The translations under genes and the position numbers were made by a program. From the NCBI GenBank assembly GCA_045545475.1, contig JAZQAZ010000008.1, forward strand, positions 64,001-128,000: DNA of 64,000 bases. Direction: 5' to 3'. The stretch comes from Clostridia bacterium (GTDB lineage Bacteria; Bacillota; Clostridia; CAKSNL01; HGM11501). The notes beneath the pieces are model-generated. The model saw only the letters and a list, made by a program, of their open reading frames with translations, did not search any database and had not been told where the DNA came from. Below, piece by piece: positions 1 through 64,000 of this stretch (position 1 is its first letter; each line of letters begins with the position of its first letter).

Positions 1-1069
1 GAGTGAGCATCCGCTGGCAAAAGCCATAGTTAATTTTGCGAAAGAAAAAAGCGTACCTCTTTTGGAGGCGGAAGATTTTTCTGCAGTTTCCGGAAACGGT
101 CTCACAGGCATAATTGAAGGAAACATGGTGTATGGCGGCAAAGAAGAATTCATAGCTGAAAAAACAAAAATTCCCGAAGATATAAAGAGGAAAGCAGAGC
201 TTCTTCGTGCGGGAGGAAAAACAGTGATGTTTTTCGCAATTAAAGAAAAGCTTTTAGGTCTTATAGCTGTATCAGATGTAATAAAGGAAGACAGCAAAGA
301 GGCTATTGAAAAGCTTAAAAAGATGGGACTTTCAGTTGTAATGTTGACGGGGGACAACGAAATCACTGCAAAAAGCATAGCCAAAGAAGCGGGAATTGAT
401 TATGTTCGTGCAAACCTTCTTCCTGAAGATAAGGAAAAGGCCATAGCGGAGCTTTCTGCGAAAGGAAAGGTTATGATGGTTGGCGACGGCATTAATGATG
501 CTGTGGCCCTTACAAGAGCTGATATCGGCGTCGCCATCGGCACAGGGACAGACGTGGCAATTGATTCTGCGGATGTGGTTATCATGAAAAGTAGCCTTAA
601 AGATGTCTGCCGTCTTATTTCTCTGTCCAGAGGTACTCTTAAGAATATTCATGAAAATCTATTTTGGGCATTTTTCTACAATGCTATCGGGATTCCTGTT
701 GCGGCAGGTGCTTTTGCAGGATTCGGACTTACACTTAATCCGATGCTGGGGGCCCTTGCAATGAGCCTTTCAAGCTTCTGCGTCGTAAGCAACGCCTTAA
801 GGCTTAATTTCTATGATATTGATAAAATATATTATAAAAGAAAATATAAAAAGGAGGACAAAACCATGGAGAAAACAATGAAAATTGAGGGCATGATGTG
901 TACTCACTGCTCGGGAAGAGTAAAGAAAGTTTTAGAAGAGCTTCCCGGTGTTAGTGAGGCAATCGTAAGTCACGAGGAAGGAACGGCGATAGTAAAGCTT
1001 TCTTCTGAAGTAACGGATGAAACGTTAAAAAAGACTGTTGAAGACCAGGGCTATAAAGTTATTGGCTGA
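1..1069 (+). CDS. copA: Copper-translocating P1B-type ATPase, 5'-truncated by the window edge, with C-terminal HMA domain
   Basis: MLTGDN, VMMVGDGINDA, NLFWAFFYN and MSLSS motifs; C-terminal GMMCTHC metal-binding domain; the frame reads SEHPLA near position 3. Confidence 0.93.
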   Translation, partial: SEHPLAKAIVNFAKEKSVPLLEAEDFSAVSGNGLTGIIEGNMVYGGKEEFIAEKTKIPEDIKRKAELLRAGGKTVMFFAIKEKLLGLIAVSDVIKEDSKEAIEKLKKMGLSVVMLTGDNEITAKSIAKEAGIDYVRANLLPEDKEKAIAELSAKGKVMMVGDGINDAVALTRADIGVAIGTGTDVAIDSADVVIMKSSLKDVCRLISLSRGTLKNIHENLFWAFFYNAIGIPVAAGAFAGFGLTLNPMLGALAMSLSSFCVVSNALRLNFYDIDKIYYKRKYKKEDKTMEKTMKIEGMMCTHCSGRVKKVLEELPGVSEAIVSHEEGTAIVKLSSEVTDETLKKTVEDQGYKVIG

Positions 1070-1072
1070 ATA

Positions 1073-1106
1073 AAAAAATCGCATGGCTTTCGCCATGCGA
1101 TTTTTT
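1073..1106. terminator. Bidirectional intrinsic terminator
   Basis: AAAAAAATCGCATGGC-TTTC-GCCATGCGATTTTTT between convergent copA and metI. Confidence 0.85.
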
Positions 1107-1831
1107 TATTTGTTTTTAAGTCTCTTATCGCTCTTTTTTGCAAGATAATTACCGAGAGACTGAAAGGCTATAACAAGGAGGACCAAAAGCACAACGGATA
1201 TATACATTTCGGCATCTCTGTAGCGGTAATAACCATAGTTTATTGCAATTTTTCCGAGACCGCCGCCGCCTATAATACCGCTCATTGCAGAATATCCTAA
1301 AACGGTGGTTATTGCAATTGTAAAGTTAGAAATCAATGACGGTACACTTTCAGGAATCATTACCTTTACAATAATCTGAAAAGGTGTAGCTCCCATACTT
1401 TCAGCAGCTTCAATAATGTTGGGATTGATTTCGCGTAAACTGCTTTCAACAAGTCTTGCAACAAAAGGAAATGCCGCAATTACAAGAGGAACTATCATTG
1501 CAACAGTACCGATTCTGGTGCCTAAAATGAGCTCTGTAAGAGGGAAAGCCATAATCATAAGTATCAAAAACGGGATTGATCTTAAAAGATTGATTACGGT
1601 ATTTATTATGCTCATAAGCCATGAAGGAAGGGGCATAACGCCATTCTTCTCGCCTGCTACGAGCAACACTCCCAAAGGAAGTCCTAAAACAACTGCAAAA
1701 AGTGTGGAAAGCACAGTTACATAAACTGTTTCCCAGATTGCAAAGGGAACTTCGTTTACAGTAACCCATATAGCATCGTGAAGAAGCTTGTTATCAATGG
1801 TTTCTATATAGGCATTTATATTATTGAGCAT
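1106..1831 (-). CDS. metI: Methionine ABC transporter permease
   Basis: RSIPFLIL, EAAESMGA and GGGGLG motifs; follows metN. Confidence 0.92.
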   Translation of the reverse strand: MLNNINAYIETIDNKLLHDAIWVTVNEVPFAIWETVYVTVLSTLFAVVLGLPLGVLLVAGEKNGVMPLPSWLMSIINTVINLLRSIPFLILMIMAFPLTELILGTRIGTVAMIVPLVIAAFPFVARLVESSLREINPNIIEAAESMGATPFQIIVKVMIPESVPSLISNFTIAITTVLGYSAMSGIIGGGGLGKIAINYGYYRYRDAEMYISVVLLVLLVIAFQSLGNYLAKKSDKRLKNK

Positions 1832-1833
1832 AA

Positions 1834-2829
1834 TTAAACCTCCTCCACAATGATATTTTCCTGTGATGTTAAATAGTCTTTTACTTTAGCGAAATCAGCA
1901 TCGGCAGGAATGCTTAAGAGGATGCTTCCAAAAGCCTTTTCTCCGATAGCTTTGGTTGAAGCACCCAAGATGTTTGCGGTAACTCCCAAATCAACAGCCA
2001 TATTTGTAATGGCAGGAGAGCTTGCGGCAACAGCACCGTTGTATACAACTCTGAAAATTCTCTGGTTTGTAAGTTCGGGAAGGAGGGTTTCTGCTCCGTC
2101 AGGAAACACAAGTCTTTTTGCGGCTTCAGATTTGGGGTTGGAAAATACATCTGTAACAGTTCCTTCCTCAACGACATATCCGTTGTCAAGTATTGCCACA
2201 CGGTTGCAGATGTCCTCCACAACGCTCATCTGGTGTGTGATTATAATCACTGTGATACCGAGACGCTTATTTATATCCTTTATTAGGGATAAAATTGACT
2301 GTGTGGTTTTGGGATCCAGGGCACTGGTTGCTTCGTCACATAAAAGAACTTCAGGATCTGTGGCAAGTGCTCTTGCGATGGCGATTCTTTGCATCTGGCC
2401 GCCGGAAAGCTGTGCGGGATATGCATTTGCTTTGTCGGGAAGGCCTACAATTTCAAGAAGTTCCATGGCTCTCTTTTTAGCTTCCGTTTTGTTTACACCG
2501 GAAAGTTCCAGGGGGAAACAGATGTTATTAAGGCAGGTTCTTTGCATTAATAGATTAAAGCTCTGGAAAATCATGGTAACCTTTCTCCGCATTTCACGAA
2601 GTTCAGAAGGCGAAAGCGTAGTTAAGTCACTTCCGTTTATAATTACCTTGCCTTCGCTGGGACGCTCAAGCATATTTATGCATCGTACCAGTGTACTTTT
2701 TCCGGCACCGCTCATGCCGATAATTCCGTAGATATCACCTTTTTCTATATTTAAGCTGATGTCGGTAAGGGCATGGACTTCTCCTCCGGCAGTATTAAAT
2801 GTTTTTGTCAGGTTTTCGATTTTAATCAT
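1834..2829 (-). CDS. metN: Methionine ABC transporter ATP-binding protein
   Basis: GMSGAGKS Walker A, LSGGQ, LLCDEATSALDP; NIL-like C-terminus. Confidence 0.93.
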   Translation of the reverse strand: MIKIENLTKTFNTAGGEVHALTDISLNIEKGDIYGIIGMSGAGKSTLVRCINMLERPSEGKVIINGSDLTTLSPSELREMRRKVTMIFQSFNLLMQRTCLNNICFPLELSGVNKTEAKKRAMELLEIVGLPDKANAYPAQLSGGQMQRIAIARALATDPEVLLCDEATSALDPKTTQSILSLIKDINKRLGITVIIITHQMSVVEDICNRVAILDNGYVVEEGTVTDVFSNPKSEAAKRLVFPDGAETLLPELTNQRIFRVVYNGAVAASSPAITNMAVDLGVTANILGASTKAIGEKAFGSILLSIPADADFAKVKDYLTSQENIIVEEV

Positions 2830-2849
2830 AATTTACTCCTGTACCGTAA

Positions 2850-2890
2850 TTTGAAAATACGCCGGTTGCAAGCAACCGGCGCTTTTTCAA
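2850..2890 (-). terminator. Intercistronic hairpin between metQ and metN
   Basis: CGCCGGTTGC-AA-GCAACCGGCG stem flanked by TTGAAAA/TTTTCAA. Confidence 0.6.
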
Positions 2891-2899
2891 AGATTTTAA

Positions 2900-3754
2900 T
2901 TATTCAGCTTTGATAGCGTCAAGTGTTGTCTGTTTGCCACCGTAAATACCCATGGGTTCTACGTGTATAGCAGATACTGAAACAACCTCTGTTCCGTTTT
3001 CTGCATTAAAGTCTTCAAGATAGGGAAGATGCTGGAAATAGTTAGCATCAACTTCACCTGAGTTTACAACATTGTTGGGCTGAACATAATCTGTGTATTC
3101 GATTATTTCGAGAGTGATTTCCTTTGCTGCAAGAATATCCTTTGCAATTGTAAGAATTTCAGCATGGGGTGTGGGAGAAGCTGCAACGGAAACGGTAGTG
3201 CCCTTAAGTGCTTCATAATCAATTGATGCATCATAACCGTCTGTTGTGTTTTCGATTGTGCTTACAACTGCACCTTCGTAAGTTTCTGCAATAAAGTCAG
3301 CAACTGCCTGGCTTTCAAGTGCTGCAATTAAAGCCTTGATAACGGGGTTTTCTTCGTTACCTGCCTTAACAGCTAAAATGTTGCTGTATGCAGAAAAAGC
3401 ACCTTCCATAGCAAGTGAATCAGCTACAGGATTCAAATCGGCAGAAATTGCATAGTTTGAATTGATTACTGCATAGTCAACACTGGAAAGAACATTGGGA
3501 AGCTGAGCTGCTTCAACTTCTTTGAACTCAATACCATAAGGATTTTCAACTATATCACGGATAGTAGCTGTGATGCCTGCACCGTCAGCCAATGTGATGT
3601 AGCCGAGTTCTTCAAGGAGAAGGAGAGCACGAGCCTCGTTTGTTGTGTCATTGGGAACTGCGATAGTGATTGCCTTTTCTCCGCAACCTGTAAAGAGAGC
3701 TAAAGATGCAACCAACATTACAAGTGCGAGTGCGATGGATAAAAATCTTTTCAT
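2900..3754 (-). CDS. metQ: MetQ/NlpA family methionine-binding lipoprotein, circularly permuted
   Basis: Lipobox FTGC; IAVPNDTTNEARAL, VEAAQLP, ASPTPHAEIL, DYVQPN, DANYFQHLPYL and HVEPMGIY motifs with the two halves in swapped order. Confidence 0.9.
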   Translation of the reverse strand: MKRFLSIALALVMLVASLALFTGCGEKAITIAVPNDTTNEARALLLLEELGYITLADGAGITATIRDIVENPYGIEFKEVEAAQLPNVLSSVDYAVINSNYAISADLNPVADSLAMEGAFSAYSNILAVKAGNEENPVIKALIAALESQAVADFIAETYEGAVVSTIENTTDGYDASIDYEALKGTTVSVAASPTPHAEILTIAKDILAAKEITLEIIEYTDYVQPNNVVNSGEVDANYFQHLPYLEDFNAENGTEVVSVSAIHVEPMGIYGGKQTTLDAIKAE

Positions 3755-3814
3755 TATAATACCTCCTAAAGTATATTAAATTAATGATAGCATTTTTTGC
3801 CTTATTTGTCAAGA

Positions 3815-4741
3815 TTAATCGAACATTTCGCTTGAAAGATAACGCTCGCCGGTATCTGGAAGCAAAACAACAATGGTTTTACCATCGTTTTCAGGACGCT
3901 TTGCAAGGGTGAGAGCCGCAAACAAAGCAGCTCCGGAGGATATACCCGATAAAACGCCTTCTTTTTTAGAAAGGAAGTTTCCCATTTCATAAGCCTCTTC
4001 GGTTTTCACGGTTATTACTTCGTCGTAAATGCTTTTGTCAAGTGTATTTGGAATGAAATTTGCACCGATTCCCTGAATTTTATGAGGGCCGGCTTTTCCT
4101 TCTGATAAAAGAGGGGAGTCAGTAGGCTCTACGGCCACTACTTTAATGGTGGGATTTTTTTCCTTAAGGTATCTTCCGGTTCCGCTTAAAGTTCCGCCGG
4201 TACCTACGGCAGAAACAAAGATATCAACTTTACCTTCGGTATCTGTATAAATTTCCGGTCCTGTTGTACGGTAATGAGCATCGGGATTTGCCTTGTTTTC
4301 AAATTGCGAAGGGATAAAACTTCCTTCTATTTCCTTTGCGAGTTCCTCTGCTTTTTCGATGGCACCTTTCATGCCTTTTCCGCCATCGGTAAGATAAAGT
4401 TCTGCCCCGTAGGCTTTTAATAAATTCCGGCGTTCTATACTCATGGTGTCCGGCATGGTTAATATTACTCTGTAGCCTTTAACCGAACCAAGGCAGGCAA
4501 GCCCTACACCAGTGTTTCCGCTGGTGGGTTCAATTATAACTGAACCTTCCTTTAATAAACCTCTTTCCTCGGCATCTTTAATCATTGAAAGAGCAACTCT
4601 GTCCTTTGCACTTCCTGCAGGATTGAATGATTCAAGCTTTGCGAGAACTTTTGATTTAAGGGAATACTCCTTCTCGAGACGAGTAAGCTCCAAAAGAGGC
4701 GTTTTTCCGATTAACCCTTCGATTGTTTGATAAATATTCAT
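3815..4741 (-). CDS. cysK: Cysteine synthase A
   Basis: NPAGSAKDR (PLP lysine), EPTSGNTG, GTGGT, HKIQGIG, PDTGERYLS. Confidence 0.95.
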   Translation of the reverse strand: MNIYQTIEGLIGKTPLLELTRLEKEYSLKSKVLAKLESFNPAGSAKDRVALSMIKDAEERGLLKEGSVIIEPTSGNTGVGLACLGSVKGYRVILTMPDTMSIERRNLLKAYGAELYLTDGGKGMKGAIEKAEELAKEIEGSFIPSQFENKANPDAHYRTTGPEIYTDTEGKVDIFVSAVGTGGTLSGTGRYLKEKNPTIKVVAVEPTDSPLLSEGKAGPHKIQGIGANFIPNTLDKSIYDEVITVKTEEAYEMGNFLSKKEGVLSGISSGAALFAALTLAKRPENDGKTIVVLLPDTGERYLSSEMFD

Positions 4742-4774
4742 AAAATTACCTCCTTAAGATGTGTACTTTTAAAG

Positions 4775-4803
4775 TTTATCACTTAAAAATTTCTTTGTCA
4801 ATT
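4775..4803 (-). promoter_or_regulatory. SigA-type promoter for cysK-metQNI
   Basis: Minus strand TTGACA-17 nt-TAAACT, followed by an AAGGAGG RBS. Confidence 0.7.
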
Positions 4804-4868
4804 GCATTTTGTGGCAAAATTGCACAAAGTACATGCCGTTGCAATGGCAATATTGGCAAATATGCCGA

Positions 4869-4897
4869 TTGAAAGGATGACGCAATTATTGTATAAT
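4869..4897 (+). promoter_or_regulatory. SigA-type promoter for the aro leader and operon
   Basis: TTGAAA (4869)-17 nt-TATAAT (4892). Confidence 0.75.
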
Positions 4898-4926
4898 TAT
4901 ACGAAATATGAAAGGGGATGCCGCAA

Positions 4927-5094
4927 ATGACTAAAATGATGAGAAAATCAGGTAAAAGTGCGGTATCTTTATGCGAAAATGCTGTTAAAGACACTTTTTT
5001 TGAAGTGTCTTTTTTTGCATGCTTCCGATTTTTTTACTACTATTATTTTATGAACAATATGTGCCGAAAAGTTAAAACTGCTGTAATGGTTTAA
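4927..5094 (+). CDS. Putative Phe/Tyr-rich attenuator leader peptide (55 aa)
   Basis: Translated by hand: MTKMMRKSGKSAVSLCENAVKDTFFEVSFFACFRFFYYYYFMNNMCRKVKTAVMV*; SD AAAGGGG at 4911-4917; alternative in-frame ATG at 4918; lies directly upstream of pheA. Confidence 0.78.
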   Translation: MTKMMRKSGKSAVSLCENAVKDTFFEVSFFACFRFFYYYYFMNNMCRKVKTAVMV

Positions 5095-5140
5095 TTAAAG
5101 TTATTTCAGCGTTTTCGCTTTTCGGCGGAAACGCTTTTAT
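5063..5140 (+). promoter_or_regulatory. Attenuator: terminator 5108-5140 and competing antiterminator 5063-5083/5107-5126
   Basis: Terminator AGCGTTTTCGC-TTTTCG-GCGGAAACGCT-TTTAT; GCCGAAAAG (5063-5071) is complementary to CTTTTCGGC (5118-5126), and AAAACTGCTG pairs with CAGCGTTTT with one bulge. Confidence 0.78.
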
Positions 5141-5163
5141 ATTTTCTGAAAGGTTTTGATACG

Positions 5164-6270
5164 ATGAATAAGCTTGATATTGCGAGAAACGAGATTAATG
5201 AAATAGATAAGGAAATGGCATCCCTCTTCGAAAGAAGAATGAAGGCAGCTAAAATGGTAGCTGAATATAAAAAGGAAAACGCACTTCCTATTTTTGATTC
5301 GGGAAGAGAAGCTTTTCTGATAGATAGAAACTCTTCATATATAGAGGATGCGGTGCTTAAGGATTACTATGTTGAATTTATAAAAAGCACTATGGATATT
5401 TCAAAATCCTATCAGAGAAGGCTGCTTGACGGTATGCGGGTAGCGTATTCGGGAGTTCCGGGGGCTTTTGCCCATATTGCGGCAAATAAAATTTTCGACA
5501 GTGCAAACCCGATTGCTTATGACAGCTTTAAGTCAGCGTACGAAGCTGTTGAAAAAGGCGAATGTGACTGTGCGGTGCTTCCCATCGAAAACAGCTATGC
5601 AGGCGACGTTGCTCAGGTTATGGATATAGCATTTTTCGGATCCCTTCATATAACAGGGATATATGATCTTGAGGTAAGCCATAATCTCCTTGCTAAAAAA
5701 GGCACAAACAAAGGCGATGTTAAAAAAATAATAAGCCATTCTCAGGCATTAAGCCAGTGTGCAGGATATATTGAAAAGAATAATCTTTTAAAGGAAGAAG
5801 CTACAAATACAGCGGTTGCGGCAAAGACGGTTGCGGAATCTTGCGATAATACTCTTGCGGCAATAGCAAGCAAGGAAGCGGCATCTCTTTACGGCCTTAC
5901 GGTAATTGAAGAAAATATTAATCAGAGTGCCAACAATACCACACGTTTTGCTGTGTTTTCAAGAAGCACCGGTAAAGAAAATAAGGGTAATAATCATTTC
6001 GTATTTTTCTTTACGGTTAAAAACGAGGCAGGTGCCCTCGGTAAGGCAATTTCAGTAATCGGAAAATATGGATTTAACTTAAAGGCGTTAAAGAGCCGTC
6101 CCACAAAAGAGCTTATCTGGGATTATTATTTCTTTGCAGAAGGCGAAGGCGAAATTAACGGAGAAAACGGAGATAAGATGCTTTCCGAGCTTAAAGAAAG
6201 TTGTAATGAAATTAAGGTTGTGGGAAGCTTTGCCAATGAAATCCTGTTAAGAGAGAAGGATAATAAATGA
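5164..6270 (+). CDS. pheA: Bifunctional chorismate mutase/prephenate dehydratase
   Basis: N-terminal CM type II domain (RNEINEID), LPIENS, SHSQALSQC, NTTRF, ACT domain with SRP. Confidence 0.92.
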   Translation: MNKLDIARNEINEIDKEMASLFERRMKAAKMVAEYKKENALPIFDSGREAFLIDRNSSYIEDAVLKDYYVEFIKSTMDISKSYQRRLLDGMRVAYSGVPGAFAHIAANKIFDSANPIAYDSFKSAYEAVEKGECDCAVLPIENSYAGDVAQVMDIAFFGSLHITGIYDLEVSHNLLAKKGTNKGDVKKIISHSQALSQCAGYIEKNNLLKEEATNTAVAAKTVAESCDNTLAAIASKEAASLYGLTVIEENINQSANNTTRFAVFSRSTGKENKGNNHFVFFFTVKNEAGALGKAISVIGKYGFNLKALKSRPTKELIWDYYFFAEGEGEINGENGDKMLSELKESCNEIKVVGSFANEILLREKDNK

Positions 6271-7271
6271 GTCTTTATATGAATCTCGGAAAAGACAGTT
6301 ATGATATAATTATAGAACGCGGAGCCTTAGCTAAGGCTGGTGAATATTTTGATCTGGACAGAAAAGTACTTGTTGTAACCGACTCAGGCGTTCCCGAAGA
6401 ATATGCAAAAACTGTTGCAGAAAAGGCAAAGGATGGCTATATTGTTACATTTCCCCAGGGTGAAGAAAATAAAAACTTTGAAACCTACAAAACCGTTTTA
6501 AGTGCTCTTACGGAAAATGGCTTTACGAGAACAGACTGCGTTGTTGCGGTAGGCGGCGGAGTTGTGGGAGATTTAGCGGGCTTTGCAGCTGCAAGCTACA
6601 TGCGAGGAATTGATTTTTACAACATCCCCACAACCGTGCTTTCTCAGATTGATTCTTCAATCGGCGGTAAAACTGCTATTGATTTTTACGGATACAAAAA
6701 TATAATCGGAGCATTTCATCAGCCGAAAAAGGTTATAATCGACGCCGATGTAACAAAAACCCTTACGAAAAGACAAATCGTATCGGGACTTGCAGAAGCC
6801 GTTAAAATGGCAGTTACAAGCGATAAGGAACTTTTCTCTATTTTTGAAAACGGCGACTATGAAGAGCGTTTTGATGAAATAATCGAAAAATCCCTTATGA
6901 TTAAAAAAGCGGTGGTCGAAGAGGATGTGGATGAAAAGGGGCTTCGTAAGGTTCTTAATTTCGGTCACACAATAGGCCACGCCATAGAATCAAATGCGGG
7001 ACTCGGAAGTCTTTATCACGGCGAATGTGTCGCACTCGGAATGCTTTATATGGCGGATAAAGAAGCGAGAGAAAGAATATTTAATGTGCTTAAAAAGCTT
7101 GGACTTCCCACAAAGGCAGAGTTTGATAAGGACGAAATAATAAATACAATAAAGCACGACAAAAAAGCATCGGGAGACAAGATTACGGTTATTTACGTTA
7201 AAGAAATCGGAAGCTTTGAAATGAGAAAAATTGATATATCTGAGCTTTACGGATATATAAATGAGGTTTGA
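6267..7271 (+). CDS. aroB: 3-dehydroquinate synthase
   Basis: GGGVVGDLAGF, PTTVLSQIDSSIGGKT, LNFGHTIGHAIE, HGECVA. Confidence 0.95.
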   Translation: MSLYMNLGKDSYDIIIERGALAKAGEYFDLDRKVLVVTDSGVPEEYAKTVAEKAKDGYIVTFPQGEENKNFETYKTVLSALTENGFTRTDCVVAVGGGVVGDLAGFAAASYMRGIDFYNIPTTVLSQIDSSIGGKTAIDFYGYKNIIGAFHQPKKVIIDADVTKTLTKRQIVSGLAEAVKMAVTSDKELFSIFENGDYEERFDEIIEKSLMIKKAVVEEDVDEKGLRKVLNFGHTIGHAIESNAGLGSLYHGECVALGMLYMADKEARERIFNVLKKLGLPTKAEFDKDEIINTIKHDKKASGDKITVIYVKEIGSFEMRKIDISELYGYINEV

Positions 7272-7273
7272 TT

Positions 7274-8365
7274 ATGAAAAATACATTTGGTGATAACATA
7301 ACCCTTACGGTTTTCGGAGAAAGCCACGGAAGTGCCATAGGCGTTATCATTGACGGTCTTGCCCCGGGAATTAGCGTTGACGAGGAAAAAATAGCGTATA
7401 AGCTTCTTTTAAGGAGACCTTCAGGCGGTATTTCCACATCAAGGGTTGAAGCGGATAGATTTAAGATTGAAAGCGGAGTGTACGAGGGAAAGACAACCGG
7501 AACACCCGTTACAATTATAATTCCCAACGAAAACACAAAAAGCGGTGATTATAAGGCAACGGAAAACCTTGCAAGACCTGCCCACGCCGATTACACGGCT
7601 TATATGAAATATCACGGCTTTGAGGACAGACGTGGCGGCGGTCACTTCAGCGGAAGAATAACCGCAGGGATTGTTGCGGCAGGTGCAATTTTTATAAGTG
7701 CCCTTGAAAACAAAGGTATATATATCGGAACTCATATGAAAAAGTGTGCAGGAGTTTCGGACAGAGAATTTTCTGATCTTACAGAAGACGTTAAAAAGCT
7801 CGTGAATATGCGTTTTCCCGTTTTATCAGAGGAAGCAGGAAGCTTAATGCAGGAAAAAATCATGCAGGCAAGAGAAGATAAGGACAGCGTCGGCGGAATA
7901 CTGGAAACGGCAATCATCGGCGTTCCCGCAGGCCTTGGAGAGCCTTATTTTGACAGCATCGAAAGTAAAATTTCCCACGCCATGTTTTCAATCGGCGGAG
8001 TTAAAGGCATCGAATTCGGAAAAGGCTTTGCTCTTTCGGATATGACGGGAAGCGAGGCAAACGATGCCTTCAGAATGGATAATGGCGTTGTTATAACAGA
8101 AACCAACAACAACGGCGGAATAAACGGCGGTATTACAAACGGAATGCCCATTTTATTCTCACTTGCCGTAAAGCCTACACCTTCCATATTCAGAGTGCAG
8201 AAAACTGTGGACTTCGTAAAAGGCGAGGACGCGGAGATTGAACTTAAGGGCAGGCACGATCCTTGTATCGTCCACAGAGCAAAAAGCGTAGCAGATGCAC
8301 TTTCAGCATTTGTCATTGCCGATGTACTTACGGGACGCTACGGAACGGACTATCTGGCAGATTAA
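7274..8365 (+). CDS. aroC: Chorismate synthase
   Basis: FGESHG, RPAHADY, RGGGHFSGRITA, KPTPSI, GRHDPCI. Confidence 0.95.
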   Translation: MKNTFGDNITLTVFGESHGSAIGVIIDGLAPGISVDEEKIAYKLLLRRPSGGISTSRVEADRFKIESGVYEGKTTGTPVTIIIPNENTKSGDYKATENLARPAHADYTAYMKYHGFEDRRGGGHFSGRITAGIVAAGAIFISALENKGIYIGTHMKKCAGVSDREFSDLTEDVKKLVNMRFPVLSEEAGSLMQEKIMQAREDKDSVGGILETAIIGVPAGLGEPYFDSIESKISHAMFSIGGVKGIEFGKGFALSDMTGSEANDAFRMDNGVVITETNNNGGINGGITNGMPILFSLAVKPTPSIFRVQKTVDFVKGEDAEIELKGRHDPCIVHRAKSVADALSAFVIADVLTGRYGTDYLAD

Positions 8366-8379
8366 TTTGGAGGAAGAAA

Positions 8380-9615
8380 ATGCAGTACGGTTGTATAGGT
8401 GAAAAGCTTGGTCACAGCTTTTCAAAGGAAATTCACGGTAAAATTGCCGATTATGAATACGAACTTAAGGAGCTTAAAAGGGAAGATGTTGCTTCCTTTA
8501 TAATGGGACGATGCTATAAAGCCCTTAATGTTACTATTCCTTATAAAGAGGTGGTAATCCCTCATCTTGACGAAATTGACCAGGCGGCAAGAAAAATCGG
8601 TGCGGTAAACACAATAGTAAATAAAGAAGGCAGACTATACGGATATAATACGGATTTTTACGGTATGATGGAACTACTTTCTTATATCGGTGTAGCTCTC
8701 GAAAATAAAAAGGTGCTGATACTCGGTACCGGCGGCACAAGCAGAACAGCTTATGCATTAGCTGAACACCTTAAGGCAAGAGAAATTATAAAGGTATCAC
8801 GAAGCGAAAAGGACGGAGCTGTAAGCTATGAGGCGGCATATCGCAATCACTATGATGCAGAAGTCATAATAAATACAACGCCCTCGGGAATGTACCCAAA
8901 TTCTGAGGAGGCTCCAATTTCACTTGATACATTTACAAAGCTTGAAGGCGTAATTGATGCAATTTATAACCCCTTAAGAAGTAATCTTATATCAGAAGCG
9001 TTAAGGCGAGGAATAAAGGCATCCGGCGGGCTCTATATGCTGGTTGCCCAGGCTGTTTTGGCATCAGAATATTTCCTTGATACCAAATATCCTGAATCGC
9101 TTTTGAACGAGGTCTATAAAGATATACTTTCTGAAAAAGAAAACATCGTTCTTGTGGGAATGCCGGGGGCAGGCAAAACCACAATCGGTAAAATACTTGC
9201 TGAAAATCTAGGTAAAACCTTTATGGATTCCGATGATGAAATAAAAAAGAGCGGGAAGACGCCCGATGAAATAATTAAAAGCCGTGGTGAAGCGGCATTC
9301 AGGGATATTGAGGCGGAAACTATAAAAAATCTTTCCGATAAAAACGGTCTTGTCATAGCAACAGGCGGCGGAGCGGTATTAAGAGAAGAAAATATAAAAA
9401 GACTTAAAAGAAACGGAAAAATCGTTTTCCTTGACAGAGATTTAGCTGATATTCTTCCAACTCCTGACAGACCCTTATCCCAAAACAGAGAGCTTCTTAA
9501 AAAGCGCTATGATGAACGTTTACCCATTTATACTTCTGTTTCGGATGTTGAAGTAAAAATCGGAAACGATGCAAATGAAAATGCAGAAAATATTATAAAA
9601 ATGCTTAGAGGTTAA
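8380..9615 (+). CDS. aroE: Shikimate dehydrogenase-shikimate kinase fusion (AroE-AroK)
   Basis: HSFS, NVTIPYK, GAVNT, NTDFYG, then GMPGAGKTT, ATGGG and RPL kinase motifs; ATG at 8380 after GGAGG. Confidence 0.9.
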   Translation: MQYGCIGEKLGHSFSKEIHGKIADYEYELKELKREDVASFIMGRCYKALNVTIPYKEVVIPHLDEIDQAARKIGAVNTIVNKEGRLYGYNTDFYGMMELLSYIGVALENKKVLILGTGGTSRTAYALAEHLKAREIIKVSRSEKDGAVSYEAAYRNHYDAEVIINTTPSGMYPNSEEAPISLDTFTKLEGVIDAIYNPLRSNLISEALRRGIKASGGLYMLVAQAVLASEYFLDTKYPESLLNEVYKDILSEKENIVLVGMPGAGKTTIGKILAENLGKTFMDSDDEIKKSGKTPDEIIKSRGEAAFRDIEAETIKNLSDKNGLVIATGGGAVLREENIKRLKRNGKIVFLDRDLADILPTPDRPLSQNRELLKKRYDERLPIYTSVSDVEVKIGNDANENAENIIKMLRG

Positions 9616-9619
9616 AGCT

Positions 9620-10069
9620 ATGAAAATACTTGTAATTAACGGCCCCAACTTAAATATGCTGGGAATAAGAGAACCTGATATTTACGGAAAATCCACCTAT
9701 AAGGATCTAACCGATATGATAGAAGATTACTGCAAGGAAAAGAATGTAGAGGTTAAGTGCTATCAGTCAAACCATGAGGGGGCACTGGTTGACGAAATCC
9801 AGTCAGCCTACGGCTCAAAGGACGGAATTGTAATAAACCCCGGTGCTTACACCCATACAAGTGTGGCGTTGCTTGATGCCCTAAAGGCAGTCGGCATTCC
9901 TGCAGTTGAAGTGCACATCTCAAAGGTTGACGAAAGAGAGGACTTCAGACAGATAAGCTATATAAGAAACTACTGCGAAAAAACCATAACCGGCCTTGGC
10001 TTTGACGGATATATAAAGGCAATTGAGTATTTAATTGAAAGGGACGGTAAAAATGATAGCGGAAATTAA
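9620..10069 (+). CDS. aroQ: Type II 3-dehydroquinate dehydratase
   Basis: NGPNLNMLGIREPDIYG, QSNHEG, INPGAYTHTS, EVHIS. Confidence 0.95.
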   Translation: MKILVINGPNLNMLGIREPDIYGKSTYKDLTDMIEDYCKEKNVEVKCYQSNHEGALVDEIQSAYGSKDGIVINPGAYTHTSVALLDALKAVGIPAVEVHISKVDEREDFRQISYIRNYCEKTITGLGFDGYIKAIEYLIERDGKNDSGN

Positions 10070-11252
10070 AAAAGGAGCTTTATCCGGAACGGTTAAAGCA
10101 CCGCCATCAAAAAGTATGGCACACCGCCTGATAATTTCTGCGGCACTGTCAGAGGGAGAAAGCAGGATAAGCAATGTCGCACTATCTGAGGATATAAAAG
10201 CCACAATCGGATGTATGGAAGTCCTGGGTAAAACGGCGATTTACAATGACGGAGTGCTTACCGTTAAGGATGCGGAAATTCCTTCGGGCGATAAAAAACT
10301 TTTCGTAAACGAAAGCGGAAGTACGCTTCGGTTTTTCACCCCCCTTTGTCTGACCGGCGATGAGGTCACATTATACGGAAGCGAAAGGCTTTTTGAAAGA
10401 CCGCTTGCCGTATATGAAGAAATTTTTGAGCGTCAGGGAATCTTCTTTGAAAAGGGAAAGGGTTACTTAAAGCTCAAGGGCAAGCTTGAGGGCGGAAGCT
10501 ATGAAATAAGAGGCGATATAAGCAGCCAGTTTATAACAGGGTTACTTTTTGCATTGCCGATACTTTCCGGCGACAGCGAAATTAAAATAACCGGTAAATT
10601 TGAAAGCAAAAGCTATATTTTAATGACGCTTTCGGCACTAAAAACTTTTGGTATAGACATTTATTTTGACGGCGACAGAGTCTTTAGGATAAAAGGCGGA
10701 CAAAGCTATAAAAGCTGTGATGCCGAAGTTGAAGGGGACTGGTCAAACGCGGCATTTTTCGAAGCCTTAAATTACCTTGAAAGTAATGTATTTGTCATGG
10801 GAGTTGACGAAAATTCACTTCAAGGCGATAAAATATGTAAAAAGTATTTTGAAGATATAAAAAACGGTAAAAAGGAATTGTCCTTAGCTGATTGCCCCGA
10901 CCTTGCACCCATACTTTTCACCGTAGCGGCATACCTTGGCGGAGCAGAATTTACCGATACCGCAAGACTTAAGATAAAAGAGTCTGACAGAGCGGAGGTT
11001 ATGAAGGAGGAGCTTTCAAAGTTCGGAGCGGAAATTTTAGTTTTTGAGAATTCCGTAACGGTTAAAAAGAGTGACCTTCATTCGCCAAGTGCTCCCTTAA
11101 ACAGCCATAATGACCACAGAATTGCAATGAGTCTGGCGGTTTTATCCACCGTTTACGGCGGCATAATCGAGGATGCGGGAGCGGTAAAAAAGAGTATGCC
11201 TGACTTTTATGAAAAGCTTGCAGCATTAGGAGCAAAGGTGGAATTGAAATGA
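10053..11252 (+). CDS. aroA: 3-phosphoshikimate 1-carboxyvinyltransferase (EPSP synthase)
   Basis: PPSKSMAHR, ESGSTLRF, SSQFITG, RLKIKESDR, HNDHRIAM. Confidence 0.94.
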   Translation: MIAEIKKGALSGTVKAPPSKSMAHRLIISAALSEGESRISNVALSEDIKATIGCMEVLGKTAIYNDGVLTVKDAEIPSGDKKLFVNESGSTLRFFTPLCLTGDEVTLYGSERLFERPLAVYEEIFERQGIFFEKGKGYLKLKGKLEGGSYEIRGDISSQFITGLLFALPILSGDSEIKITGKFESKSYILMTLSALKTFGIDIYFDGDRVFRIKGGQSYKSCDAEVEGDWSNAAFFEALNYLESNVFVMGVDENSLQGDKICKKYFEDIKNGKKELSLADCPDLAPILFTVAAYLGGAEFTDTARLKIKESDRAEVMKEELSKFGAEILVFENSVTVKKSDLHSPSAPLNSHNDHRIAMSLAVLSTVYGGIIEDAGAVKKSMPDFYEKLAALGAKVELK

Positions 11253-12106
11253 TAGTAGACGTAAGTAAAAAAATACTGATAGTGGGACTCGGTCTTCTTG
11301 GCGGAAGCTATGCAAGGGTACTAAAAAGATTCGGGTTTCATATTTCGGCAATAACGAAGGAGCAAAGCTCCATCGATTATGCCCTTAATGAAGGGATGAT
11401 TGATGAAGGAACAACTCACCTTGACGAAAGAATAATAGGCGAGGCTGACCTTGTGATATTTGCCCTTTATCCCCATGTATTTATTGAATGGATAGAAAAA
11501 AATCAGAAGCTTTTAAAAAGCGGAGCGACTATAACGGACGTAACCGGTGTAAAGAGAAGCATCGTTTATAAAATTCAGGATATGCTTCGTGACGATGTTG
11601 AGTTTATAGCTGCACATCCTATGGCGGGGCGTGAAGTGTCTGGCGTTGAAAACAGCACCGATAAAATGTTTGCTGGAGCAAACTATATCGTTACGCCTAC
11701 GGATAAGAACAGCCCTGAGGCAATTAACACCTGTCTTGAGCTCGGAAGGCTTTTAGGCTTTTCCAACGTAACAACTCTAAGCCCAGAAGAACACGATGAA
11801 ATGATAGGCTTCCTTTCCCAGCTTACACATTGTATCGCAATCACACTTATGACCTGCAACGATAAAGAGGATATGGAAAAATTCACGGGTGACTCCTTCA
11901 GGGATTTAACCAGAATTGCCCGCATCAATGACCTTATGTGGAGCGAGCTTTTTTTAGCAAACAAAGATGCTCTTCTTTCCCAGATGGATATGTTTATAAA
12001 TAAATTCAATGAGCTTAAAACAATGCTTGAAACTGAGGATATTGACGCTATGAGAGAAATGATGCGTCATTCCACAAGCCGCAGAGCATTATTTGACAAA
12101 AAATAA
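11249..12106 (+). CDS. tyrA: Prephenate dehydrogenase
   Basis: GLGLLGGS, DVTGVK, HPMAGRE, EHD, SFRDLTRIA. Confidence 0.92.
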   Translation: MIVDVSKKILIVGLGLLGGSYARVLKRFGFHISAITKEQSSIDYALNEGMIDEGTTHLDERIIGEADLVIFALYPHVFIEWIEKNQKLLKSGATITDVTGVKRSIVYKIQDMLRDDVEFIAAHPMAGREVSGVENSTDKMFAGANYIVTPTDKNSPEAINTCLELGRLLGFSNVTTLSPEEHDEMIGFLSQLTHCIAITLMTCNDKEDMEKFTGDSFRDLTRIARINDLMWSELFLANKDALLSQMDMFINKFNELKTMLETEDIDAMREMMRHSTSRRALFDKK

Positions 12107-12133
12107 AACACAATTTGAAAGGACGTATTTATT

Positions 12134-13165
12134 ATGAAAAACATGAACTTCTTAAGAAAATTACCCATTCCTATGGATATAAAGGCACAGTACCCCATAA
12201 CTCCCGAAATGGAGAAAATCAAAGCTGACAGAGACGAGGAAATTAAAAAGGTTTTCACAGGCGAATCCGATAAATTCATTCTTGTAATCGGTCCCTGCTC
12301 TGCGGATGATAAAACCGCAGTTATGGATTATATCGGAAGACTTAAAAGGGTGGAGGAGCAGGTTAAGGATAAAATCATAATCATCCCCAGAATTTACACA
12401 AACAAGCCCAGAACAACAGGAAGCGGCTATAAGGGAATGCTTCATCAGCCCAATCCCGAGGAAAAGCCCGATATGCTTAAGGGTATCGTTGCAATAAGAG
12501 ATATCCATATGACGGCGTTAAAGGACTATGGCTTCTCCTGTGCGGATGAAATGCTTTATCCTGCAAACTACCGTTACCTTTCTGACCTTCTTGCATATGT
12601 TGCAATCGGTGCACGTTCCGTTGAAAATCAGGAACACAGACTTGCCTCCAGCGGATTTGACGTTCCCGTTGGTATGAAAAACCCCACAGAGGGTGACTTC
12701 TCTATTATGATGAATGCAATAAATGCCGCACAGCACGGCCATACCTTCATCTACAGAGGATGGGAAGTTGAGACAGCAGGTAACCCCCTTGCACACGCAA
12801 TACTCAGAGGCTATATGGATAACTACGGAAGAAGTCTTCCCAACTATCACTATGAAGACCTTGAAAGACTTGACGAAGCATATAAGAAGGACGGTCTTTT
12901 AAATCCTGCGGTTATTGTTGATACAAACCACGCAAACTCCGGCAAGAAATATCTTGAGCAGATTCGTATTGCAAAGGACGTTTTATACAGCTGTTCAAAG
13001 AATTCCGACATCAAGAAGCTTGTTAAGGGCCTAATGATTGAAAGCTATATTGAAGACGGTGCACAGAAGATTGGAGAAAACGTTTACGGTAAGTCTATTA
13101 CAGACCCCTGCCTCGGTTGGGAAAAGACCGAAAAGCTCATCTTAGACCTTGCAGACGAGCTTTAA
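12134..13165 (+). CDS. 3-deoxy-7-phosphoheptulonate (DAHP) synthase, class I
   Basis: GPCSAD, KPRTTGSGYKG, IGARS, GMKNPT, DTNHANS, YGKSITDPCLGW. Confidence 0.93.
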   Translation: MKNMNFLRKLPIPMDIKAQYPITPEMEKIKADRDEEIKKVFTGESDKFILVIGPCSADDKTAVMDYIGRLKRVEEQVKDKIIIIPRIYTNKPRTTGSGYKGMLHQPNPEEKPDMLKGIVAIRDIHMTALKDYGFSCADEMLYPANYRYLSDLLAYVAIGARSVENQEHRLASSGFDVPVGMKNPTEGDFSIMMNAINAAQHGHTFIYRGWEVETAGNPLAHAILRGYMDNYGRSLPNYHYEDLERLDEAYKKDGLLNPAVIVDTNHANSGKKYLEQIRIAKDVLYSCSKNSDIKKLVKGLMIESYIEDGAQKIGENVYGKSITDPCLGWEKTEKLILDLADEL

Positions 13166-13172
13166 TATGCAT

Positions 13173-13201
13173 AAAACGACAGGCATTGTCTGTCGTTTTT
13201 T
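13173..13201 (+). terminator. Intrinsic terminator of the aro operon
   Basis: AAAACGACAGGC-ATT-GTCTGTCGTTTTTT. Confidence 0.8.
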
Positions 13202-13308
13202 AATTGGCCGAAAGTACTCAATAAAAATCAATATAAGTCTTGATTTTTTGTTGTATAAGTGTATAATAAACGTATAGTAATTTTTCATTATAAAATGGAG
13301 GAAGTGTA

Positions 13309-14007
13309 ATGGAAATAAAAGAAATTCTAAGAGAAACATATTTGAAATATGGAGACACTCTATTTTTAGATAATAAGAAATTAATAGGGAATATTCGAGA
13401 TTTGCTTTCTGATTATCCGTCTGAGGTTAAAAAGATTGCTTTGATTATAAATGAAAATATAGTATCAAAGATAATAAAAGAGGTGGATGCTAATACTATA
13501 GAAAGAAACATGATTTATGCTCAAATGCTTGTTGATAATTACTCAATGGATTACGAAGTAGCGCGAAGATTTATCGGTTACTTTATTTATGCTACAAAAG
13601 GTATAGATTGTGTGCAAAATACCGGAAAATATCCTAAAGCAAGCAATACTGATCAAGCGGCAAAAGATAAACTGAAAACGCCATGCAGCAATGCAATGGA
13701 CATAGCTATGCAGAAAGAAGATATAAGTTATGATTCCGGATATGCAGAACTTCCAATCGAGATTGTATTTTCTATTTTCGGAAGAGGTGTTGTTATTGCT
13801 GGCAAGATTTCAAAAGGGAAAATATCAATCGGAGATGAATTGACTATTGGTTACCGTAAATGTGTTGTATCGGCCATAGAAAAAAACGGAAAGCTTATAG
13901 AAAATGCGACGCATGAAGATGGTGAAATAGGTCTACTCATAAAAAATATTAAAAAAGCTGATGTGAAAATAGGTATGGTAGCTAAAAAAAAATATATGAA
14001 ATTTTAA
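13309..14007 (+). CDS. Hypothetical protein: shared uncharacterised N-terminal domain plus EF-Tu domain II-like beta-barrel
   Basis: N-terminal ~95 aa align with ORFs 38698 and 39785; C-terminal LPIEIVFSIFGRGVVIAGKISKGKISIGDE...IGLLIKNIKKADVKIGMV resembles EF-Tu domain II; GGAGG RBS; own TTGATT/TATAAT promoter. Confidence 0.7.
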   Translation: MEIKEILRETYLKYGDTLFLDNKKLIGNIRDLLSDYPSEVKKIALIINENIVSKIIKEVDANTIERNMIYAQMLVDNYSMDYEVARRFIGYFIYATKGIDCVQNTGKYPKASNTDQAAKDKLKTPCSNAMDIAMQKEDISYDSGYAELPIEIVFSIFGRGVVIAGKISKGKISIGDELTIGYRKCVVSAIEKNGKLIENATHEDGEIGLLIKNIKKADVKIGMVAKKKYMKF

Positions 14008-14068
14008 TTTTTGAATTTATAGAAGTTAAATGATATTAAAATGAAGATATATAATAAGGAGAGATATT

Positions 14069-14902
14069 ATGAATAACAGAATAAGTTTTTACACACCGCC
14101 GTACCCCCGTGCAAAAAGCTACATAGATATGATTGATTTAGCGGTAGAACACGGACTTTCCCTGGTTGAGGGCTTAAACACAATGGAATTTTCTACGCCC
14201 GATCTAGAAAAGGCAAAAAAAATAAAGGAATATGCCGACAGTAAAAATATAAAATTTCCTTGTTTTTCAATATTTGCAAATTTAGGAACGGAAGATAACT
14301 CTGAAATGATTAAAAAGCTTAAAGCCTATGCGGATGTTGCGAAGGCTTTGGGTTCACCTTATCTTCATCACACAATTATTCCTGAATTCAGTCATCCCGA
14401 CAGGGTACTTCCGTTTAAGGAAGAACTTTTCGAAAAAGGAATAAAAGCAGTTCGTGAAATTTACGATTACTGTGAAGAAATCGGCATAAAAGCCATATAC
14501 GAGCCTCAGGGCTTTATATTCAACGGCATTGAGAATCTTAAACGCTTTGCAAATGAAGTTGAAAGAGACATAATGTTCGTGGCTGACTTTACAAACATCT
14601 GCCAGTCGGGAGACTGTATTGAAGACTTTATCAAAGCATTCAAGGGCAAAATCGCTCACGCTCACATTAAGGATGCGGTTTTAAGCGATGAGGATTTCAG
14701 TAACTCAAGGGAAGTAAACTTAAAGGGCGGATATGTATGCGAGGTTGAAACCGGAAAGGGCGAATTTGATATAAAGGGAATAATAAAGCTTTTGGATTCC
14801 TTTGGCTACACGGGAGCTTACGCCCTTGAATACGGCGTAAAGGACGATAACTCCGACGGAGTTAGGAATGCACTTAAAGTAATTGACGAAGCACTTAGCT
14901 AA
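14069..14902 (+). CDS. Sugar phosphate isomerase/epimerase (xylose isomerase-like TIM barrel)
   Basis: YEP, DFTN, HAHIKD, GKGEFD and ALEY metal-ligand pattern. Confidence 0.8.
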   Translation: MNNRISFYTPPYPRAKSYIDMIDLAVEHGLSLVEGLNTMEFSTPDLEKAKKIKEYADSKNIKFPCFSIFANLGTEDNSEMIKKLKAYADVAKALGSPYLHHTIIPEFSHPDRVLPFKEELFEKGIKAVREIYDYCEEIGIKAIYEPQGFIFNGIENLKRFANEVERDIMFVADFTNICQSGDCIEDFIKAFKGKIAHAHIKDAVLSDEDFSNSREVNLKGGYVCEVETGKGEFDIKGIIKLLDSFGYTGAYALEYGVKDDNSDGVRNALKVIDEALS

Positions 14903-14903
14903 A

Positions 14904-15157
14904 AGGAGATGTAAAAAAAGTCCAGACCGCAAAAAGGCAAAGAAATTAATAAACCGTCGTTTACACAAACTCCAAAGTGTAAAATAGTGTTGAAAAATCG
15001 CATGTTATGCGATTTTTCTTTATTTTAAGCCTTTTTGCTATGAACAAACTTCGCCACTCGACGTATCTATATACGCCTTCGGGCAAATCTCGAAAAGTCT
15101 GAAACAGACTTTTCTCAACTCAGTTTGTCCATTCTGAAGCATTTTTTCCTATCTCCT
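14904..15157. repeat. Nested palindromic intergenic element (MITE-like or structured RNA)
   Basis: Imperfect terminal inverted repeats AGGAGATGTAAAAAAAGTCCAGA / TCTGAAGCATTTTTTCCTATCTCCT enclosing six nested stems. Confidence 0.5.
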
Positions 15158-15160
15158 AAA

Positions 15161-15189
15161 AAAGGAACTGTATATAATACAGTTCCTTT
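15161..15189. terminator. Bidirectional terminator
   Basis: AAAGGAACTGTAT-ATA-ATACAGTTCCTTT. Confidence 0.75.
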
Positions 15190-15985
15190 AATATGTCTTT
15201 TTATGCTGCATAGGCGAAAGCCCGCCTTGCTTTTTGAAAGCAACCGTGAAATAGTGCTGGCTTGAATAATTCAATATATCACTTATTTCCGCCATACTTT
15301 TACCTTCGTTTATAAGCTCGATTGCCTTTAGGTATCTTAAGCTGTTATAATATTTTTTAACGCTTATTCCCGAATATTTTTTGAAAGTCTTTTTAAGGTT
15401 TGAAAGGCTCATTCCGCAGTGCTTTGCAATTTCTTCGGAGGATAGGTTGTCGTAAACAGCTTCATTTAAAAACTTAACTATAAGCTTATAGTTTTCAGTT
15501 GTTGTGGTTTTTATATGCTTATTAAATGGCGTCTGTGTTTCAAGAAGCGTAAGTAACAATTCTTCTGTTTTAATTGCGGCAAGCTGCTTTTTTAACGGCA
15601 TATCGAATTTTGTGCCGTCTTCATAGGCATTAAGTGCAGCTTTAATAAGATCATGTTCTTTAATCCCAACCTTGAAAACGCCGTTTGTAAGGACGTTATA
15701 AATATTTTCATCGCCTGTCATGGAAAATGACATTATTATAATAAGGGGATCGGTACCCTTGGCAGAGCGTATACTGTGAAATTCCATAGGGGAATAGAAA
15801 ATCATTTCGCCCGAATTCAATTCGTAAATTCTGTCCTCTTCAAACACATCCATAGTGCCTTCGATGACATATAAAAATTCCCAAAAATCATGTCTTTCAC
15901 CCGTAAAAATAAAGGAACTGTCATATCTGTGCTCAAAGCCTGAGTAGAAGGAATTGATATTTACTGTTTTTGTAACGCTGAACAT
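15188..15985 (-). CDS. AraC family transcriptional regulator
   Basis: Cupin motif GERHDFWE; C-terminal double HTH (YSSQHYFTVAFKKQGGLSP); ATG at 15985 after GGAGG. Confidence 0.88.
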   Translation of the reverse strand: MFSVTKTVNINSFYSGFEHRYDSSFIFTGERHDFWEFLYVIEGTMDVFEEDRIYELNSGEMIFYSPMEFHSIRSAKGTDPLIIIMSFSMTGDENIYNVLTNGVFKVGIKEHDLIKAALNAYEDGTKFDMPLKKQLAAIKTEELLLTLLETQTPFNKHIKTTTTENYKLIVKFLNEAVYDNLSSEEIAKHCGMSLSNLKKTFKKYSGISVKKYYNSLRYLKAIELINEGKSMAEISDILNYSSQHYFTVAFKKQGGLSPMQHKKTY

Positions 15986-16108
15986 AACGCCTCCGTAAGT
16001 ATCTAAAATAATAAAAAATATATCTTTTATTGCATTGTTTTTTACTTTTTGATATAGTATTATTAATTTATCATATAATTTAAATAAAGTCAAGAAAGGA
16101 TTTTGATT

Positions 16109-17119
16109 ATGCTTAAATACGGTTTAATCGGTATGGGCGGGCTTGGAAAGCTCCACCTTTCAAATCTTGACAAGATAGGAAAAGAACGAGGTGACATTTG
16201 CCTTAAGGCAATCTGCGGTGCAACGAAAGAGGATTTGAAAAAAAGCGTAGGTCTTAATATCGGAACGGTTGATGTATCAAAAGTAAATGTTGACGACTGC
16301 AATTTCTACCAGGATTATAAGGAGCTTTTTGAAAACGAAGAGCTTGATTTTGTGGTGGCGGCAATTCCCACATACCTTCACAAGGAAATTGCTGTTTATG
16401 CTCTTGAACACGGTGTAAGCATCCTTTCTGAAAAGCCCATGGCGTTAACGCTCGATGGCTGTGACAGAATGATTGAAGCGGCAGAAAAAAGCGGAAAGCA
16501 TTTAATGATTGGCCATTGCATGCGTTTTTATTCGACCTATGCAAAGCTTAAGGAGCTTGTTGAATCGGGAATTTACGGAAAGGTTTACAGGGCAGAATTT
16601 ACAAGATATTCTCAGATGCCGAAGTGGACCTGGAACAACTGGATACTGGATCCCGAAATGAGCGGCGGATGCCCCCTTGATTTGCACGTTCACGATGTTG
16701 ATATGATGAACTATCTTTTCGGGTCGCCCAAGTCGCTGTTTTCTACGGCAACAAATAAAAAAGTGGAGCTTGAAAGCATATTTACTCAGTATTATTACGA
16801 GGACGGAATGGTGGTAATAAGCGGAGCTGATTGGTCACTTCCCGACACATACAGATTTAATGCACAGTGTATGGTGAATTTTGAAAAGGCTGCCGCAGTT
16901 ATTAAAGATGATAAGCTCACCATATATACGGACGATGAGGTAATTACACCCGAGCTTTTAGAAGAAAGCGAATTCGTTTTGGAGCTTAATGCATTTATTG
17001 ATATGGTAAAAACAGGTGAGAAGAGTAAGGTTACTTCTCCTGAATCCATCAGAGAAACGGTAAGAATCATAAAAGCCGAGGTTGAGTCGGCAAAAACAAG
17101 AAAAATAATAGAACTTTAA
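16109..17119 (+). CDS. Gfo/Idh/MocA family oxidoreductase
   Basis: GLIGMGGLG, PTYLH, SEKPMA, DLHVHDVD. Confidence 0.9.
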   Translation: MLKYGLIGMGGLGKLHLSNLDKIGKERGDICLKAICGATKEDLKKSVGLNIGTVDVSKVNVDDCNFYQDYKELFENEELDFVVAAIPTYLHKEIAVYALEHGVSILSEKPMALTLDGCDRMIEAAEKSGKHLMIGHCMRFYSTYAKLKELVESGIYGKVYRAEFTRYSQMPKWTWNNWILDPEMSGGCPLDLHVHDVDMMNYLFGSPKSLFSTATNKKVELESIFTQYYYEDGMVVISGADWSLPDTYRFNAQCMVNFEKAAAVIKDDKLTIYTDDEVITPELLEESEFVLELNAFIDMVKTGEKSKVTSPESIRETVRIIKAEVESAKTRKIIEL

Positions 17120-17154
17120 AATAAGAGCCGAAAGCAAATTTCGGCTCTTATTTT
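17119..17154 (+). terminator. Intrinsic terminator
   Basis: AAAATAAGAGCCGAAA-GCAAA-TTTCGGCTCTTATTTT. Confidence 0.8.
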
Positions 17155-17160
17155 ATAAAA

Positions 17161-17224
17161 GTCAATATTGTTCAAGAAAATGTCAATATTCTATATTGCA
17201 CGGAAGCCGAAATTTTGTTATACT
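17161..17224 (+). promoter_or_regulatory. SigA promoter with tandem upstream GTCAATATT repeats
   Basis: GTCAATATT at 17161 and 17182 (21-bp period); TTGCAC (17196)-17 nt-TATACT (17219). Confidence 0.55.
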
Positions 17225-17249
17225 TAATTATAGACAAGGGGGAATAAGT

Positions 17250-19997
17250 ATGAAAAAAACATTATCTTTCATTCTGGCAATTATTCTTGTTTTATCATCA
17301 ATGGCATCATCCTTTGCAGCAGATATAACGCTTTTACCGAAGGATGTAGCAGAAACATCAAAAAGCGGTGTTTCTGTATCCGGCGAAAAAATCGCAGGAT
17401 GGAACGAGGACGGATATATCGGCTTTAAGAATGTGGATTTTACCGGTGCAAAATCCGTCAGAATAAAGGCAAGAATCAACTATATGAGAGGAGACAACGG
17501 CGAAGCTTTCGGCGTTTATATTGACGATCCCATAAAGGGTAAGTGCCTCGGCTATATTGTTGTTAATGAGCAGAGGGACGATTTTACCTATTACGGTGTA
17601 AACATTCCCGAAGTTACAGGTAAGCATAACCTTTACATAAAGCAGAACTATACCCATACAAACTATCTTCAGGTGGAAGAAGTTATAGTATCGGCAGATA
17701 CCTGGGTTGACCCTAAGGCTGTTACTCCCGTGCCCGACGAAAAGGTTGTAGATACATATTCCGATACCTGGGTTGCGGTTGACAATGTGGGCCGTCGACT
17801 TGCAGATTATGAAGAAGTTGGAGAAGTAAAGGAAGGCAAGCACGACGTAATTATTTTCTATCATGACTGGCATATTCACGAAACAGAAGCGGTTAATGCT
17901 ATAGATGTAATAAACGCTCATCCTGATGCAAAGGACGATTATTACCATGAAGCGTGGCCGTCAAGTGGCCCCATCTATTGGGGTGAGCCTATTTACGGTT
18001 ATTATACCGGAATGGACTACTGGCATTACAGAAAAGCGGCAGAGTTAATGGCCTCAGCCGGAATTGATGCAGTTTATCTTGACTATACAAACTCCGATGC
18101 CGCATACATAAAGGCTCTTGATGTGATGATGAGAGCATATCATGACGCAAGAGAAGACGGCGTTGATGTTCCGAAAATCGGCGGATATCTTCAAATGGGC
18201 GGAACTCCGGAAAACAAGCTTCGTATGATAAAGGCACTTTATTTCAATCTTTACGAGAATGAGTATTATAAGGATTTGTGGTATTATGTTGACGGAAAAC
18301 CCCTTGTTATCCAGGGAGCACACAAGGAAATAATAAAGGCGGCTAACAGCGAAGATGCAGAAGAAGTAAAGCTTGTAAATGAAATGCTTGACTTTTTCAC
18401 ATTCCGTGCAACTGGAGGCGAAGACAGAGACTATCCCGGAAGAGACAATACATATTGGCATTGGCTTGTTCCGTATCCTCAGCCTGCATTCGGAACAACG
18501 GAATCCGGCAGAGTTGAAATGGTGAATCTCGGTATGGCCATAAACCGTTCATACATAGGCGAAGTTTCAAGCTACTGGATTTTCTCAGGCAAATATGCGA
18601 AAACCAAAAACTATACAGAGGCATTTGGTGACGATTACCGTCCCGAGGCTGTTCACGAAGGCTATTTCTTCCGCGAGCAGGCATCCCGAGTACTTGACCT
18701 TGACCCCGAACACGTAATGGTTGACGGCTGGAACGAATGGAATACTCAGAGAAGCGAAGAGCTTTATGGCTATAAAAACGTATTTATAGACCTTTATGAC
18801 AATGTGGGAAGCCGCGACTTTGAGCCTCACAAGGGCGAGCTTAAGGACGATTATTATATGCTTCTTACAGATTTTATAAGAAAGTATAAGGGCGTACGTC
18901 CCGCACCTGTCGCAAGCACGGATAAGACCATTGATATAAATGGCGACACCTCACAGTGGAATGATGTATCGCCTGAATTTATCAACTATTTCGGAAACTA
19001 TGAAAGAGACGAAGTCGGATACAAAAAGTATAAGTCCAATGAGTTTCACCATTATACAACAGAGGTTGAAAACTCAATTGCGAGTGCAAAAATTGCAAAG
19101 GACAGCGAAAACTTCTATTTCTATGTGCTTTCGGAAGAGAATGTAAAAGAGCACGAAAACGGCTTTATGAATATTTATATAAATGCCGACAGAAACAAGG
19201 CGACAGGCTGGGAAGGCTACGATTATGCAGTAAACGTAAATGGAAAAGGTATAGTTTCCGCATTTAATTCTAATGAATGTTTACTTACAGATATAGGTAC
19301 TGCGGAAATTAATATTACCGGCAAGGCTCTTTTAATTAAGCTTCAGAGAAGTCTTTTAGGAGAAACGGACAAGGCTGATTTTGAGTTTAAGATAACAGAT
19401 AATATAAAGCCGGAAGGCGACCTTATGCTCTTCTATACAGAAGGAAATTCCGCACCCGTAGGAAGATTTAACTACCTCTATACAGAAATTCCCCAGACGG
19501 CACTTACAAAGGAAGAAAGGGCAGCTCTTTCCGATACCACCGTATTAAAGGGCGGAAGTGCAAAAATGATAGTTGACGGCGGAAAAATGTATGTATATGA
19601 CAAGGATACAAGAGTTACCGCATTTTCAGAAAATGGCACGGTTTATGTGCCAATGAATGCCCTTGAGGATATTATGGGCTACGGTGAAACAAAGGTAACC
19701 TACGATTACACCAAGAATGTGGTATACATTAAAACCCACGAGCTTACCGGTAGAGAAATTACGGACTATCAGTGGATTTACACCTACCTTGGCACAAACG
19801 AGGCGAGAGTTGACGGAAAAGTGCAGGCACTTTCCAATCCGGTAAAGGCAGTAAACGGAATAATTTATGTTCCCGTTAGCCTTCTTTCAGAGTGCTTCGG
19901 CTGGGAAGTAATATCACTTGGTGACGGTGCTTTTGCCATAAGTCAGAGAACAGCGGACAGAGAAACTGCCAAGGCTGTACTCGGTCACTTAAATTAA
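17250..19997 (+). CDS. Secreted multidomain glycoside hydrolase (CBM6-like, GH99/GH71-like barrel, copper-amine-oxidase-N/stalk domain)
   Basis: Signal peptide; CBM6-like GYIGFKNVDF...GKHNLY; WGEPIYGYY and DGWNEW; C-terminal YVPVSLLSECFG stalk-like motif; paralog of 43390. Confidence 0.65.
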   Translation: MKKTLSFILAIILVLSSMASSFAADITLLPKDVAETSKSGVSVSGEKIAGWNEDGYIGFKNVDFTGAKSVRIKARINYMRGDNGEAFGVYIDDPIKGKCLGYIVVNEQRDDFTYYGVNIPEVTGKHNLYIKQNYTHTNYLQVEEVIVSADTWVDPKAVTPVPDEKVVDTYSDTWVAVDNVGRRLADYEEVGEVKEGKHDVIIFYHDWHIHETEAVNAIDVINAHPDAKDDYYHEAWPSSGPIYWGEPIYGYYTGMDYWHYRKAAELMASAGIDAVYLDYTNSDAAYIKALDVMMRAYHDAREDGVDVPKIGGYLQMGGTPENKLRMIKALYFNLYENEYYKDLWYYVDGKPLVIQGAHKEIIKAANSEDAEEVKLVNEMLDFFTFRATGGEDRDYPGRDNTYWHWLVPYPQPAFGTTESGRVEMVNLGMAINRSYIGEVSSYWIFSGKYAKTKNYTEAFGDDYRPEAVHEGYFFREQASRVLDLDPEHVMVDGWNEWNTQRSEELYGYKNVFIDLYDNVGSRDFEPHKGELKDDYYMLLTDFIRKYKGVRPAPVASTDKTIDINGDTSQWNDVSPEFINYFGNYERDEVGYKKYKSNEFHHYTTEVENSIASAKIAKDSENFYFYVLSEENVKEHENGFMNIYINADRNKATGWEGYDYAVNVNGKGIVSAFNSNECLLTDIGTAEINITGKALLIKLQRSLLGETDKADFEFKITDNIKPEGDLMLFYTEGNSAPVGRFNYLYTEIPQTALTKEERAALSDTTVLKGGSAKMIVDGGKMYVYDKDTRVTAFSENGTVYVPMNALEDIMGYGETKVTYDYTKNVVYIKTHELTGREITDYQWIYTYLGTNEARVDGKVQALSNPVKAVNGIIYVPVSLLSECFGWEVISLGDGAFAISQRTADRETAKAVLGHLN

Positions 19998-20010
19998 AGG
20001 AGGGGATAAT

Positions 20011-22479
20011 ATGAAAAAAATATTTTCGGTATTTTTGGCACTTTTAATTGCTGCTGCGTTTATTCCATCCTCCTTTGCTTCAAACTATACCTATCTTGAT
20101 AAGGCAGGCTGGAAGGCAAGTGCAACAAGCACAAATCAAAAATTCACCGCAGATAAAATGATTGACGGCAATTCCGAAAGTTACTGGCATTCTGATTACA
20201 GAAACGAAAACGATATGGATAAACCGCCATTTTACCTTACATTCACTCTTCCTGAAAATGTAACTATCGGCGGATGGCGTTATGTCCCGAGAACAAGTAA
20301 CGCATCGGGAATTGTGACGGCGTATAATATTTATGTGTCGGAGGAAGCCTCCGGAAAAGCATATCTTATCCATACCGGCAGAATGGAAAATTCCTATGAG
20401 ACGAAGGAAGTACCGTTTGATTTTAATGTAACAAATGTAAAAACAGTTATACTTGAAATAACCGAAGGTATGTATAACTACGGAGTAGTTGCAGAATTCG
20501 ACCTTATGGCGTCTGTTTCAGGACAGGCTGATAAATCGATTTCCGAAGCATCACTCGGAAGCACAGTTACAATCGGCAAAGAGGATGAAGATGATACACC
20601 TTTAATTCCTAAAACAGGTTGGAAGGCAACTGCCACAACAACAAACAAAAACTTCACGGCGGATAAGATGATTGACGGAAACCCGGATTCCTACTGGCAC
20701 TCTGACTACAGATCAGAATCAGACATGGATAAACCTCCTTTTTACCTTACATTCAATCTTCCGGAAAAGGTAACGGTTGGCGGCTGGAGATATACACCCA
20801 GAAGCGATAACAGTGCGGGAATAGTGACAGAATATAATCTTTATGCATCGGATGCCGATAGCGGAAAAGCAAGGCTTATTTATTCTGGAAAAATGGCAGG
20901 GGACTTTAAGAAAAAGGTAATTCCCTTCGGTCATAACATATCCGGCATAAAAACGGTTATTTTAGAAATCACAAGCGGTGCATATAACTTCGGTACCTGT
21001 GCGGAGTTTGACCTGCTGGCAGAGCTTCCCGAACAGCAAACGGGAACAATTTCCGATTTTGCAATAGCAAGCAAAACCGTTGAAATAGGAACAAACAAAA
21101 TTGAAGGCTATGCAAGCGACTTTTATGAGGACAAAGCATCCTGGACAATAGTTGCATCTTCTGCACATAAGGGAAGTAAAGCAGAGCGTGTCATTGACGG
21201 TAAAAGGGACACCTACTGGCATACCGATTATACGGATGACGGTGTTGCGACAATACTTACCAAGGTAAACGGCCCTCACTGGTTTGAAATAACTCTTCCC
21301 GAAGCAAGGGAAATTTCGGGCTTTACCTATGTTCCGAGACAGACAAGTCAGAATACAGGTGTGTTTACGGGCTACGAGTTTTACGGAGCTGCTACTGATG
21401 ATGGAGATTGGGTGCTCTTAAAATCAGGCTCCTGGGCAAGCGATACAAGCGATAAAAAAGAAGCTCTGCTCAAAAACGTAAGGGTCAAGAAAGTAAAGCT
21501 TATATCGGACGGTTCGGTTGCTGATTTTGGAACCTGTGCAGAATTTGACTTAAAAATTCCTGATGAGAAATTGGAAACAGAAGAAAATCTTTCTTCCTAT
21601 ACTGAATTTTTTATGGCAAATAAGGTTACGGAAATTGATTTATCGGGTGCAAGTGCAACTGCAACCTCAGAGTGGGTGAACAATCCCGTAAGAAACTTAC
21701 TTGACGGAAATCAGAGGGTTGCATATCACTCAGATCCCGAAGACAAGGATAAATTCCCCGTAGTAATTACTGTTGACCTTGGAGATGTGTATACGGTGTC
21801 TGAAATTGAATACATTCCGAGAATTGACGATACCACAAAGCACGGTATCTGGACAGACTTTGCCGTATGGGCAAGCGTTGACGGGGAGGAATATGTTCCC
21901 GCTCTTGAAAACGGAGCTCTTGAACTTCACCTTAACAATCAGAAAATCAAGTTTGAACAGCCTGTAAAGGGAAGATATTTCGAGTTTGAAGTAAACGAAG
22001 GTTACAGAGGATATGTTACCTGCGGCGACCTTAAGTTTTTTGAAAGAGCCGCTGATACCGACGAGAGAGAAGCTGAAGTAAAGGAAAAATATGTTCTTCA
22101 AATTGGCTCAAACGTAATAAAAACCGAAAAGGATGGAGAAGCAAGCGAGAAGACCATTGATGTTGCCCCCTTCATTGATTCGGGTTATACCCAGATTCCC
22201 TTAAGAGGACTCTTGGAAGAAATGGGAGCGAGTCTTACATGGGACGGTGAAAGACAGAAAATTGACATAATAGGCGACGGCATAAAAATAGAAATGCAGA
22301 TAATGAACGATGCCGTTTACGTTACGAATGACAGACTGGGACGTGTAAGATATACCCTTCAGACACCTCCGCAGATTAAAGATTCAAGAACCTTTGTGCC
22401 ACTTCGTTTCATATCTGAAAACCTTGGCTATAATGTGGCATGGAACGGAGAAACACAGGAAATTACAATTACAAAATAA
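20011..22479 (+). CDS. Secreted protein with four F5/8 type C (CBM32/discoidin) domains and a copper-amine-oxidase-N domain
   Basis: Repeated IDG..SYWHS...Y.PR...AEFD units; APFIDSGYTQIPLRG and SRTFVPLRFISENLG; paralog of 46135. Confidence 0.8.
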   Translation: MKKIFSVFLALLIAAAFIPSSFASNYTYLDKAGWKASATSTNQKFTADKMIDGNSESYWHSDYRNENDMDKPPFYLTFTLPENVTIGGWRYVPRTSNASGIVTAYNIYVSEEASGKAYLIHTGRMENSYETKEVPFDFNVTNVKTVILEITEGMYNYGVVAEFDLMASVSGQADKSISEASLGSTVTIGKEDEDDTPLIPKTGWKATATTTNKNFTADKMIDGNPDSYWHSDYRSESDMDKPPFYLTFNLPEKVTVGGWRYTPRSDNSAGIVTEYNLYASDADSGKARLIYSGKMAGDFKKKVIPFGHNISGIKTVILEITSGAYNFGTCAEFDLLAELPEQQTGTISDFAIASKTVEIGTNKIEGYASDFYEDKASWTIVASSAHKGSKAERVIDGKRDTYWHTDYTDDGVATILTKVNGPHWFEITLPEAREISGFTYVPRQTSQNTGVFTGYEFYGAATDDGDWVLLKSGSWASDTSDKKEALLKNVRVKKVKLISDGSVADFGTCAEFDLKIPDEKLETEENLSSYTEFFMANKVTEIDLSGASATATSEWVNNPVRNLLDGNQRVAYHSDPEDKDKFPVVITVDLGDVYTVSEIEYIPRIDDTTKHGIWTDFAVWASVDGEEYVPALENGALELHLNNQKIKFEQPVKGRYFEFEVNEGYRGYVTCGDLKFFERAADTDEREAEVKEKYVLQIGSNVIKTEKDGEASEKTIDVAPFIDSGYTQIPLRGLLEEMGASLTWDGERQKIDIIGDGIKIEMQIMNDAVYVTNDRLGRVRYTLQTPPQIKDSRTFVPLRFISENLGYNVAWNGETQEITITK

Positions 22480-22480
22480 G

Positions 22481-22509
22481 AAATTGCAGAGCCAGAGGCT
22501 CTGCAATTT
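22481..22509. terminator. Bidirectional terminator
   Basis: AAATTGCAGAGCC-AGA-GGCTCTGCAATTT between convergent genes. Confidence 0.75.
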
Positions 22510-22510
22510 C

Positions 22511-23329
22511 TCATTTTTTGATGTTCTTTTTATATTTCAATGGAGTTATTCCGTAATGCTTTTTAAATAGTGCGATAAACCAGGAATAATCGGGAAATCC
22601 GCTTTTGTCCGATGCTTCTGTAACCGTTGCTCCTTTTGATAAAAGCTTTGCGGCATTGGCAAGGCGTTGCTTTTTTAAATAGTCCGAAGGGGATATATTA
22701 AGTGTGGTCTTAAAGTGTCTTTCGAGTGTGTTTACACTAACGTTTGCTTCCCTTGAAATTTCTTCAACGGTTTTAATTGTTGAAAAGTTTTTATTTATAT
22801 AATCCACGGTAAATATAACGTCATCGGGATACGCCTCGGCTTTCACTTCAACTTCCGTTGCGTTATCGAGGAAGTGTAAAAGCGAAAAGAAATTTTTATA
22901 TTTCTTGATTTCGGATTTTTCCGGGTAGGTGAGGGCATTACAAAGCGCAAAAAATGCATCTGAATCCGAAGGGGCGATAGTGAGAAGATTGCCTTCTCCT
23001 GCCTTGCGATTATAAAACGTATCTAAAAAGCGTTCGTTGCCTTTCGGGTCAAACCATATACAAAAGTTCCTGTGTAATTTTTCCGAATGGTAAACACAGT
23101 GGTGGTATTCAAAAGGGCGCGATATTATTATATCTCCGGGCTTTACGGGATAGATTTTGTTTTCTGCAATAAAGGAAACATCTCCGCTTAAATTTACATA
23201 AATCTCACACTCATCGTGGATGTGGGAGTGGTTTGTATTTTCGATTGATTCCTTTGTCAGCTCGGAGTAAACCGCTCTTAATGAAAATGCTGAGACGGCA
23301 GGTAAGTTTTCTTCTTTGTATCTTCGCAT
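22511..23329 (-). CDS. AraC family transcriptional regulator
   Basis: HSHIHDECEIY cupin; SGFPDYSWFIALFKKHYGITP HTH. Confidence 0.9.
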   Translation of the reverse strand: MRRYKEENLPAVSAFSLRAVYSELTKESIENTNHSHIHDECEIYVNLSGDVSFIAENKIYPVKPGDIIISRPFEYHHCVYHSEKLHRNFCIWFDPKGNERFLDTFYNRKAGEGNLLTIAPSDSDAFFALCNALTYPEKSEIKKYKNFFSLLHFLDNATEVEVKAEAYPDDVIFTVDYINKNFSTIKTVEEISREANVSVNTLERHFKTTLNISPSDYLKKQRLANAAKLLSKGATVTEASDKSGFPDYSWFIALFKKHYGITPLKYKKNIKK

Positions 23330-23505
23330 AAAAACACCTCTTTTGGTGATTATACAATGTTTTGCGGTGAAAAGTCAATATAAACAAAAGAAAATCTGTG
23401 CTATTATCTTTTTCGGAGGTGCTTTTTATGTACTAAGAACCGTATATTTGAGATATTAAAATAGAACAGTCAGGAGAAGATTAAGAGTAAATGGAGTAAA
23501 ATGAT

Positions 23506-24543
23506 ATGAGAGTTAAAATTGATGATATAAGAAACAGAACAATTGCTGCTTTTGAAAAAGTCGGAGTCGGCAATAATGATGCTCGAATTATAACAGATGT
23601 CCTTTTGGAGACAGAAATGAGAGGCGTTTTCACACATGGCTTTATGCGGCTTGAAAGATACATAAACTGTATTAAAAGCGGCGGAATTAAAACGGACGGC
23701 AACTACGAAACAGTATATGACAGTCCTTCGTGGGTTTCTATTGACGGCAAGGATAATTTGGGCATTGTAATTTCATATAAGGCTATGAAACTTGCTATGG
23801 AGAAAGCAAAGCAAACAGGTGTAGGTATTGTCAATGTAAAAGGCAGCCACCACTTTGGTGCAGCCGGATATTATACCTCTATGTGTGCGGATAATAATAT
23901 GGTTGGTATGTCTATGAGCAATGGTGATATACTGATTGCAGCAACGGGCAGCGGAGAAAAAACAATAGGCAACAACCCGTTTTCTTATGCTTTTCCGGCT
24001 AATAAATACGGTAAAATTGTATATGATATTGCAATGAGTTATACCTCTGACAGAAAGGTAGTTCAGATGGACAAGGAGGGCAAAAAGCTTCCTGAAGGCT
24101 GGATTATTGACAGGAATGGAAAAGCTACGACAGACCCGGGCGAATATGAAAAAGGCGGGACACTTCTGCCCTTTGGCGGTTATAAGGGTTATGGACTTGC
24201 GATGATGGTAGAAACATTGGCAGCAACCCTTTCTGGTGCTGCAATGACCAAAAATGTTCACGCATGGAATGAGGATGAAAATTGTGGCGGAAATGTTGGT
24301 CACTTCTTTATGGCACTTGATATATCAAAACTTGGAAACCCGGATGAATACAAAGAACGGGTTGATGAAATGATTGATGAAATTAAGAACTCAAAGAAGG
24401 CAGAAGGCGTTGAAAAAATTTACTATCCCGGTGAAATAGAAACGGGAAAACTGGCACTCTGCAAAGAAACAGGATATGTTGAGATTTTGGACGAAACAAT
24501 GGAGTCTGTTGAAAGAACAGAAAGAGAATTAGGGCTAAGATAA
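23506..24543 (+). CDS. Ldh2/AllD family (malate/L-lactate/ureidoglycolate) dehydrogenase
   Basis: RGVFTHG, SHHFGAAGYY, GNNPF, LLPFGGYKGYGL, YYPGE. Confidence 0.88.
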   Translation: MRVKIDDIRNRTIAAFEKVGVGNNDARIITDVLLETEMRGVFTHGFMRLERYINCIKSGGIKTDGNYETVYDSPSWVSIDGKDNLGIVISYKAMKLAMEKAKQTGVGIVNVKGSHHFGAAGYYTSMCADNNMVGMSMSNGDILIAATGSGEKTIGNNPFSYAFPANKYGKIVYDIAMSYTSDRKVVQMDKEGKKLPEGWIIDRNGKATTDPGEYEKGGTLLPFGGYKGYGLAMMVETLAATLSGAAMTKNVHAWNEDENCGGNVGHFFMALDISKLGNPDEYKERVDEMIDEIKNSKKAEGVEKIYYPGEIETGKLALCKETGYVEILDETMESVERTERELGLR

Positions 24544-24665
24544 TACGGAGGGCTGAATGTGATACAAAAGTATGTGGCCAATAAAAGAGGTAAACACAAA
24601 GGATTGGGATATAATGATTAAGAAAAATCCATTAAAAATTCTGGATATTTAGGAGGCGCAATAAA

Positions 24666-25463
24666 ATGCAAAAACCATGGCTTGGATATGTAAAACCTCT
24701 AAGAATATGGGGAAATCTGTATTTTGTGGGGACAAGACCTGCATCTACACATATTATCGATACGGGAGAAGGACTTATAATGCTTGATTCAGGATATCAG
24801 CAATCACTGTATCTTGTGCTTCACAATATGCATCTATTGGGGCTTAATCCACTTGATTTGAAGTACATAGTTCACACCCACGGTCATATTGACCATTTCG
24901 GAGCAACAAGAGCTATTGTTGAACTAACAGGGGCAAAGACATTTCTTGGCAGAGCAGACAGAGGATATGCAAACGGAAAACTTGACCTTTCCTATGCAAA
25001 AGAACTTAATATGAATTTTTCAGAAACCTTTGAGCCGGATATTCTGCTTGATGACGGTGATGTAATTGAGCTTGGAAACACAAAAATAACTGCTGTTGCA
25101 ACTCCGGGACATACACCGGGAGCAATGTCATATTTCTTTAATGTATATAAAAAAAACAAAGTTATGCGCGCAGGGCTTCATGGAGGTATGGGAATTAATA
25201 CACTAAGCCGTGAATTTCTTGATAAATATTGCCTTCCATATTCACTACGTGATGACTTTGTAAAATCAATGAAGAAATTAAATGAAGAGAAGGTTGATAT
25301 TTTTTTAGGCAACCATATGCAGCACAACAAAACCGAGGAAAAAGCAGAAAGAGTAGTAAAAGGCGAGACTGATGCTTTTATAAATCCTGACGAGTGGAGA
25401 CTGTATAATTTGTGGTGTATAGAAAATTTAAAGAATATGATTGAGGTGGAAAGTAAAATTTGA
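24666..25463 (+). CDS. MBL-fold metallo-hydrolase, subclass B3 beta-lactamase-like
   Basis: KPLRIWGNLYFVGT, THGHIDH, TPGHTPG, LGNH; no signal peptide. Confidence 0.8.
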   Translation: MQKPWLGYVKPLRIWGNLYFVGTRPASTHIIDTGEGLIMLDSGYQQSLYLVLHNMHLLGLNPLDLKYIVHTHGHIDHFGATRAIVELTGAKTFLGRADRGYANGKLDLSYAKELNMNFSETFEPDILLDDGDVIELGNTKITAVATPGHTPGAMSYFFNVYKKNKVMRAGLHGGMGINTLSREFLDKYCLPYSLRDDFVKSMKKLNEEKVDIFLGNHMQHNKTEEKAERVVKGETDAFINPDEWRLYNLWCIENLKNMIEVESKI

Positions 25464-25538
25464 TTTCAGCCTGAAGTATAATAATCAAGTATAGTTTATT
25501 ACTTTGCTTTATAGGCACGCTTATGTTTTTATAATACG

Positions 25539-25563
25539 AAAGAGAGCTAAAGGCTCTCTTTTT
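25539..25563 (+). terminator. Intrinsic terminator
   Basis: AAAGAGAGC-TAAAG-GCTCTCTTTTT. Confidence 0.65.
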
Positions 25564-25643
25564 GTTTGACTTTAACTTAAGCGTGTGGTAAAATTGTAAA
25601 GGATTAATCGTTAAGATAAAATACTTAAACCGGAGTTTATATT

Positions 25644-26099
25644 ATGATAAAAATTTTATTTATATGCCACGGAAATATATGTCGTAGTCCGATGGCGGAA
25701 TTTGTTTTCAAAAATATCGTAGAAAAAGCAGGATTGGGTGATAAATTCCTTGTGGCATCCGCTGCCACAAGCTTTGAGGAAATCGGTAATCCCGTACATA
25801 GAGGTACAGCAAGGATACTGGACAGACTTAAAATATCATACTCAGAAAAAAGAGCCGTACATTTAGAAAAAACTGACTACGAAAAATACGATTATTTAAT
25901 ATGCATGGACAGTGCTAATGTCCGGAACACCCTTCGGATAGTTGGAAATCATCCTGACAACAAAATATATAAATTAATGGAATTTGCAGGTTCTGATAAG
26001 GATGTGGCTGATCCGTGGTACACAGGGGACTTCGAGAAAACGTATGAAGATATTTTAGCAGGATGCACGGGACTTTTTAAAAAACTTAAGAAAGCGTGA
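25644..26099 (+). CDS. Low molecular weight protein-tyrosine phosphatase
   Basis: CHGNICRS P-loop; DVADPWY. Confidence 0.93.
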   Translation: MIKILFICHGNICRSPMAEFVFKNIVEKAGLGDKFLVASAATSFEEIGNPVHRGTARILDRLKISYSEKRAVHLEKTDYEKYDYLICMDSANVRNTLRIVGNHPDNKIYKLMEFAGSDKDVADPWYTGDFEKTYEDILAGCTGLFKKLKKA

Positions 26100-26902
26100 G
26101 TATTTTGTTTACCAAAGAAGAATTGATAAAACAGCTTGAAGAAATGAACGCCCCGAAAAATTCGGTGGTATTAATGCACACTTCCTTAAAGGCAATAGGC
26201 GAAACCGAAGGAAGGGCAGAGGGACTCCTTGAAACCTTGATTGAATATTTTACAGCCGATGGCGGTCTTTTCTTAATCCCCACACACACCTGGGCTAATC
26301 TTAAGAACCCGGACAAAATAACAATGGATGTAAAAAGCGACGAAAGCTGTATCGGGGTTTTCCCTTCCGTTGCACTTCGCCATCCTTCTGGCGTAAGAAG
26401 CCTTCATCCCACTCATTCAATGGTGGTGTTCGGAGACAGAAAAAAAGCTGAGGAATATGTAAAGGGTGAAGAAAATATAACTACATCCACAAGCGGAAAA
26501 GGTTGTTATGGAAAGCTTTATGATTATGACGGATATGTTTTCCTTGTGGGTGTGGGGCAGGAGAGAAACACTTACATTCACTCGGTTGAAGAGATGCTTG
26601 ATGTTCCCTTCCGTCTTTCCGAGAAAGCGGTAAGGACAACCATAAAGCTTGAAAACGGTGAGATTGTGGAAAGATTTATCCACCATCACGACGGAATTCC
26701 TCATATCTCCGAGCGTTATGTAAAGTATGAGCCGGCGTTCCGCCATTTCGGAATAGTGAAAGACGGAAAACTCGGCAATGCCGACACAATGCTGATCAGC
26801 GCAAAGAAAATTTACGATGTGGTAAAATTAATCAGAGAGCGCTCGGGCGGAGCCGAGCTTATGGCAGATTTTGAGCCTCTGGATGAAGCACTTTATAAAT
26901 AA
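26096..26902 (+). CDS. AAC(3)/YokD family N-acetyltransferase (Antibiotic_NAT)
   Basis: MHTSLKAIG, RSLHPTHS, NTYIHSVEE; GTGA overlap with the upstream gene. Confidence 0.8.
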   Translation: MSILFTKEELIKQLEEMNAPKNSVVLMHTSLKAIGETEGRAEGLLETLIEYFTADGGLFLIPTHTWANLKNPDKITMDVKSDESCIGVFPSVALRHPSGVRSLHPTHSMVVFGDRKKAEEYVKGEENITTSTSGKGCYGKLYDYDGYVFLVGVGQERNTYIHSVEEMLDVPFRLSEKAVRTTIKLENGEIVERFIHHHDGIPHISERYVKYEPAFRHFGIVKDGKLGNADTMLISAKKIYDVVKLIRERSGGAELMADFEPLDEALYK

Positions 26903-26938
26903 AATCCCCCCCCGATGCCCTTCATCGGGGGGGATTTT
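26901..26938. terminator. Bidirectional terminator
   Basis: AAAATCCCCCCCCGATG...CATCGGGGGGGATTTT. Confidence 0.8.
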
Positions 26939-27839
26939 ATGCTTTGACGATAACGGATGAATCGTTTTCCACATTGATTTTATCGGGTGATGTTTTGAAA
27001 TATGCACTTTCGGGAAAGTCGTAATTCTGTTTAAGAAATTCTGTTGGTGTGCTTCCGGTTATTGATTTGAATACACGGTTAAAAGTTCTTATATTGTTAA
27101 AGCCGGAGCTTAAGGCAATATCTAAAACGGATGCCCTGTTTTCGCGAAGAAGCCTTACGGCATTTTCTATGCGGAGCATATTTATATATCCTGTATAGCT
27201 TATGCCAAGCATTTTTTTGAAAAGTCTTGAAAAGTGACATTCGCTCAACCTCAGTTTTCCTGCAGGAATACTTAACGGTATTTCTTCAGAAAAATGCTCG
27301 GAAAGAAAAATAAGCACATTTTGCATATCGGAAAAAAGACGGCTTCTTTTGCTTTTCGGATTTTCTGTATTATCCTCAGGGATTACCCGCTTTACCGAAT
27401 ACCACAAAAGAGATATTTTAGCTTTCACAATATCTTTATAATAGCTCTTTTTTTCGTTAAGCTCTGTTTTTGCATCGTGGAAGATATTTTTTACTTCTTC
27501 GGAAAGTCCGTTTTTTTTAAGAGTTTCTTCGCATATAAGATGAGAGGAGGATTCAGGACGGTAGGATTTTATGAGGGATGGATCGATGAGCATAAAGTTA
27601 AGGGTATTGTTCGCGTTTACAGCTGGGCTTAAATGTGTTTCTCCGCTGTTTACGATGATTAAGTCGCCCTTTTTGGCATAAAAGTTTTTTCCCGAAATAT
27701 TAACGGTGGTGTTGCCTTCTTTGACATATATAAGTTCGATCTCCTTGTGCCAATGAGGGAGAAAACCCATGTTTTCATACTCTCCTGTCCATACGGGAAA
27801 ATCCTCGGCATATTTTCTGACTTCGTTAAAAATTTTCAC
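26937..27839 (-). CDS. AraC family transcriptional regulator
   Basis: PHWHKEIEL cupin; SGFNNIRTFNRVFKSITGSTP HTH; GTG start after GAGGTG. Confidence 0.9.
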   Translation of the reverse strand: MKIFNEVRKYAEDFPVWTGEYENMGFLPHWHKEIELIYVKEGNTTVNISGKNFYAKKGDLIIVNSGETHLSPAVNANNTLNFMLIDPSLIKSYRPESSSHLICEETLKKNGLSEEVKNIFHDAKTELNEKKSYYKDIVKAKISLLWYSVKRVIPEDNTENPKSKRSRLFSDMQNVLIFLSEHFSEEIPLSIPAGKLRLSECHFSRLFKKMLGISYTGYINMLRIENAVRLLRENRASVLDIALSSGFNNIRTFNRVFKSITGSTPTEFLKQNYDFPESAYFKTSPDKINVENDSSVIVKA

Positions 27840-27959
27840 AGGTATCACCTCACTTTGATTATAGCAAAAACAACAAAAAATGTCCATAGTAAAACATAAA
27901 TTGACGAGATTTGTTAAAAAAATGATGATATAATGGTAATGTGGAAAGAGGTGATGGGA

Positions 27960-29534
27960 TTGATTAAAGAAAAAATCAAATCGGGAAAAACATTTTTGGG
28001 AATAGAACTTGGCTCAACCAGAATAAAAGCTTCTTTGATTGATGACTCTTTTTCTCCCGTTGCAAGCGGAAGCTTTGAATGGGAAAACCGTCTTGAAAAC
28101 GGCTATTGGACATATTCTTTAGATGACGTTGATAAAGGGATAAAGGCGTGCTATAAGGTACTTTCCGAGGAAGTATCGGAAAGATACGGTGTAAGAATAG
28201 AAACCTTTGGGGCAATCGGAGTTTCTGCAATGATGCACGGCTATCTGGCTTTTGACAAAGAGGACAATCTGCTTACGCCTTTCAGGACATGGAGAAATAC
28301 AACAACGGAAGAAGCGGCAAAGATACTCTCTGATGCCTTCGATTTCAATGTTCCGCAAAGGTGGAGCATAGCACATCTTTATCAGGCAATTTTAAATAAA
28401 GAGGATTATATTGATAAAATTTCTTATATAACAACCCTTTCGGGATACATTCATTATCTGCTTACGGGAAAGCACGAAATAGGCATCGGCGACGCTTCTG
28501 GAATGTTTCCTGTTGATGGTGCGGACTATGATAAAAAAATGCTTGATAAATTCGATTGCCTCGTTAAGGAAGAAAAGCTTATTTGTAAAGCGAGAGAAAT
28601 GCTGCCCGTGGTTAAAGTGGCAGGAGAAAATGATTCGTATCTTACCGAAAGGGGAGCTTTGTTTTTAGATCCCACGGGAACTTTGAAGCCGGGAATTTTA
28701 ATGTGTCCTCCGGAAGGAGATGCAGGAACCGGAATGGTTGCGACAAATTCGGTTTTGCCTAAAACGGGCAATATCTCTGCTGGAACATCGGTTTTTTCAA
28801 TGCTTGTCTTGGAAAAACCGCTTAAGGAAAGACATCCTGAGGTGGACATAGTAACCACTCCTTCAGGCGAAAGTGTGGCTATGGTTCATTGCAATAACTG
28901 CAGTAACGAGCTTGACTCCTGGGTAAATATATTTTGCGAGTTTTCGGAGCTTATGGGATATAAAGAAGATAAAAGCACGGTTTATGAAAAGCTATACAAT
29001 CTTGCTTTAAGCGGAAACAGTGACGGATTGGTGGCTTATAATTATTTGTCCGGCGAGCATATAACTGATATAAAAAAAGGCAAACCTATGTATTTCAGAT
29101 TGCCTGAAAAGAAAATGCATCTTGCCGATTTTATTAAAGCACAGCTCAATTCCGCATTTGCAACTTTATCCATCGGTATGGACATTCTTTTCCGCGAGGA
29201 AAATGTCAGGGCAGAGCTTTTTACGGCTCACGGTGGGATTTTCAAAACTAAGGGTGTTGCACAGAAAATTCTTGCAGACGCTCTTGATACTCCCGTATCC
29301 GTAATGGAAACCTCCGGAGAAGGAGGAGCATGGGGAATGGCTCTTTTGGCCGCATATGCAGTGCTTGGCAGGGATAAAACTTTGGGCGAATGGCTTGAAA
29401 GCGAAGTTTTTAAGAATGATAAAGGCACAATCATAAATCCCGATAAAGAAGCAGTAAGGGATTTTAATAATTATAAAAAATTATTTTTATCAGGACTTAA
29501 AGCAGAAAGTGCTTTGGAAGAAATAAAAGGTTAA
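27960..29534 (+). CDS. FGGY family pentulose kinase (AraK/ribulokinase-like)
   Basis: [48 protein letters not shown]; TTG start after GAGGTG. Confidence 0.85.
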
Positions 29535-29544
29535 TCAGGAGGCG

Positions 29545-31344
29545 TTGAAAATGGCTGTTAACAGACTTATAGGAGACTATCCGGTAATAGGAATAAGACC
29601 GACAATTGACGGAAGACGAGGTGTCTTGAAAGTAAGAGAATCATTGGAAGAGCAGACAATGAATATGGCGAAATCCGCTGCAAAATTACTTTCTGAAAAT
29701 CTCAGATATACAAACGGAGAACCCGTTAAGGTAATAATTGCCGACACCACCATAGGAAGAGTGGCGGAAGCCGCTGCCTGCGAGGAAAAATTCAAAAAAG
29801 CGGGCGTTGATATAACATTGACCGTTACACCCTGCTGGTGCTACGGCTCCGAAACTATGGATATGAATAAAAATACCATTAAGGCTGTATGGGGCTTTAA
29901 CGGAACGGAACGTCCTGGTGCTGTGTACCTTGCATCTGTCTTGGCATCCCATGCACAGAAAGGGCTTCCTGCCTTCGGAATTTACGGACACGATGTTCAA
30001 AATGCCGACGACACCGAAATCCCCGAAGATGTAAAAGAAAAAATCCTCCGTTTCGGCAGAGCGGCAATTGCCGTTGCAACAATGAGAGGGAAGAGTTATC
30101 TTCAGATTGGCTCAATCTGTATGGGCATTGCAGGCTCTATTATAAGCCCCGAATTTTTTGAGGAATATCTGGGTATGCGTGTTGAGTCTGTTGACGAGGT
30201 TGAAATAATCCGCCGTATGAGTGAAGGCATTTATGATGAAGAGGAATACAATAAGGCACTTAAATGGGCAAGGGAAAAGTGCAAAATCGGCTTCGACAAA
30301 AATCCCGGAGAATTTCAGATTTCCGAAGAGAAAAAGGAAGAACAGTTTGCCTTTGTGGTAAAGATGATGTGCATCATTAAAGACCTTATGAACGGAAACG
30401 AAAATCTTCCGGGAGGATGCGAGGAGGAAATGGTTGGGCATAATGCTATTGCCGCAGGTTTCCCCGGACAGCGCCAGTGGACAGACTTTTACCCCAACTG
30501 CGACTTCCCCGAAGCTATGCTTAACACTTCCTTTGACTGGAACGGTGCAAGAGAGCCTTATATCCTTGCAACGGAAAACGATACGTTAAATGGTGTGGGT
30601 ATGCTTTTCGGTAAGCTTCTTACAAACACCGCACAGATTTTCGCCGATGTAAGAACCTACTGGAGTCCCGAAGCCGTTAAAAAGGCAACCGGCTATGACA
30701 TTGAAGGAAAAGCAAAGGAAGCAGGCGGTTTTATTCATCTTATCAATTCGGGTGCTGCAGCTCTTGATACCACAGGTGCATCAAAGGATGAAAACGGAAA
30801 CGGCTGCATAAAGCCCTGGTATGAAATGAGTAAATCCGATATAGATGCCTGCCTTTCCGAGACCACTTGGAATATGGCTGATCTGGGCTATTTCAGAGGC
30901 GGAGGATATTCATCGAGATTTTTAACAAGAGCCGAAATGCCGGTTACAATGATGAGATTGAATCTTGTAAAAGGTCTCGGGCCCGTAATCCAGATTGCAG
31001 AAGGATGGACGGTTTCTCTTCCTGACGAGGTATCGGATATCCTCTGGAAAAGAACAGACTATACCTGGCCCTGCACATGGTTTACACCCAGAGTAACAGG
31101 CGAGGGTGCTTTCAAAACTGCATATGATGTTATGAATAACTGGGGTGCAAACCACGGTGCAATCAGCTACGGTCACATCGGTGCGGATTTAATAACAATG
31201 TGCTCGATGCTCAGAATACCTGTTTGTATGCATAACGTACCAGAAGAAAAAATCTTCCGTCCCGCAAGCTGGAATGCTTTCGGTATGGATAAAGAAGGTG
31301 CAGATTACAGAGCCTGCACTGCATACGGACCTCTTTATAAATAA
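29545..31344 (+). CDS. fucI: L-fucose/D-arabinose isomerase
   Basis: [46 protein letters not shown]. Confidence 0.95.
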
Positions 31345-31347
31345 CAT

Positions 31348-31378
31348 AAAAAAATGCAGACAAAAGTCTGCATTTTTT
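31348..31378. terminator. Bidirectional terminator
   Basis: AAAAAATGCAGAC-AAAA-GTCTGCATTTTTT. Confidence 0.8.
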
Positions 31379-32204
31379 ACTTTGTGTGTTTTTTCCGCCA
31401 TACACTTGGGGAAAGACCTGTTTTTGATTTGAATACGGTGGCAAAGTGGGTGCCGGATGAAAAGCCTGTATCTTCAGCAATGGCATCTACAGTGGCGTTG
31501 GTATTAATAAGCCAACGGCAGGCAATTTTTATTCGCTCTTCAATAATTGCCGTGTGTAGCGTTTTGCCCGTAGCCTTTTTGAAAGCCGATTCAAGATAAA
31601 CGGGGTGATAGCCGAAATGCTTTGCAATTTCCTTGGTTGATTTTATTTCGGTTGCGTTAATTGCAATATAACCGTTTATTTTTGAGGCAAGGAGTGTTTC
31701 GGGATTTTCATTTTTGTTACTTATACTTGCAAGAATAACTTTAAGCTTTCCGGAGCAAAGAGCATCGGTAGAATCATCCTGATTTTTGAATGAACCTGTT
31801 ATATCTTTAAGGTCCGATTCCAAATGCTGTAGATTATGAAGAACTGTCGGTTTTTCAAATCCTTTTATAAGCATAGGGTCAAAGAGGAATTTTTCATCAA
31901 ACTGATTTTCGGGTGGAGGCGAAAGAAAAGTTTTGTTATAATCAAGAGAGCGGGTTACGTCAAAATTTATAACAATAACCTTCATTTTACCTCTGAAATG
32001 GTAATTTACGGCAGGAGGAAGTATTATAAGGCTTCCTCCTGAAAGTTCGTAATCTTTGTTTTCAATAACTATTATTCCCATGCCTGCCAGAACATAAAAC
32101 AATCTGTGGTCATAGGCTTTTCTCGGGCCTTCTCCTTCTAAAATGGCAGGAGTAACAAGGGCATTTCTTATAAAGGGATTGCATTTTTCTAAGGGCAACG
32201 ACAT
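31377..32204 (-). CDS. AraC family transcriptional regulator
   Basis: DHRLFYVLAG cupin-like region; TGFSSGTHFATVFKSKTGLSP HTH. Confidence 0.88.
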   Translation of the reverse strand: MSLPLEKCNPFIRNALVTPAILEGEGPRKAYDHRLFYVLAGMGIIVIENKDYELSGGSLIILPPAVNYHFRGKMKVIVINFDVTRSLDYNKTFLSPPPENQFDEKFLFDPMLIKGFEKPTVLHNLQHLESDLKDITGSFKNQDDSTDALCSGKLKVILASISNKNENPETLLASKINGYIAINATEIKSTKEIAKHFGYHPVYLESAFKKATGKTLHTAIIEERIKIACRWLINTNATVDAIAEDTGFSSGTHFATVFKSKTGLSPSVWRKKHTK

Positions 32205-32308
32205 AACATCACCTTTGTTTTTTGAAGATTTTTATTTGTTTTATGACTTGATAATAGCATAGCTTTAAAATAAAATCAATATGAAAATAAAAAAGGAGTG
32301 ATATTATT

Positions 32309-34036
32309 ATGTTTTACGCAGTTGACAATAACGGGAAAAGAATGGAATTTGAAACAGAAACAGTCGGAAACAGCACTTTTCTTACTCTTAAAAAGGAAAA
32401 GTTTGCCGATGCAAAGGCATTGGAGGCACTTACGGAATTTACTTCGGCAAACGCAGGTGAAGACGGATTTTACATTGTAACAAGAAATACATATAAGTAT
32501 GGGGATTTATATACAACCTTTACCGAAGTTCCTGACGAAGAAGTTTTTGTGTATGACCCCGTATTGGCGTGCTCTGCAATAAAGACCGCCCGTTTTTGCG
32601 GACTTATCCGTTTTGAAAGAAATTATCAGGCATCTTTCAAAGTAAAGGTAAAGGATAATAAATATTCTTTAAGCCTTGTTTTTCCCTTTGGTGGACCGGA
32701 AAAACACAGATCTCGTGATGCTGCATACGACGATATCAGAATAGAACTTGTGGAGCTTCCGAGAACATCGACTATAGGTGATTTTGCAAAGGCAGAGCGT
32801 GATATAAGACTTAAAAGGGGAGAAATAACGACTCTCGCTGAAAAGTGCGAAAGGGAAGTTGTTGAATATTCAAGAAAGCATCCCTTAATCCGTATCAGAA
32901 TGGCGTGGAAGGAAAGTCCTTCTCCCATAAAGCATCAGCACGCAGGAAACGAACCTATGATGCATAGAGCCGTTACCTTTGCGAGAGTAAGGGATATTGC
33001 AGACAGCCTTAAAGCCAAAGGCGTTGAAGGTGCTGACCTTCAGCTTGTAGGCTGGAATAAATCGGGACACGACGGAAGATTCCCTCAGCTTTTCCCGGTA
33101 GAGCCTATGCTGGGCGGTGAGGCAGAGCTTCGTAAAACTATAGAATATGTAAAATCTCTCGGCTATAAAATTTCTCTCCATATAAGTACTCTGGATGCTT
33201 ATGAGGTAGCTGATTGCTTTAAGTGGAACGATATAACAGTAAGAGATGACGGAACCTATCTTCAGAGAGGTGACTACGGCGGAGGATATCCTTATATCGT
33301 TTGCCCCAAAAAGCAAAGAGAAATAAATAAAAAGCATTTAGAGAAAATAAAAGCCCTTGGCGTAAACGGTATGCATTATACCGACGAGATTTCTATTATA
33401 CAGCCTGATACTTGCTACTCTGAAGAACACCCCTGCACAGGAAAAGAAGGAATTAAAGAATATCTTGGCATTATGAAAGATACCAAGGAAGCTCTCGGAG
33501 GATTTTCTTCCGAAGGCACATATGATTTTTCAATTCCCGAACTTGATTTCGGTCTTTATGTAAGCTTTGGCGCAAGTTTCGGAATGGTGCCTCCCTTCGG
33601 CGGAAACTTTATCCCGTTTTTCGAGCTTGTTTATCACGGTATTATACTCTATAATCCCATGAGTCCTACCGTTAACTATACAATTAAAAGTGCCCGAGAC
33701 AGACTTGTATTCTTCTTACGAGGAGGAAGGCCTTCCTTCTACATTTACTCCCGATTCAAGGGCGACGGTTCTGACTGGATGGGAACTGTTGACTTAGAGG
33801 TTGACAGCAACGAAAGCCTTGACAGAGCAACCGATGCAATTGCAAAAGGAGAGGCTGAATACAAAGAATTTGCGGACCGACAGTTTATATTTATGAAGGA
33901 TTATGTTGTCATAGGGGACGGAGTTGAAGCGGCAATTTATGAAGATGGGGTAACAATAGCCGGAAACTTTTCAGAGGAAGATAAGGTTTATGAAGGACAC
34001 GTTGTACCTGCAGGGGACTTTATCGTAATAAAATAA
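32309..34036 (+). CDS. Putative cytoplasmic glycoside hydrolase (DUF5696 / GH101-GH129-like barrel)
   Basis: TF..V..I...LK..G, GWNKSGHDGRFP, LGGEAEL, SEG, IPFFELVYHG pattern; no signal peptide. Confidence 0.55.
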   Translation: MFYAVDNNGKRMEFETETVGNSTFLTLKKEKFADAKALEALTEFTSANAGEDGFYIVTRNTYKYGDLYTTFTEVPDEEVFVYDPVLACSAIKTARFCGLIRFERNYQASFKVKVKDNKYSLSLVFPFGGPEKHRSRDAAYDDIRIELVELPRTSTIGDFAKAERDIRLKRGEITTLAEKCEREVVEYSRKHPLIRIRMAWKESPSPIKHQHAGNEPMMHRAVTFARVRDIADSLKAKGVEGADLQLVGWNKSGHDGRFPQLFPVEPMLGGEAELRKTIEYVKSLGYKISLHISTLDAYEVADCFKWNDITVRDDGTYLQRGDYGGGYPYIVCPKKQREINKKHLEKIKALGVNGMHYTDEISIIQPDTCYSEEHPCTGKEGIKEYLGIMKDTKEALGGFSSEGTYDFSIPELDFGLYVSFGASFGMVPPFGGNFIPFFELVYHGIILYNPMSPTVNYTIKSARDRLVFFLRGGRPSFYIYSRFKGDGSDWMGTVDLEVDSNESLDRATDAIAKGEAEYKEFADRQFIFMKDYVVIGDGVEAAIYEDGVTIAGNFSEEDKVYEGHVVPAGDFIVIK

Positions 34037-34047
34037 GGAGCGGAAAA

Positions 34048-34596
34048 ATGGAAGTTTTCAAAGAATGGCTGTTTTCGGGATTTGACAACCCGAAGGCGAT
34101 AGCCGCACAGATTATAGGAATTATTCCGATTTTAATTTCAATTTTTATCTATACACAGAATACGCGTAAAAAGATAGTGATTGCAAAAGCCACCATGGAT
34201 TTATTTCTTGCAACACATCTTATACTCCTTGAAACATATACAGGAGCACTGCTTAATATTGTTGTAACCATAAGAAATCTTCTGTTTCTTAAAAAAGAAA
34301 AGATGGGAAAATGGAAAAATATAACTTTAGCCTTTTTTGCGTTTTTCATCATACTTTGTGCAATTCCTGATTTTTCGGGATTCAAGTCGTTATTGCCCGT
34401 AACAGGCTCTCTCTTTGCCCTTATAGGTTTCTGGCAGGATGATATTAAAAAATTAAGATTATTAAATCTTGTAAGCACTTCGCTTTGGCTTATATATGCA
34501 ATATGGGTAGTATCAGTTCCTACGGCATTTATAAGTGCTTTCTCAATTATATCTATTTTAGCAGGGCTTATCCGCTCCGCAAAGGATAAAAACTGA
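34048..34596 (+). CDS. YgjV-like inner membrane protein
   Basis: Multiple TM helices; AQIIG, H..LL..YTGA, LRLLNL...LWLIY pattern. Confidence 0.65.
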   Translation: MEVFKEWLFSGFDNPKAIAAQIIGIIPILISIFIYTQNTRKKIVIAKATMDLFLATHLILLETYTGALLNIVVTIRNLLFLKKEKMGKWKNITLAFFAFFIILCAIPDFSGFKSLLPVTGSLFALIGFWQDDIKKLRLLNLVSTSLWLIYAIWVVSVPTAFISAFSIISILAGLIRSAKDKN

Positions 34597-34623
34597 ATTA
34601 ACAAAAATTTCTTAAAGAAAATG

Positions 34624-34663
34624 CGAACAAATGTTTGCATTTTCTTTTTTGTTGTGGTATAAT
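34624..34663 (+). promoter_or_regulatory. LexA (SOS) box overlapping a SigA promoter
   Basis: CGAACAAATGTTTG (34624-34637) fits the Gram-positive GAAC-N4-GTTY box; TTGCAT-17 nt-TATAAT with an extended TG. Confidence 0.75.
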
Positions 34664-34683
34664 GGGAAAAGATGAAGGAAATC

Positions 34684-34752
34684 GTAGGGCAGAATCTTGT
34701 TCCTGCCGTATGATTTTGATGAAAAATCGGTTGGAGTAAACCCCAACCCTAC
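34684..34752. repeat. Degenerate GTAG-type REP doublet (REPIN-like)
   Basis: GTAGGGCAG...CTGCCG and inverted CGGTTGG...CCAACCCTAC hairpins. Confidence 0.5.
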
Positions 34753-34770
34753 AAAAAAGGCGGGATTTTT

Positions 34771-36060
34771 ATGGATATTCGAGAAAAGCTTTTAATACTT
34801 GGTGATGCGGCGAAATATGACGTAAGCTGTTCATCCAGCGGCTCTGGAAGGGAAAACACAAAGGGCGGAATCGGAAATGCAATGGCGTGCGGTTGCTGTC
34901 ACAGCTTCACAGCGGACGGAAGATGTATTTCGCTTTTAAAGGTGCTTATGACAAACTACTGCATTTATGATTGCAAGTACTGCATCAACCGTCGCTCCAA
35001 CGATGTGAAAAGGGCGGCGTTTACCCCGAGGGAGCTTGCGGATTTAACCATTGAGTTTTATAAAAGAAATTACATCGAAGGACTTTTCATAAGCTCCGGC
35101 ATAATAAAAAGTCCCGATTATACTATGGAGCTTTTCATCGAAACCCTCCGCATTTTAAGAAAAGAATATCGCTTTAACGGCTATATCCATGTAAAGGCGA
35201 TACCGGGAGCGGACGATGCCTTAATAAAGGAAACGGGGCTTATGGCAGACAGAATGAGCGTGAATATCGAGCTTCCCTCGGAAATGTCATTAAACCGCCT
35301 TGCACCGGATAAAAGCAAGGCAGGCATTCTTAAGCCTATGGGTCTTATAACGGACAAAATAAGGGAAAACAAAAACGAGCTTACATTATATCGCCACGCA
35401 CCGAGCTTTGTGCCCGGCGGTCAGAGCACACAGATGATTGTGGGAGCGACGAAGGATTCCGACAGACAGATAATAAACCTTGCGGAAGGACTTTATAAAA
35501 AATATTCCCTTAAAAGAGTGTACTATTCTGCCTACATCCCGATGAATGATGATTCCAGCCTTCCCAGCATCTACGGAAAGCCGCCGCTTCTTCGTGAACA
35601 CAGAATTTATCAGGCGGACTGGCTTATGAGGTTTTACGGCTTTAAGGCAAGTGAGCTTCTATCTGAAGAACGCCCCTTTTTCAGCGAAAATTTAGACCCG
35701 AAGTGCGATTGGGCACTGCGTAATTTTCACCTTTTTCCGTTGGATGTAAATACCGCAAGCTATGAAATGCTCCTGCGAGTACCGGGAATAGGCGTTACAA
35801 GCGCAAAAAGAATAGTAAAGGCAAGAAGAGTTGCCCATCTTGATTATCAGACACTTAAAAAAATAGGTGTGGTATTAAAAAGGGCACAGTTTTTTATAAC
35901 CGTGAAAGGAAAGTATTTAAATCCGTTTCCGAAAAAGGAAAAATTTGTCGAGGCTAATCTTGAAATTGGTGCTATGCCACGCCTGGGCGGATATGAACAG
36001 CTGTCCCTTTTCGGAAACAACTTATTGGAGGCAAGCTATGGAAACAGTTTATGTGTATGA
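34771..36060 (+). CDS. Putative DNA modification/repair radical SAM protein (TIGR03916-like)
   Basis: AAKYDVSCSSSG, DGRCISLLK, CIYDCKYC, GQSTQMIVGA, REHRIYQADWL, HhH motif RVPGIG. Confidence 0.9.
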   Translation: MDIREKLLILGDAAKYDVSCSSSGSGRENTKGGIGNAMACGCCHSFTADGRCISLLKVLMTNYCIYDCKYCINRRSNDVKRAAFTPRELADLTIEFYKRNYIEGLFISSGIIKSPDYTMELFIETLRILRKEYRFNGYIHVKAIPGADDALIKETGLMADRMSVNIELPSEMSLNRLAPDKSKAGILKPMGLITDKIRENKNELTLYRHAPSFVPGGQSTQMIVGATKDSDRQIINLAEGLYKKYSLKRVYYSAYIPMNDDSSLPSIYGKPPLLREHRIYQADWLMRFYGFKASELLSEERPFFSENLDPKCDWALRNFHLFPLDVNTASYEMLLRVPGIGVTSAKRIVKARRVAHLDYQTLKKIGVVLKRAQFFITVKGKYLNPFPKKEKFVEANLEIGAMPRLGGYEQLSLFGNNLLEASYGNSLCV

Positions 36061-36787
36061 CGGAAGCTTTGAAGGACTTCTTACAGCGGTATTTGATACC
36101 TATGTGCGAAAGGAAGAACCGGTTTTAATATCGGAAAGCAATAATTTTCAGCTTCTTTTGGATACCTTGGTTTATAATGTTGTAACGGACGATGAAAAGG
36201 CGGAACGTGTTATAAACAAGGTGACTGAGGTTGTGGGTAAATATGGCACTCTTACCATTTACAGAGCCTTTCTTTCTAAGGAACAGGGCAGGGCAAAGGC
36301 GATTTTGTACTATATCCGCCTGCTTATGAAAATGGGGAAGGAAGCGGAGCGTTTTTTGGGTAACGAGCACGTTATGAACGTAATGGAAATGGCAAGGAAA
36401 ACGGGAAATGAAGCACATCTTTTAAAGGGCTTTCTCCGCTTCGGTTCACTTTCCGACGGAACCTTTTATGCTGAGTTTTCGCCTAAAACCGACTGCATCA
36501 TTTTCCTTGCAGAGCATTTTAAAAGAAGGCTTTCCGGTGTTCCTTTTATAATTAATGACCTCACAAATAAAAAGGCGGCACTTTGTAAGGACGGAAAGCT
36601 TGATATTTTTCCTTATGAAAGCTTTGAAAAACCTCAATACGATGCTTCTGAAAAGGATTTTAAGAAAATGTGGAAGGATTTTTACGATACCGTGGCTGTT
36701 GAAGGCAGGGAAAACGAGCGTTGCCGTATGACTCATATGCCAAAACGCTTCTGGAAGCACATTATTGAAGTTTCGGGAGAAGTGTGA
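36038..36787 (+). CDS. TIGR03915/DUF4130 family putative DNA repair protein
   Basis: YDGSFEGLLTAVF, EAHLLKGFLRF, HF..RL, HMPKRFW; coupled to the radical SAM gene. Confidence 0.88.
   Translation: METVYVYDGSFEGLLTAVFDTYVRKEEPVLISESNNFQLLLDTLVYNVVTDDEKAERVINKVTEVVGKYGTLTIYRAFLSKEQGRAKAILYYIRLLMKMGKEAERFLGNEHVMNVMEMARKTGNEAHLLKGFLRFGSLSDGTFYAEFSPKTDCIIFLAEHFKRRLSGVPFIINDLTNKKAALCKDGKLDIFPYESFEKPQYDASEKDFKKMWKDFYDTVAVEGRENERCRMTHMPKRFWKHIIEVSGEV
36652..36759 (+). repeat. Direct repeat copy 1 (3' end of the DUF4130 gene); copy 2 at 41491-41597
   Basis: AAAGGATTTT.AGAAAATGTGGAAGGATTTTTACGATACCGT.GCTGTTGAAGGCAGGGAAAACGAGCGTTGCCGTATGACTCATATGCC is near-identical in both copies. Confidence 0.95.
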
Positions 36788-36857
36788 GAAAAGTGTTGAA
36801 GTTGGTAATTAGGTGTGTTATAATAGATCTGTTAATAATTGTTAGGAGGAAATAATT

Positions 36858-37586
36858 ATGCCTTATGTAGAAGATTTATTTGAACAACCAATGAGGGAAC
36901 AGACTATTTTCTTTATTCTTGATACATCAGGAAGCATGAATTTAGAAGATTCAATTATGCATCTTAACAGGGCGATTCGTGAAACTACACTTTTTTTGAG
37001 AGAAAAAGCAGAAGAAATCGAGGACTATATAATTAAAATTGCTCTCATCGAATACAATAGCGGATGTAGATGGTTAACACCAAGACCTGTGCCGGTACAA
37101 GATTATTCATATGAAGATCTCGTTGCTGATGGTGCAAGCAATATATATTCTGCGTTGTATGAACTTAATTCAAAAATGTCTCGTGCAGCATTCTTCGATT
37201 CACCCGGTGGGCGGATGGTGCCTATTCTTATATTCATCAATGGCGGAGTTGCTACGGAAGATTACAAAAAAGCTCTTGAACAGCTGAAACAAAACAACTG
37301 GTTTAAAATAGCTTATAGGATTGCATTTGCTATTGGCGAATTTGCGGATATAGAGATGTTATCGGAAATTGTCGGGTTCAAAGAAAATGTTTTCCGTGTA
37401 GAGAAAGGCGAAGCTTTTACCGAACTGCTGATAGATAAGATACTGCTGATAGATAAGATGAGAACTTTAAAGTATCATTGTGATTTTGATTTGGACGAAA
37501 GCCTAAAGTATTATTTAGATAATAATATTGTTGTAGATATCGCTACTGAATATGATAAAGAGATTTGGGACGATGTTGAGTGGTAA
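36858..37586 (+). CDS. TerY-like vWA domain protein
   Basis: IFFILDTSGSM MIDAS start, NNWFK..YRIAFAIG; own TTGAAG-17 nt-TATAAT promoter and AGGAGG RBS. Confidence 0.8.
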   Translation: MPYVEDLFEQPMREQTIFFILDTSGSMNLEDSIMHLNRAIRETTLFLREKAEEIEDYIIKIALIEYNSGCRWLTPRPVPVQDYSYEDLVADGASNIYSALYELNSKMSRAAFFDSPGGRMVPILIFINGGVATEDYKKALEQLKQNNWFKIAYRIAFAIGEFADIEMLSEIVGFKENVFRVEKGEAFTELLIDKILLIDKMRTLKYHCDFDLDESLKYYLDNNIVVDIATEYDKEIWDDVEW

Positions 37587-37619
37587 TATATAATTCTTCT
37601 AAATAGAAGGGAATTTAAA

Positions 37620-38531
37620 ATGCAGATAAAAGGCAAAATAAACAGAATTGTAAGATTAAGAATCAATTCGGATGGAGATGGAGTCAGAAGTGTTGTCTTT
37701 TTACAGAATTGTCCATTAAGTTGTTTATGGTGTTGTAATCCAGAAACAAGATTTGGAAAGAAATTCTATGAAAAAGACACAGACGAATTGTACGAATTGG
37801 TTAAGAGGGACATACCATACTTTGATTATTCGGAGGGCGGAGTTACCTTTACTGGTGGCGAACCATTGCTGCAATCTGATTACATTATTGAATTTGCAGA
37901 AAAACATTCAGACATTGGAAATATCGATATAGAAACATCATTATATGCAGACACAGAAATTGTTACTAAAATCACACCATACATAAATGAGTGGATTATA
38001 GATTATAAATGTCATGACGAGAAATCCATATTGAATACACAGGTGTCTCAAATGATGTTATAAAAAAGAATCTTAGATGGCTTGCAAATAGTATTGATAA
38101 GAAAAAGATACATATTGCTTTTCCCATAATTCCCGGAAAAAATGATTCGGGTGATAATATTAATAAAATGATTTCTTTTATGAAAGAAGTTGGCTTGACT
38201 TCTGTTTATTTACATCCATACCGAAAAAAAATCGGAAAGTAAATACAAAAAACTAAATTTGGAATTTGAAGATATACCTTCAGTGCCAACAGAAAGATTT
38301 TTCGAAATACAAAACATGTTCGAGAAAAATGGAATTTCAACAAGCAAAAAGACGGTTTATTTCGAAAAGGAAAAGTGCAGATTTCTAAAGGATACAAGGA
38401 AAAAAATATGTGCTGATAGGAATATTGATATATTTTTTGAGGAATGTAAATATGAGGGGGTATGCCCGGGTATTTGTCCGAAGTGTGAAAGTGAATTGGA
38501 TAAAATTAATGAAGAATACGGGAAAAAGTGA
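37620..38531 (+). pseudogene. Glycyl-radical-activase-like radical SAM protein with Cys-rich C-terminal domain, split by two compensating frameshifts
   Basis: DGDGVRSVVFLQNCPLSCLWCCNPE, GGVTFTGGEPLLQ; the -1 frame from ~38027 reads HIEYTGVSN...PIIPGKND...LHPY; a +1 shift at the A8 run 38224-38231 restores the frame into the C..LK..RKKIC...ECKYEGVCPGICPKCESEL tail. Confidence 0.75.
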
Positions 38532-38617
38532 GATGGCATTACGCCTTAGATTGACAATTTAGAGAATGCTAAGATAGAAGTTAATGCATAATTGTTAATA
38601 AGCGTTTTTGAAGTTGA

Positions 38618-38813
38618 TACATTAAAATAGACATTAAATCATTCGTATGGATATGATGCATATGATTTTATGGTAACGAATATGATGGGGGGAAAATATG
38701 GATAGCGAGATTTTGAATATATTAAGCAAGGCATACAAACAGTATGGAAGAGAGGTATTCTGTAATCCGTCAAAATTAAATGTGTATTTACGTGATTTGC
38801 TGGCAGAATATCC
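38618..38813 (+). repeat. ~196-bp direct repeat copy 1 (5' UTR plus first ~38 codons); copy 2 at 39704-39900
   Basis: TACATTAAAATAGACATTAAATCATTCGTATGG...GCAGAATATCC, nearly identical in both copies. Confidence 0.95.
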
Positions 38814-39645
38814 TGTCGAGAGGCGACGTATGTCAGTTGCTGTTTCGGAAGGATTAGTAAAGAAAATGATCGAAGCTGCTGATCGAAATGAATTTTTCAA
38901 TCAATATTTATATGTGGATGTATTGCATAGTTCGTACGGTATGGACAAGATACTGGCTGAGGAAGTTGTGAATATTTTTAGTACAGTGATATTTGTTACA
39001 TCGGCAACGTTTGATAAGATGGAAGTTGAGTTGGTGAAAACAAAAGCAGATGAAGAGAAGGTTTGTGACACAGAAACTAAAAAGCAAATTGCACAGGCAG
39101 ATATGTTATTTGAAAAAGGATTAAAAGAAGATGCGTATAAGCGATACTTGAATATTGCAGAAAAAGACAAAGCACCTGCTGCAATGTGGAGAGTCGCAAA
39201 ATGTCTGCTGCATGGATGGGGAGTTGATGCAGACGAAATTAAGGCAAAGCAATTTTTTATTGAAGCAAGCAATTACAACTACATTGATGCGGTTTATTAT
39301 GTTGCAACAAGTATATATACGGATGACGCTAAAAGATCATTTGACATGTTAAAAAAACTGGCTGATGAACATGCTCACCCCGGAGCTTATTACTCATTAG
39401 GTCGCTTATATGCAAATGGAAAAGGATGCAAACAGGATTATAATGCGGCTTTTGAGATGACAAGAATTGCAGCTGAGAAAAATCATTATTTTGCTATGAA
39501 CATTTTGTCTTCTATGTACTTTGCCGGAGAAGGCGTTAAGCAATCAGATGAAAAAGCAAAAGAGTGGCAGAAAAAGAGTGAATTGGTTCCGCGTACTACA
39601 GAAAAGATTTTCTTGGAAAAGATAAAGAAGGAATCAAGCTTATAG
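38698..39645 (+). CDS. Shared N-terminal domain plus Sel1-like (TPR) repeat protein
   Basis: AMWRVAKCLLHGWGVDAD, AYYSLGRLYANGKGCKQDY, AMNILSSMYFAGEGVKQS Sel1 repeats. Confidence 0.85.
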   Translation: MDSEILNILSKAYKQYGREVFCNPSKLNVYLRDLLAEYPVERRRMSVAVSEGLVKKMIEAADRNEFFNQYLYVDVLHSSYGMDKILAEEVVNIFSTVIFVTSATFDKMEVELVKTKADEEKVCDTETKKQIAQADMLFEKGLKEDAYKRYLNIAEKDKAPAAMWRVAKCLLHGWGVDADEIKAKQFFIEASNYNYIDAVYYVATSIYTDDAKRSFDMLKKLADEHAHPGAYYSLGRLYANGKGCKQDYNAAFEMTRIAAEKNHYFAMNILSSMYFAGEGVKQSDEKAKEWQKKSELVPRTTEKIFLEKIKKESSL

Positions 39646-39703
39646 AACAATCTTTTAATGGAGTTAATATTGTCGGTAATTTTGATGCAACAATATTTAT
39701 ATG

Positions 39704-39900
39704 TACATTAAAATAGACATTAAATCATTCGTATGGATATGATGCATATGATTTTATAGTAACGAATATGATGGGGGTAAAAATATGGATAGCGAGATTT
39801 TGAATATATTAAGCAAGGCATACAAACAGTATGGAAGAGCGGTATTCTGTAATCCGTCAAAATTAAATGTGTATTTATACGATTTGCTGGCAGAATATCC
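39704..39900 (+). repeat. ~196-bp direct repeat copy 2
   Basis: Matches 38618-38813 with a few substitutions and one indel. Confidence 0.95.
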
Positions 39901-40849
39901 GAATGAAAGGAAAAAATTATCCATAGCAGTTACAGAAAACTACTTTGCAAAAATGCTGGAAATACAGGATGAAGGAAATATAGTCCCGTTACCAATGTAT
40001 GTTGAACAGCTTGTGTCATCATATGGTATGAACAATGAAAATGCAACTCTAGTTGTTAACACAATATATGAAATAATAAAAGCTGCTAAATCGAAAGAAC
40101 TGGCTAGAGAAGAATATAAATTAAAGGATGAAAAAATCGGACAGGAATTGAACTTAAAGTTTGATTCTGTATTTGAAGTCGAATCCATATTAAAAAAATA
40201 CAGTGGGAATGAGCCTGTACTCAATATTCCTGAAGGAATAACAAAAATTGATGAGTCTGTTTGTAAAGAAAATGAAAAAATAGAAAAGATCTTATTTCCA
40301 AAAAGTATTAAACATTTAGGAGATTCTGTTTTTGAAGCATGTTTAAACCTTAAAGATGTTTCTTTCTCCGATGGATTGGTGACTTTGGGAAATAAATGTT
40401 TTAAGAATTGCAAGTCGATTGAAGAAGTCGTTCTACCGAACACGGTAACAAAAATTTCAGCAGAAGCGTTTAGAAACTGCACCGGACTAAAGAAATTCCG
40501 TATCCCGAAAGCTGTAGAAATAATCGAAAAACTTGCTTTTACAGGGTGCGATAACCTAAAAGAATTTATTGTAGATGATGCTAATCCGTTTTTGCGATCA
40601 GATGGACATGCGATATATACTAAAGATATGAAAACGCTTATTTGCTTTGCACCCGGATCCGATAAAGAGTACTATAAAATTCCGGATACAGTTACATATT
40701 TAAATGATAATGCTTTTTCAGGATGTATGAATTTAAGAGTCGTTGATGTTCCGGCAGGTGCGAAAAAAGGAAGTTACTGTTTTAGCGGTTGTGAAAATTT
40801 GCGTAAGGAAGAACAACGCTTTGCTACAAATATTAGAGATTTTTTATAA
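39785..40849 (+). CDS. Shared N-terminal domain plus BspA-type leucine-rich repeat (LRR_5) protein
   Basis: IPEGITKI, LPNTVTKISAEAFRNCTGL, IPDTVTYLNDNAFSGC repeats; no signal peptide. Confidence 0.85.
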   Translation: MDSEILNILSKAYKQYGRAVFCNPSKLNVYLYDLLAEYPNERKKLSIAVTENYFAKMLEIQDEGNIVPLPMYVEQLVSSYGMNNENATLVVNTIYEIIKAAKSKELAREEYKLKDEKIGQELNLKFDSVFEVESILKKYSGNEPVLNIPEGITKIDESVCKENEKIEKILFPKSIKHLGDSVFEACLNLKDVSFSDGLVTLGNKCFKNCKSIEEVVLPNTVTKISAEAFRNCTGLKKFRIPKAVEIIEKLAFTGCDNLKEFIVDDANPFLRSDGHAIYTKDMKTLICFAPGSDKEYYKIPDTVTYLNDNAFSGCMNLRVVDVPAGAKKGSYCFSGCENLRKEEQRFATNIRDFL

Positions 40850-40860
40850 TAAGAGAATGA

Positions 40861-41148
40861 ATTGAGGGACAGGATGCACCATTAATATTGTACATGGTTG
40901 TCCGTTCGGATATATGTATGGATCTTGACCCAAGCGGAGAAACTCTTGAAAAAATGGAGTACATAAACAAAATATTCAGTGAGCTTTCCGAAGAAAACGA
41001 AAACATTTCTCTTTTCGACGCTCGCAAAATTCCGTGGTTTGATTCCGATGTGCGGGGAAACGGAATTTTTAAGGAAGATATGGTGCACTATACTCCCGAA
41101 GCAAATCAATGGGTGGCTGAAGAATTTTTTAATAAATATAAAAAATAA
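40861..41148 (+). pseudogene. 3' fragment of a probable SGNH/GDSL-like hydrolase
   Basis: DMVHYTPEANQWVA resembles SGNH block V (DxxH); in-frame stop immediately upstream, no RBS. Confidence 0.5.
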
Positions 41149-41161
41149 AAGTGGGAAAATT

Positions 41162-41689
41162 ATGAAAAGAGTATTTGCTTTAATCGTTACCTTGGTAATA
41201 ATTTTCTCGCTTTTTGTAACGGTAAATGCATCGGGAGATAAAACCTATTATCCTTCCGATGTGGCAGAGAGCGGTGGAACGGTAACTGTTACGGACAGCG
41301 AAATCAAGGACTGGAAAATGAACGGATACATCAAATTTTCAGGCGTTGATATGACGGGGGTCAAGTCCGTTTCGGTAAACGGAAGCGTAAGACTTGAATC
41401 CGACAGAAACGGAGAAGTTTACTGCATACGTATGGACGGCCTTAAAAGTGAAATTTTAGGCTGGGTGAAGATGGATGAAACCGGAGGAGTAAAGGATTTT
41501 CAGAAAATGTGGAAGGATTTTTACGATACCGTAGCTGTTGAAGGCAGGGAAAACGAGCGTTGCCGTATGACTCATATGCCAAACACTTCTGGAAGCATAT
41601 GCCGGAGTTTGAGTGATAGAAGTTACGAAAATCAAACCATTTTTGCGATAATAATACTTGTATATTTTAAGGCTATGTTGTATAATTGA
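41162..41689 (+). pseudogene. Chimeric remnant: N-terminus of a third glycoside hydrolase paralog fused to the duplicated DUF4130 3' end
   Basis: MKRVFALIVTLVIIFSLFVTVNASGDKTYYPSD parallels the 43390 start; at 41491 it switches to KDFQKMWKDFYDTVAVEGRENERCRMTHMP from the 36038 gene. Confidence 0.85.
41491..41597 (+). repeat. Direct repeat copy 2 of the DUF4130 3' end
   Basis: Matches 36652-36759 with a few substitutions and a 1-nt deletion. Confidence 0.95.
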
Positions 41690-41727
41690 AACTGTGGGAA
41701 TTTGCATTGATAAGAGGAGTTTTTCAG

Positions 41728-43377
41728 ATGATTTTACCAAGAGTGAAAATGCGTAAAGATAAAGAAGGCGTGTTTCAAAACATAATCAGATATTACGGAA
41801 AAAGTGAATTTTCTGAAAATGCAATAAATTTGATTAAACATTTTTCTCCCGATATAAAATGCGAAAAAGACAGTAATCCGAATTTCTTTTTAACGAAAGA
41901 TAATTTCGAAGTAAAAGGAACATATAAGCTGACAGTTTCAGAATCGGAGATATGTATTTGCTACAGCGATTATGAAGGCGTGCGAAATGCTATATCCACA
42001 CTTGTGCAATTGAGAGTGGATGACGGGATTAAATGCGTTGAAATTTTCGACGAGCCGGACAATACATTTCGCTCTTGTATGCTTGATCTTGCAAGGGGAT
42101 ATGTGGAAATTGATGTATTGAAAGAACACATCATCCGAATGGCAATGCTTAAATTCAGCCACATACATCTGCATTTGATGGACAGACAATCTTATGTTTT
42201 GGAATCAGACGTTGTACCTAATCCCGATAAACACAGATTGTATACAAAAAATGAAATGGCTGAACTTATTGCCTTTTGCAAAAATCTTTCCCTTGAAGTC
42301 ATTCCGGAAATTGAAATTCCTGCACATGCGGTTAATCAGATAAAAGCTTTGCCCGAACTGGGATGCGATATAATAGATAAAAAGAAAGCAATAGATGCAA
42401 TTAAAAATCTTGATAATCCGAGAAAGAGGGAGTTTACAGACAACAAAAAAGGTGTAAGTTCTTGGGTTGTTTGTGCGGGAAAAGAAACAACTTATGTTAT
42501 ATTTGAAGAAATCATAAAAGAAGTTTTGGAAATCTTTGACGGACCCTACATACATATAGGAGGGGACGAACTGGAATTTACCTATCTTGGGGCACACCCT
42601 CATTGGGATAATTGTAGTTATTGCACTAAAAAAATGGAGGAAGAAAATATATCCGACTTAAGGGGTTTATATTATTATGTTATAAGAAGAGTATATGACA
42701 CAGTGAAATCTTTCGGCAGAAAGATGATTATGTGGAACGATCAGATTGATGTATTTAATCCTATTGATATTCCAAAAGATATTATCATAGAGTTTTGGAA
42801 CGGCAATGTGATAACAAAGGAAAGAGGAACTTATCAGAAACTTCTTGAACAAGGGTTCGAAACAATAAATGCAGAATGTCACTATTGCTATGTGGATTTT
42901 CCGCAATATATGAGAGAAGAAAAAATTACCCGTTGGAACACCCATAAAGAGTATGTCGGAGACAGTAAGCTTGACGGAAAAATCATTGGAGGAGAGATGT
43001 GTGCATGGGAACTCGGAAACCCATTGTATTCGTTTTATCCGTATAGCTTGCCGGTTTGTATGACTCTTTTTGCTGACAGGGTTTGGAATAACGATATATT
43101 CATCTACGATGATGAATATAAAAAGTCCGCCTTTTCTGTTATGGTCGGAGTTTATGACAGGAATACAAATCCTTTTTCGTTTTTCAAGGAATTTATTCCG
43201 CCTCGTGACAGAAATAAAAATATGCTTGAAGATATTGAACTTGATAGCATTTCTTTGGATGAATTAAGTGGCGAACTTTCCAAGATGAAAAAGATAAAAG
43301 CCCAAAGTGTATATGGAAAAAATGCACTTGATGCTTATATCGGATGTCTTGAAGATATAGAAAATATATTAAAATAA
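41728..43377 (+). CDS. Family 20 glycoside hydrolase (beta-N-acetylhexosaminidase-like)
   Basis: RSCMLDLARG, HLHLMD, IPEIEIPAH, HIGGDE catalytic motif, GGEMCAW; ATG at 41728 after AGGAG. Confidence 0.88.
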   Translation: MILPRVKMRKDKEGVFQNIIRYYGKSEFSENAINLIKHFSPDIKCEKDSNPNFFLTKDNFEVKGTYKLTVSESEICICYSDYEGVRNAISTLVQLRVDDGIKCVEIFDEPDNTFRSCMLDLARGYVEIDVLKEHIIRMAMLKFSHIHLHLMDRQSYVLESDVVPNPDKHRLYTKNEMAELIAFCKNLSLEVIPEIEIPAHAVNQIKALPELGCDIIDKKKAIDAIKNLDNPRKREFTDNKKGVSSWVVCAGKETTYVIFEEIIKEVLEIFDGPYIHIGGDELEFTYLGAHPHWDNCSYCTKKMEEENISDLRGLYYYVIRRVYDTVKSFGRKMIMWNDQIDVFNPIDIPKDIIIEFWNGNVITKERGTYQKLLEQGFETINAECHYCYVDFPQYMREEKITRWNTHKEYVGDSKLDGKIIGGEMCAWELGNPLYSFYPYSLPVCMTLFADRVWNNDIFIYDDEYKKSAFSVMVGVYDRNTNPFSFFKEFIPPRDRNKNMLEDIELDSISLDELSGELSKMKKIKAQSVYGKNALDAYIGCLEDIENILK

Positions 43378-43389
43378 AGGGGGAAAATT

Positions 43390-46119
43390 ATGAAAAGAGT
43401 ATTTGCTTTAATCATTACTTTAGTAATGACGTTCTCGCTTTTCGTAACAGCAAACGCATCGGGAGAGAAAATATATTATCCTTCCGATATCAAAAATGCA
43501 AGTCAGGGCGTAAGCATAACCGCAACTGAAATCAAAAACTGGCATATGCAAAAGTATGTAGTTATCGAGGATATTGATATGACAGGCATCAATTCTATAT
43601 CGGTAACAGGTACTGCAAGAATGACCAGCAGCCGAAACGGTGAGGCTTATTGCTTCCGCCTGGACAGTGAAAAGGGTGAAATTCTCGGTTGGGTTTTAAT
43701 GAACGAATCTGGAGTGGAAAAGAAATATGTCAACAACCTTGAATATACTGTGTCGGGGGTGCACGATATCTATGTGGTTGCAAACTTTGATACCGACGGA
43801 TATACAAGTGTTAAAAGCATAGGCTTTTCTAATGAAGTGCTTGATATAGAAGAGTATGTACCTGTTCCCGACAGTGCAATAATTGATAACTGGCACGATA
43901 CCTGGGTTGCAACCGACGATATGGGTAACATCATAGCCGATTACGAAGAAGCCGGAGCACCTGCCGGAGAAGATAAATTTATTGGTATGTTCTACTGGAA
44001 TTGGCACAGTAAAACTGTAACCAAAAAGGCGTTTATTCCCTGGAAAATAGTTGAAAAGTATCCCGAGGCAAAGTATGACTTCAATCATTTTGCCTGGGAA
44101 ACCGATGCGAGATTTACCTGGGACGAGCCTCTTTTCGGCCATTATGACAATACGGATTACTGGGTATACCGCCGTCAGGCAGTATTGATGGCAAACGCCG
44201 ATGTTGACGTGGTATTTTTCGATTACACCAACGGTCACAACTCCTGGCACGAGGGACTTAATGTTCAGCTTGAAGCGTGGCGTGATGCAAGAGAATCCGG
44301 TGTTGATGCTCCGAAAATAAGCGCTCTTTGTTCATGGAAGGAAAATCAGGCAAACTCCGTTAAGTTCTTGTATCTTAATGTGTTCAGAGACAGTAAGTAT
44401 ACAGACCTCTGGTTCTACTGGGATGGAAAGCCCCTTCTTATGTCAGGTGCACATAAATCATCTCAGAAATATCACGACCGTACAGACAAGGAATTTAATG
44501 CATTCCTTGACGAGATGTATGACTTCTTCACCTTCCGTACAAGCGGAGGAAGAAACGGTCAGACCGGTGAAGACCAGTTTATATGGCTGGAGTGCTATCC
44601 ACAGCACCGCTTCGGAAGCTATAAAGACGGCAGAACCGAATTTATGTCACTTGGTCTTGCTATAAACGAATCCTATGTATGGGGACCCACCATAACCGGA
44701 GTATTTTCCGATGAATACACCAAGGGCAGAAGCTATACCGAAGCCTTCGGTGAAGACTGGAGAGAGGGTACATACAGAGAAAACTACTTTTTCCACGAGC
44801 AGGCATCCCGCGTGCTTGATGAAAATCCTGCATTTGTCTTCGTTGACGGATGGAACGAATGGACAGCAGGCAGACAGGGACTTTATTCAGGCGTTGAAAA
44901 CTGCTTTGTAGATACCTATGACTATGAAGGAAGCAGAGACATCGAGCCTGCAAAAGGACCTTTAGGAGACGATTCATATAATGCCTTTGTTGACTTCGTA
45001 AGAAAATACAGAGGTGTTCGTCCTGCACCCATTGCAAGCGAAACAAAGACCATAGATATAAACGGAGACAGAAGTCAGTGGGATAGCGTCGGCCCGGAAT
45101 TTATAAACGACTTTGACGATTACGAGAGAGATTCCTACGGCTACTGCGATCCTGAGACAAAGCAGAAATATCATTACACCACAACTGTTATAAATTCAAT
45201 TTCAAGGGCAAAGGTTGCAAGGGACGACGATAATTATTATTTCTATGTAAAAGCCACAAGAGACATTGAAATTAGCGATAATAACTGGCTTTCGATTTAC
45301 ATAAATACGGATAGAAACCACGCTACAGGCTTTAAGGGCTATGACTTTGTTATAAACAGAAAAGCACCGGGTGCGGTTGAAAAAATTGCAGATGGTGCTT
45401 GGAGCTTTACCGATGCAGGAACAGCCCGGTATACAGTTTCCGGAGATGTATTACAGATTGAAGTTCCGAGAAGCTTAATCGGAGAAACAGGTGTAACCGA
45501 TTTTGAATTCAAAGTTGTTGACGGCTTTGATCCTGCAGGAAATATCCTTAATTTCTATACAGAGGGAAGCGTTGCTCCCATGGGAAGATTTAACTATCTT
45601 TATACAGAAATTAAGCAGACAACAACTACTAAAGAAGAACGTGACGAGCTTTACGGCACAACAATATTCAAAAAGGATTCCAATCGTATGATGGTTTCCG
45701 GCGGAAAGATGTATGTTTATCAGCCTGATACAAGAATAACAACTGTATCAGAAAACGGAACTCTCTATGTTCCCGTAAATGCTATGGAAGACGTACTTGG
45801 CTACGGTGAATCAAAGTTCTGGTACGATAATTACGAAAACATCCTTCATCTTGAAAACCACGATCTTGATGAAAACGACGAAATTTCAGATTACATCTGG
45901 ACATACACCGTGCTTGGAACAAACGAAGCGAGAGTTAACGGAAGAGTAACTGCTTTGTCAAATCCGGTAAAGGTTATAAACGGAGTTATTATGGTTCCCG
46001 TAACATATCTTTCCGAGTGCTTCGGAGTAGATATATATGACTCGGGAGACGGATATATTTCCGTTGGCAGATACGGAGTCCCCAAAGCTTCGGTTGACAA
46101 AGTTAAAGGACTTATATAA
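43390..46119 (+). CDS. Secreted multidomain glycoside hydrolase (CBM6-like, GH99/GH71-like barrel, stalk domain), paralog of 17250
   Basis: Signal peptide; DTWVATD, WDEPLFGHY, DGWNEW, SRDIEP, RKYRGVRPAP shared with 17250. Confidence 0.65.
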   Translation: MKRVFALIITLVMTFSLFVTANASGEKIYYPSDIKNASQGVSITATEIKNWHMQKYVVIEDIDMTGINSISVTGTARMTSSRNGEAYCFRLDSEKGEILGWVLMNESGVEKKYVNNLEYTVSGVHDIYVVANFDTDGYTSVKSIGFSNEVLDIEEYVPVPDSAIIDNWHDTWVATDDMGNIIADYEEAGAPAGEDKFIGMFYWNWHSKTVTKKAFIPWKIVEKYPEAKYDFNHFAWETDARFTWDEPLFGHYDNTDYWVYRRQAVLMANADVDVVFFDYTNGHNSWHEGLNVQLEAWRDARESGVDAPKISALCSWKENQANSVKFLYLNVFRDSKYTDLWFYWDGKPLLMSGAHKSSQKYHDRTDKEFNAFLDEMYDFFTFRTSGGRNGQTGEDQFIWLECYPQHRFGSYKDGRTEFMSLGLAINESYVWGPTITGVFSDEYTKGRSYTEAFGEDWREGTYRENYFFHEQASRVLDENPAFVFVDGWNEWTAGRQGLYSGVENCFVDTYDYEGSRDIEPAKGPLGDDSYNAFVDFVRKYRGVRPAPIASETKTIDINGDRSQWDSVGPEFINDFDDYERDSYGYCDPETKQKYHYTTTVINSISRAKVARDDDNYYFYVKATRDIEISDNNWLSIYINTDRNHATGFKGYDFVINRKAPGAVEKIADGAWSFTDAGTARYTVSGDVLQIEVPRSLIGETGVTDFEFKVVDGFDPAGNILNFYTEGSVAPMGRFNYLYTEIKQTTTTKEERDELYGTTIFKKDSNRMMVSGGKMYVYQPDTRITTVSENGTLYVPVNAMEDVLGYGESKFWYDNYENILHLENHDLDENDEISDYIWTYTVLGTNEARVNGRVTALSNPVKVINGVIMVPVTYLSECFGVDIYDSGDGYISVGRYGVPKASVDKVKGLI

Positions 46120-46134
46120 GGAGGGACTGATGAT

Positions 46135-48609
46135 ATGAAAAAGATACTCAATATATTATTAAGCTTAATCCTTGTTTTGTCCTGCTTTACAAATATAAGC
46201 TTTGCAGAAGACGAATATTATACCCCTGAAGCAACCTGGGAATATTCGGCAAACAGTGAATGGAGCGCAAATAAAATTGCAAAAGCCTTTGACGGCAATA
46301 TAAAATCTTTCTGGCACTCAAATTATGTGGCAGAAGGAACAACAATCACAAGTCAGGATAATCCTCCTTTTGAAATAACCGTTAAATTTCCCGAGGCAAT
46401 TTCTATTTCGGGCTTTGCCTACACTCCTAGACCGGAAGGTTCCGATGCAGGATGCGTGCTTGGCTATAAATTCCTTGTTGCGGAAAACGACGGCGACACT
46501 CCCGTGTTAATTGCAGAAGGAAAAATGGCAAACTCCAGAGATGTGAAAAAAGTTAAGCTTAAAGGAAATGTAAAGGCGAAAAAAGTTGTATTTATCATTA
46601 CAGAAGCCGTAAGAAATTACGGAACTATGGCAGAAATGGCTTTTATAAAGCCTGATGCATCTCTTAAAGATGTGAAAGCATCCGACATCAAGATAGGCGA
46701 AAGTACATTGGCAAGTAGCGACGATATGATTAAGACGGCTGAAGGGTGGATAATTACCGCAAACAGCGAATGGAAGGACAATAAAATCGCAAAGGCATTT
46801 GACGGCAATGTAAATTCTTTCTGGCACTCAAATTATGTGGCAGAAGGAACGACCATTACAAGCCAGGATAAGCCTCCTTTCGAAATTACTGTTACATTAC
46901 CTGAAGCAATTTCAATTTCAGGCTTTGCCTATACGCCAAGGCCTACAGGATCCGATGCAGGATGTGCACTTGGCTATAAACTCCTTGTTGCGGAAAACGA
47001 CGGCGACACTCCGGTTTTGGTTGCGGAAGGAAAAATGGCAAATTCCAGAGATGTAAAAACGGTAAAACTTACGGGGAACGTAAAGGTTAAAAAAGCCGTA
47101 TTTATCATAACTGAAGCTGTAAGAGATTACGGTACTATGGCAGAATTTAATTTCTTAAAGGCGAATTCATCCCTTAAAGATGTAAAGGCATCTGAAATTG
47201 TAGCGACAGGAAACTCTTCCGCAGCAAGTTCTTCAATTAAGAAAAACTGGAAGATTACCGCAAGCAGCGAATTTAAGGGGAACGAAATTGCAAAAGCCTT
47301 TGACGGTGATGTGAAAACCTTCTGGCATTCAAATTATAAGGCAGAAGGAAGCAATATAGTAAGTCAGGATAAGCCTCCTTACCAAATTACGATAGTTATG
47401 CCCGAAGGCGAAACAATATCAGGCTTTACATATACACCAAGACCTGCGGGAATGTCCGAGTCGGGAAGAGCGGTTTCCTATAAATTTTATATTGCAGGGA
47501 ATGAAACGGATGAGCCTGTTTTGGTAATGGAAGGCGATTTTGCAAACGATCCTGAACCTAAAACCATAAATTTAGCATGCAATGTAAATGTTAAAAAAGT
47601 TGTTTTTGAAATATCTTCGGGAATAAGAGGCTACGGCACAATGTCCGAATTTGATTTTGTCTATAAACGTTCGGACTACGATACCGTCGAAGCATCTGAA
47701 TTCCTTGCATACAAGGAAGCTAATCTCTATTATCCCATGCCTAAGGACGGAATGACAGCACATTCCGATTCTGTGTGGGAAAGCAATACCACCTCAAAGA
47801 TTCTTGACGGAAACATAGGAACATTCTGGCACGAAAATCCCGGTGATAAAGCACCTATCATACTTGACATTGATTTGGGTGCAGAATACGAAGTTTTGGG
47901 ATTTTCCTACTTCCCGAGAAAAGAGGCTGAAAACAAAGGACAGTGGAAGCGGTATAACGTATATACATCCGTTGATGGCAAGGATTTTGAATTGGTACTT
48001 GAGGATGCGAGAATGGATGTTGAGTATAAAGAGGTTATAGAACTCTTTATGTCTCCCGTAAAGTGCCGATATATTACCTTTGAAGTCCTTGAATTCAACT
48101 ATCACTGTGCTTGTGCCGAGCTTGAATTTTTTGAATCGGCAGAACAGAAAAACGCAAGAGAAAAAGCATCTTACGGAAAATATGTAATGCAGATAGACAA
48201 CCCCGTTATGAAGGTTACAAAGGGAGGAGAAGCTGAAAAAGAAGTTGTGCTCGATGTTGCCCCTTACCTTGATAACGGAACAACAATGATTCCTCTTCGT
48301 GGTCTTTTAACTGAAATGGGTGCGGAAATTACCTGGGATGGAGATACTCAAAGCATATTAGTTGTTCATCCAAAGGCAAAGGTTGAACTTCAGATAATGA
48401 ATCCGAGAGTATTTGTTACAACGGGTGGATACGGAAGAGTAAGATACACCCTTAAAGGCTCTGCTCCGAAGATTAAGAATTCAAGAACATTTATCCCTTT
48501 GAGATTTGTTTCTGAAAATCTTGGTTATACGGTTACCTGGGACGGGGAGACAAAAACCATAACCGTTGAAACGGCAAAGGTTACAGAATCATTTGATGCA
48601 AATAACTGA
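46135..48609 (+). CDS. Secreted protein with four F5/8 type C (CBM32) domains and a copper-amine-oxidase-N domain, paralog of 20011
   Basis: Repeated AFDG...FWHS...YTPR...AE units; APYLDNGTTMIPLRG, SRTFIPLRFVSENLG. Confidence 0.8.
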   Translation: MKKILNILLSLILVLSCFTNISFAEDEYYTPEATWEYSANSEWSANKIAKAFDGNIKSFWHSNYVAEGTTITSQDNPPFEITVKFPEAISISGFAYTPRPEGSDAGCVLGYKFLVAENDGDTPVLIAEGKMANSRDVKKVKLKGNVKAKKVVFIITEAVRNYGTMAEMAFIKPDASLKDVKASDIKIGESTLASSDDMIKTAEGWIITANSEWKDNKIAKAFDGNVNSFWHSNYVAEGTTITSQDKPPFEITVTLPEAISISGFAYTPRPTGSDAGCALGYKLLVAENDGDTPVLVAEGKMANSRDVKTVKLTGNVKVKKAVFIITEAVRDYGTMAEFNFLKANSSLKDVKASEIVATGNSSAASSSIKKNWKITASSEFKGNEIAKAFDGDVKTFWHSNYKAEGSNIVSQDKPPYQITIVMPEGETISGFTYTPRPAGMSESGRAVSYKFYIAGNETDEPVLVMEGDFANDPEPKTINLACNVNVKKVVFEISSGIRGYGTMSEFDFVYKRSDYDTVEASEFLAYKEANLYYPMPKDGMTAHSDSVWESNTTSKILDGNIGTFWHENPGDKAPIILDIDLGAEYEVLGFSYFPRKEAENKGQWKRYNVYTSVDGKDFELVLEDARMDVEYKEVIELFMSPVKCRYITFEVLEFNYHCACAELEFFESAEQKNAREKASYGKYVMQIDNPVMKVTKGGEAEKEVVLDVAPYLDNGTTMIPLRGLLTEMGAEITWDGDTQSILVVHPKAKVELQIMNPRVFVTTGGYGRVRYTLKGSAPKIKNSRTFIPLRFVSENLGYTVTWDGETKTITVETAKVTESFDANN

Positions 48610-48610
48610 T

Positions 48611-48646
48611 AAAAAGCGGTTACGATCATATCGTAACCGCTTTTTT
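48611..48646 (+). terminator. Intrinsic terminator
   Basis: AAAAAGCGGTTACGAT-CAT-ATCGTAACCGCTTTTTT. Confidence 0.85.
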
Positions 48647-48777
48647 ACAATATAAAGAAGAAAATTCATTATTTATTTACCAAAAAACAACAATAATGCT
48701 TTGACATCAAGATAATTTTGTGATACAATGATATAATACAATGCGTATAGTATTTGATTTACGAATGGAGATAAATT

Positions 48778-49719
48778 GTGGAGAAGCATGTTAAAAGGCA
48801 CATACTGAGTGTGATAATAATGTTTTTGATTATTGCCTTACTACCGTCTGAGTTTACTATGATTGTAGGATCAGCTATTTTTGCTACGGCGACATTTGGA
48901 TTGCCTTTCAGGGCAATAGTTGGGGGAGCGGTGATTTGTACTTGGATATTTTCGCTCACTTCAGCTGACTTTGGCACAGGGATACTTTTGTCTTTGTCTT
49001 TCGTTATCCCCGGTTGGATTGAAGGTATTCTTTTAAAAAGACGTCGTAGCTTAAGTACGGTTATTTCTTTTACCGCAATAGCTAGGAGCGGTCTTTTACT
49101 TTTGTGCTATGACAGGATGGCAAGTTTAGAAGGAGTAACCATAAAAGATTTTGTTTTTGGTGATATTCCTATAAGCTTTTTAGATGAACTTAAAGCGGCA
49201 GGAGAAACGGAAGAAACTATAAAATTATTAGCTGATATATGGAATGTATTGGGAAATATGCTCCCGTCAATGATAATGATTGTCGGTTTGAGCTTTGCAT
49301 TCCTTTCTTTAGCCCTTACAAAATATTTAATAGGACAAAATGGTTATACTTTTCTTGGAATGAGAAAGTTTTCAGATATCAGAATGGATATATCTTTTAC
49401 GTTGTGTGCTATCATAATTTGTGTTTTTGCGTTTGTAGAAACTGAGATGCAGAACGTTCTTGTGAATAGTTTTTATGTAATTTGTGTTATTTACGCCACA
49501 GCGGGATTTGCTTTTGTTTATCGATTGATAAAAAAAGGAGTAAATATTCCAATTGCTGCTTTTTTACTTACAGCACTAACAGGCCTGATTTCCTGTGGAA
49601 TAATATTCCCTGTGATGGGAATTATAGGATCCTTTGTAAGAACTGATTTTGACAAAGAAACACCTTCTAAAATGGGTGGAGAAAATAATGAAATTGCAGA
49701 AAATCGAAAGGAAGATTAA
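48778..49719 (+). CDS. YybS/DUF2232-like membrane protein
   Basis: Polytopic membrane protein of ~310 aa immediately upstream of rplI; call rests mainly on synteny. Confidence 0.55.
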
Positions 49720-49721
49720 AT

Positions 49722-50171
49722 ATGAAAGTAGTATTACTTAAAGACGTTAAGGCACAGGGAAAAAAGGGTGATATTATAAACGTCAGCGACGGATACGCAA
49801 GAAATTTCCTTTTACCAAAGGGACTTGCGGTTGAGGCAACCTCAAATGCTCTTAATGACCTTAAAGGCCAGAAAGAGTCGGAGGCTTACAGAAAAGAAAC
49901 AGAACTTGCTAATGCAAAAGAACTTGCGGAAAAGATTACAGGCGTTACTGTTGAACTTTCCGCAAAGGCAGGCGATAACGGAAAACTTTTCGGTTCAATC
50001 ACTGCTTCCGATGTTGCTATGGGACTTAAAATGCAGCATCATGTCGTAATTGATAAGAAAAAGTTTAATTTACCTGATGGCATTAAACATACCGGAATTA
50101 CAGAGGTGGAAGTGAAGATATACCCTGCAATTTCTGCGAAAATAAAGGTTAGTGTAACAGGAACCAATTAA
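49722..50171 (+). CDS. rplI: 50S ribosomal protein L9
   Basis: [32 protein letters not shown]. Confidence 0.97.
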
Positions 50172-50179
50172 AGAAAGAG

Positions 50180-51505
50180 GTGGGTGCCGTGGAGGCAAGA
50201 CAAGCCCCTTATAATATGGGAGCCGAGCAGGCGGTACTCGGCTGTATGCTTACAAATTCAAGTGCTTTGTCGGAAGTTTTTTCTTCTGTAAAGGTGGACG
50301 ATTTTTACACCGAAGCTCACAGACTTATTTTTGAAGCAGCAAAAATGCTGTTTGATACCGGTAAACCTGTAGATATTATAACAGTTACTGAGGCTCTGGG
50401 TGCTAAAGTAGATATGGCAGGGGGACTTAATTATCTTTCCAAACTTGCTATGTCTATTGTTACAACGCAGAATCTTTCGCAGTATTTGAAAATTGTAAAG
50501 GATTCATCCAATATAAGACGACTTATTGAGGCTGCAAATGAAATCGCCGAAATGGGATATCTTAACGAAGAAGATGCTGAAATCATTTTGGACAGGGCGG
50601 AACAGAAGGTATTTGCCATAGCTGAAAACAGAAGCAACATGGGATTTTCTCATATTCGCGATATTCTGATAAACTCAATAGAAAATGTTGAGAAACTTCG
50701 TGAAGCAGGCGGAAAAATAGCAGGTGTTCCCACCGGATTTACCGATCTTGATAATATGTTGGCCGGACTTCAGAAATCAGACCTTATTTTACTTGCAGCA
50801 CGTCCGGCTATGGGTAAAACGGCATTTGCACTTAATATGGCACAGCACATTGCCGTTAACTCTAAAGTTCCTGTTGCAATTTTTAATCTTGAAATGAGTA
50901 AAGAACAGATTGTAAACCGTATGATTTGCTCTGAAGCCTTGGTTGAAAACAGCAAATTCCGTGTCGGAGATCTTAATGCAGAAGATTGTGCCAGACTTGC
51001 TCAGGCGATAGGAACACTATCTTCGGCACCTATTTATGTTGACGATACAGCTGGTATAGGCATCAGCGAAATAAGAGCGAAATGCAGGCGACTGGCACAG
51101 TCCGAAAAAGGTTTGGGTCTTATAATAATTGACCACATTCAGCTTATGCAGGCAGGCCAGAAATCAGACAGCCGTCAGCAGGAAATTTCCGAAATATCAC
51201 GTTCGTTAAAAATTCTTGCAAAGGAATTGAATGTTCCTGTGGTTGCACTTTCGCAGCTTTCCCGTGCGGTTGAATCCCGTCAGGATAAACGTCCGATGTT
51301 GTCGGATCTTCGTGAATCAGGTGCTATAGAGCAGGATGCCGATATTGTTATGTTCTTATACAGAGATGCGTATTACAATCCGGAAAGTGAAAAGCACAAT
51401 GTTTCAGAATGTATTATTGCAAAACACAGAAATGGTGAAACGGGTAAAATAGAGCTTGTTTACAGAGGGGAATTTGTTAGATTTGAAAACATTTACAAAG
51501 GATAA
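50180..51505 (+). CDS. dnaB: Replicative DNA helicase
   Basis: AEQAVLG, AARPAMGKT, LSQLSRAVE, SDLRESGAIEQDAD; no intein. Confidence 0.96.
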   Translation: MGAVEARQAPYNMGAEQAVLGCMLTNSSALSEVFSSVKVDDFYTEAHRLIFEAAKMLFDTGKPVDIITVTEALGAKVDMAGGLNYLSKLAMSIVTTQNLSQYLKIVKDSSNIRRLIEAANEIAEMGYLNEEDAEIILDRAEQKVFAIAENRSNMGFSHIRDILINSIENVEKLREAGGKIAGVPTGFTDLDNMLAGLQKSDLILLAARPAMGKTAFALNMAQHIAVNSKVPVAIFNLEMSKEQIVNRMICSEALVENSKFRVGDLNAEDCARLAQAIGTLSSAPIYVDDTAGIGISEIRAKCRRLAQSEKGLGLIIIDHIQLMQAGQKSDSRQQEISEISRSLKILAKELNVPVVALSQLSRAVESRQDKRPMLSDLRESGAIEQDADIVMFLYRDAYYNPESEKHNVSECIIAKHRNGETGKIELVYRGEFVRFENIYKG

Positions 51506-52808
51506 AAATCTTACTCTTAAAGTAAAAGATAATATCCTCCGCAACCGACTTATTGAAAATGGCGATACGGTAATAGTCGGACTTTCGGGCGGTGCAGATT
51601 CGGTGTGCCTTTTGTATGTTCTGAATGGTCTGAAAGAAGAGATGGATTTCACATTGAAAGCTGCACATATGAATCACGGCATACGAGGAGAAGAGGCTGA
51701 CAGAGATGAAGCGTTTTCAAGGCTTATTTGTGAAAATTTAGGGATTGAGTTTTATTTTGGCTTCAGAGACATCCCGGCTATTTCCGGAGGGAAAAACACA
51801 GAACTCGTTGCAAGAGATGAGCGGTATAAATTTTTTTCGGAGTTATCGGATAAAGAAGGCGGAGCAAAAATTGCGGTGGCACATAATAGAAATGATGTCG
51901 CTGAAACAATGATTATGAGGCTTTTAAGAGGAGCATCGGTTTTCGGATTTTCAGGGATACCTGTTAAGAACAAAAATATTATTAGACCGTTATTAACTGT
52001 TACACGGGAAGAAATAGAGAACTTTCTGCATTACAAAAATATTTCTTATGTGACGGACAGTACCAATCTAACGGACGATTACACGAGGAACCGCATCAGA
52101 CATAGGATTATGCCGGAAATGAAGGTGCTAAACGAAGGGTATCTTACAACAATTGCCGGGACTGCTTCAAAGATGGCAACTGTAGCGGATTTTATAAAAA
52201 CGTCCGCAAAAGAGATTTACGGAGAAATAACGGACGTTATAAATGCGGAAAAGCTTAATGGTTTGCACGACGCATTAAAAGAGTATATAATTTCTGAAAG
52301 TGCCTACAATTCCGGTATAAAGGAACTTTTCGAAAAGAACATTTCTGATATTAAGGATTTACTTGAATCAGAGTCCGGCAAGTTTATTTATTTACCCGAA
52401 GGTTATAGGGCACTTAAGGTATATAACGAAATTAAATTCATAAAGGGAATGGAAAAGGAAAGTTATTCCTATGAATTGAAAGTAGGAATAAATTATATTA
52501 AAGAAGCCAATATGGTTCTTGAAATAACAAAAGGGAAAAAGGGAATAGATGCTGAAAAAATAAAATTTCCACTTATAGCCAGACCGAGAAAAAGCGGAGA
52601 TTATATTGAGGTAAAAGGCACTGACGGAAGAAAAAAAATTAAAAATCTTTTCATTGATGAAAAACTTCCGATAGATAAACGGGATAGTTATCCGATTATC
52701 GTATCCGGAGATGAGGTGGTTTTTGCTCTGGGAAGATGTGGAAAGAAATTTATTTCTGATGAAAAAACAAAAGAAGCATATAATATTACAATAACAGAAG
52801 GGGTTTGA
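51474..52808 (+). CDS. tilS: tRNA(Ile)-lysidine synthetase
   Basis: GLSGGADS PP-loop, NHGIR, AHNRNDVAET, IIRPLL, RNRIR; start position approximate (TTG after AGAGGGG). Confidence 0.92.
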   Translation: MLDLKTFTKDKNLTLKVKDNILRNRLIENGDTVIVGLSGGADSVCLLYVLNGLKEEMDFTLKAAHMNHGIRGEEADRDEAFSRLICENLGIEFYFGFRDIPAISGGKNTELVARDERYKFFSELSDKEGGAKIAVAHNRNDVAETMIMRLLRGASVFGFSGIPVKNKNIIRPLLTVTREEIENFLHYKNISYVTDSTNLTDDYTRNRIRHRIMPEMKVLNEGYLTTIAGTASKMATVADFIKTSAKEIYGEITDVINAEKLNGLHDALKEYIISESAYNSGIKELFEKNISDIKDLLESESGKFIYLPEGYRALKVYNEIKFIKGMEKESYSYELKVGINYIKEANMVLEITKGKKGIDAEKIKFPLIARPRKSGDYIEVKGTDGRKKIKNLFIDEKLPIDKRDSYPIIVSGDEVVFALGRCGKKFISDEKTKEAYNITITEGV

Positions 52809-52812
52809 GAAA

Positions 52813-53352
52813 ATGTTAAATGATATTGAGAAGGTTTTAATATCAGAAGAAGAACTTGACTTAAAGACAAGCGAACTTGCGAAAAGAATTTCAGAGGATT
52901 TTGCAGGAGAAAACCTTATTATGATAGGCATTCTTAAAGGTGGGGTTGTTTTTGCCTCTGACATTATAAAAAAAGTCAGCATTCCTATGGAAATTGAATT
53001 TATGGCAGTATCGAGCTACGGAAAGGAGAGCGAAACCTCCGGTGTTGTCATGCTTAAGAAGGATATTGATACTTCTCTTGAGGGAAAGAGTGTAATTGTG
53101 GTTGAGGATATTGTTGACAGTGGATATACAATGAAATATCTTACAAAGTTACTAATGGACAGACATGCAAAAAGTGTCAAAATCTGTACTTTATTAAGTA
53201 AGCCTTCTAGAAGAAAAATAGAAATTCCCCTTGATTATGTGGGATTCGAAGTGCCGGATGAATTTGTTGTAGGTTACGGCCTTGATTTTAATGAAAAATA
53301 CAGAAATCTTCCTTTTGTGGGAGTGTTAAAAAGAGAAGTATACAGCAAATAA
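52813..53352 (+). CDS. hpt: Hypoxanthine phosphoribosyltransferase
   Basis: ILKGG, VEDIVDSG PRPP motif, FVVGYGLD...YRNLP. Confidence 0.95.
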   Translation: MLNDIEKVLISEEELDLKTSELAKRISEDFAGENLIMIGILKGGVVFASDIIKKVSIPMEIEFMAVSSYGKESETSGVVMLKKDIDTSLEGKSVIVVEDIVDSGYTMKYLTKLLMDRHAKSVKICTLLSKPSRRKIEIPLDYVGFEVPDEFVVGYGLDFNEKYRNLPFVGVLKREVYSK

Positions 53353-53364
53353 GAGGAGGTCTTT

Positions 53365-55242
53365 TTGTTGAAAAAAAGTTTTAAGGGAATCGGATTTGCT
53401 TTAATTCTTATCATTTTTATGAACGTTATCTGGAATTATGTAGTGGATCGTGTTCCGGAAAAAGAAATATTATACTCCGATCTGGTGAGTGATATAATTT
53501 CAGGTGATATTTCCAGAATAGAAATAAGCGAAACAAAAGCAAAGGCGACATATAAAGCAAAGGATGAAGATGGCAAGAACAAGATTGTTGTTTATGATAT
53601 TCCCTCTAAGGAGCTTCTATATGCTCAGGTAGGAGAGGAAATGGATGAACAGATTGAGAATAAGAATCTTATAGTGACATATGTGGAAGAATCTTCGGTT
53701 TACGCATGGATATCTCTTCTTTCGCCGTTTTTCATAATTATTGTTATTGGTATAATCTGGAGCGTTATGATGAAAAACGCATCCGGTGGTGGTAGTGCAA
53801 TGAACTTTGGTAAAATTAAGACCAAAGCGGCATCGCCATCTTCTAAGAAAGTGACGTTTGCTGACGTTGCAGGTGTTGATGAAGAAAAAGAAGAACTTAC
53901 TGAAATAGTAGAGTTTCTTAAAAACCCGAAGAAGTATACAGAGCTTGGAGCAAGAATACCGAAGGGAGTTCTCCTTGTGGGCCCTCCTGGTACTGGTAAA
54001 ACATTGCTTGCAAAAGCTGTGGCAGGAGAAGCGAATGCACCGTTTTTTAGTATAAGCGGATCTGACTTTGTTGAAATGTTTGTTGGTGTGGGTGCGTCGA
54101 GAGTAAGAGACTTATTTGAGCAGGCAAAGAAAAACCAGCCATCAATCATTTTTATTGATGAAATTGATGCTGTGGGCAGACATCGTGGTGCAGGTCTTGG
54201 CGGAGGTCATGATGAAAGAGAGCAGACTCTTAATCAGCTCTTAGTTGAAATGGACGGATTCGGTGTGAACGAAGGTACGATAGTACTTGCGGCGACAAAC
54301 CGTGCTGATATATTAGACCCCGCACTTATGAGGCCGGGAAGATTTGACCGTCAGGTTTATGTTGGTTATCCTGATAAAAAAGGCAGAGAGGAAATTCTTA
54401 AAGTACATGCAAAGAATAAACCTTTAGGACCTGACGTAGATCTTTCTGTCGTTGCTAAATCCACATACGGATTTACAGGAGCTGATCTTGAAAATCTCCT
54501 TAATGAAGCAGCGCTTCTTGCGGCACGTGAAAATAAAAAGGAAATAAATCAGTATCACCTTGATGACGCAATGCTTAAGGTTGTAATGGGACCTGAAAAG
54601 AAATCTAAAGAGATGCAGGAAAAGGATAAAAAGCAGACAGCGTTCCATGAAGCAGGCCATGCTGTTATGGCAAAATGCCTTTCTACACAGGACAAAGTTC
54701 ATCAGGTTTCTATTATACCGAGAGGAAGAGCCGGCGGATTTACAATGTCGCTTCCCGACCACGACAAGGTATATGTTTCAAAAAAGGAAATGTTTGAAGA
54801 CATCGTGAGTCTTATGGGCGGTAGAGTTGCCGAGGAAATGATTTTCGGAGAAATATATACCGGTGCTTCGAGTGATATAGAAAGAGCAACAAAAATTGCT
54901 ACTGATATGGTTACAAAGTACGGTATGAGCGAGAAACTAGGTTCTCGTACGTTCGGTTCCAACGGGGAAGTGTTCATTGGAAAGGATTATGGCCATACTC
55001 AGGAATATTCCGATGCAACAGCTGCTTTGATTGATGAAGAAATCAGCAAAATTGTATCCGAAGCCTATGCTGAGTGTCAGAGGCTTATGGCAGAGCATAA
55101 AGATAAGCTTATTATTGTGGCTGAGGCTCTTATCGAAAAAGAAGTTCTTACAGGCTCTGAGTTTGAAGCCGTTTACGAAGGCACGGCAGAAGAAAATTCC
55201 GATGAAACACAAGATGAGACCGGAGATACAGAAGAAAAATAA
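53365..55242 (+). CDS. ftsH: ATP-dependent zinc metalloprotease FtsH
   Basis: Two TM helices, [30 protein letters not shown]. Confidence 0.97.
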
Positions 55243-55263
55243 GAAAAACAGGATGTAATATCT

Positions 55264-58200
55264 ATGATATTAAAAAGTATTACCATGCAGGGATTTAAAT
55301 CTTTTGCAGATAAAACTACAATTGAATTGGACGGAAATGTTTGTGCCATAGTTGGACCTAACGGAAGCGGAAAGAGTAATATTTCCGATGCAATACTTTG
55401 GGTATTGGGCGAACAAAGTGCAAAAACTCTTCGTGGAAGCAAGATGGAGGATGTCATATTCACAGGAACTCCGAAAAGAAAGCCCAGCGGCTTTGCTGAG
55501 GTTACGCTTACCTTGGATAATTCTGAACATTTGCTTCCTGTAGAATATGCAGAGGTTGCATTTACAAGAAGGGTTTACAGAAGTGGTGAAGGTGAATATT
55601 TTATAAATAAAACGCCTTGCCGACTTAAAGACATCCATGAGATGCTTATGGATACCGGTATGGGACGTGACGGATACAGCATTATCGGTCAGGGAAAGAT
55701 AGACCAGATTCTTTATGCAAACCCTGATGACAGAAGATCCATGTTCGAAGAGGCATCGGGTATATCCAAATATAAATACCGCAAAGCCGAAGCAACACGA
55801 AAGCTTGAAAAGACAAACGATAATCTTGTAAGAATTCTTGATATAGTTTCAGAACTTGAAAATCAGATAGGTCCGCTTAAAGAACAGTCGGAAAAAGCAC
55901 AAAGATTTTTGGTTTTATCAGAAGAATTAAAGGATCTTGAAGTAACGGCCTATGTTAATTCAATAGAGAAAAATAAAGCTTCTTTTGATAAAGCGAAAGT
56001 AAATTATGACGAAATAGAAAAAAGCTTTAACGAGGCAAAAGCACAGTCAGAATCCAACGAAAAAGCTATAGAACAATACTACGAAGAGAAAAAGCTTTTC
56101 GATTCCAGTCTTGAAGAAATAAAAAATCAGGCGTCAGAAATCCTGATGGAAATAACAAGAAAGGAATCTGATATTACCCTTAAAAGAAATACGATTTCGA
56201 ACATAAGTGAAAATATAGGAAGACTTAATGAAGAAATCGTTACACTAAGGGAACAAAATGAAGCCGGTAGTGTTGAAAAAGCAGAAGAAGCTGTCTATAA
56301 GGCTAAGGAAAAGAAAGAAGCTTTGATGCGTGAATTAAATGCTTTGCCGATAACTTCGCTTCGTGAAGAGGTGGATTCTTTAACTGCAAAAACTGCAAAA
56401 AAAGCTTCGGAAATAGATGTTTTATCTGTGCAGATAGAAGGAAGAATGGGAAGACTTGAATCTTTCGATGTAATTGCAGATGAACAAAGTAAGAGGCTTA
56501 ATTCTCTTGCTTCGGAAGAAAAAGAACTTTCTTCTGAAGTTGAAGAACACAGGAAAGAACTTTCTTCTCTCGAATTAAAAAGAGCGGAATGCGAAGAGAA
56601 AACAAGAGAATTTGACGAGCAGAAAAAGTCTATGAATAATGAGTTTTCAGGACTTAACGATGCTAATGAAACACTTAAGACTGAGTATAATAAGGAAAGC
56701 TCAGAACTTCAGGAGAGGCTTTCTCGTCTTCGCTTTTTGGAAGAACTCGAACGTGATATGGATGGTTATTCAGGAGCGGTTAAGAGTATTGTTGAGAATA
56801 AAAATCTTAAAGGTATTAAAGGGGTTCTTTCTGAGCTTATTCATGTTGAAGCTAAGTACATTCCTGCAATTGAAGCATCGCTTGGAGGCTCAATGCAGAA
56901 TATTGTTACGGAAACAGATAAGGATTCAAGAGAGGCAATTGATTATCTTAAATCCAAGGGCAAGGGAAGAGCTACATTTTTGCCCCTTAACATTATTAAA
57001 GAACGCAGTCTTGAAAAAATGAGTCATCCGGGTTATCTTGGACCGGTGTCGGATTTTGTTTCATGTGATAAAGAAATACGTCCCGCTGTCTTGAACCTTT
57101 TGGGAAATGTTGCTCTTTGTGACACGTTTGAAAATGCAATAGGACTTTTCAAAAAGCAAAACGGAAAAGTTAAAATAGTTACCTTGTCCGGAGAATACAT
57201 AAATTCGGGCGGTGCGGTAACCGGAGGAAGTATGAGTAAAATCCGTGGCTTACTTTCACGAAAGCAGGAAATAGCAACATTGGAAGTGAGCTATGCCGAA
57301 CAGCAGGAAAAGGTTAAAACTGCTGAAAAAGCAATTGATAAAAATGAACAGCTTATTGAAAAATTAAGGAAATCAGCAGCCGAGCTTACAGAAAAAATAG
57401 AAAAGAACAAAGAAATATATTCAGATGTCTCTTCAAAAGCTGAAGTCAGAAAAAATATACTTGAAAAAGAAGAAGAAAGACTTTCAGAATTAAGAGAAGC
57501 AAAAAGTGAGTTGGTTTACGGTTTAGAGAACAGAGATAAAGCCAAGGAAGAACTTAAGCAGTCTATTGTTGATGCGGAAAAACAACTTGCAGCAGAAAAA
57601 GAAGCACTTAAAGAAATCAGCAGATTGCTTGAAACTAAAAAACAGGAATTGGAGAATCTCAACCAGGCAAGAATAGATAAGACGATGGAGATAAATAATG
57701 CTTCCAAGGATATCGAAATGTATTTCAATGCCTTGGAGGCTGCAAGAAACGGAGCCGACTCGAGACGTGAACTTTCTGAAGCGAAGGCTCTTGAAATTGC
57801 TCGTCTTGAAAAAGAAATTTCGAGAATTGAAGAAGAAATTAAGCTTGTTTATTTAAGCATTGAGGAGCTTAAAAAGCTTCATGCAGCTAAAGGAGATGAG
57901 CTTGAAGCCAAAAAAGATGAGTTTTCAAAACGTGACGAAAACACATCTAAGCTTCGTGAAAGCAATAAAGAGATTCAGGAACGAGTGATTTCTCTTGCTC
58001 AGGAAATGACAAAACTCGGCAGTAAAATTGAGGCTCTCGAACATATTGTTGAGGAGGAAATAGGAAAGCTCTGGGAAGAATATGAATTGACCTTCTCCGA
58101 AGCTGTAAAAGAGCGTGATGCAAAAGGCAGTAAAACAGGATCCTCAACTCTAATCAATAAACTTAAGAGAGAAATCAAAGATCTTGGAACTATTAATGTT

Positions 58201-58788
58201 GCAGCAATCGAAGATTACAAGAACGTTTCTGAAAGATATGAGTTTTTATCTAATCAGAAAAATGATATGCTGGAAACCAAAGATAATCTTGAGAGAATTA
58301 TTGAAGATATGCAAAAGATCATGTCTGTTCAGTTTACCGAACAGTTTGAGAAGATTAATAATGACTTTAAAGAAACATATGTTGCACTTACCGGTGGCGG
58401 AACTGCAAACATTTCTCTTGCAGATCCTTCGGACGTACTTGAAAGCGGCATAGATATAGAATTACAGCCTCCCGGAAAGAAGCTACAGAACATCATGCTT
58501 TTGTCGGGTGGTGAAAAAGCTATTGCTGCAATTGCATTGTTCTTTGCGATGCTCTCTGTTCGCCCGACTCCTTTCTGCGTATTGGACGAGATTGAAGCAG
58601 CACTGGACGAGAGTAACGTGCAGAGATTTGCATCGTTTTTGCGTAATTATTCCAAGACTCAGTTTTTGGTTATCACTCACAGAAGAGGTACAATGGAATC
58701 TGCAGATATGCTTTACGGCGTGACAATGCAGGAAAAAGGCGTTACAAAGCTTCTTAGCCTTAAGTTAAGCGAAGTAGACCAGAATTAA
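55264..58788 (+). CDS. smc: Chromosome segregation protein SMC
   Basis: GFKSF, GPNGSGKSN, hinge GRATFLPL, LSGGEK, LDEIEAALD. Confidence 0.97.
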   Translation: MILKSITMQGFKSFADKTTIELDGNVCAIVGPNGSGKSNISDAILWVLGEQSAKTLRGSKMEDVIFTGTPKRKPSGFAEVTLTLDNSEHLLPVEYAEVAFTRRVYRSGEGEYFINKTPCRLKDIHEMLMDTGMGRDGYSIIGQGKIDQILYANPDDRRSMFEEASGISKYKYRKAEATRKLEKTNDNLVRILDIVSELENQIGPLKEQSEKAQRFLVLSEELKDLEVTAYVNSIEKNKASFDKAKVNYDEIEKSFNEAKAQSESNEKAIEQYYEEKKLFDSSLEEIKNQASEILMEITRKESDITLKRNTISNISENIGRLNEEIVTLREQNEAGSVEKAEEAVYKAKEKKEALMRELNALPITSLREEVDSLTAKTAKKASEIDVLSVQIEGRMGRLESFDVIADEQSKRLNSLASEEKELSSEVEEHRKELSSLELKRAECEEKTREFDEQKKSMNNEFSGLNDANETLKTEYNKESSELQERLSRLRFLEELERDMDGYSGAVKSIVENKNLKGIKGVLSELIHVEAKYIPAIEASLGGSMQNIVTETDKDSREAIDYLKSKGKGRATFLPLNIIKERSLEKMSHPGYLGPVSDFVSCDKEIRPAVLNLLGNVALCDTFENAIGLFKKQNGKVKIVTLSGEYINSGGAVTGGSMSKIRGLLSRKQEIATLEVSYAEQQEKVKTAEKAIDKNEQLIEKLRKSAAELTEKIEKNKEIYSDVSSKAEVRKNILEKEEERLSELREAKSELVYGLENRDKAKEELKQSIVDAEKQLAAEKEALKEISRLLETKKQELENLNQARIDKTMEINNASKDIEMYFNALEAARNGADSRRELSEAKALEIARLEKEISRIEEEIKLVYLSIEELKKLHAAKGDELEAKKDEFSKRDENTSKLRESNKEIQERVISLAQEMTKLGSKIEALEHIVEEEIGKLWEEYELTFSEAVKERDAKGSKTGSSTLINKLKREIKDLGTINVAAIEDYKNVSERYEFLSNQKNDMLETKDNLERIIEDMQKIMSVQFTEQFEKINNDFKETYVALTGGGTANISLADPSDVLESGIDIELQPPGKKLQNIMLLSGGEKAIAAIALFFAMLSVRPTPFCVLDEIEAALDESNVQRFASFLRNYSKTQFLVITHRRGTMESADMLYGVTMQEKGVTKLLSLKLSEVDQN

Positions 58789-58806
58789 AAAAAACGGAGA
58801 TTTATT

Positions 58807-59712
58807 ATGGGATTTTTTGATAAGTTAAAGGAAGGGCTCGGAAAAACAAGAGCAGCACTTAAAGGCGCGGTCGATAATGTATTTGTTGCCTTTAGTAAAA
58901 TTGATGATGATTTATATGACGAGCTTGAAGAAGCTTTAATTCTTGCGGATCTTGGCGGAGAAACCGCAATGGAAATTGTGGATGAACTAAGAGAACGTGT
59001 AAAATCAAAAAGAATTAATGATACAGAGGAAGCAAAACAGGAGCTTTTCACTCTTATAGGAGAAATTCTTGAGGGCGACGCCAATCTTGATTTGTCAGGT
59101 AAACCTGCTGTTGTTATGGTGATAGGTGTAAATGGCGTAGGTAAAACAACATCAATAGGAAAAATTACATCTGTACTTAAAAATAGTGGAAAAAAGGTCA
59201 TTCTCGCTGCCGCAGATACATTCAGAGCTGCTGCAATTGATCAGCTGGGAGTATGGGCCGAGCGAAACGATGTGCCTATGATTCGCCATGAAGAAGGATC
59301 AGACCCTGCTTCGGTTGTATTTGACGCTTGTGCTGCAGCTAAGAGCAGAGGGGCGGATGTTCTTATCTGTGATACAGCAGGAAGACTTCATAACAAGAAA
59401 AATCTTATGGATGAGCTTCAAAAGATTTACAGAGTAATAAGAAGAGAACTTCCTGAATCCAGCCTTGAGGTTTTGCTTGTGCTTGATGCCACAACCGGAC
59501 AAAATGCGGTTAATCAGGCTGAAATGTTTAAGGAAACCGCTGATATAACCGGCATTGTTTTAACTAAGCTGGATGGAACTGCAAAAGGCGGGATTGTAAT
59601 TAATATTAAGAAAAAATTGGATATTCCCGTTAAATTTGTTGGCGTTGGAGAAGGAATTGAAGATTTACAGGTTTTTGAGTCTGAAAGTTTTGCGAAAGCC
59701 TTATTTGAATAA
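58807..59712 (+). CDS. ftsY: Signal recognition particle receptor FtsY
   Basis: GVNGVGKTT, DTFRAAA, DTAGRL, TKLDGTAKGG. Confidence 0.97.
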   Translation: MGFFDKLKEGLGKTRAALKGAVDNVFVAFSKIDDDLYDELEEALILADLGGETAMEIVDELRERVKSKRINDTEEAKQELFTLIGEILEGDANLDLSGKPAVVMVIGVNGVGKTTSIGKITSVLKNSGKKVILAAADTFRAAAIDQLGVWAERNDVPMIRHEEGSDPASVVFDACAAAKSRGADVLICDTAGRLHNKKNLMDELQKIYRVIRRELPESSLEVLLVLDATTGQNAVNQAEMFKETADITGIVLTKLDGTAKGGIVINIKKKLDIPVKFVGVGEGIEDLQVFESESFAKALFE

Positions 59713-59719
59713 AAGCTAC

Positions 59720-59756
59720 ACACCCTCTTGAGCCTGTTGCGTTCAGGAGGGTGTTT
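59720..59756 (+). terminator. Intrinsic terminator-like hairpin after ftsY
   Basis: ACACCCTCTTGAGC...GTTCAGGAGGGTGTTT. Confidence 0.6.
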
Positions 59757-59776
59757 GGTAAAAGAAAGGATTAATT

Positions 59777-62407
59777 ATGAAAAAAGTTAAATGTATTTTA
59801 ACAGTTTTAATTATCTTAGCCGCAATATTGTTGGCAGCAGGAAGCTTTTACGGAGACTTTGTTGAATATGAAGAAATAGGCTATACATCAGCTCTGATTA
59901 CGAACATTATAGCAAAATCAGGGGTTTACGTTTCGGTGTTCCTGATTTTTCTCACCTTGTTTTTTATCAACCTGTTTTTCGTAAAGAAAAATCTTAAGCT
60001 TATTAATGAGCATCACGGCATTGAAAATCATAAAATTGCAGTTTTTTTCTTAACTTTATTTGCAGCATTTATATGTGCTTTTATAATAGGTGAGGTTAAT
60101 TATGAAACAGTGCTTGTATTCTTAAACAGAACTCCTTTTGGCGAATATGATGCGGTTTTCGGAAAAGACATTTCCTTTTATATGTTTGAAATGCCTTTTT
60201 ATAAGCTTATTTCGAATGTGCTTTCGTTGGCTTTTTTAGCAGGTGTTGTATATTCTGCGGTATTATATTATATCTGTTCTTTAAGGGGAAATGTTTCGGG
60301 GATAAAAGAAAAATACGGTATAATAACACACCTTGTTACAGTAACTTTGCTTTTTGTTGCAACTAAAGCCTTCTCGCTATACTTAAAAGGATTTGAAATT
60401 CTTTTCGGGAAATTTACTTCAGGACTTACAGGTGCCGGCGTGACAGCGATCTATTTTTATAAGCTTTTCTACACTGTTGCACCAATAATACTTGTTGTTC
60501 TTTCTGCATTAATGATATTGTTTATCTTAAGACGGAGCAAGAAACCTTTTGTGATATCTTTAATATCGGCACCTATTATAGTGGCGATATTTTTTGCAAT
60601 TGCATTTTTATTCCAAACATTATATGTTAATCCCAGAGAAGTTACAGCCGAAGCACCATATATAGTTAACAATATTGAGGCAACGCGAAAGGCTTACGGT
60701 ATAAACGATATAGAGGAAAAAATATTTGATGTTGAATATAATCTGACAGCAGAAGATATTAAGAATAATTCTTCTACAGTGGAAAACATACGAATTACGG
60801 ATAACAATGCAAATTTAACCGTTGCAAATGCACTTCAGGCTACAAGAGGATATTATAGTTTTGGAGATGTTGATATTTTACCGTATTTTATTAATGGAGA
60901 AAAACGTGGAATCAGTACGGCAGTAAGAGAACTGGATATTAAAAAACTTGATGATAGCAGTAAAAGTTATATAAACACAAAACTCAGATATACTCATGGC
61001 TACGGAGTAGTGATGAGTCATATAAATTCGGTTACAGAAGAGGGACAACCTGATTATATAGTGCAGGACGTTCCGCTGAAAGCTACAGATGAAGCTCCTG
61101 AAATAAGTGTTCCGCAGATATACTACGGCGAATTTACAAACGATTACTCCATTGTAAACACAGAATATAAAGAACTTGATTATATGAAGGACGGAGAGAC
61201 TGTTGAAACAACCTATGCAGGAAAAGGCGGATTAAAGCTTTCGCTTCTTAACAGAATCTATTATTCGGTAAAAAACGGAGACTGGATGATGCTTATATCA
61301 GGTTATATAAATTCCGACAGTAAACTGCTTATTAATAGAAATGTTATACAAAGAGCTCAGAAAATCGCACCGTATCTTTTGTTTGATTCAGATCCTTATA
61401 TTATAGCGAATGATGAAGGAAGACTTATATGGGTTATCGATGCATATACGCTTTCCGACAAATATCCCTATAGCCAGGAGTATGCAAACATCAATTATAT
61501 AAGAAACAGCATAAAAGTTACTGTAGATGCATATGACGGAACGGTAAACTTTTATGTTACTGATACATCCGATCCGATTGCTGCGACATATATGAATATT
61601 TATCCGGATGTTTATAAGTCTGATTTACCATCCGATGTCGCTTCCCATATCCGTTATCCGGAATTTTTATTTAAGATACAGATGGAGCTATATGAAAGTT
61701 ATCATGTAACAAATCCTGAAACTTTTTACAGTAAAAGTGATATCTGGCTCACAGCGAAAGAAAAATATAATAATTCTCAGGAAAAAGATGTGGAGCCGTA
61801 TTATAACATCATGCACCTGAAGGATGAAAATGAAACAGACATGGTTTTAATGCTTCCTTTCATTCCAAAAGCAAAACAGAATTTGATTGCCTGGGTAGGT
61901 GTGTCATCAAATTACGAGACATACGGAGATATGGTAGTATATAAATTTCCCGAAGGATCTCCGGTAAACGGAACGCTTCAGGTCGAAAACCTTATTTCTT
62001 CAGATCCTGATATATCTGAGCAGATTTCTCTATGGGATCAGGGAGATTCGAATGTAATGAAAGGAAATCTCTTGGTTATTCCTATAGAAAATTCGATTAT
62101 CTATGTAGAACCTTTGTATATAACCAGCGGAGCAGAATCATCTATACCGCAAGTAAAACGAATTCTTATGGCGTATGGTGACAGAGTTGTTATGGCCGAA
62201 GATCTTGAAGGTGCTTTTTCTATGTTGTTTGGGGAAACAGAAACGGAAATTTTCACTGAGGATATTAACGACGATAATACAGAAAACTCTGAAGAATTAA
62301 AGCGAATTCGTGATGTTTATACTGAAGTGAAATCGGCTTTTGAAAGCGGTAACTGGACACTCTTCGGCGAAAAAATGGAAGAGTTGGAAAAATTGCTTGG
62401 AAACTGA
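59777..62407 (+). CDS. UPF0182 family membrane protein
   Basis: FG..D.VFGKDISFY, NIEATRKAYG, YTHGYG, PQIYYGE, NYIRNSIK, RYPE.LF, GNLLVIP, YVEPLY. Confidence 0.9.
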   Translation: MKKVKCILTVLIILAAILLAAGSFYGDFVEYEEIGYTSALITNIIAKSGVYVSVFLIFLTLFFINLFFVKKNLKLINEHHGIENHKIAVFFLTLFAAFICAFIIGEVNYETVLVFLNRTPFGEYDAVFGKDISFYMFEMPFYKLISNVLSLAFLAGVVYSAVLYYICSLRGNVSGIKEKYGIITHLVTVTLLFVATKAFSLYLKGFEILFGKFTSGLTGAGVTAIYFYKLFYTVAPIILVVLSALMILFILRRSKKPFVISLISAPIIVAIFFAIAFLFQTLYVNPREVTAEAPYIVNNIEATRKAYGINDIEEKIFDVEYNLTAEDIKNNSSTVENIRITDNNANLTVANALQATRGYYSFGDVDILPYFINGEKRGISTAVRELDIKKLDDSSKSYINTKLRYTHGYGVVMSHINSVTEEGQPDYIVQDVPLKATDEAPEISVPQIYYGEFTNDYSIVNTEYKELDYMKDGETVETTYAGKGGLKLSLLNRIYYSVKNGDWMMLISGYINSDSKLLINRNVIQRAQKIAPYLLFDSDPYIIANDEGRLIWVIDAYTLSDKYPYSQEYANINYIRNSIKVTVDAYDGTVNFYVTDTSDPIAATYMNIYPDVYKSDLPSDVASHIRYPEFLFKIQMELYESYHVTNPETFYSKSDIWLTAKEKYNNSQEKDVEPYYNIMHLKDENETDMVLMLPFIPKAKQNLIAWVGVSSNYETYGDMVVYKFPEGSPVNGTLQVENLISSDPDISEQISLWDQGDSNVMKGNLLVIPIENSIIYVEPLYITSGAESSIPQVKRILMAYGDRVVMAEDLEGAFSMLFGETETEIFTEDINDDNTENSEELKRIRDVYTEVKSAFESGNWTLFGEKMEELEKLLGN

Positions 62408-62425
62408 CAGAAAGAGGGAATAATA

Positions 62426-62905
62426 ATGGCAAAAGAAGTTAAAACAAATGCAATGCGAATACTCGATAAAGCCAAAGTCTCTTATGTTCCGCATCATTAT
62501 AGTGCGGACGATGGTAAAATAGACGGCATTTCTGTTGCAGAAAAGATAGGATACCCCAAAGAGGTGGTATACAAAACACTTGTAACCGTTGCTCCGTCAA
62601 AGCAATATTATGTATTTGTTATACCGGTGGAGAAGGAGCTTGACTTAAAAGCTGCTGCAAAAGCTGTAGGGGAGAAATCAGTTGAAATGATTCATGTCGC
62701 AGACATTAATAAAGTCACTGGCTACATCAGGGGAGGGTGTAGCCCGGTCGGCATGAAAAAAGAGTATAAAACAGTAATGGATGAAAGCGTAAAAGATTTG
62801 GATAAATTTTTTGTTAGTGCGGGCAGGATAGGTTCGCAGCTGGAAATAGAACCATCAGAACTTAAGAAAGTAGTCGATTATGAAATTTCCCCTATAACTT
62901 TTTGA
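62426..62905 (+). CDS. ybaK: Cys-tRNA(Pro) deacylase
   Basis: KTNAMRIL, YKTLVT, TGYIRGGCSPVG, SAGRIG. Confidence 0.92.
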   Translation: MAKEVKTNAMRILDKAKVSYVPHHYSADDGKIDGISVAEKIGYPKEVVYKTLVTVAPSKQYYVFVIPVEKELDLKAAAKAVGEKSVEMIHVADINKVTGYIRGGCSPVGMKKEYKTVMDESVKDLDKFFVSAGRIGSQLEIEPSELKKVVDYEISPITF

Positions 62906-62988
62906 ATATGGTTGACAAAAGTTTTTTTATGTGGTAAAATTTTCTTAAAGTAAATCGTCACAGAGTGACAAAAAGAGAGGGGTATATT

Positions 62989-64000
62989 ATGTTAACGGTA
63001 AAAGATAAAAAATTTTACTTAAACGGGGAAGAGTTTAAAATTCACAGCGGTTCTCTGCATTATTTTCGCGCACTTCCTGAATATTGGGAAGAACTTCTTA
63101 TAAAAATAAAAGCTGCAGGCTTTAATTGTGTTGAAACATACACCTGTTGGAACTTACATGAACCTAAAAAGGGAGAGTATAATTTCGAAGGAATGCTTGA
63201 TCTTGAGCATTTCATTGAAACTGCTGATAAAGTAGGACTTAAAGTGATTTTAAGAACAGGGCCTTTCATTTGTGCCGAATGGGAGAATGGCGGCCTTCCT
63301 GCGTGGCTTCTTAAGGATCCTTCGATAAGATTAAGATGTAATTCGGAACCTTATATAACACATCTCCATGATTGGTTTAAAGTGCTTCTTGCAAAAATAA
63401 AACCTCATCTCGACACAAATGGCGGTCCGGTAATCGCCATGGCTGTTGAAAATGAATACGGATCATTCGGCGATGATTTCTCTTATCTTGCAAAGGTTAA
63501 AGAAATTTATTTAGAAGCAGGAATCGACTGTCTACTTTTTGCCTCGGACGGAAGCGGTGAATATTATTTTTCTACCGGAAGAGCCGATATGGACATGATA
63601 CAGGCTTCAGATTTCGGTGTTGGTAATGCAAAGAACGAAATTGTAAAAATTGATGAATTTGATGACCGTATGCCTTATTTCTGCGTTGAATACTGGGCCG
63701 GAAATTTCTCATCATGGTGTGAGCCTGCGTGCCACAAGGACAGCATTGAGAAAACTAAGCAGGATATAAACGATATGATAGATCTCGGTGCAAGCTTCAA
63801 TGTATATATGATTTTCGGAGGAACAAATTTCGGATTCACGGGCGGAGCTAATACAACCGGACCTACTCCTATACGTTTCTTTACTACAAGTTATGACTAT
63901 GATGCGGCAATTACGGAATGGGGAGGGTATACACAGCGTTATTTTGATATGAAGGAAGCTCTTGAACGTGATGCGGGAAAACCTGCTGATGTTCCGGTTC
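62989..64000 (+). CDS. Family 35 beta-galactosidase, 3'-truncated by the window edge
   Basis: Translated by hand: SGSLHYFR, ETYTCWNLHEP, GPFICAEWENGGLPAWL, VENEYGS, GGTNFG, TSYDYDA. Confidence 0.92.
   Translation, partial: MLTVKDKKFYLNGEEFKIHSGSLHYFRALPEYWEELLIKIKAAGFNCVETYTCWNLHEPKKGEYNFEGMLDLEHFIETADKVGLKVILRTGPFICAEWENGGLPAWLLKDPSIRLRCNSEPYITHLHDWFKVLLAKIKPHLDTNGGPVIAMAVENEYGSFGDDFSYLAKVKEIYLEAGIDCLLFASDGSGEYYFSTGRADMDMIQASDFGVGNAKNEIVKIDEFDDRMPYFCVEYWAGNFSSWCEPACHKDSIEKTKQDINDMIDLGASFNVYMIFGGTNFGFTGGANTTGPTPIRFFTTSYDYDAAITEWGGYTQRYFDMKEALERDAGKPADVPV

Follow-up and report, generated by a model that had tools for sequence, protein, structure and literature searches.

Two of the closest known counterparts of the leader considered here come from Escherichia coli. 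In the pheL-pheA attenuator, found in E. coli and other Gammaproteobacteria, the position of a ribosome on the leader selects either a terminator or an antiterminator. The trp leader of E. coli contains in addition a 1:2 pause hairpin that holds RNA polymerase until the ribosome arrives, and its ribosome-binding site is occluded after the first round. The attenuation principle itself is textbook. It requires a ribosome close behind RNA polymerase, and Bacillus subtilis has been reported to lack such coupling of transcription and translation.

An earlier note on this DNA assumed that Firmicutes mostly use T-boxes or TRAP. This has to be qualified, as predicted leader-peptide attenuators exist in the group and its relatives (PMC9413887, PMC2864571, PMC8632094). 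His leader-peptide attenuators were predicted in the Bacillus cereus group, Peptostreptococcaceae, and Erysipelotrichales, lineages that have no T-box or repressor at that operon (PMC9413887). Like the present leader they are computational predictions that combine an ORF carrying regulatory codons with terminator and antiterminator hairpins, but the amino acid is His (3–5 consecutive codons), and the operon and taxa are different (PMC9413887). The Leu/phe leader (RF01743), a catalogued Firmicute element serving Leu or Phe genes, is confined to Lactococcus lactis (PMC2864571); RF01743 has no match to the region. Finally, the uORFC-13-1 motif, built from 24 sequences, lies upstream of aroF in Acholeplasma, a lineage related to Firmicutes, and in environmental sequences (PMC8632094). 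It differs from the present leader in lineage and in gene (aroF, not pheA), and the passages describing it make no mention of Tyr codons (PMC8632094).

The locus described here lies within a window of 64,000 nucleotides (the whole stretch of DNA that was analysed) from a gut Clostridia bacterium known solely through assembled genomes; all features are on the + strand. As in pheL-pheA of E. coli, a short ORF rich in Phe codons is followed by a terminator and a competing antiterminator in front of pheA. Unlike pheL-pheA, the ORF has 55 codons rather than about 15, Phe codons are mixed with Tyr codons, the leader precedes an eight-gene pheA-aro-tyrA operon, an extra hairpin with a U7 tract lies inside the ORF, the RNA without a ribosome adopts the antiterminator fold, and there is no match to Rfam in sequence or structure. 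The T-box family (RF00230) has no match at the leader at E ≤ 10, which bears out the absence of a T-box motif noted before; Phe_leader and Leu/phe leader are absent among the eight Rfam matches at E ≤ 10 over 4400–5600, and the entire window contains no match at gathering level. T-box matches do occur elsewhere in the same genome, seven in number (four above the cut-off), all on other contigs and including sites before pheS and trpB. A search of open-access full text returned no report of a leader peptide for Phe/Tyr ahead of a clostridial pheA. The mechanism proposed below is a classical one, but the leader family is undescribed and uncatalogued.

Leader ORF, promoter, and downstream operon

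The eight contiguous genes downstream (5164–13165), identified by Pfam and NCBIfam matches, are pheA-aroB-aroC-aroE/aroK fusion-aroQ-aroA-tyrA-DAHP synthase, with a pheA product of chorismate mutase–prephenate dehydratase–ACT architecture. The genes abut or overlap, and a simple scan gave no terminator-like site after 13165. Ahead of the leader, a sigma-70-type promoter (4869–4897, TTGAAA-17 nt-TATAAT) matches the consensus at 11 of 12 positions, and both hexamers, together with ATGCCGA just 5' of them, are invariant across six aligned leaders. Judged from the promoter position, transcription would start near 4904. A sigma-54 promoter at 4820–4835 was also considered and dropped on reading the sequence, the GG-GC spacing being too short.

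The Shine–Dalgarno site of the leader ORF, AAAGGGGAU (4910–4918), stands 10 nt from the ATG at 4927, and AAGG(A/G)GAU is retained at this site in all six leaders. An alternative in-frame ATG at 4918 lies just 1 nt beyond the GGGG core, and 4927 is therefore the likelier start. From there the ORF (4927–5094), downstream of the promoter, runs through 55 codons and a TAA stop (MTKMMRKSGKSAVSLCENAVKDTFFEVSFFACFRFFYYYYFMNNMCRKVKTAVMV) and ends 69 nt before pheA. Its regulatory block (4996–5049), FFEVSFFACFRFFYYYYF, comprises 18 codons, of which 8 encode Phe and 4 encode Tyr. The SigA promoter, the Shine–Dalgarno site, and the codon counts agree with the earlier note, all of whose listed elements were found where it had placed them; the 55-codon ORF is likewise real, although it is not absent from the list of ORFs, as had been claimed, but is included there as 4918..5094 (58 aa) at a threshold of at least 40 aa.

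Composition is not decisive in itself. When the entire genome of 2.74 Mb is translated in six frames, 15 windows reach 9 F/Y per 12 codons, and by our own arithmetic about 8e-4 such windows are expected per strand-specific stretch of 300 nt. Such a composition is uncommon but not unique in this AT-rich genome, so that the comparative data carry the argument. Moreover, the internal hairpin described below supplies four of the eight Phe codons through its U-rich loop and tail, and the Phe richness is therefore partly a by-product of RNA structure. A crude scan of the genome listed 63 small ORFs, among which, judged by eye, the leader ORF alone seemed to precede an amino-acid biosynthesis gene.

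RNA structure and the predicted switch

The whole leader folds far better than shuffled sequences (z = -4.96). Its central elements are an intrinsic terminator and an antiterminator that share sequence. The terminator T2 (5108–5145) consists of a stem-loop of 12 pairs (5108–5135, about -16.6 to -16.9 kcal/mol) followed by the U-rich tail UUUAUAUUUU, in keeping with the terminator given before as 5108–5140. The antiterminator (5062–5127) pairs 5062–5083 with 5107–5127 as its core, with about -27 to -27.7 kcal/mol and z = -6.1, and corresponds within a nucleotide to the competing pairing of 5063–5083 with 5107–5126 that had been proposed. The stop codon (5092–5094) falls within the apical part of the antiterminator, which is not conserved.

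In folding calculations the antiterminator outcompetes the terminator (-27.7 vs -16.9 kcal/mol), and the ribosome-free leader RNA folds as the former. Nine F/Y positions were tested, and with a ribosome on any one of them none of the 12 terminator pairs persists; with a ribosome at the stop, 12 of 12 form. The idea that stalling on the F/Y run frees the antiterminator, and that a ribosome on the stop codon disrupts it, is thereby upheld in silico. As long as the 3' arm of the terminator is still to be made, the 3' part of the ORF holds 11 of the 12 bases of the terminator's 5' arm in pairs, a level reached in 1–4% of trials with shuffled upstream sequence. The same ribosome-dependent switch was obtained from minimum free energies in 5 of 6 close relatives and in 0 of 7 more distant leaders, that is, in 5 of 13 analysed overall; the analysis took in 13 of the 22 candidate leaders, few of them from classes C and D. 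The stalled state leaves the terminator whole or nearly whole in seven leaders (L023, L035, L040, L061, L093, L094, and L047; 10/11 to 13/13 pairs) and keeps 11 of 19 terminator pairs in L095, and the antiterminator pairing is no better than in shuffles in L035 (0.31), L040 (0.27), and L061 (0.16). Where the terminator persists under stalling, only a kinetic switch could operate.

Two elements had been overlooked in the earlier note. One is helix P1 (4914–4970), in which 4914–4925 pairs with 4959–4970 (-20.4 kcal/mol, z = -5.6), occluding the Shine–Dalgarno core and placing the AUG in the loop. All six leaders have an identical core, GAUGCCG/CGGUAUC, compensatory changes being absent, and the helix may allow the leader to be translated only once. 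The other is hairpin 1 (4987–5012; 11 pairs, -11.9 kcal/mol, z = -4.6), which is followed by U7 (5013–5019). It lies inside the ORF, and Phe codons occupy its loop (4996–5001) and the U tract (5011–5016). Hairpin 1 with U7 looks like a terminator or a pause site. P1 and hairpin 1 recall the trp leader in that the leader ribosome-binding site is occluded and an early hairpin possibly holds RNA polymerase; unlike the pause hairpin of trp, however, hairpin 1 with U7 has the look of a full intrinsic terminator, and no pairing links it to the 5' arm of the antiterminator. For the latter reason it cannot be an anti-antiterminator. No anti-antiterminator (1:2) pairing that would give termination without translation was found, the ribosome-free RNA being the antiterminator; hairpin 1 and U7 (4987–5019) may substitute for such pairing. 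The ribosome-free antiterminator fold, which had likewise escaped the earlier note, departs from the classical attenuation model.

The check for stem covariation that had been suggested covered hairpin 1, the antiterminator, and T2. Across eight class A leaders (seven distinct), 97.4% of cells in hairpin 1 are paired, with one pair changed on both sides (A-U to G-C) and six changed on one side; the covariation score was reached by 18 of 500 shuffles. The antiterminator core keeps 17 pairs in 6/6 leaders with three wobble-type changes, and T2 has 100% of cells paired in six leaders, 11 of its 12 pairs being invariant. No compensatory changes occur in either element among the six close leaders, and because these vary only by wobble-type changes or not at all, covariation neither supports nor contradicts the antiterminator and T2.

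Conservation in the genus and recurrence before pheA

The full-length leader is kept in 5 of 11 other genomes of the same genus, with 76–92% identity. In all six leaders the frame stays open for 53–55 codons, and the other two frames contain 3–6 stops. Two indels lie inside the ORF, each of 3 nt, and one of 1 nt lies upstream of the Shine–Dalgarno site. The variable columns in the N-terminal codons number 11, 12, and 12 of 22 at codon positions 1, 2, and 3; this even variation indicates an absence of selection on the peptide sequence in that part. In the F/Y block the corresponding numbers are 2, 6, and 8 of 18, and 12–13 F+Y of 18 codons are held in all six leaders through Phe–Tyr and synonymous changes, so that the F/Y run, whose conservation had been named as a point to check, is retained in every one. 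Two genomes of the genus (G005 and G008) carry pheA directly after a SIS-domain gene, without a leader. Four public DNA contig sets yielded one near-identical copy and one strain variant; the latter differs at 16 of 341 bases without indels, and none of the differences falls in the F/Y codons, hairpin 1, or T2. Among the 23 sequencing runs listed for this DNA there was no RNA run.

In other species, windows in which 7 or more of 12 codons are F/Y were sought in the 300 nt ahead of pheA; they occur on the sense strand at 11 of 78 loci, compared with 1/78 on the antisense strand and 0/77 further upstream. Among the F/Y-rich leaders of Clostridia MAGs there are at least four classes with no sequence relationship to one another, and every class has a promoter, a Shine–Dalgarno site, a start codon, and a downstream terminator. 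Class A, including its distant members, keeps the peptide pattern VSFF-x-FF-R/N-F/L-F, and another class shares FARFYAGFY. The long leaders have 55–83 codons, and the short classes, of 18–26 codons, carry only the F/Y run. Twenty of 80 pheA loci, chosen for lacking an F/Y ORF, gave no match in an Rfam scan, and a crude regular expression for the T-box core matched none of the 80. A metagenome scan with a 29-nt degenerate pattern covering hairpin 1 and the next block was also tried; its eight loci were set aside as chance matches, without F/Y leader or pheA context.

These leaders escape both gene callers (2 database proteins) and Rfam, and as a consequence present annotation of the abundant but uncultured bacteria of gut and rumen lacks their aromatic amino-acid regulation. 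Repeated independent leaders before the pheA operons of gut Clostridia argue for working transcription–translation coupling in these bacteria.

Proposed mechanism and alternative explanations

The locus joins a Shine–Dalgarno site and ORF, a conserved cluster of cognate codons, an intrinsic terminator, and, in silico, an exclusive antiterminator. The leader is probably a ribosome-mediated Phe/Tyr transcription attenuator with charged tRNA-Phe and tRNA-Tyr as its signals. From these elements, their conservation, the codon pattern, and the in-silico switch, we infer translation of the ORF, stalling, and read-through; the leader-peptide attenuator reading Phe and Tyr codons before the operon, as put forward in the earlier note, is a prediction supported by comparative evidence and folding.

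An RNA structure under the control of a protein or small ligand, either riboswitch-like or TRAP/PyrR-like, would account for several of the same observations, with the ORF as an accident of U-rich hairpins and tails. The stability of the leader fold relative to shuffles would suit such an RNA, as would nucleotide-invariant stretches including GCGGUAUCUUUAUGC and hairpin 1, the pairing of hairpin 1 that is kept while its residues change from TFFEVS to ASFGVS to TPCGVS, and the four Phe codons derived from the hairpin loop and U tract. Yet the U tracts do not account for the Tyr codons (UAU/UAC). The frame is kept in 6/6 leaders with 3-nt indels only, Phe–Tyr interchange preserves the F+Y count, the unrelated pheA leaders have only the design of an F/Y-rich ORF and terminator in common, and no Rfam family matches, all of which makes a ligand or protein switch improbable. 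Alternatively, the ORF would act through its nascent peptide and not through codon supply, in the way that TnaC arrests its ribosome in response to tryptophan. Here the GVSFFxFFRFF segment would stall the ribosome on free Phe or Tyr, the downstream switch being otherwise the same. Arrest of this kind would give a role to the peptide patterns kept within class A and in the class with FARFYAGFY, and 55–83 codons are long for a plain codon counter. Nevertheless, these residues are encoded just where the RNA itself is conserved (in hairpin 1 and its U tract), which explains them without a role for the peptide, the classes are alike in composition and not in sequence, and the short ones bear the F/Y run and nothing else; we regard nascent-chain arrest as very unlikely.

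The ORF could also encode a stand-alone small protein, such as a membrane-associated peptide, with its own terminator and only incidentally placed before pheA. A good Shine–Dalgarno site, 55 codons, and an aromatic-rich hydrophobic middle would be expected of such a gene, and the product resembles those of two gene callers in a collection of 5.8 billion proteins. These two were, however, the only matches in that collection, too few for a family; the peptide has no Pfam family match, and its N-terminal half lacks codon-position bias. The stop codon is part of the antiterminator, the rival structure to the terminator, and leaders of this design that encode unrelated peptides stand before other pheA genes, so that a small protein is hardly credible as an explanation.

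Under the attenuator model, transcription would begin near 4904 and a ribosome would load at 4927, P1 keeping any second ribosome off the leader. A shortage of Phe or Tyr would stall the ribosome within 4996–5049 and leave 5062–5083 free to pair with 5107–5127; the resulting antiterminator would block T2, and RNA polymerase would read into pheA-aroB-aroC-aroEK-aroQ-aroA-tyrA-aroF. With an ample supply of the two amino acids, the ribosome would reach the stop at 5092 and unwind and cover the 5' arm of the antiterminator, upon which T2 (5108–5135 and the U tail) would form and end transcription. Hairpin 1 and U7 (4987–5019) would pause or terminate polymerases without a ribosome, replacing the classical 1:2 pairing.

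Hairpin 1 with U7 poses the question of how an attenuator copes when its untranslated RNA defaults to read-through. A tentative answer, which we hold to be possible rather than likely, is that two terminators act in series in place of the classical four-segment scheme, with hairpin 1 and U7 as a translation checkpoint. This checkpoint would stop or hold any polymerase not closely trailed by a ribosome, and only ribosome-escorted polymerases would get to the second terminator, where Phe/Tyr stalling would be read. If true, the two-terminator arrangement would be a built-in enforcement of transcription–translation coupling in the phylum of B. subtilis, the model organism reported as uncoupled, and the placement of hairpin and U7 in class B would point to convergence: the leaders of this class, unrelated to those of class A, have their own 8-bp hairpin and U7 at the same place.

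Architecture of the leader and its operon

The gap between the divergent cysK (3815–4741, minus strand) and pheA (5164–6270) spans 4742–5163 and carries, on the plus strand, a promoter (TTGAAA-17-TATAAT, 4869–4897, 11 of 12 consensus matches), a Shine–Dalgarno site (4910–4918) and, downstream of the latter, a leader ORF (4927–5094) for the peptide MTKMMRKSGKSAVSLCENAVKDTFFEVSFFACFRFFYYYYFMNNMCRKVKTAVMV. These leader elements had been pointed out in an earlier note and are confirmed here, as is its count of 8 Phe and 4 Tyr codons among the 18 codons of the F/Y block (4996–5049). Its account of the hairpins holds for the plus-strand terminator-like hairpin at 5108–5135 (12 pairs, −16.6 kcal/mol, then UUUAUAUUUU); it had missed a second one on the same strand within the ORF, hairpin 1 (4987–5012, 11 pairs, −11.9 kcal/mol, then U7). 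Hairpin 1 itself accounts for four of the block's eight Phe codons, through its U-rich loop and U tract.

Taken together, the sequence comparisons and the folding models make it quite probable that the leader is a Phe/Tyr leader-peptide attenuator. Attenuation of pheA by a leader peptide is classical in Gammaproteobacteria, and the clostridial leader would use that established mechanism and belong to a family not yet catalogued. Its distinguishing traits are the mixture of Phe with Tyr codons, the length of the ORF, and an internal hairpin with U7 combined with a second switch that is antiterminated by default. The open-access full-text literature yielded no account of clostridial Phe/Tyr leaders upstream of pheA. 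His leaders in Firmicutes and relatives are computational predictions (PMC9413887), a Leu/phe leader of L. lactis has been catalogued (PMC2864571), and uORFC-13-1 of Acholeplasma is a Phe-encoding uORF upstream of aroF (PMC8632094).

Eight abutting or overlapping genes lie downstream: pheA (a chorismate mutase–prephenate dehydratase–ACT fusion), aroB, aroC, aroE-aroK, aroQ, aroA, tyrA and a DAHP synthase of the AroFGH type. A simple scan found no terminator 3' of 13165. The aroE-aroK gene (8263–9615) joins shikimate dehydrogenase and shikimate kinase in a single fused ORF, which likely starts at an ATG near 8380, past the aroC stop. The intergenic DNA shared with cysK (4742–4868) contains repeated TGGCAA/TTGCA words and, immediately 5' of the −35 hexamer, the palindrome-like GGCAAATATGCC; they may bind a regulator or act as an UP-like element. 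ATGCCGA, adjoining the −35 hexamer, is invariant in the window's leader and its five close relatives; the palindrome's left half varies.

Codon pattern and conservation among relatives

The genome has about 59% A+T, and six-frame translation of all its 2,739,205 bases, counting Phe and Tyr per 12-codon window, returned 110 windows with at least eight such codons; nine is the genome maximum, reached by 15 windows, the leader among them. By our own arithmetic, roughly 8e-4 would be expected per 300 nt of a single strand, so that the chance calculation alone is suggestive and not decisive.

Of 60 related genomes searched at the DNA level, five contain the leader over its full length, each belonging to the same genus (5 of its 11 other members), with identities of 92, 92, 80, 77 and 76%; the other matches, of 23–72 nt, were dismissed as chance hits. 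In the six-way alignment, the promoter hexamers, the Shine–Dalgarno site, the ATG, GCGGTATCTTTATGC, hairpin 1 and the terminator are invariant or nearly so. The ORF is open over 53–55 codons in all six leaders, while the alternative two frames contain 3–6 stops each; both indels within the ORF are of 3 nt, and the sole 1-nt indel lies upstream of the Shine–Dalgarno site. Over the N-terminal 22 codons, codon positions 1, 2 and 3 vary to nearly the same extent (11, 12 and 12 variable columns of 22), which argues that the frame is conserved there and the peptide sequence is not. The F/Y block differs, with 2, 6 and 8 variable columns of 18, and its second-position changes are T–A swaps, i.e., Phe to Tyr or the reverse (ACFRFFYYYYF, AFFNLFYYFYF, AFFNLFYYYYF and AYFRFFYFYFF in relatives). 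The sum of both residues stays at 12–13 of 18 in all six leaders, so that the run is conserved across these same-genus relatives. Such a pattern is that expected if selection demands a Phe or Tyr codon at the site; neither a folded protein nor RNA by itself would be expected to show it. One strain variant in public DNA contigs (3 of 4 runs) shows 16 differences in 341 bases, without indels and with none in the F/Y codons, hairpin 1 or the terminator. Two genomes of the same genus (G005, locus L109, and G008, locus L110; PheA 66–67% identical) have no leader, and pheA directly follows a SIS-domain gene, presumably RpiR-like by motif, which suggests a different control mode.

A PheA search at one genome per species confirmed 97 loci, of which the best 80 were used; among named records, those closest to them are MAGs of uncultured Clostridia, Acutalibacteraceae, Oscillospiraceae and Ruminococcus. 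An upstream stretch of 300 nt or more was available for 78, and the best 12-codon window of each stretch was scored. At least seven F/Y codons occurred in 11/78 on the sense strand, 1/78 on the antisense strand and 0/77 in the 300 nt at 600–900 nt upstream; at least six occurred in 21/78, 5/78 and 3/77, respectively, all counts being from related and hence not independent species. Many of the 78 loci lack an F/Y ORF, and 20 loci without one had no Rfam matches. By eye, at least four classes of leader ORF can be told apart that have no sequence in common, each with a promoter-like site, a Shine–Dalgarno site and a start codon, then a hairpin and U run. Class A (53–83 codons) comprises this window's leader, L021–L023, G007, G009, L035, L040 and L061; class B (L093–L095) contains AVRFFSYCFFYYFYYF; and class C (L047, L028, L034 and L057) has 18–26 codons, e.g., MLSNNYFYYFYFNN... 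Class D (L058, L067, L070, L074, L100 and L043) shares the peptide FARFYAGFY, whose conservation could be an RNA structure effect or reflect an arrest sequence. The members of class D, from Ruminococcus-like MAGs, also have a common terminator, GCGGUUCUG...CAGAGCCGC; the L070, L074 and L100 leaders are separated from pheA by over 200 nt, which hold additional GC-rich hairpins.

Folding of the leader and the predicted switch

The whole leader folds far more stably than its shuffles (z = −4.96). Its minimum-energy fold consists of hairpin 1, helix P1 (plus strand, 4914–4925 with 4959–4970, −20.4 kcal/mol), which covers the Shine–Dalgarno core, and a long plus-strand helix at 5062–5127 (−27 kcal/mol, z = −6.1), the antiterminator, whose 3' arm consists of the terminator's 5' arm and loop. 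The ribosome-free leader thus folds as the antiterminator, which leaves no classical 1:2 pairing to terminate untranslated transcripts. Hairpin 1 would take the place of that pairing, pausing or terminating the polymerase unless melted by a ribosome from 4927; the melting would synchronise the transcription and translation machines, and P1, hiding the Shine–Dalgarno site once 4959–4970 is transcribed, would restrict each leader to one ribosome.

Every class A leader keeps hairpin 1 and its U tract; over the 8 sequences, 7 of them distinct, 97.4% of cells are paired, one pair is changed from A–U to G–C and six pairs are changed on one side, giving a covariation score that 18 of 500 shuffles reach. 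The residues encoded there vary (TFFEVS, ASFGVS, TPCGVS). At the same place within the ORF, class B carries an 8-bp hairpin of its own (−11.9 kcal/mol, then U7) whose loop and tail, as in hairpin 1, contain Phe codons; the sequences are unrelated.

To model a ribosome, RNA was deleted as far as 15 nt beyond the start of the A-site codon, and what remained, up to 5135, was folded. When the A site was placed on any one of nine Phe/Tyr codons between 4996 and 5047, the antiterminator formed and 0/12 terminator pairs remained; for a ribosome that had reached the stop codon, all 12 were present, in line with the geometry proposed in the earlier note, in which stalling favours antitermination and running to the stop favours termination. 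The switch was reproduced in 5 of the 6 close leaders, the terminator prevailing in L023. In L035, L040, L061, L093, L094, L095 and L047 the minimum-energy fold kept the terminator mostly or wholly despite the stalled ribosome, so that complete loss occurred in 5 of the 13 leaders analysed out of 22 candidates. Because the distant leaders retain it, these in silico models show a purely thermodynamic structural switch for the window's own subgroup only.

A second test folded the RNA before synthesis of the terminator's 3' arm and counted the 5'-arm bases paired upstream. These were 11/12 in the leader of the window's genome (G000), L023, G007 and G009 (equalled by 1–4% of shuffles), 10/12 in L061, 11/13 in L093 and L094, 10/11 in L095, 8/11 in L040, 1/11 in L035 and 3/18 in L047. 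L035, L040 and L061 have CAGU(U/A)CCGC in common right after the F/Y run, which pairs with GCGGUUCUG of their terminators; after correction of the stall position it involves 9, 9 and 10 of 11 bases, respectively, which does not surpass shuffled sequence (0.31, 0.27 and 0.16). Covariation is uninformative for the window's antiterminator, whose 17 core pairs are kept in all six leaders with three wobble-type changes and no two-sided ones, and for its terminator (100% paired, 11/12 pairs invariant).

Known RNA families and T-box matches elsewhere in the genome

An Rfam search of 4400–5600 assigned no family at E ≤ 10, in keeping with the earlier note, which saw no T-box motif; the best of the eight matches listed (E = 0.17) was rejected as a terminator-shaped artefact, and T-box, Phe_leader and Leu/phe leader were all absent among the eight. 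The entire window has no gathering-level match. Across the genome, the T-box model gave seven matches, four above the cut-off and none on the leader's contig. One precedes pheS (86.5 bits, below the gathering score; G000:C47:19556-19830, L112; protein confirmed as TIGR00468) and one trpB (68.9 bits, likewise below; G000:C6:22487-22711, L113; TIGR00263), which argues that the organism uses tRNA-sensing RNAs at these genes and another device for the pheA–tyrA operon. The remaining five precede other genes.

A crude scan of the genome for other single-amino-acid leader ORFs gave nothing convincing. At G000:C2:98566 (plus strand), a 22-codon ORF that has a Shine–Dalgarno site and a Leu-codon run (MAEPQELMLALLLLLFINRLAC) stops 36 nt upstream of a 139-aa ORF, which we take to resemble ribosomal protein S12; the Leu-rich ORF is probably due to chance.

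Follow-up and report, generated by a model that had tools for sequence, protein, structure and literature searches.

A short AT-rich island interrupts the 64-kb stretch of DNA analysed here (the window), and it raises the question of whether its four co-oriented genes form a self-contained, undescribed conflict or stress system, as was proposed in the first-pass annotation, or are part of something already described. The TerY-P triad, reportedly described by Anantharaman, Iyer and Aravind in 2012, is said to consist of a TerY-like vWA protein, a PP2C phosphatase and a Ser/Thr kinase. The island, about 4 kb long, is probably a cassette gained by horizontal transfer and a satellite of such a TerY-P-type signalling or conflict system, not an independent system.

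Borders and gene content of the island

The island (36,830-40,869; coordinates are window positions unless a contig is named, and all window features described are on the + strand) was found to have the lowest GC content among all 4.08-kb stretches of the window (0.335; the median for the window is 0.392, and the genome as a whole has 0.408), in agreement with its first description as AT-rich. The four genes were all found as annotated between the DUF4130 stop (36787) and a decapitated gene. They encode a TerY/YegL-type vWA protein of 242 aa (36858..37586), a radical SAM protein resembling glycyl-radical enzyme (GRE) activases and ending in a Cys-rich tail (37620..38531), and two proteins, both assigned by Pfam, in which a common N-terminal domain (the N-domain, residues 1 to ~105) is joined to Sel1 repeats (315 aa; 38698..39645) or to BspA-type LRRs (354 aa; 39785..40849). 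A 79-nt leader precedes each N-domain gene; copy 1 (38618..38696), located by repeat and promoter scans, carries a promoter-like site, and copy 2 (39704..39782) was identified as its repeat. The leader copies are 97% identical, compared with 85% for the coding 5′ ends of the two genes. The reading frames of the vWA gene and both N-domain genes are open over their full length, and each of the three has a promoter-like site and an RBS.

Comparison with two relatives (G002 and G010), whose flanks are 91-96% identical in nucleotide sequence, defined the borders. Within BLAST limits, window positions 36793-40869 are absent from both relatives, which at this site carry two small membrane-protein genes and a whole SGNH gene instead; the island thus sits immediately downstream of a native promoter, in place of about 1.9 kb of native DNA. 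This promoter-like site (TTGAAG-17-TATAAT with TG; 36796..36824; motif scan) lies upstream of the vWA gene. Homology to G010 (L026) continues through it, and the left junction falls just after it, at ~36826-36838. The right junction lies at what remains of a decapitated SGNH/GDSL hydrolase gene (40870..41148; Pfam and relatives), which encodes 318 aa and is whole in G002 and G010; its 3′ third is left in the window. In addition to this truncated gene, the scars around the island include a truncated copy of a 909-aa gene and a 93-nt repeat of the DUF4130 3′ end, which comparison with the relatives showed to be older than the island. The island contains no integrase, kinase or PP2C gene, and PP2C is also absent from the whole 64-kb window.

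The vWA protein and the radical SAM gene

The vWA protein was characterized by Pfam, by its homologues and by its MIDAS columns. Its match to Pfam VWA (E 1.6e-4, 22.3 bits) lies under the 23.8-bit cut-off, whereas its profile matches solved vWA chains with an E value of 1.8e-11. Homology to the vWAs of kinase-vWA-PP2C triads (phmmer E 1e-30 to 1e-38) and to a JGI protein named ‘YegL’ (42% identity) upheld its initial assignment as TerY/YegL-like. It is 35% identical to the triad vWA on contig C10 of the same genome, and 61-63% identical to P0152 and P0153. The DxSxS motif is kept (DTSGS), but the later MIDAS positions are degenerate, as had been suspected: the Thr is replaced by Ser, and the Asp, found in 29 of 31 aligned homologues, by Gly (NGG), so that the functional pattern (DxSxS ... 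T ... D) is incomplete. The closest relatives retain the Asp; accessory vWA paralogues with a lost MIDAS are also present in two other loci (L048 and L091). The island vWA, its metal-site Asp gone, descends from the triad vWAs of Bacillota as a rapidly evolving side branch.

The radical SAM gene, identified by NCBIfam and homologues, lies in three pieces (37620-38063, ~38027-38239 and 38235-38531), because a -1 shift near 38025 is followed by a compensating +1 shift in an A8 run (38225-38232). The CX3CX2C motif (CPLSCLWC) and an activase-like core are present, and the best NCBIfam matches over all three pieces, with E values of 3.4e-30 and 3.3e-10, are to GRE activases (TIGR02494 / TIGR02493). 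Splitting of the gene lowers these scores: piece 1 reaches 105.3 bits against the TIGR02494 cut-off of 174.35, and all equivalog models are far under cut-off. Intact homologues, including P0156, which is 86% identical to piece 1, have 300-334 aa, and a conserved Cys-rich tail is common to about 50 clusters of such proteins. No Gly_radical gene was found in the window, and the nearest of the nine in the genome is ~58 kb away on the same contig; likewise, no GRE gene lies beside the Cys-tailed homologues in two other genomes (G214 and G253). The initial picture of an activase-like, Cys-tailed radical SAM protein with no GRE nearby was therefore confirmed.

The two frameshifts might not be real. 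Metagenome contigs X1 and X2 contain one extra C after 38025, with which X3 is consistent, and X1, in which the reading frame is intact, has one base fewer at 38224. A 211-nt contig that is 100% identical to the window fits the extra base at the first site. Given this contig, and the location of both shifts in homopolymers, the interruptions may be assembly errors.

The N-domain family and its triad neighbours

The claim that the same N-domain is carried by the Sel1 and LRR proteins was borne out, the two island copies being 60% identical, as was the claim of a third family member with an EF-Tu-like tail. The latter is a solo gene (13309..14007; Pfam, NCBIfam) flanked by genes for DAHP synthase and a TIM-barrel protein; vWA, kinase and PP2C genes are absent from its vicinity. 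Its N-domain is 32% identical to the first island copy, and its EF-Tu domain-2-like tail falls under the Pfam cut-off (E 7.7e-5) and matches NCBIfam EF-Tu with an E value of 3.6e-14 (residues 100-227). The N-domain is about 100 aa long and predicted to be helical; an AF2 model of residues 1-110 of the Sel1 protein, which has neither a signal peptide nor a TM segment, is all-helical with a pLDDT of 87.3. Searches for a characterized family to which it might belong gave no match among Pfam (not even a weak one), NCBIfam or PADLOC models, and no solved fold: the best Foldseek E value was 2.4, and the best VIA match (YpgQ; Z 5.8, rmsd 3.6 over 76 residues) is at noise level for helical bundles.

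The family is rare. Among 1.84e9 proteins, 173 representatives or clusters were detected at E<=1e-3, and the N-domain was found in 2 of 400 genomes of the class (the genome itself, G000, and one weak match that was later unconfirmed) and in 5 of 401 genomes of the phylum, G000 counted. The HMMs are specific, matching just the six known ORFs among the 10,746 of this genome. LRR_5 tails occur in 18 of 149 representatives and Sel1 tails in 13. Other tails include TPR, WD40, RCC1, DUF6273, FGE-sulfatase, TIR, Pkinase, TM2 and glycine zipper, with further fusions to ABC ATPase, S1, EF-Tu-D2, NPCBM, SH3_3, SBP and Lcl_C, and a TM segment is predicted after the N-domain in 47 of 150 representatives. 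Gly17 and Asp33 are near-invariant and Glu41/Glu51 conserved; no conserved Ser or Thr that would be an obvious phospho-site was found in the domain. These findings support the view, already put forward in the first-pass annotation, of a constant N-domain on many interchangeable tails, and define a rare, unnamed family.

The genomic surroundings of the N-domain were examined in 34 genome loci and 79 metagenome loci, all anchored on homologues of the island vWA; because some contigs are in both sets, the two are not independent. PP2C is adjacent in all 34 genome loci and a Ser/Thr kinase is present in 18, which identifies these loci as TerY-P triads; the metagenome loci contain PP2C in 74 and a kinase in 58 cases. 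N-domain ORFs (E<0.01 in the genome loci) were found in 12 of the 34 genome loci with the first profile (29 ORFs) and in 13 with the iterated profile (38 ORFs). The corresponding metagenome counts are 25 and 32 of 79, and N-domains occur in 15-17 of the 32 metagenome loci of at least 10 kb. The other 21 genome loci, including all Ruminococcus-labelled ones (L031-L033, L035, L037-L040, L042-L047), have no N-domain, which is thus an optional accessory. In the reverse direction, in a random phylum sample anchored on the N-domain, a vWA-PP2C-kinase set is directly adjacent in both loci with two flanks (G726 and G627). Triads with adjoining N-domain genes come from Bacillota, Spirochaetota, Campylobacterota and Planctomycetota, and these genes often form arrays of 2-8 paralogues (eight copies in L112). 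The expected neighbourhood enrichment for vWA, kinase and PP2C genes was therefore observed across phyla in both directions.

This genome contains exactly one triad, on contig C10, in the order kinase - vWA - PP2C - transglutaminase - FtsK/EssC-like - WXG-like - rSAM-SPASM - three tandem N-domain genes with coiled-coil/TM, Sel1 and LRR tails. The kinase (C10:46882-48225), which has a CPKC...CSKC ribbon, is the sole such kinase in the genome, and the PP2C (C10:49039-50436) has no other homologue in it. The C10 locus has the adjacent PP2C characteristic of TerY-P, in which the adjacent kinase bears a C-terminal Zn ribbon or OB fold; the island has neither an adjacent PP2C nor an adjacent kinase. 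PADLOC models assigned no family to the window vWA, the C10 vWA or the C10 PP2C, and matched the C10 kinase with generic kinase models alone (mad6, PD-T4-6); a role of these N-domain and triad loci in defence might be proposed by analogy.

Because the N-domain family adjoins TerY-P stress and phage-defence switches in several phyla, the island looks less like a separate system than like a spare sensor set belonging to such a switch. The N-domain could serve as a cytoplasmic docking module tying a variable tail to the triad, with Gly17, Asp33 and Glu41/Glu51 as a putative docking surface, in which Asp33 might coordinate the metal of the vWA MIDAS. Tails of the Sel1, TPR, LRR, WD40, FGE-sulfatase, DUF6273 and EF-Tu-D2 kinds would bind ligands, and TIR, glycine zipper and TM2 tails may be effector-like. 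Capture of a ligand by the tail would then be passed to the kinase/phosphatase pair and set a phosphorylation switch. The island sensors would need the C10 kinase and PP2C in trans, an action that is assumed here because the island itself has neither.

It is quite improbable that the four genes make up a self-contained system built around the vWA, with the radical SAM protein producing or modifying a signal or effector and the N-domain proteins acting as sensors. The four share one orientation and one upstream promoter and lie close together. The vWA and radical SAM genes are adjacent on one contig in X1 record 1 and X2 record 6 (two other studies), and X1 record 2 has the Sel1 and LRR genes in island order; the radical SAM frame is intact in X1. 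However, X1 and X2 are close relatives of the island (80-90% nucleotide identity) and are therefore not independent support. Radical SAM genes also adjoin both N-domain clusters of this genome, recur as rSAM-SPASM in N-domain-bearing triad loci (L051/L129, one contig found twice; L091; L123), and in L034 a small rSAM gene immediately precedes a second vWA-PP2C-kinase set, but the families of the two clusters differ, and the radical SAM proteins near N-domain genes come from three unrelated subfamilies. The Cys-tailed type lies beside a triad-type vWA in none of the 34 genome loci and none of the 79 metagenome loci, and is solitary in G214 and G253, where its flanks lack vWA, kinase, PP2C and N-domain genes. 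Its proposed standing as a conserved system part was thus not sustained, and a functional role is not supported beyond the close relatives of the island, where vWA-rSAM adjacency persists. Most likely, the gene was carried along in the donor cassette as a passenger; this adjacency and the radical SAM genes beside both N-domain clusters keep a role for its chemistry conceivable. The vWA also lacks its MIDAS Asp, and the conserved partners of the N-domain, the kinase and PP2C of the known triad, are missing from the island; the proposal of an undescribed, self-contained system is not supported.

Two further readings concern the use of the genes. In one, the N-domain would direct its carriers, as an export or targeting signal, to the FtsK/EssC-WXG (type VII-like) machine of C10, and the tails would be secreted or surface adhesion modules. 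This reading would be in line with the small WXG100-like proteins and the FtsK/SpoIIIE ATPase encoded a few genes upstream of the C10 N-domain genes, with the absence of a signal peptide from N-domain proteins, and with tails typical of extracellular proteins (BspA-LRR, NPCBM, SH3_3, SBP, Lcl_C). It is nevertheless highly improbable: of the 13 genome loci with an N-domain, none has an FtsK homologue, and of the 79 metagenome loci, 2 have one (L094/L097, apparently one organism found twice), so that the FtsK/EssC linkage of a type VII (WXG/LXG) substrate is confined to these and C10. NPCBM or DUF6273 tails often follow a TM helix, and a helix between the N-domain and a glycan-binding tail makes the N-domain the cytoplasmic head of a membrane anchor; the kinase, TIR, ABC ATPase, S1 and EF-Tu-D2 fusions are cytoplasmic. 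It is also unlikely that the island is an inert remnant of a degraded mobile element with genes that have fallen out of use, its likeness to the C10 genes being without functional consequence. The frameshifted radical SAM gene, the loss of an Asp kept by the closest relatives, the missing integrase, kinase and PP2C, and the scarred neighbourhood agree with debris, whereas the open vWA and N-domain genes with their promoter-like sites and RBSs, the leader being better conserved than the adjoining coding sequence, and the possible assembly origin of the frameshifts argue against it. For a satellite cassette, the degenerate vWA, and the radical SAM gene if truly broken, suggest decay or reduction to the two sensor genes; if the frameshifts are assembly errors, the case for decay rests on one vWA residue.

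Relation to known systems

The island radical SAM protein shares with GRE activases (PFL-AE; TIGR02494 / TIGR02493) the cluster motif and its best profile matches, and differs from them in lacking the ferredoxin insert of TIGR02494, in its conserved Cys-rich tail and in having no adjacent GRE gene.

According to the available parts of PMC4978471 and PMC11090510, TerY-P triads are linked to WXG/FtsK modules and to defence; PMC11090510 cites Gao et al. 2020 as having shown that TerY-P acts against phage as a stand-alone system. The kinase (with its Zn ribbon)-vWA-PP2C order of C10 and its WXG/FtsK module correspond to the triads of these sources, to whose vWAs the island vWA is homologous; the island itself differs in having no kinase, no PP2C and a vWA without the MIDAS Asp. 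N-domain arrays beside the triad are not mentioned in the available parts of either source, nor in the literature searched.

The adaptor principle resembles that of the EADs of NTPase/vWA ternary conflict systems (Kaur et al. 2020; available part of PMC7159879), which are likewise small, non-enzymatic N-terminal modules on many sensors or effectors (FGE-sulfatase, TIR, repeats, TM), with several paralogues per genome, some dispersed from the core locus. As presented there, however, EADs are defined by a second copy on a core component and by homotypic pairing, and none of the core proteins (kinase, vWA, PP2C) of the 34 genome loci showed an N-domain copy (N-domain profiles, E<0.01). The core here is, moreover, a kinase/phosphatase/vWA triad, not MoxR, STAND or GTPase, and Pfam, with its EAD models if present, gave no match to the N-domain. 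In Type III-A CoCoNuT operons, as outlined in the available part of PMC11090510, duplicated TerY-like vWA genes bracket variable add-on modules; triad-derived accessory vWA copies are found here as well (L048, L091 and the window), and the add-on, in contrast, is an N-domain sensor array.

Insertion and gene content of the island

Four genes, all in the same orientation, occupy window positions 36,790-40,860. The first (36858-37586) encodes a 242-aa vWA protein with a weak Pfam VWA match (E = 1.6e-4, just under the cut-off), and the second (37620-38531) is a radical SAM (rSAM) gene whose three-frame translation passes from frame 1 to frame 3 and back to frame 1. In the products of the third (38698-39645; 315 aa) and fourth (39785-40849; 354 aa), an N-terminal domain (N-domain) is followed by Sel1 repeats and by BspA-type LRRs, respectively. 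The ~100 N-terminal residues of these two proteins are 60% identical, confirming that they carry the same domain, as the first-pass annotation had proposed. The AT-richness of the co-oriented block was likewise borne out by the gene calls and composition: the GC content of 0.335, compared with a median of 0.392 in the window and with 0.408 in the genome, is the lowest of the window's 4.08-kb stretches. A small share of the island's words (0.06-0.07) was present in sequencing runs, and no inference on habitat or strain was drawn from it.

Comparison with two same-genus genomes, G002 and G010, showed the island to be an insertion. The flanks in both match the window at 91-96% nucleotide identity and the DUF4130 orthologues are 97-98% identical, and window 36793-40869 is absent from both. 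At this site the relatives carry ~1.86 kb that encodes two small membrane proteins and an entire SGNH/GDSL protein of 318 aa; the decapitated fragment that had been noticed at the right border (window 40870-41148) corresponds to the 3′ third of this SGNH/GDSL gene. On the left side, homology to the relatives continues through a promoter-like site (TTGAAG-17-TATAAT, 36796-36824), so that the vWA gene now lies behind a native promoter. No integrase was found in the island. A 93-nt direct repeat of the DUF4130 3′ end (36652-36744 and 41491-41583) was considered as an att site or footprint of the island, and was rejected because the island-less relatives already carry a copy.

Further rearrangements were observed nearby. 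Window 41134-41583 consists of a cut copy of the first ~120 codons of a 909-aa secreted-protein gene (43390), joined to the 93-nt DUF4130 3′-end copy; the relatives retain a shorter version of this scar, indicating that the spot has been rearranged repeatedly. A second strain-specific block, 2 kb upstream of the island (31355-34596) and missing from G002 and G010, encodes an AraC regulator (minus strand), a DUF5696 protein, and a YgjV-like membrane protein. Three ~510-nt tandem repeats (46237-47607; 78-86% identical), which correspond to repeated F5/8 type C domains, lie within an 824-aa gene (46135-48609).

Both N-domain genes of the island are preceded by a 79-nt leader (38618-38696 and 39704-39782), present in two copies only in the genome and more conserved (97% identical) than the coding 5′ ends of these genes (85%). 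Each leader has a promoter-like site, and a short hairpin is weakly predicted in both (MFE -8.3 and -7.3 kcal/mol, computed without a shuffle control). An Rfam search of window 36000-42000 returned one sub-threshold snoRNA-like match, which was taken as chance.

The N-domain family

Six copies of the N-domain are encoded in the genome: two in the island, three in tandem on another contig (C10), and a solo copy at 13309, which carries an EF-Tu domain-2-like tail and sits between a DAHP synthase gene and a TIM-barrel gene. A profile built from the six copies matched 173 of 1.84 billion representative proteins at E<=1e-3, defining a small family. In the 149 proteins scanned, the domain is nearly always N-terminal, at times behind a zinc ribbon, and the tails that follow it are highly varied. 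They include repeats (BspA-LRR, Sel1, TPR, WD40, RCC1, ankyrin, MORN, and WG), DUF6273, FGE-sulfatase, Lcl_C, NPCBM, solute-binding, SH3, GYF, and biotinyl/lipoyl domains, as well as S1, the L7/L12 C-terminal domain, EF-Tu domain 2, ABC ATPase, protein kinase, TIR, TM2, and multi-pass membrane regions. A transmembrane helix was predicted downstream of the domain in about a third of the proteins (47/150), which points to a cytoplasmic head on soluble or membrane-anchored proteins. In four proteins (P0002, P0010, P0102, and P0118) the tail is a copy of a translation-apparatus domain (EF-Tu domain 2, L7/L12 C-terminal domain, or S1), and these tails might be decoys. A fusion of the N-domain to a kinase (P0011) was considered as a Rosetta-stone argument, and was rejected because the kinase part shows little similarity to the triad kinase described below (E = 0.002 over 40 residues).

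A confident AlphaFold2 model of the N-domain (pLDDT 87.3) consists entirely of helices, six to seven in number. In an alignment of 100 members, Gly17 and Asp33 are kept in 90% or more, and closer members also retain Phe21, Leu27, Leu35, Pro39, Glu41, Glu51, and Tyr80. The domain did not prove to be a characterised family, as neither a sequence family nor a solved fold was matched: a Foldseek search of the PDB with the model gave no match at E<=0.001, the best hit of a VIA wide search (Z = 5.8) was within noise, the PDB sequence-profile search reached a best E of 0.04, the ESM Atlas returned unnamed clusters only, and Pfam at E<=5 gave nothing consistent on 14 N-domains.

Linkage to TerY-P triads

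The genome encodes one paralogue of the window vWA protein, 35% identical to it, on C10. There it lies within a textbook TerY-P triad, in the order Ser/Thr kinase with a C-terminal zinc ribbon, vWA, and PP2C phosphatase. After the triad come genes for a transglutaminase-like protein, a large FtsK/EssC-like ATPase, and small WXG100-like proteins, then an rSAM-SPASM gene and the three tandem N-domain genes, with coiled-coil/TM, Sel1, and LRR tails. The triad locus (C10:46882-63889; L010 and L007 in the census below) has a GC content of 0.359, compared with 0.40 in its flanks, and also encodes a WXG/LXG-like protein that weakly matches a papain-like family (C39_2); a TIR-Sel1-TPR protein is encoded 4 kb downstream.

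Searches anchored on an N-domain alignment (A2) yielded search patterns but no confirmed loci in the genome or metagenome collections, and the census was therefore anchored on an alignment of the vWA protein and its relatives, with loci scored by profile and phmmer. Among 34 loci from species-representative genomes, PP2C adjoins the vWA gene in all 34 and a kinase lies within the fetched flank in 18. N-domain ORFs were found in 12 of these loci (29 ORFs, E<0.01), or 13 with an iterated profile (38 ORFs), in genomes labelled Helicobacteraceae, Planctomycetaceae, Treponema and other spirochaetes, and Clostridia; their tails comprise TPR, zinc ribbon plus LRR, WD40, FGE-sulfatase, DUF6273, solute-binding, and glycine-zipper types. 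The same search of metagenome contigs gave 79 loci (PP2C in 74, kinase in 58), with N-domain ORFs in 25 by the first profile and 32 by the iterated one; the genome and metagenome counts overlap, because some contigs occur in both collections. When only the 32 metagenome loci of at least 10 kb were considered, 15-17 carried the domain. One metagenome locus has eight copies. N-domain genes thus flank triads in four phyla. The domain is optional for the triads, since it is absent from 21 of the 34 genome loci, including all Ruminococcus-labelled ones. Two Clostridia loci have a tyrosine integrase gene immediately ahead of the block formed by triad and N-domain genes (L055:5290-6213 and L057:318-1241), which suggests that the block is carried on an integrative element.

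As a control, both N-domain profiles matched only the six known ORFs among the genome's 10,746. The domain was found in 2 of 400 class genomes, namely this genome and one weak match (G215) that the iterated profile did not confirm, and in 5 of 401 phylum genomes, this genome included. In a reverse test on the four other Bacillota genomes with an N-domain, vWA, PP2C, and kinase genes were directly adjacent in both that had a two-sided flank (G726 and G627); of the remaining two, one contig is just 3.3 kb long, and in the other the gene is at the edge of its contig, where the side that can be read shows no triad. The neighbourhood association suspected in the first-pass annotation therefore holds in both census sets and in the reverse direction, and the linkage between the N-domain and TerY-P is real and two-directional.

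The MIDAS of the window vWA protein is degenerate, as had been suspected: DTSGS is present, and the third-motif Asp, found in 29 of 31 aligned homologues, is replaced by Gly. Its closest relatives (61-63% identical) retain the Asp. No homologue of either vWA protein of the genome was found in 60 relatives, 11 of them of the same genus. In a quick tree of moderate support, the window vWA, P0152, and P0153 group as a clade on a long branch within the triad vWAs of Bacillota. Two triad loci (L048 and L091) contain additional vWA copies that arose by local duplication and have likewise lost MIDAS residues; a degenerate accessory vWA beside N-domain genes is thus a recurring pattern. Complex prediction for the N-domain (alignment of 100 rows) and the window vWA (31 rows), run without controls, returned "no answer" with a score of 0.00 twice, and is evidence neither for nor against an interaction.

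Two shifts break the rSAM frame, one of -1 near 38025, at a CC run, and one of +1 in an A8 run (38225-38232). All three pieces best match activases of glycyl-radical enzymes (GREs), far below family cut-offs, and the Cys-rich last 98 residues match no family model; as had been noted, no GRE gene lies near, with none in the window and nine elsewhere in the genome. A PADLOC search of the island proteins gave only weak pVip-like rSAM matches. The first piece finds ~50 clusters of intact 300-334-aa proteins (50-86% identity) that share the Cys-rich tail and stand well apart from true GRE activases. Contigs of three public runs include close relatives of the island (80-90% nucleotide identity), in which vWA and rSAM genes share a contig, as do Sel1 and LRR genes, the latter two separated by an additional 1,041 nt. 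The rSAM frame is intact in these relatives because they carry an additional C after 38025 and lack one base at 38224; a 211-nt contig identical to the window (100%) has an end consistent with the extra C. The frameshifts may be very recent mutations or homopolymer assembly errors.

The expectation that this rSAM is a conserved part of the system was not upheld. The Cys-tailed subfamily has no member in the 34 and 79 triad loci, and in the 400-genome class sample it occurs alone in two other genomes, directly after the shikimate operon in G214 and beside lipid genes and FtsH in G253, with no vWA, kinase, PP2C, or N-domain gene in the flanks of either. Other rSAM types do occur at triads: a small NrdG-like rSAM lies beside a second vWA-PP2C-kinase set in one locus (L034), and rSAM-SPASM genes of the C10 type recur in three or four N-domain-bearing loci. 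The G214 gene (L064) occupies the same slot, after the shikimate operon and DAHP synthase, as the solo N-domain-EF-Tu-D2 gene of the window (13309-14007), which may reflect coincidence or a common insertion hot spot.

Interpretation and comparison with known systems

The evidence best supports a reading of the island as a laterally acquired satellite of a TerY-P system. The insertion, the homology of its vWA protein to triad vWAs, the cross-phylum linkage of N-domain and triad, and the presence of a single triad in the genome have all been demonstrated; the manner of coupling would be as follows. The N-domain would dock its tail onto the triad; it may bring the near-invariant Asp33 to the metal site of the vWA, or provide a surface on which the kinase docks. 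The repeat tails would sense ligands, and the TIR, glycine-zipper, and TM tails would be outputs, while the island sensors would borrow the C10 kinase and PP2C in trans.

The first-pass annotation had proposed a stand-alone, undescribed conflict or stress system with the N-domain as adaptor. That interpretation is supported in part: its adaptor-like domain with interchangeable tails stands, now linked to triads; its self-sufficiency does not. A self-contained vWA, rSAM, and sensor system appears quite improbable: the vWA-rSAM adjacency is kept in the island's close relatives and rSAM genes adjoin both N-domain clusters of the genome, but the idea lacks independent comparative support. That the island is inert debris is somewhat easier to entertain, though still unlikely, as the scars fit such an origin, whereas three frames remain intact and the leaders are conserved, which speaks against it. 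Least probable is a role of the N-domain as a secretion signal, which would suit the C10 locus with its FtsK/EssC-like ATPase, but is difficult to reconcile with the many triad loci without FtsK and with the cytoplasmic fusions of the domain. The island is best regarded as an accessory, possibly decaying, cassette of TerY-P rather than a new system.

A broader proposal is offered tentatively, as a possibility we consider doubtful: the N-domain family may be an unrecognised adaptor that supplies TerY-P with plug-in, laterally exchangeable receptors and effectors. Paralogues with LRR, TPR/Sel1, WD40, FGE-sulfatase, or DUF6273 tails, in arrays of as many as eight, would act as pattern receptors; EF-Tu domain 2, S1, and L7/L12 C-terminal tails would be decoys for phage proteins attacking the translation apparatus; and TIR, glycine-zipper, and TM2 tails would be executioners. 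Through orphan cassettes like the island, a strain would update the specificity of a triad located at another place in the genome.

Triads of the TerY-P type occur widely, and others have shown that they protect against phage. The ligand-binding repeats on some N-domain paralogues, and the TIR or membrane-active tails on others, make these proteins specific candidates for the triad's input and output arms, so that its sensing and targets become testable through binding, phosphorylation, and tail swaps between paralogues. Genes annotated as "hypothetical protein + Sel1/LRR" in Bacillota from gut and rumen, and in spirochaetes from termite guts, can also be tied to a known system. The family-level link between N-domain and triad is worth more than the island itself, which is of moderate interest.

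TerY-P itself is known; what appears to be new is an accessory cassette built on an unmodelled adaptor-like domain. Two papers describe the triads and their links to WXG/FtsK modules and to defence (PMC4978471, PMC11090510), and the N-domain accessory family is undescribed in those parts of the TerY-P literature that full-text search brought up, a scope outside which the founding 2012 Ter paper falls. A parallel exists with the effector-associated domains of other vWA-centred conflict systems, as set out in PMC7159879. Unlike those domains, which are defined by a homotypic copy on the core protein that was not found here, the N-domain occurs on the accessory proteins; the logic of a tail-carrying adaptor would be the same in both.
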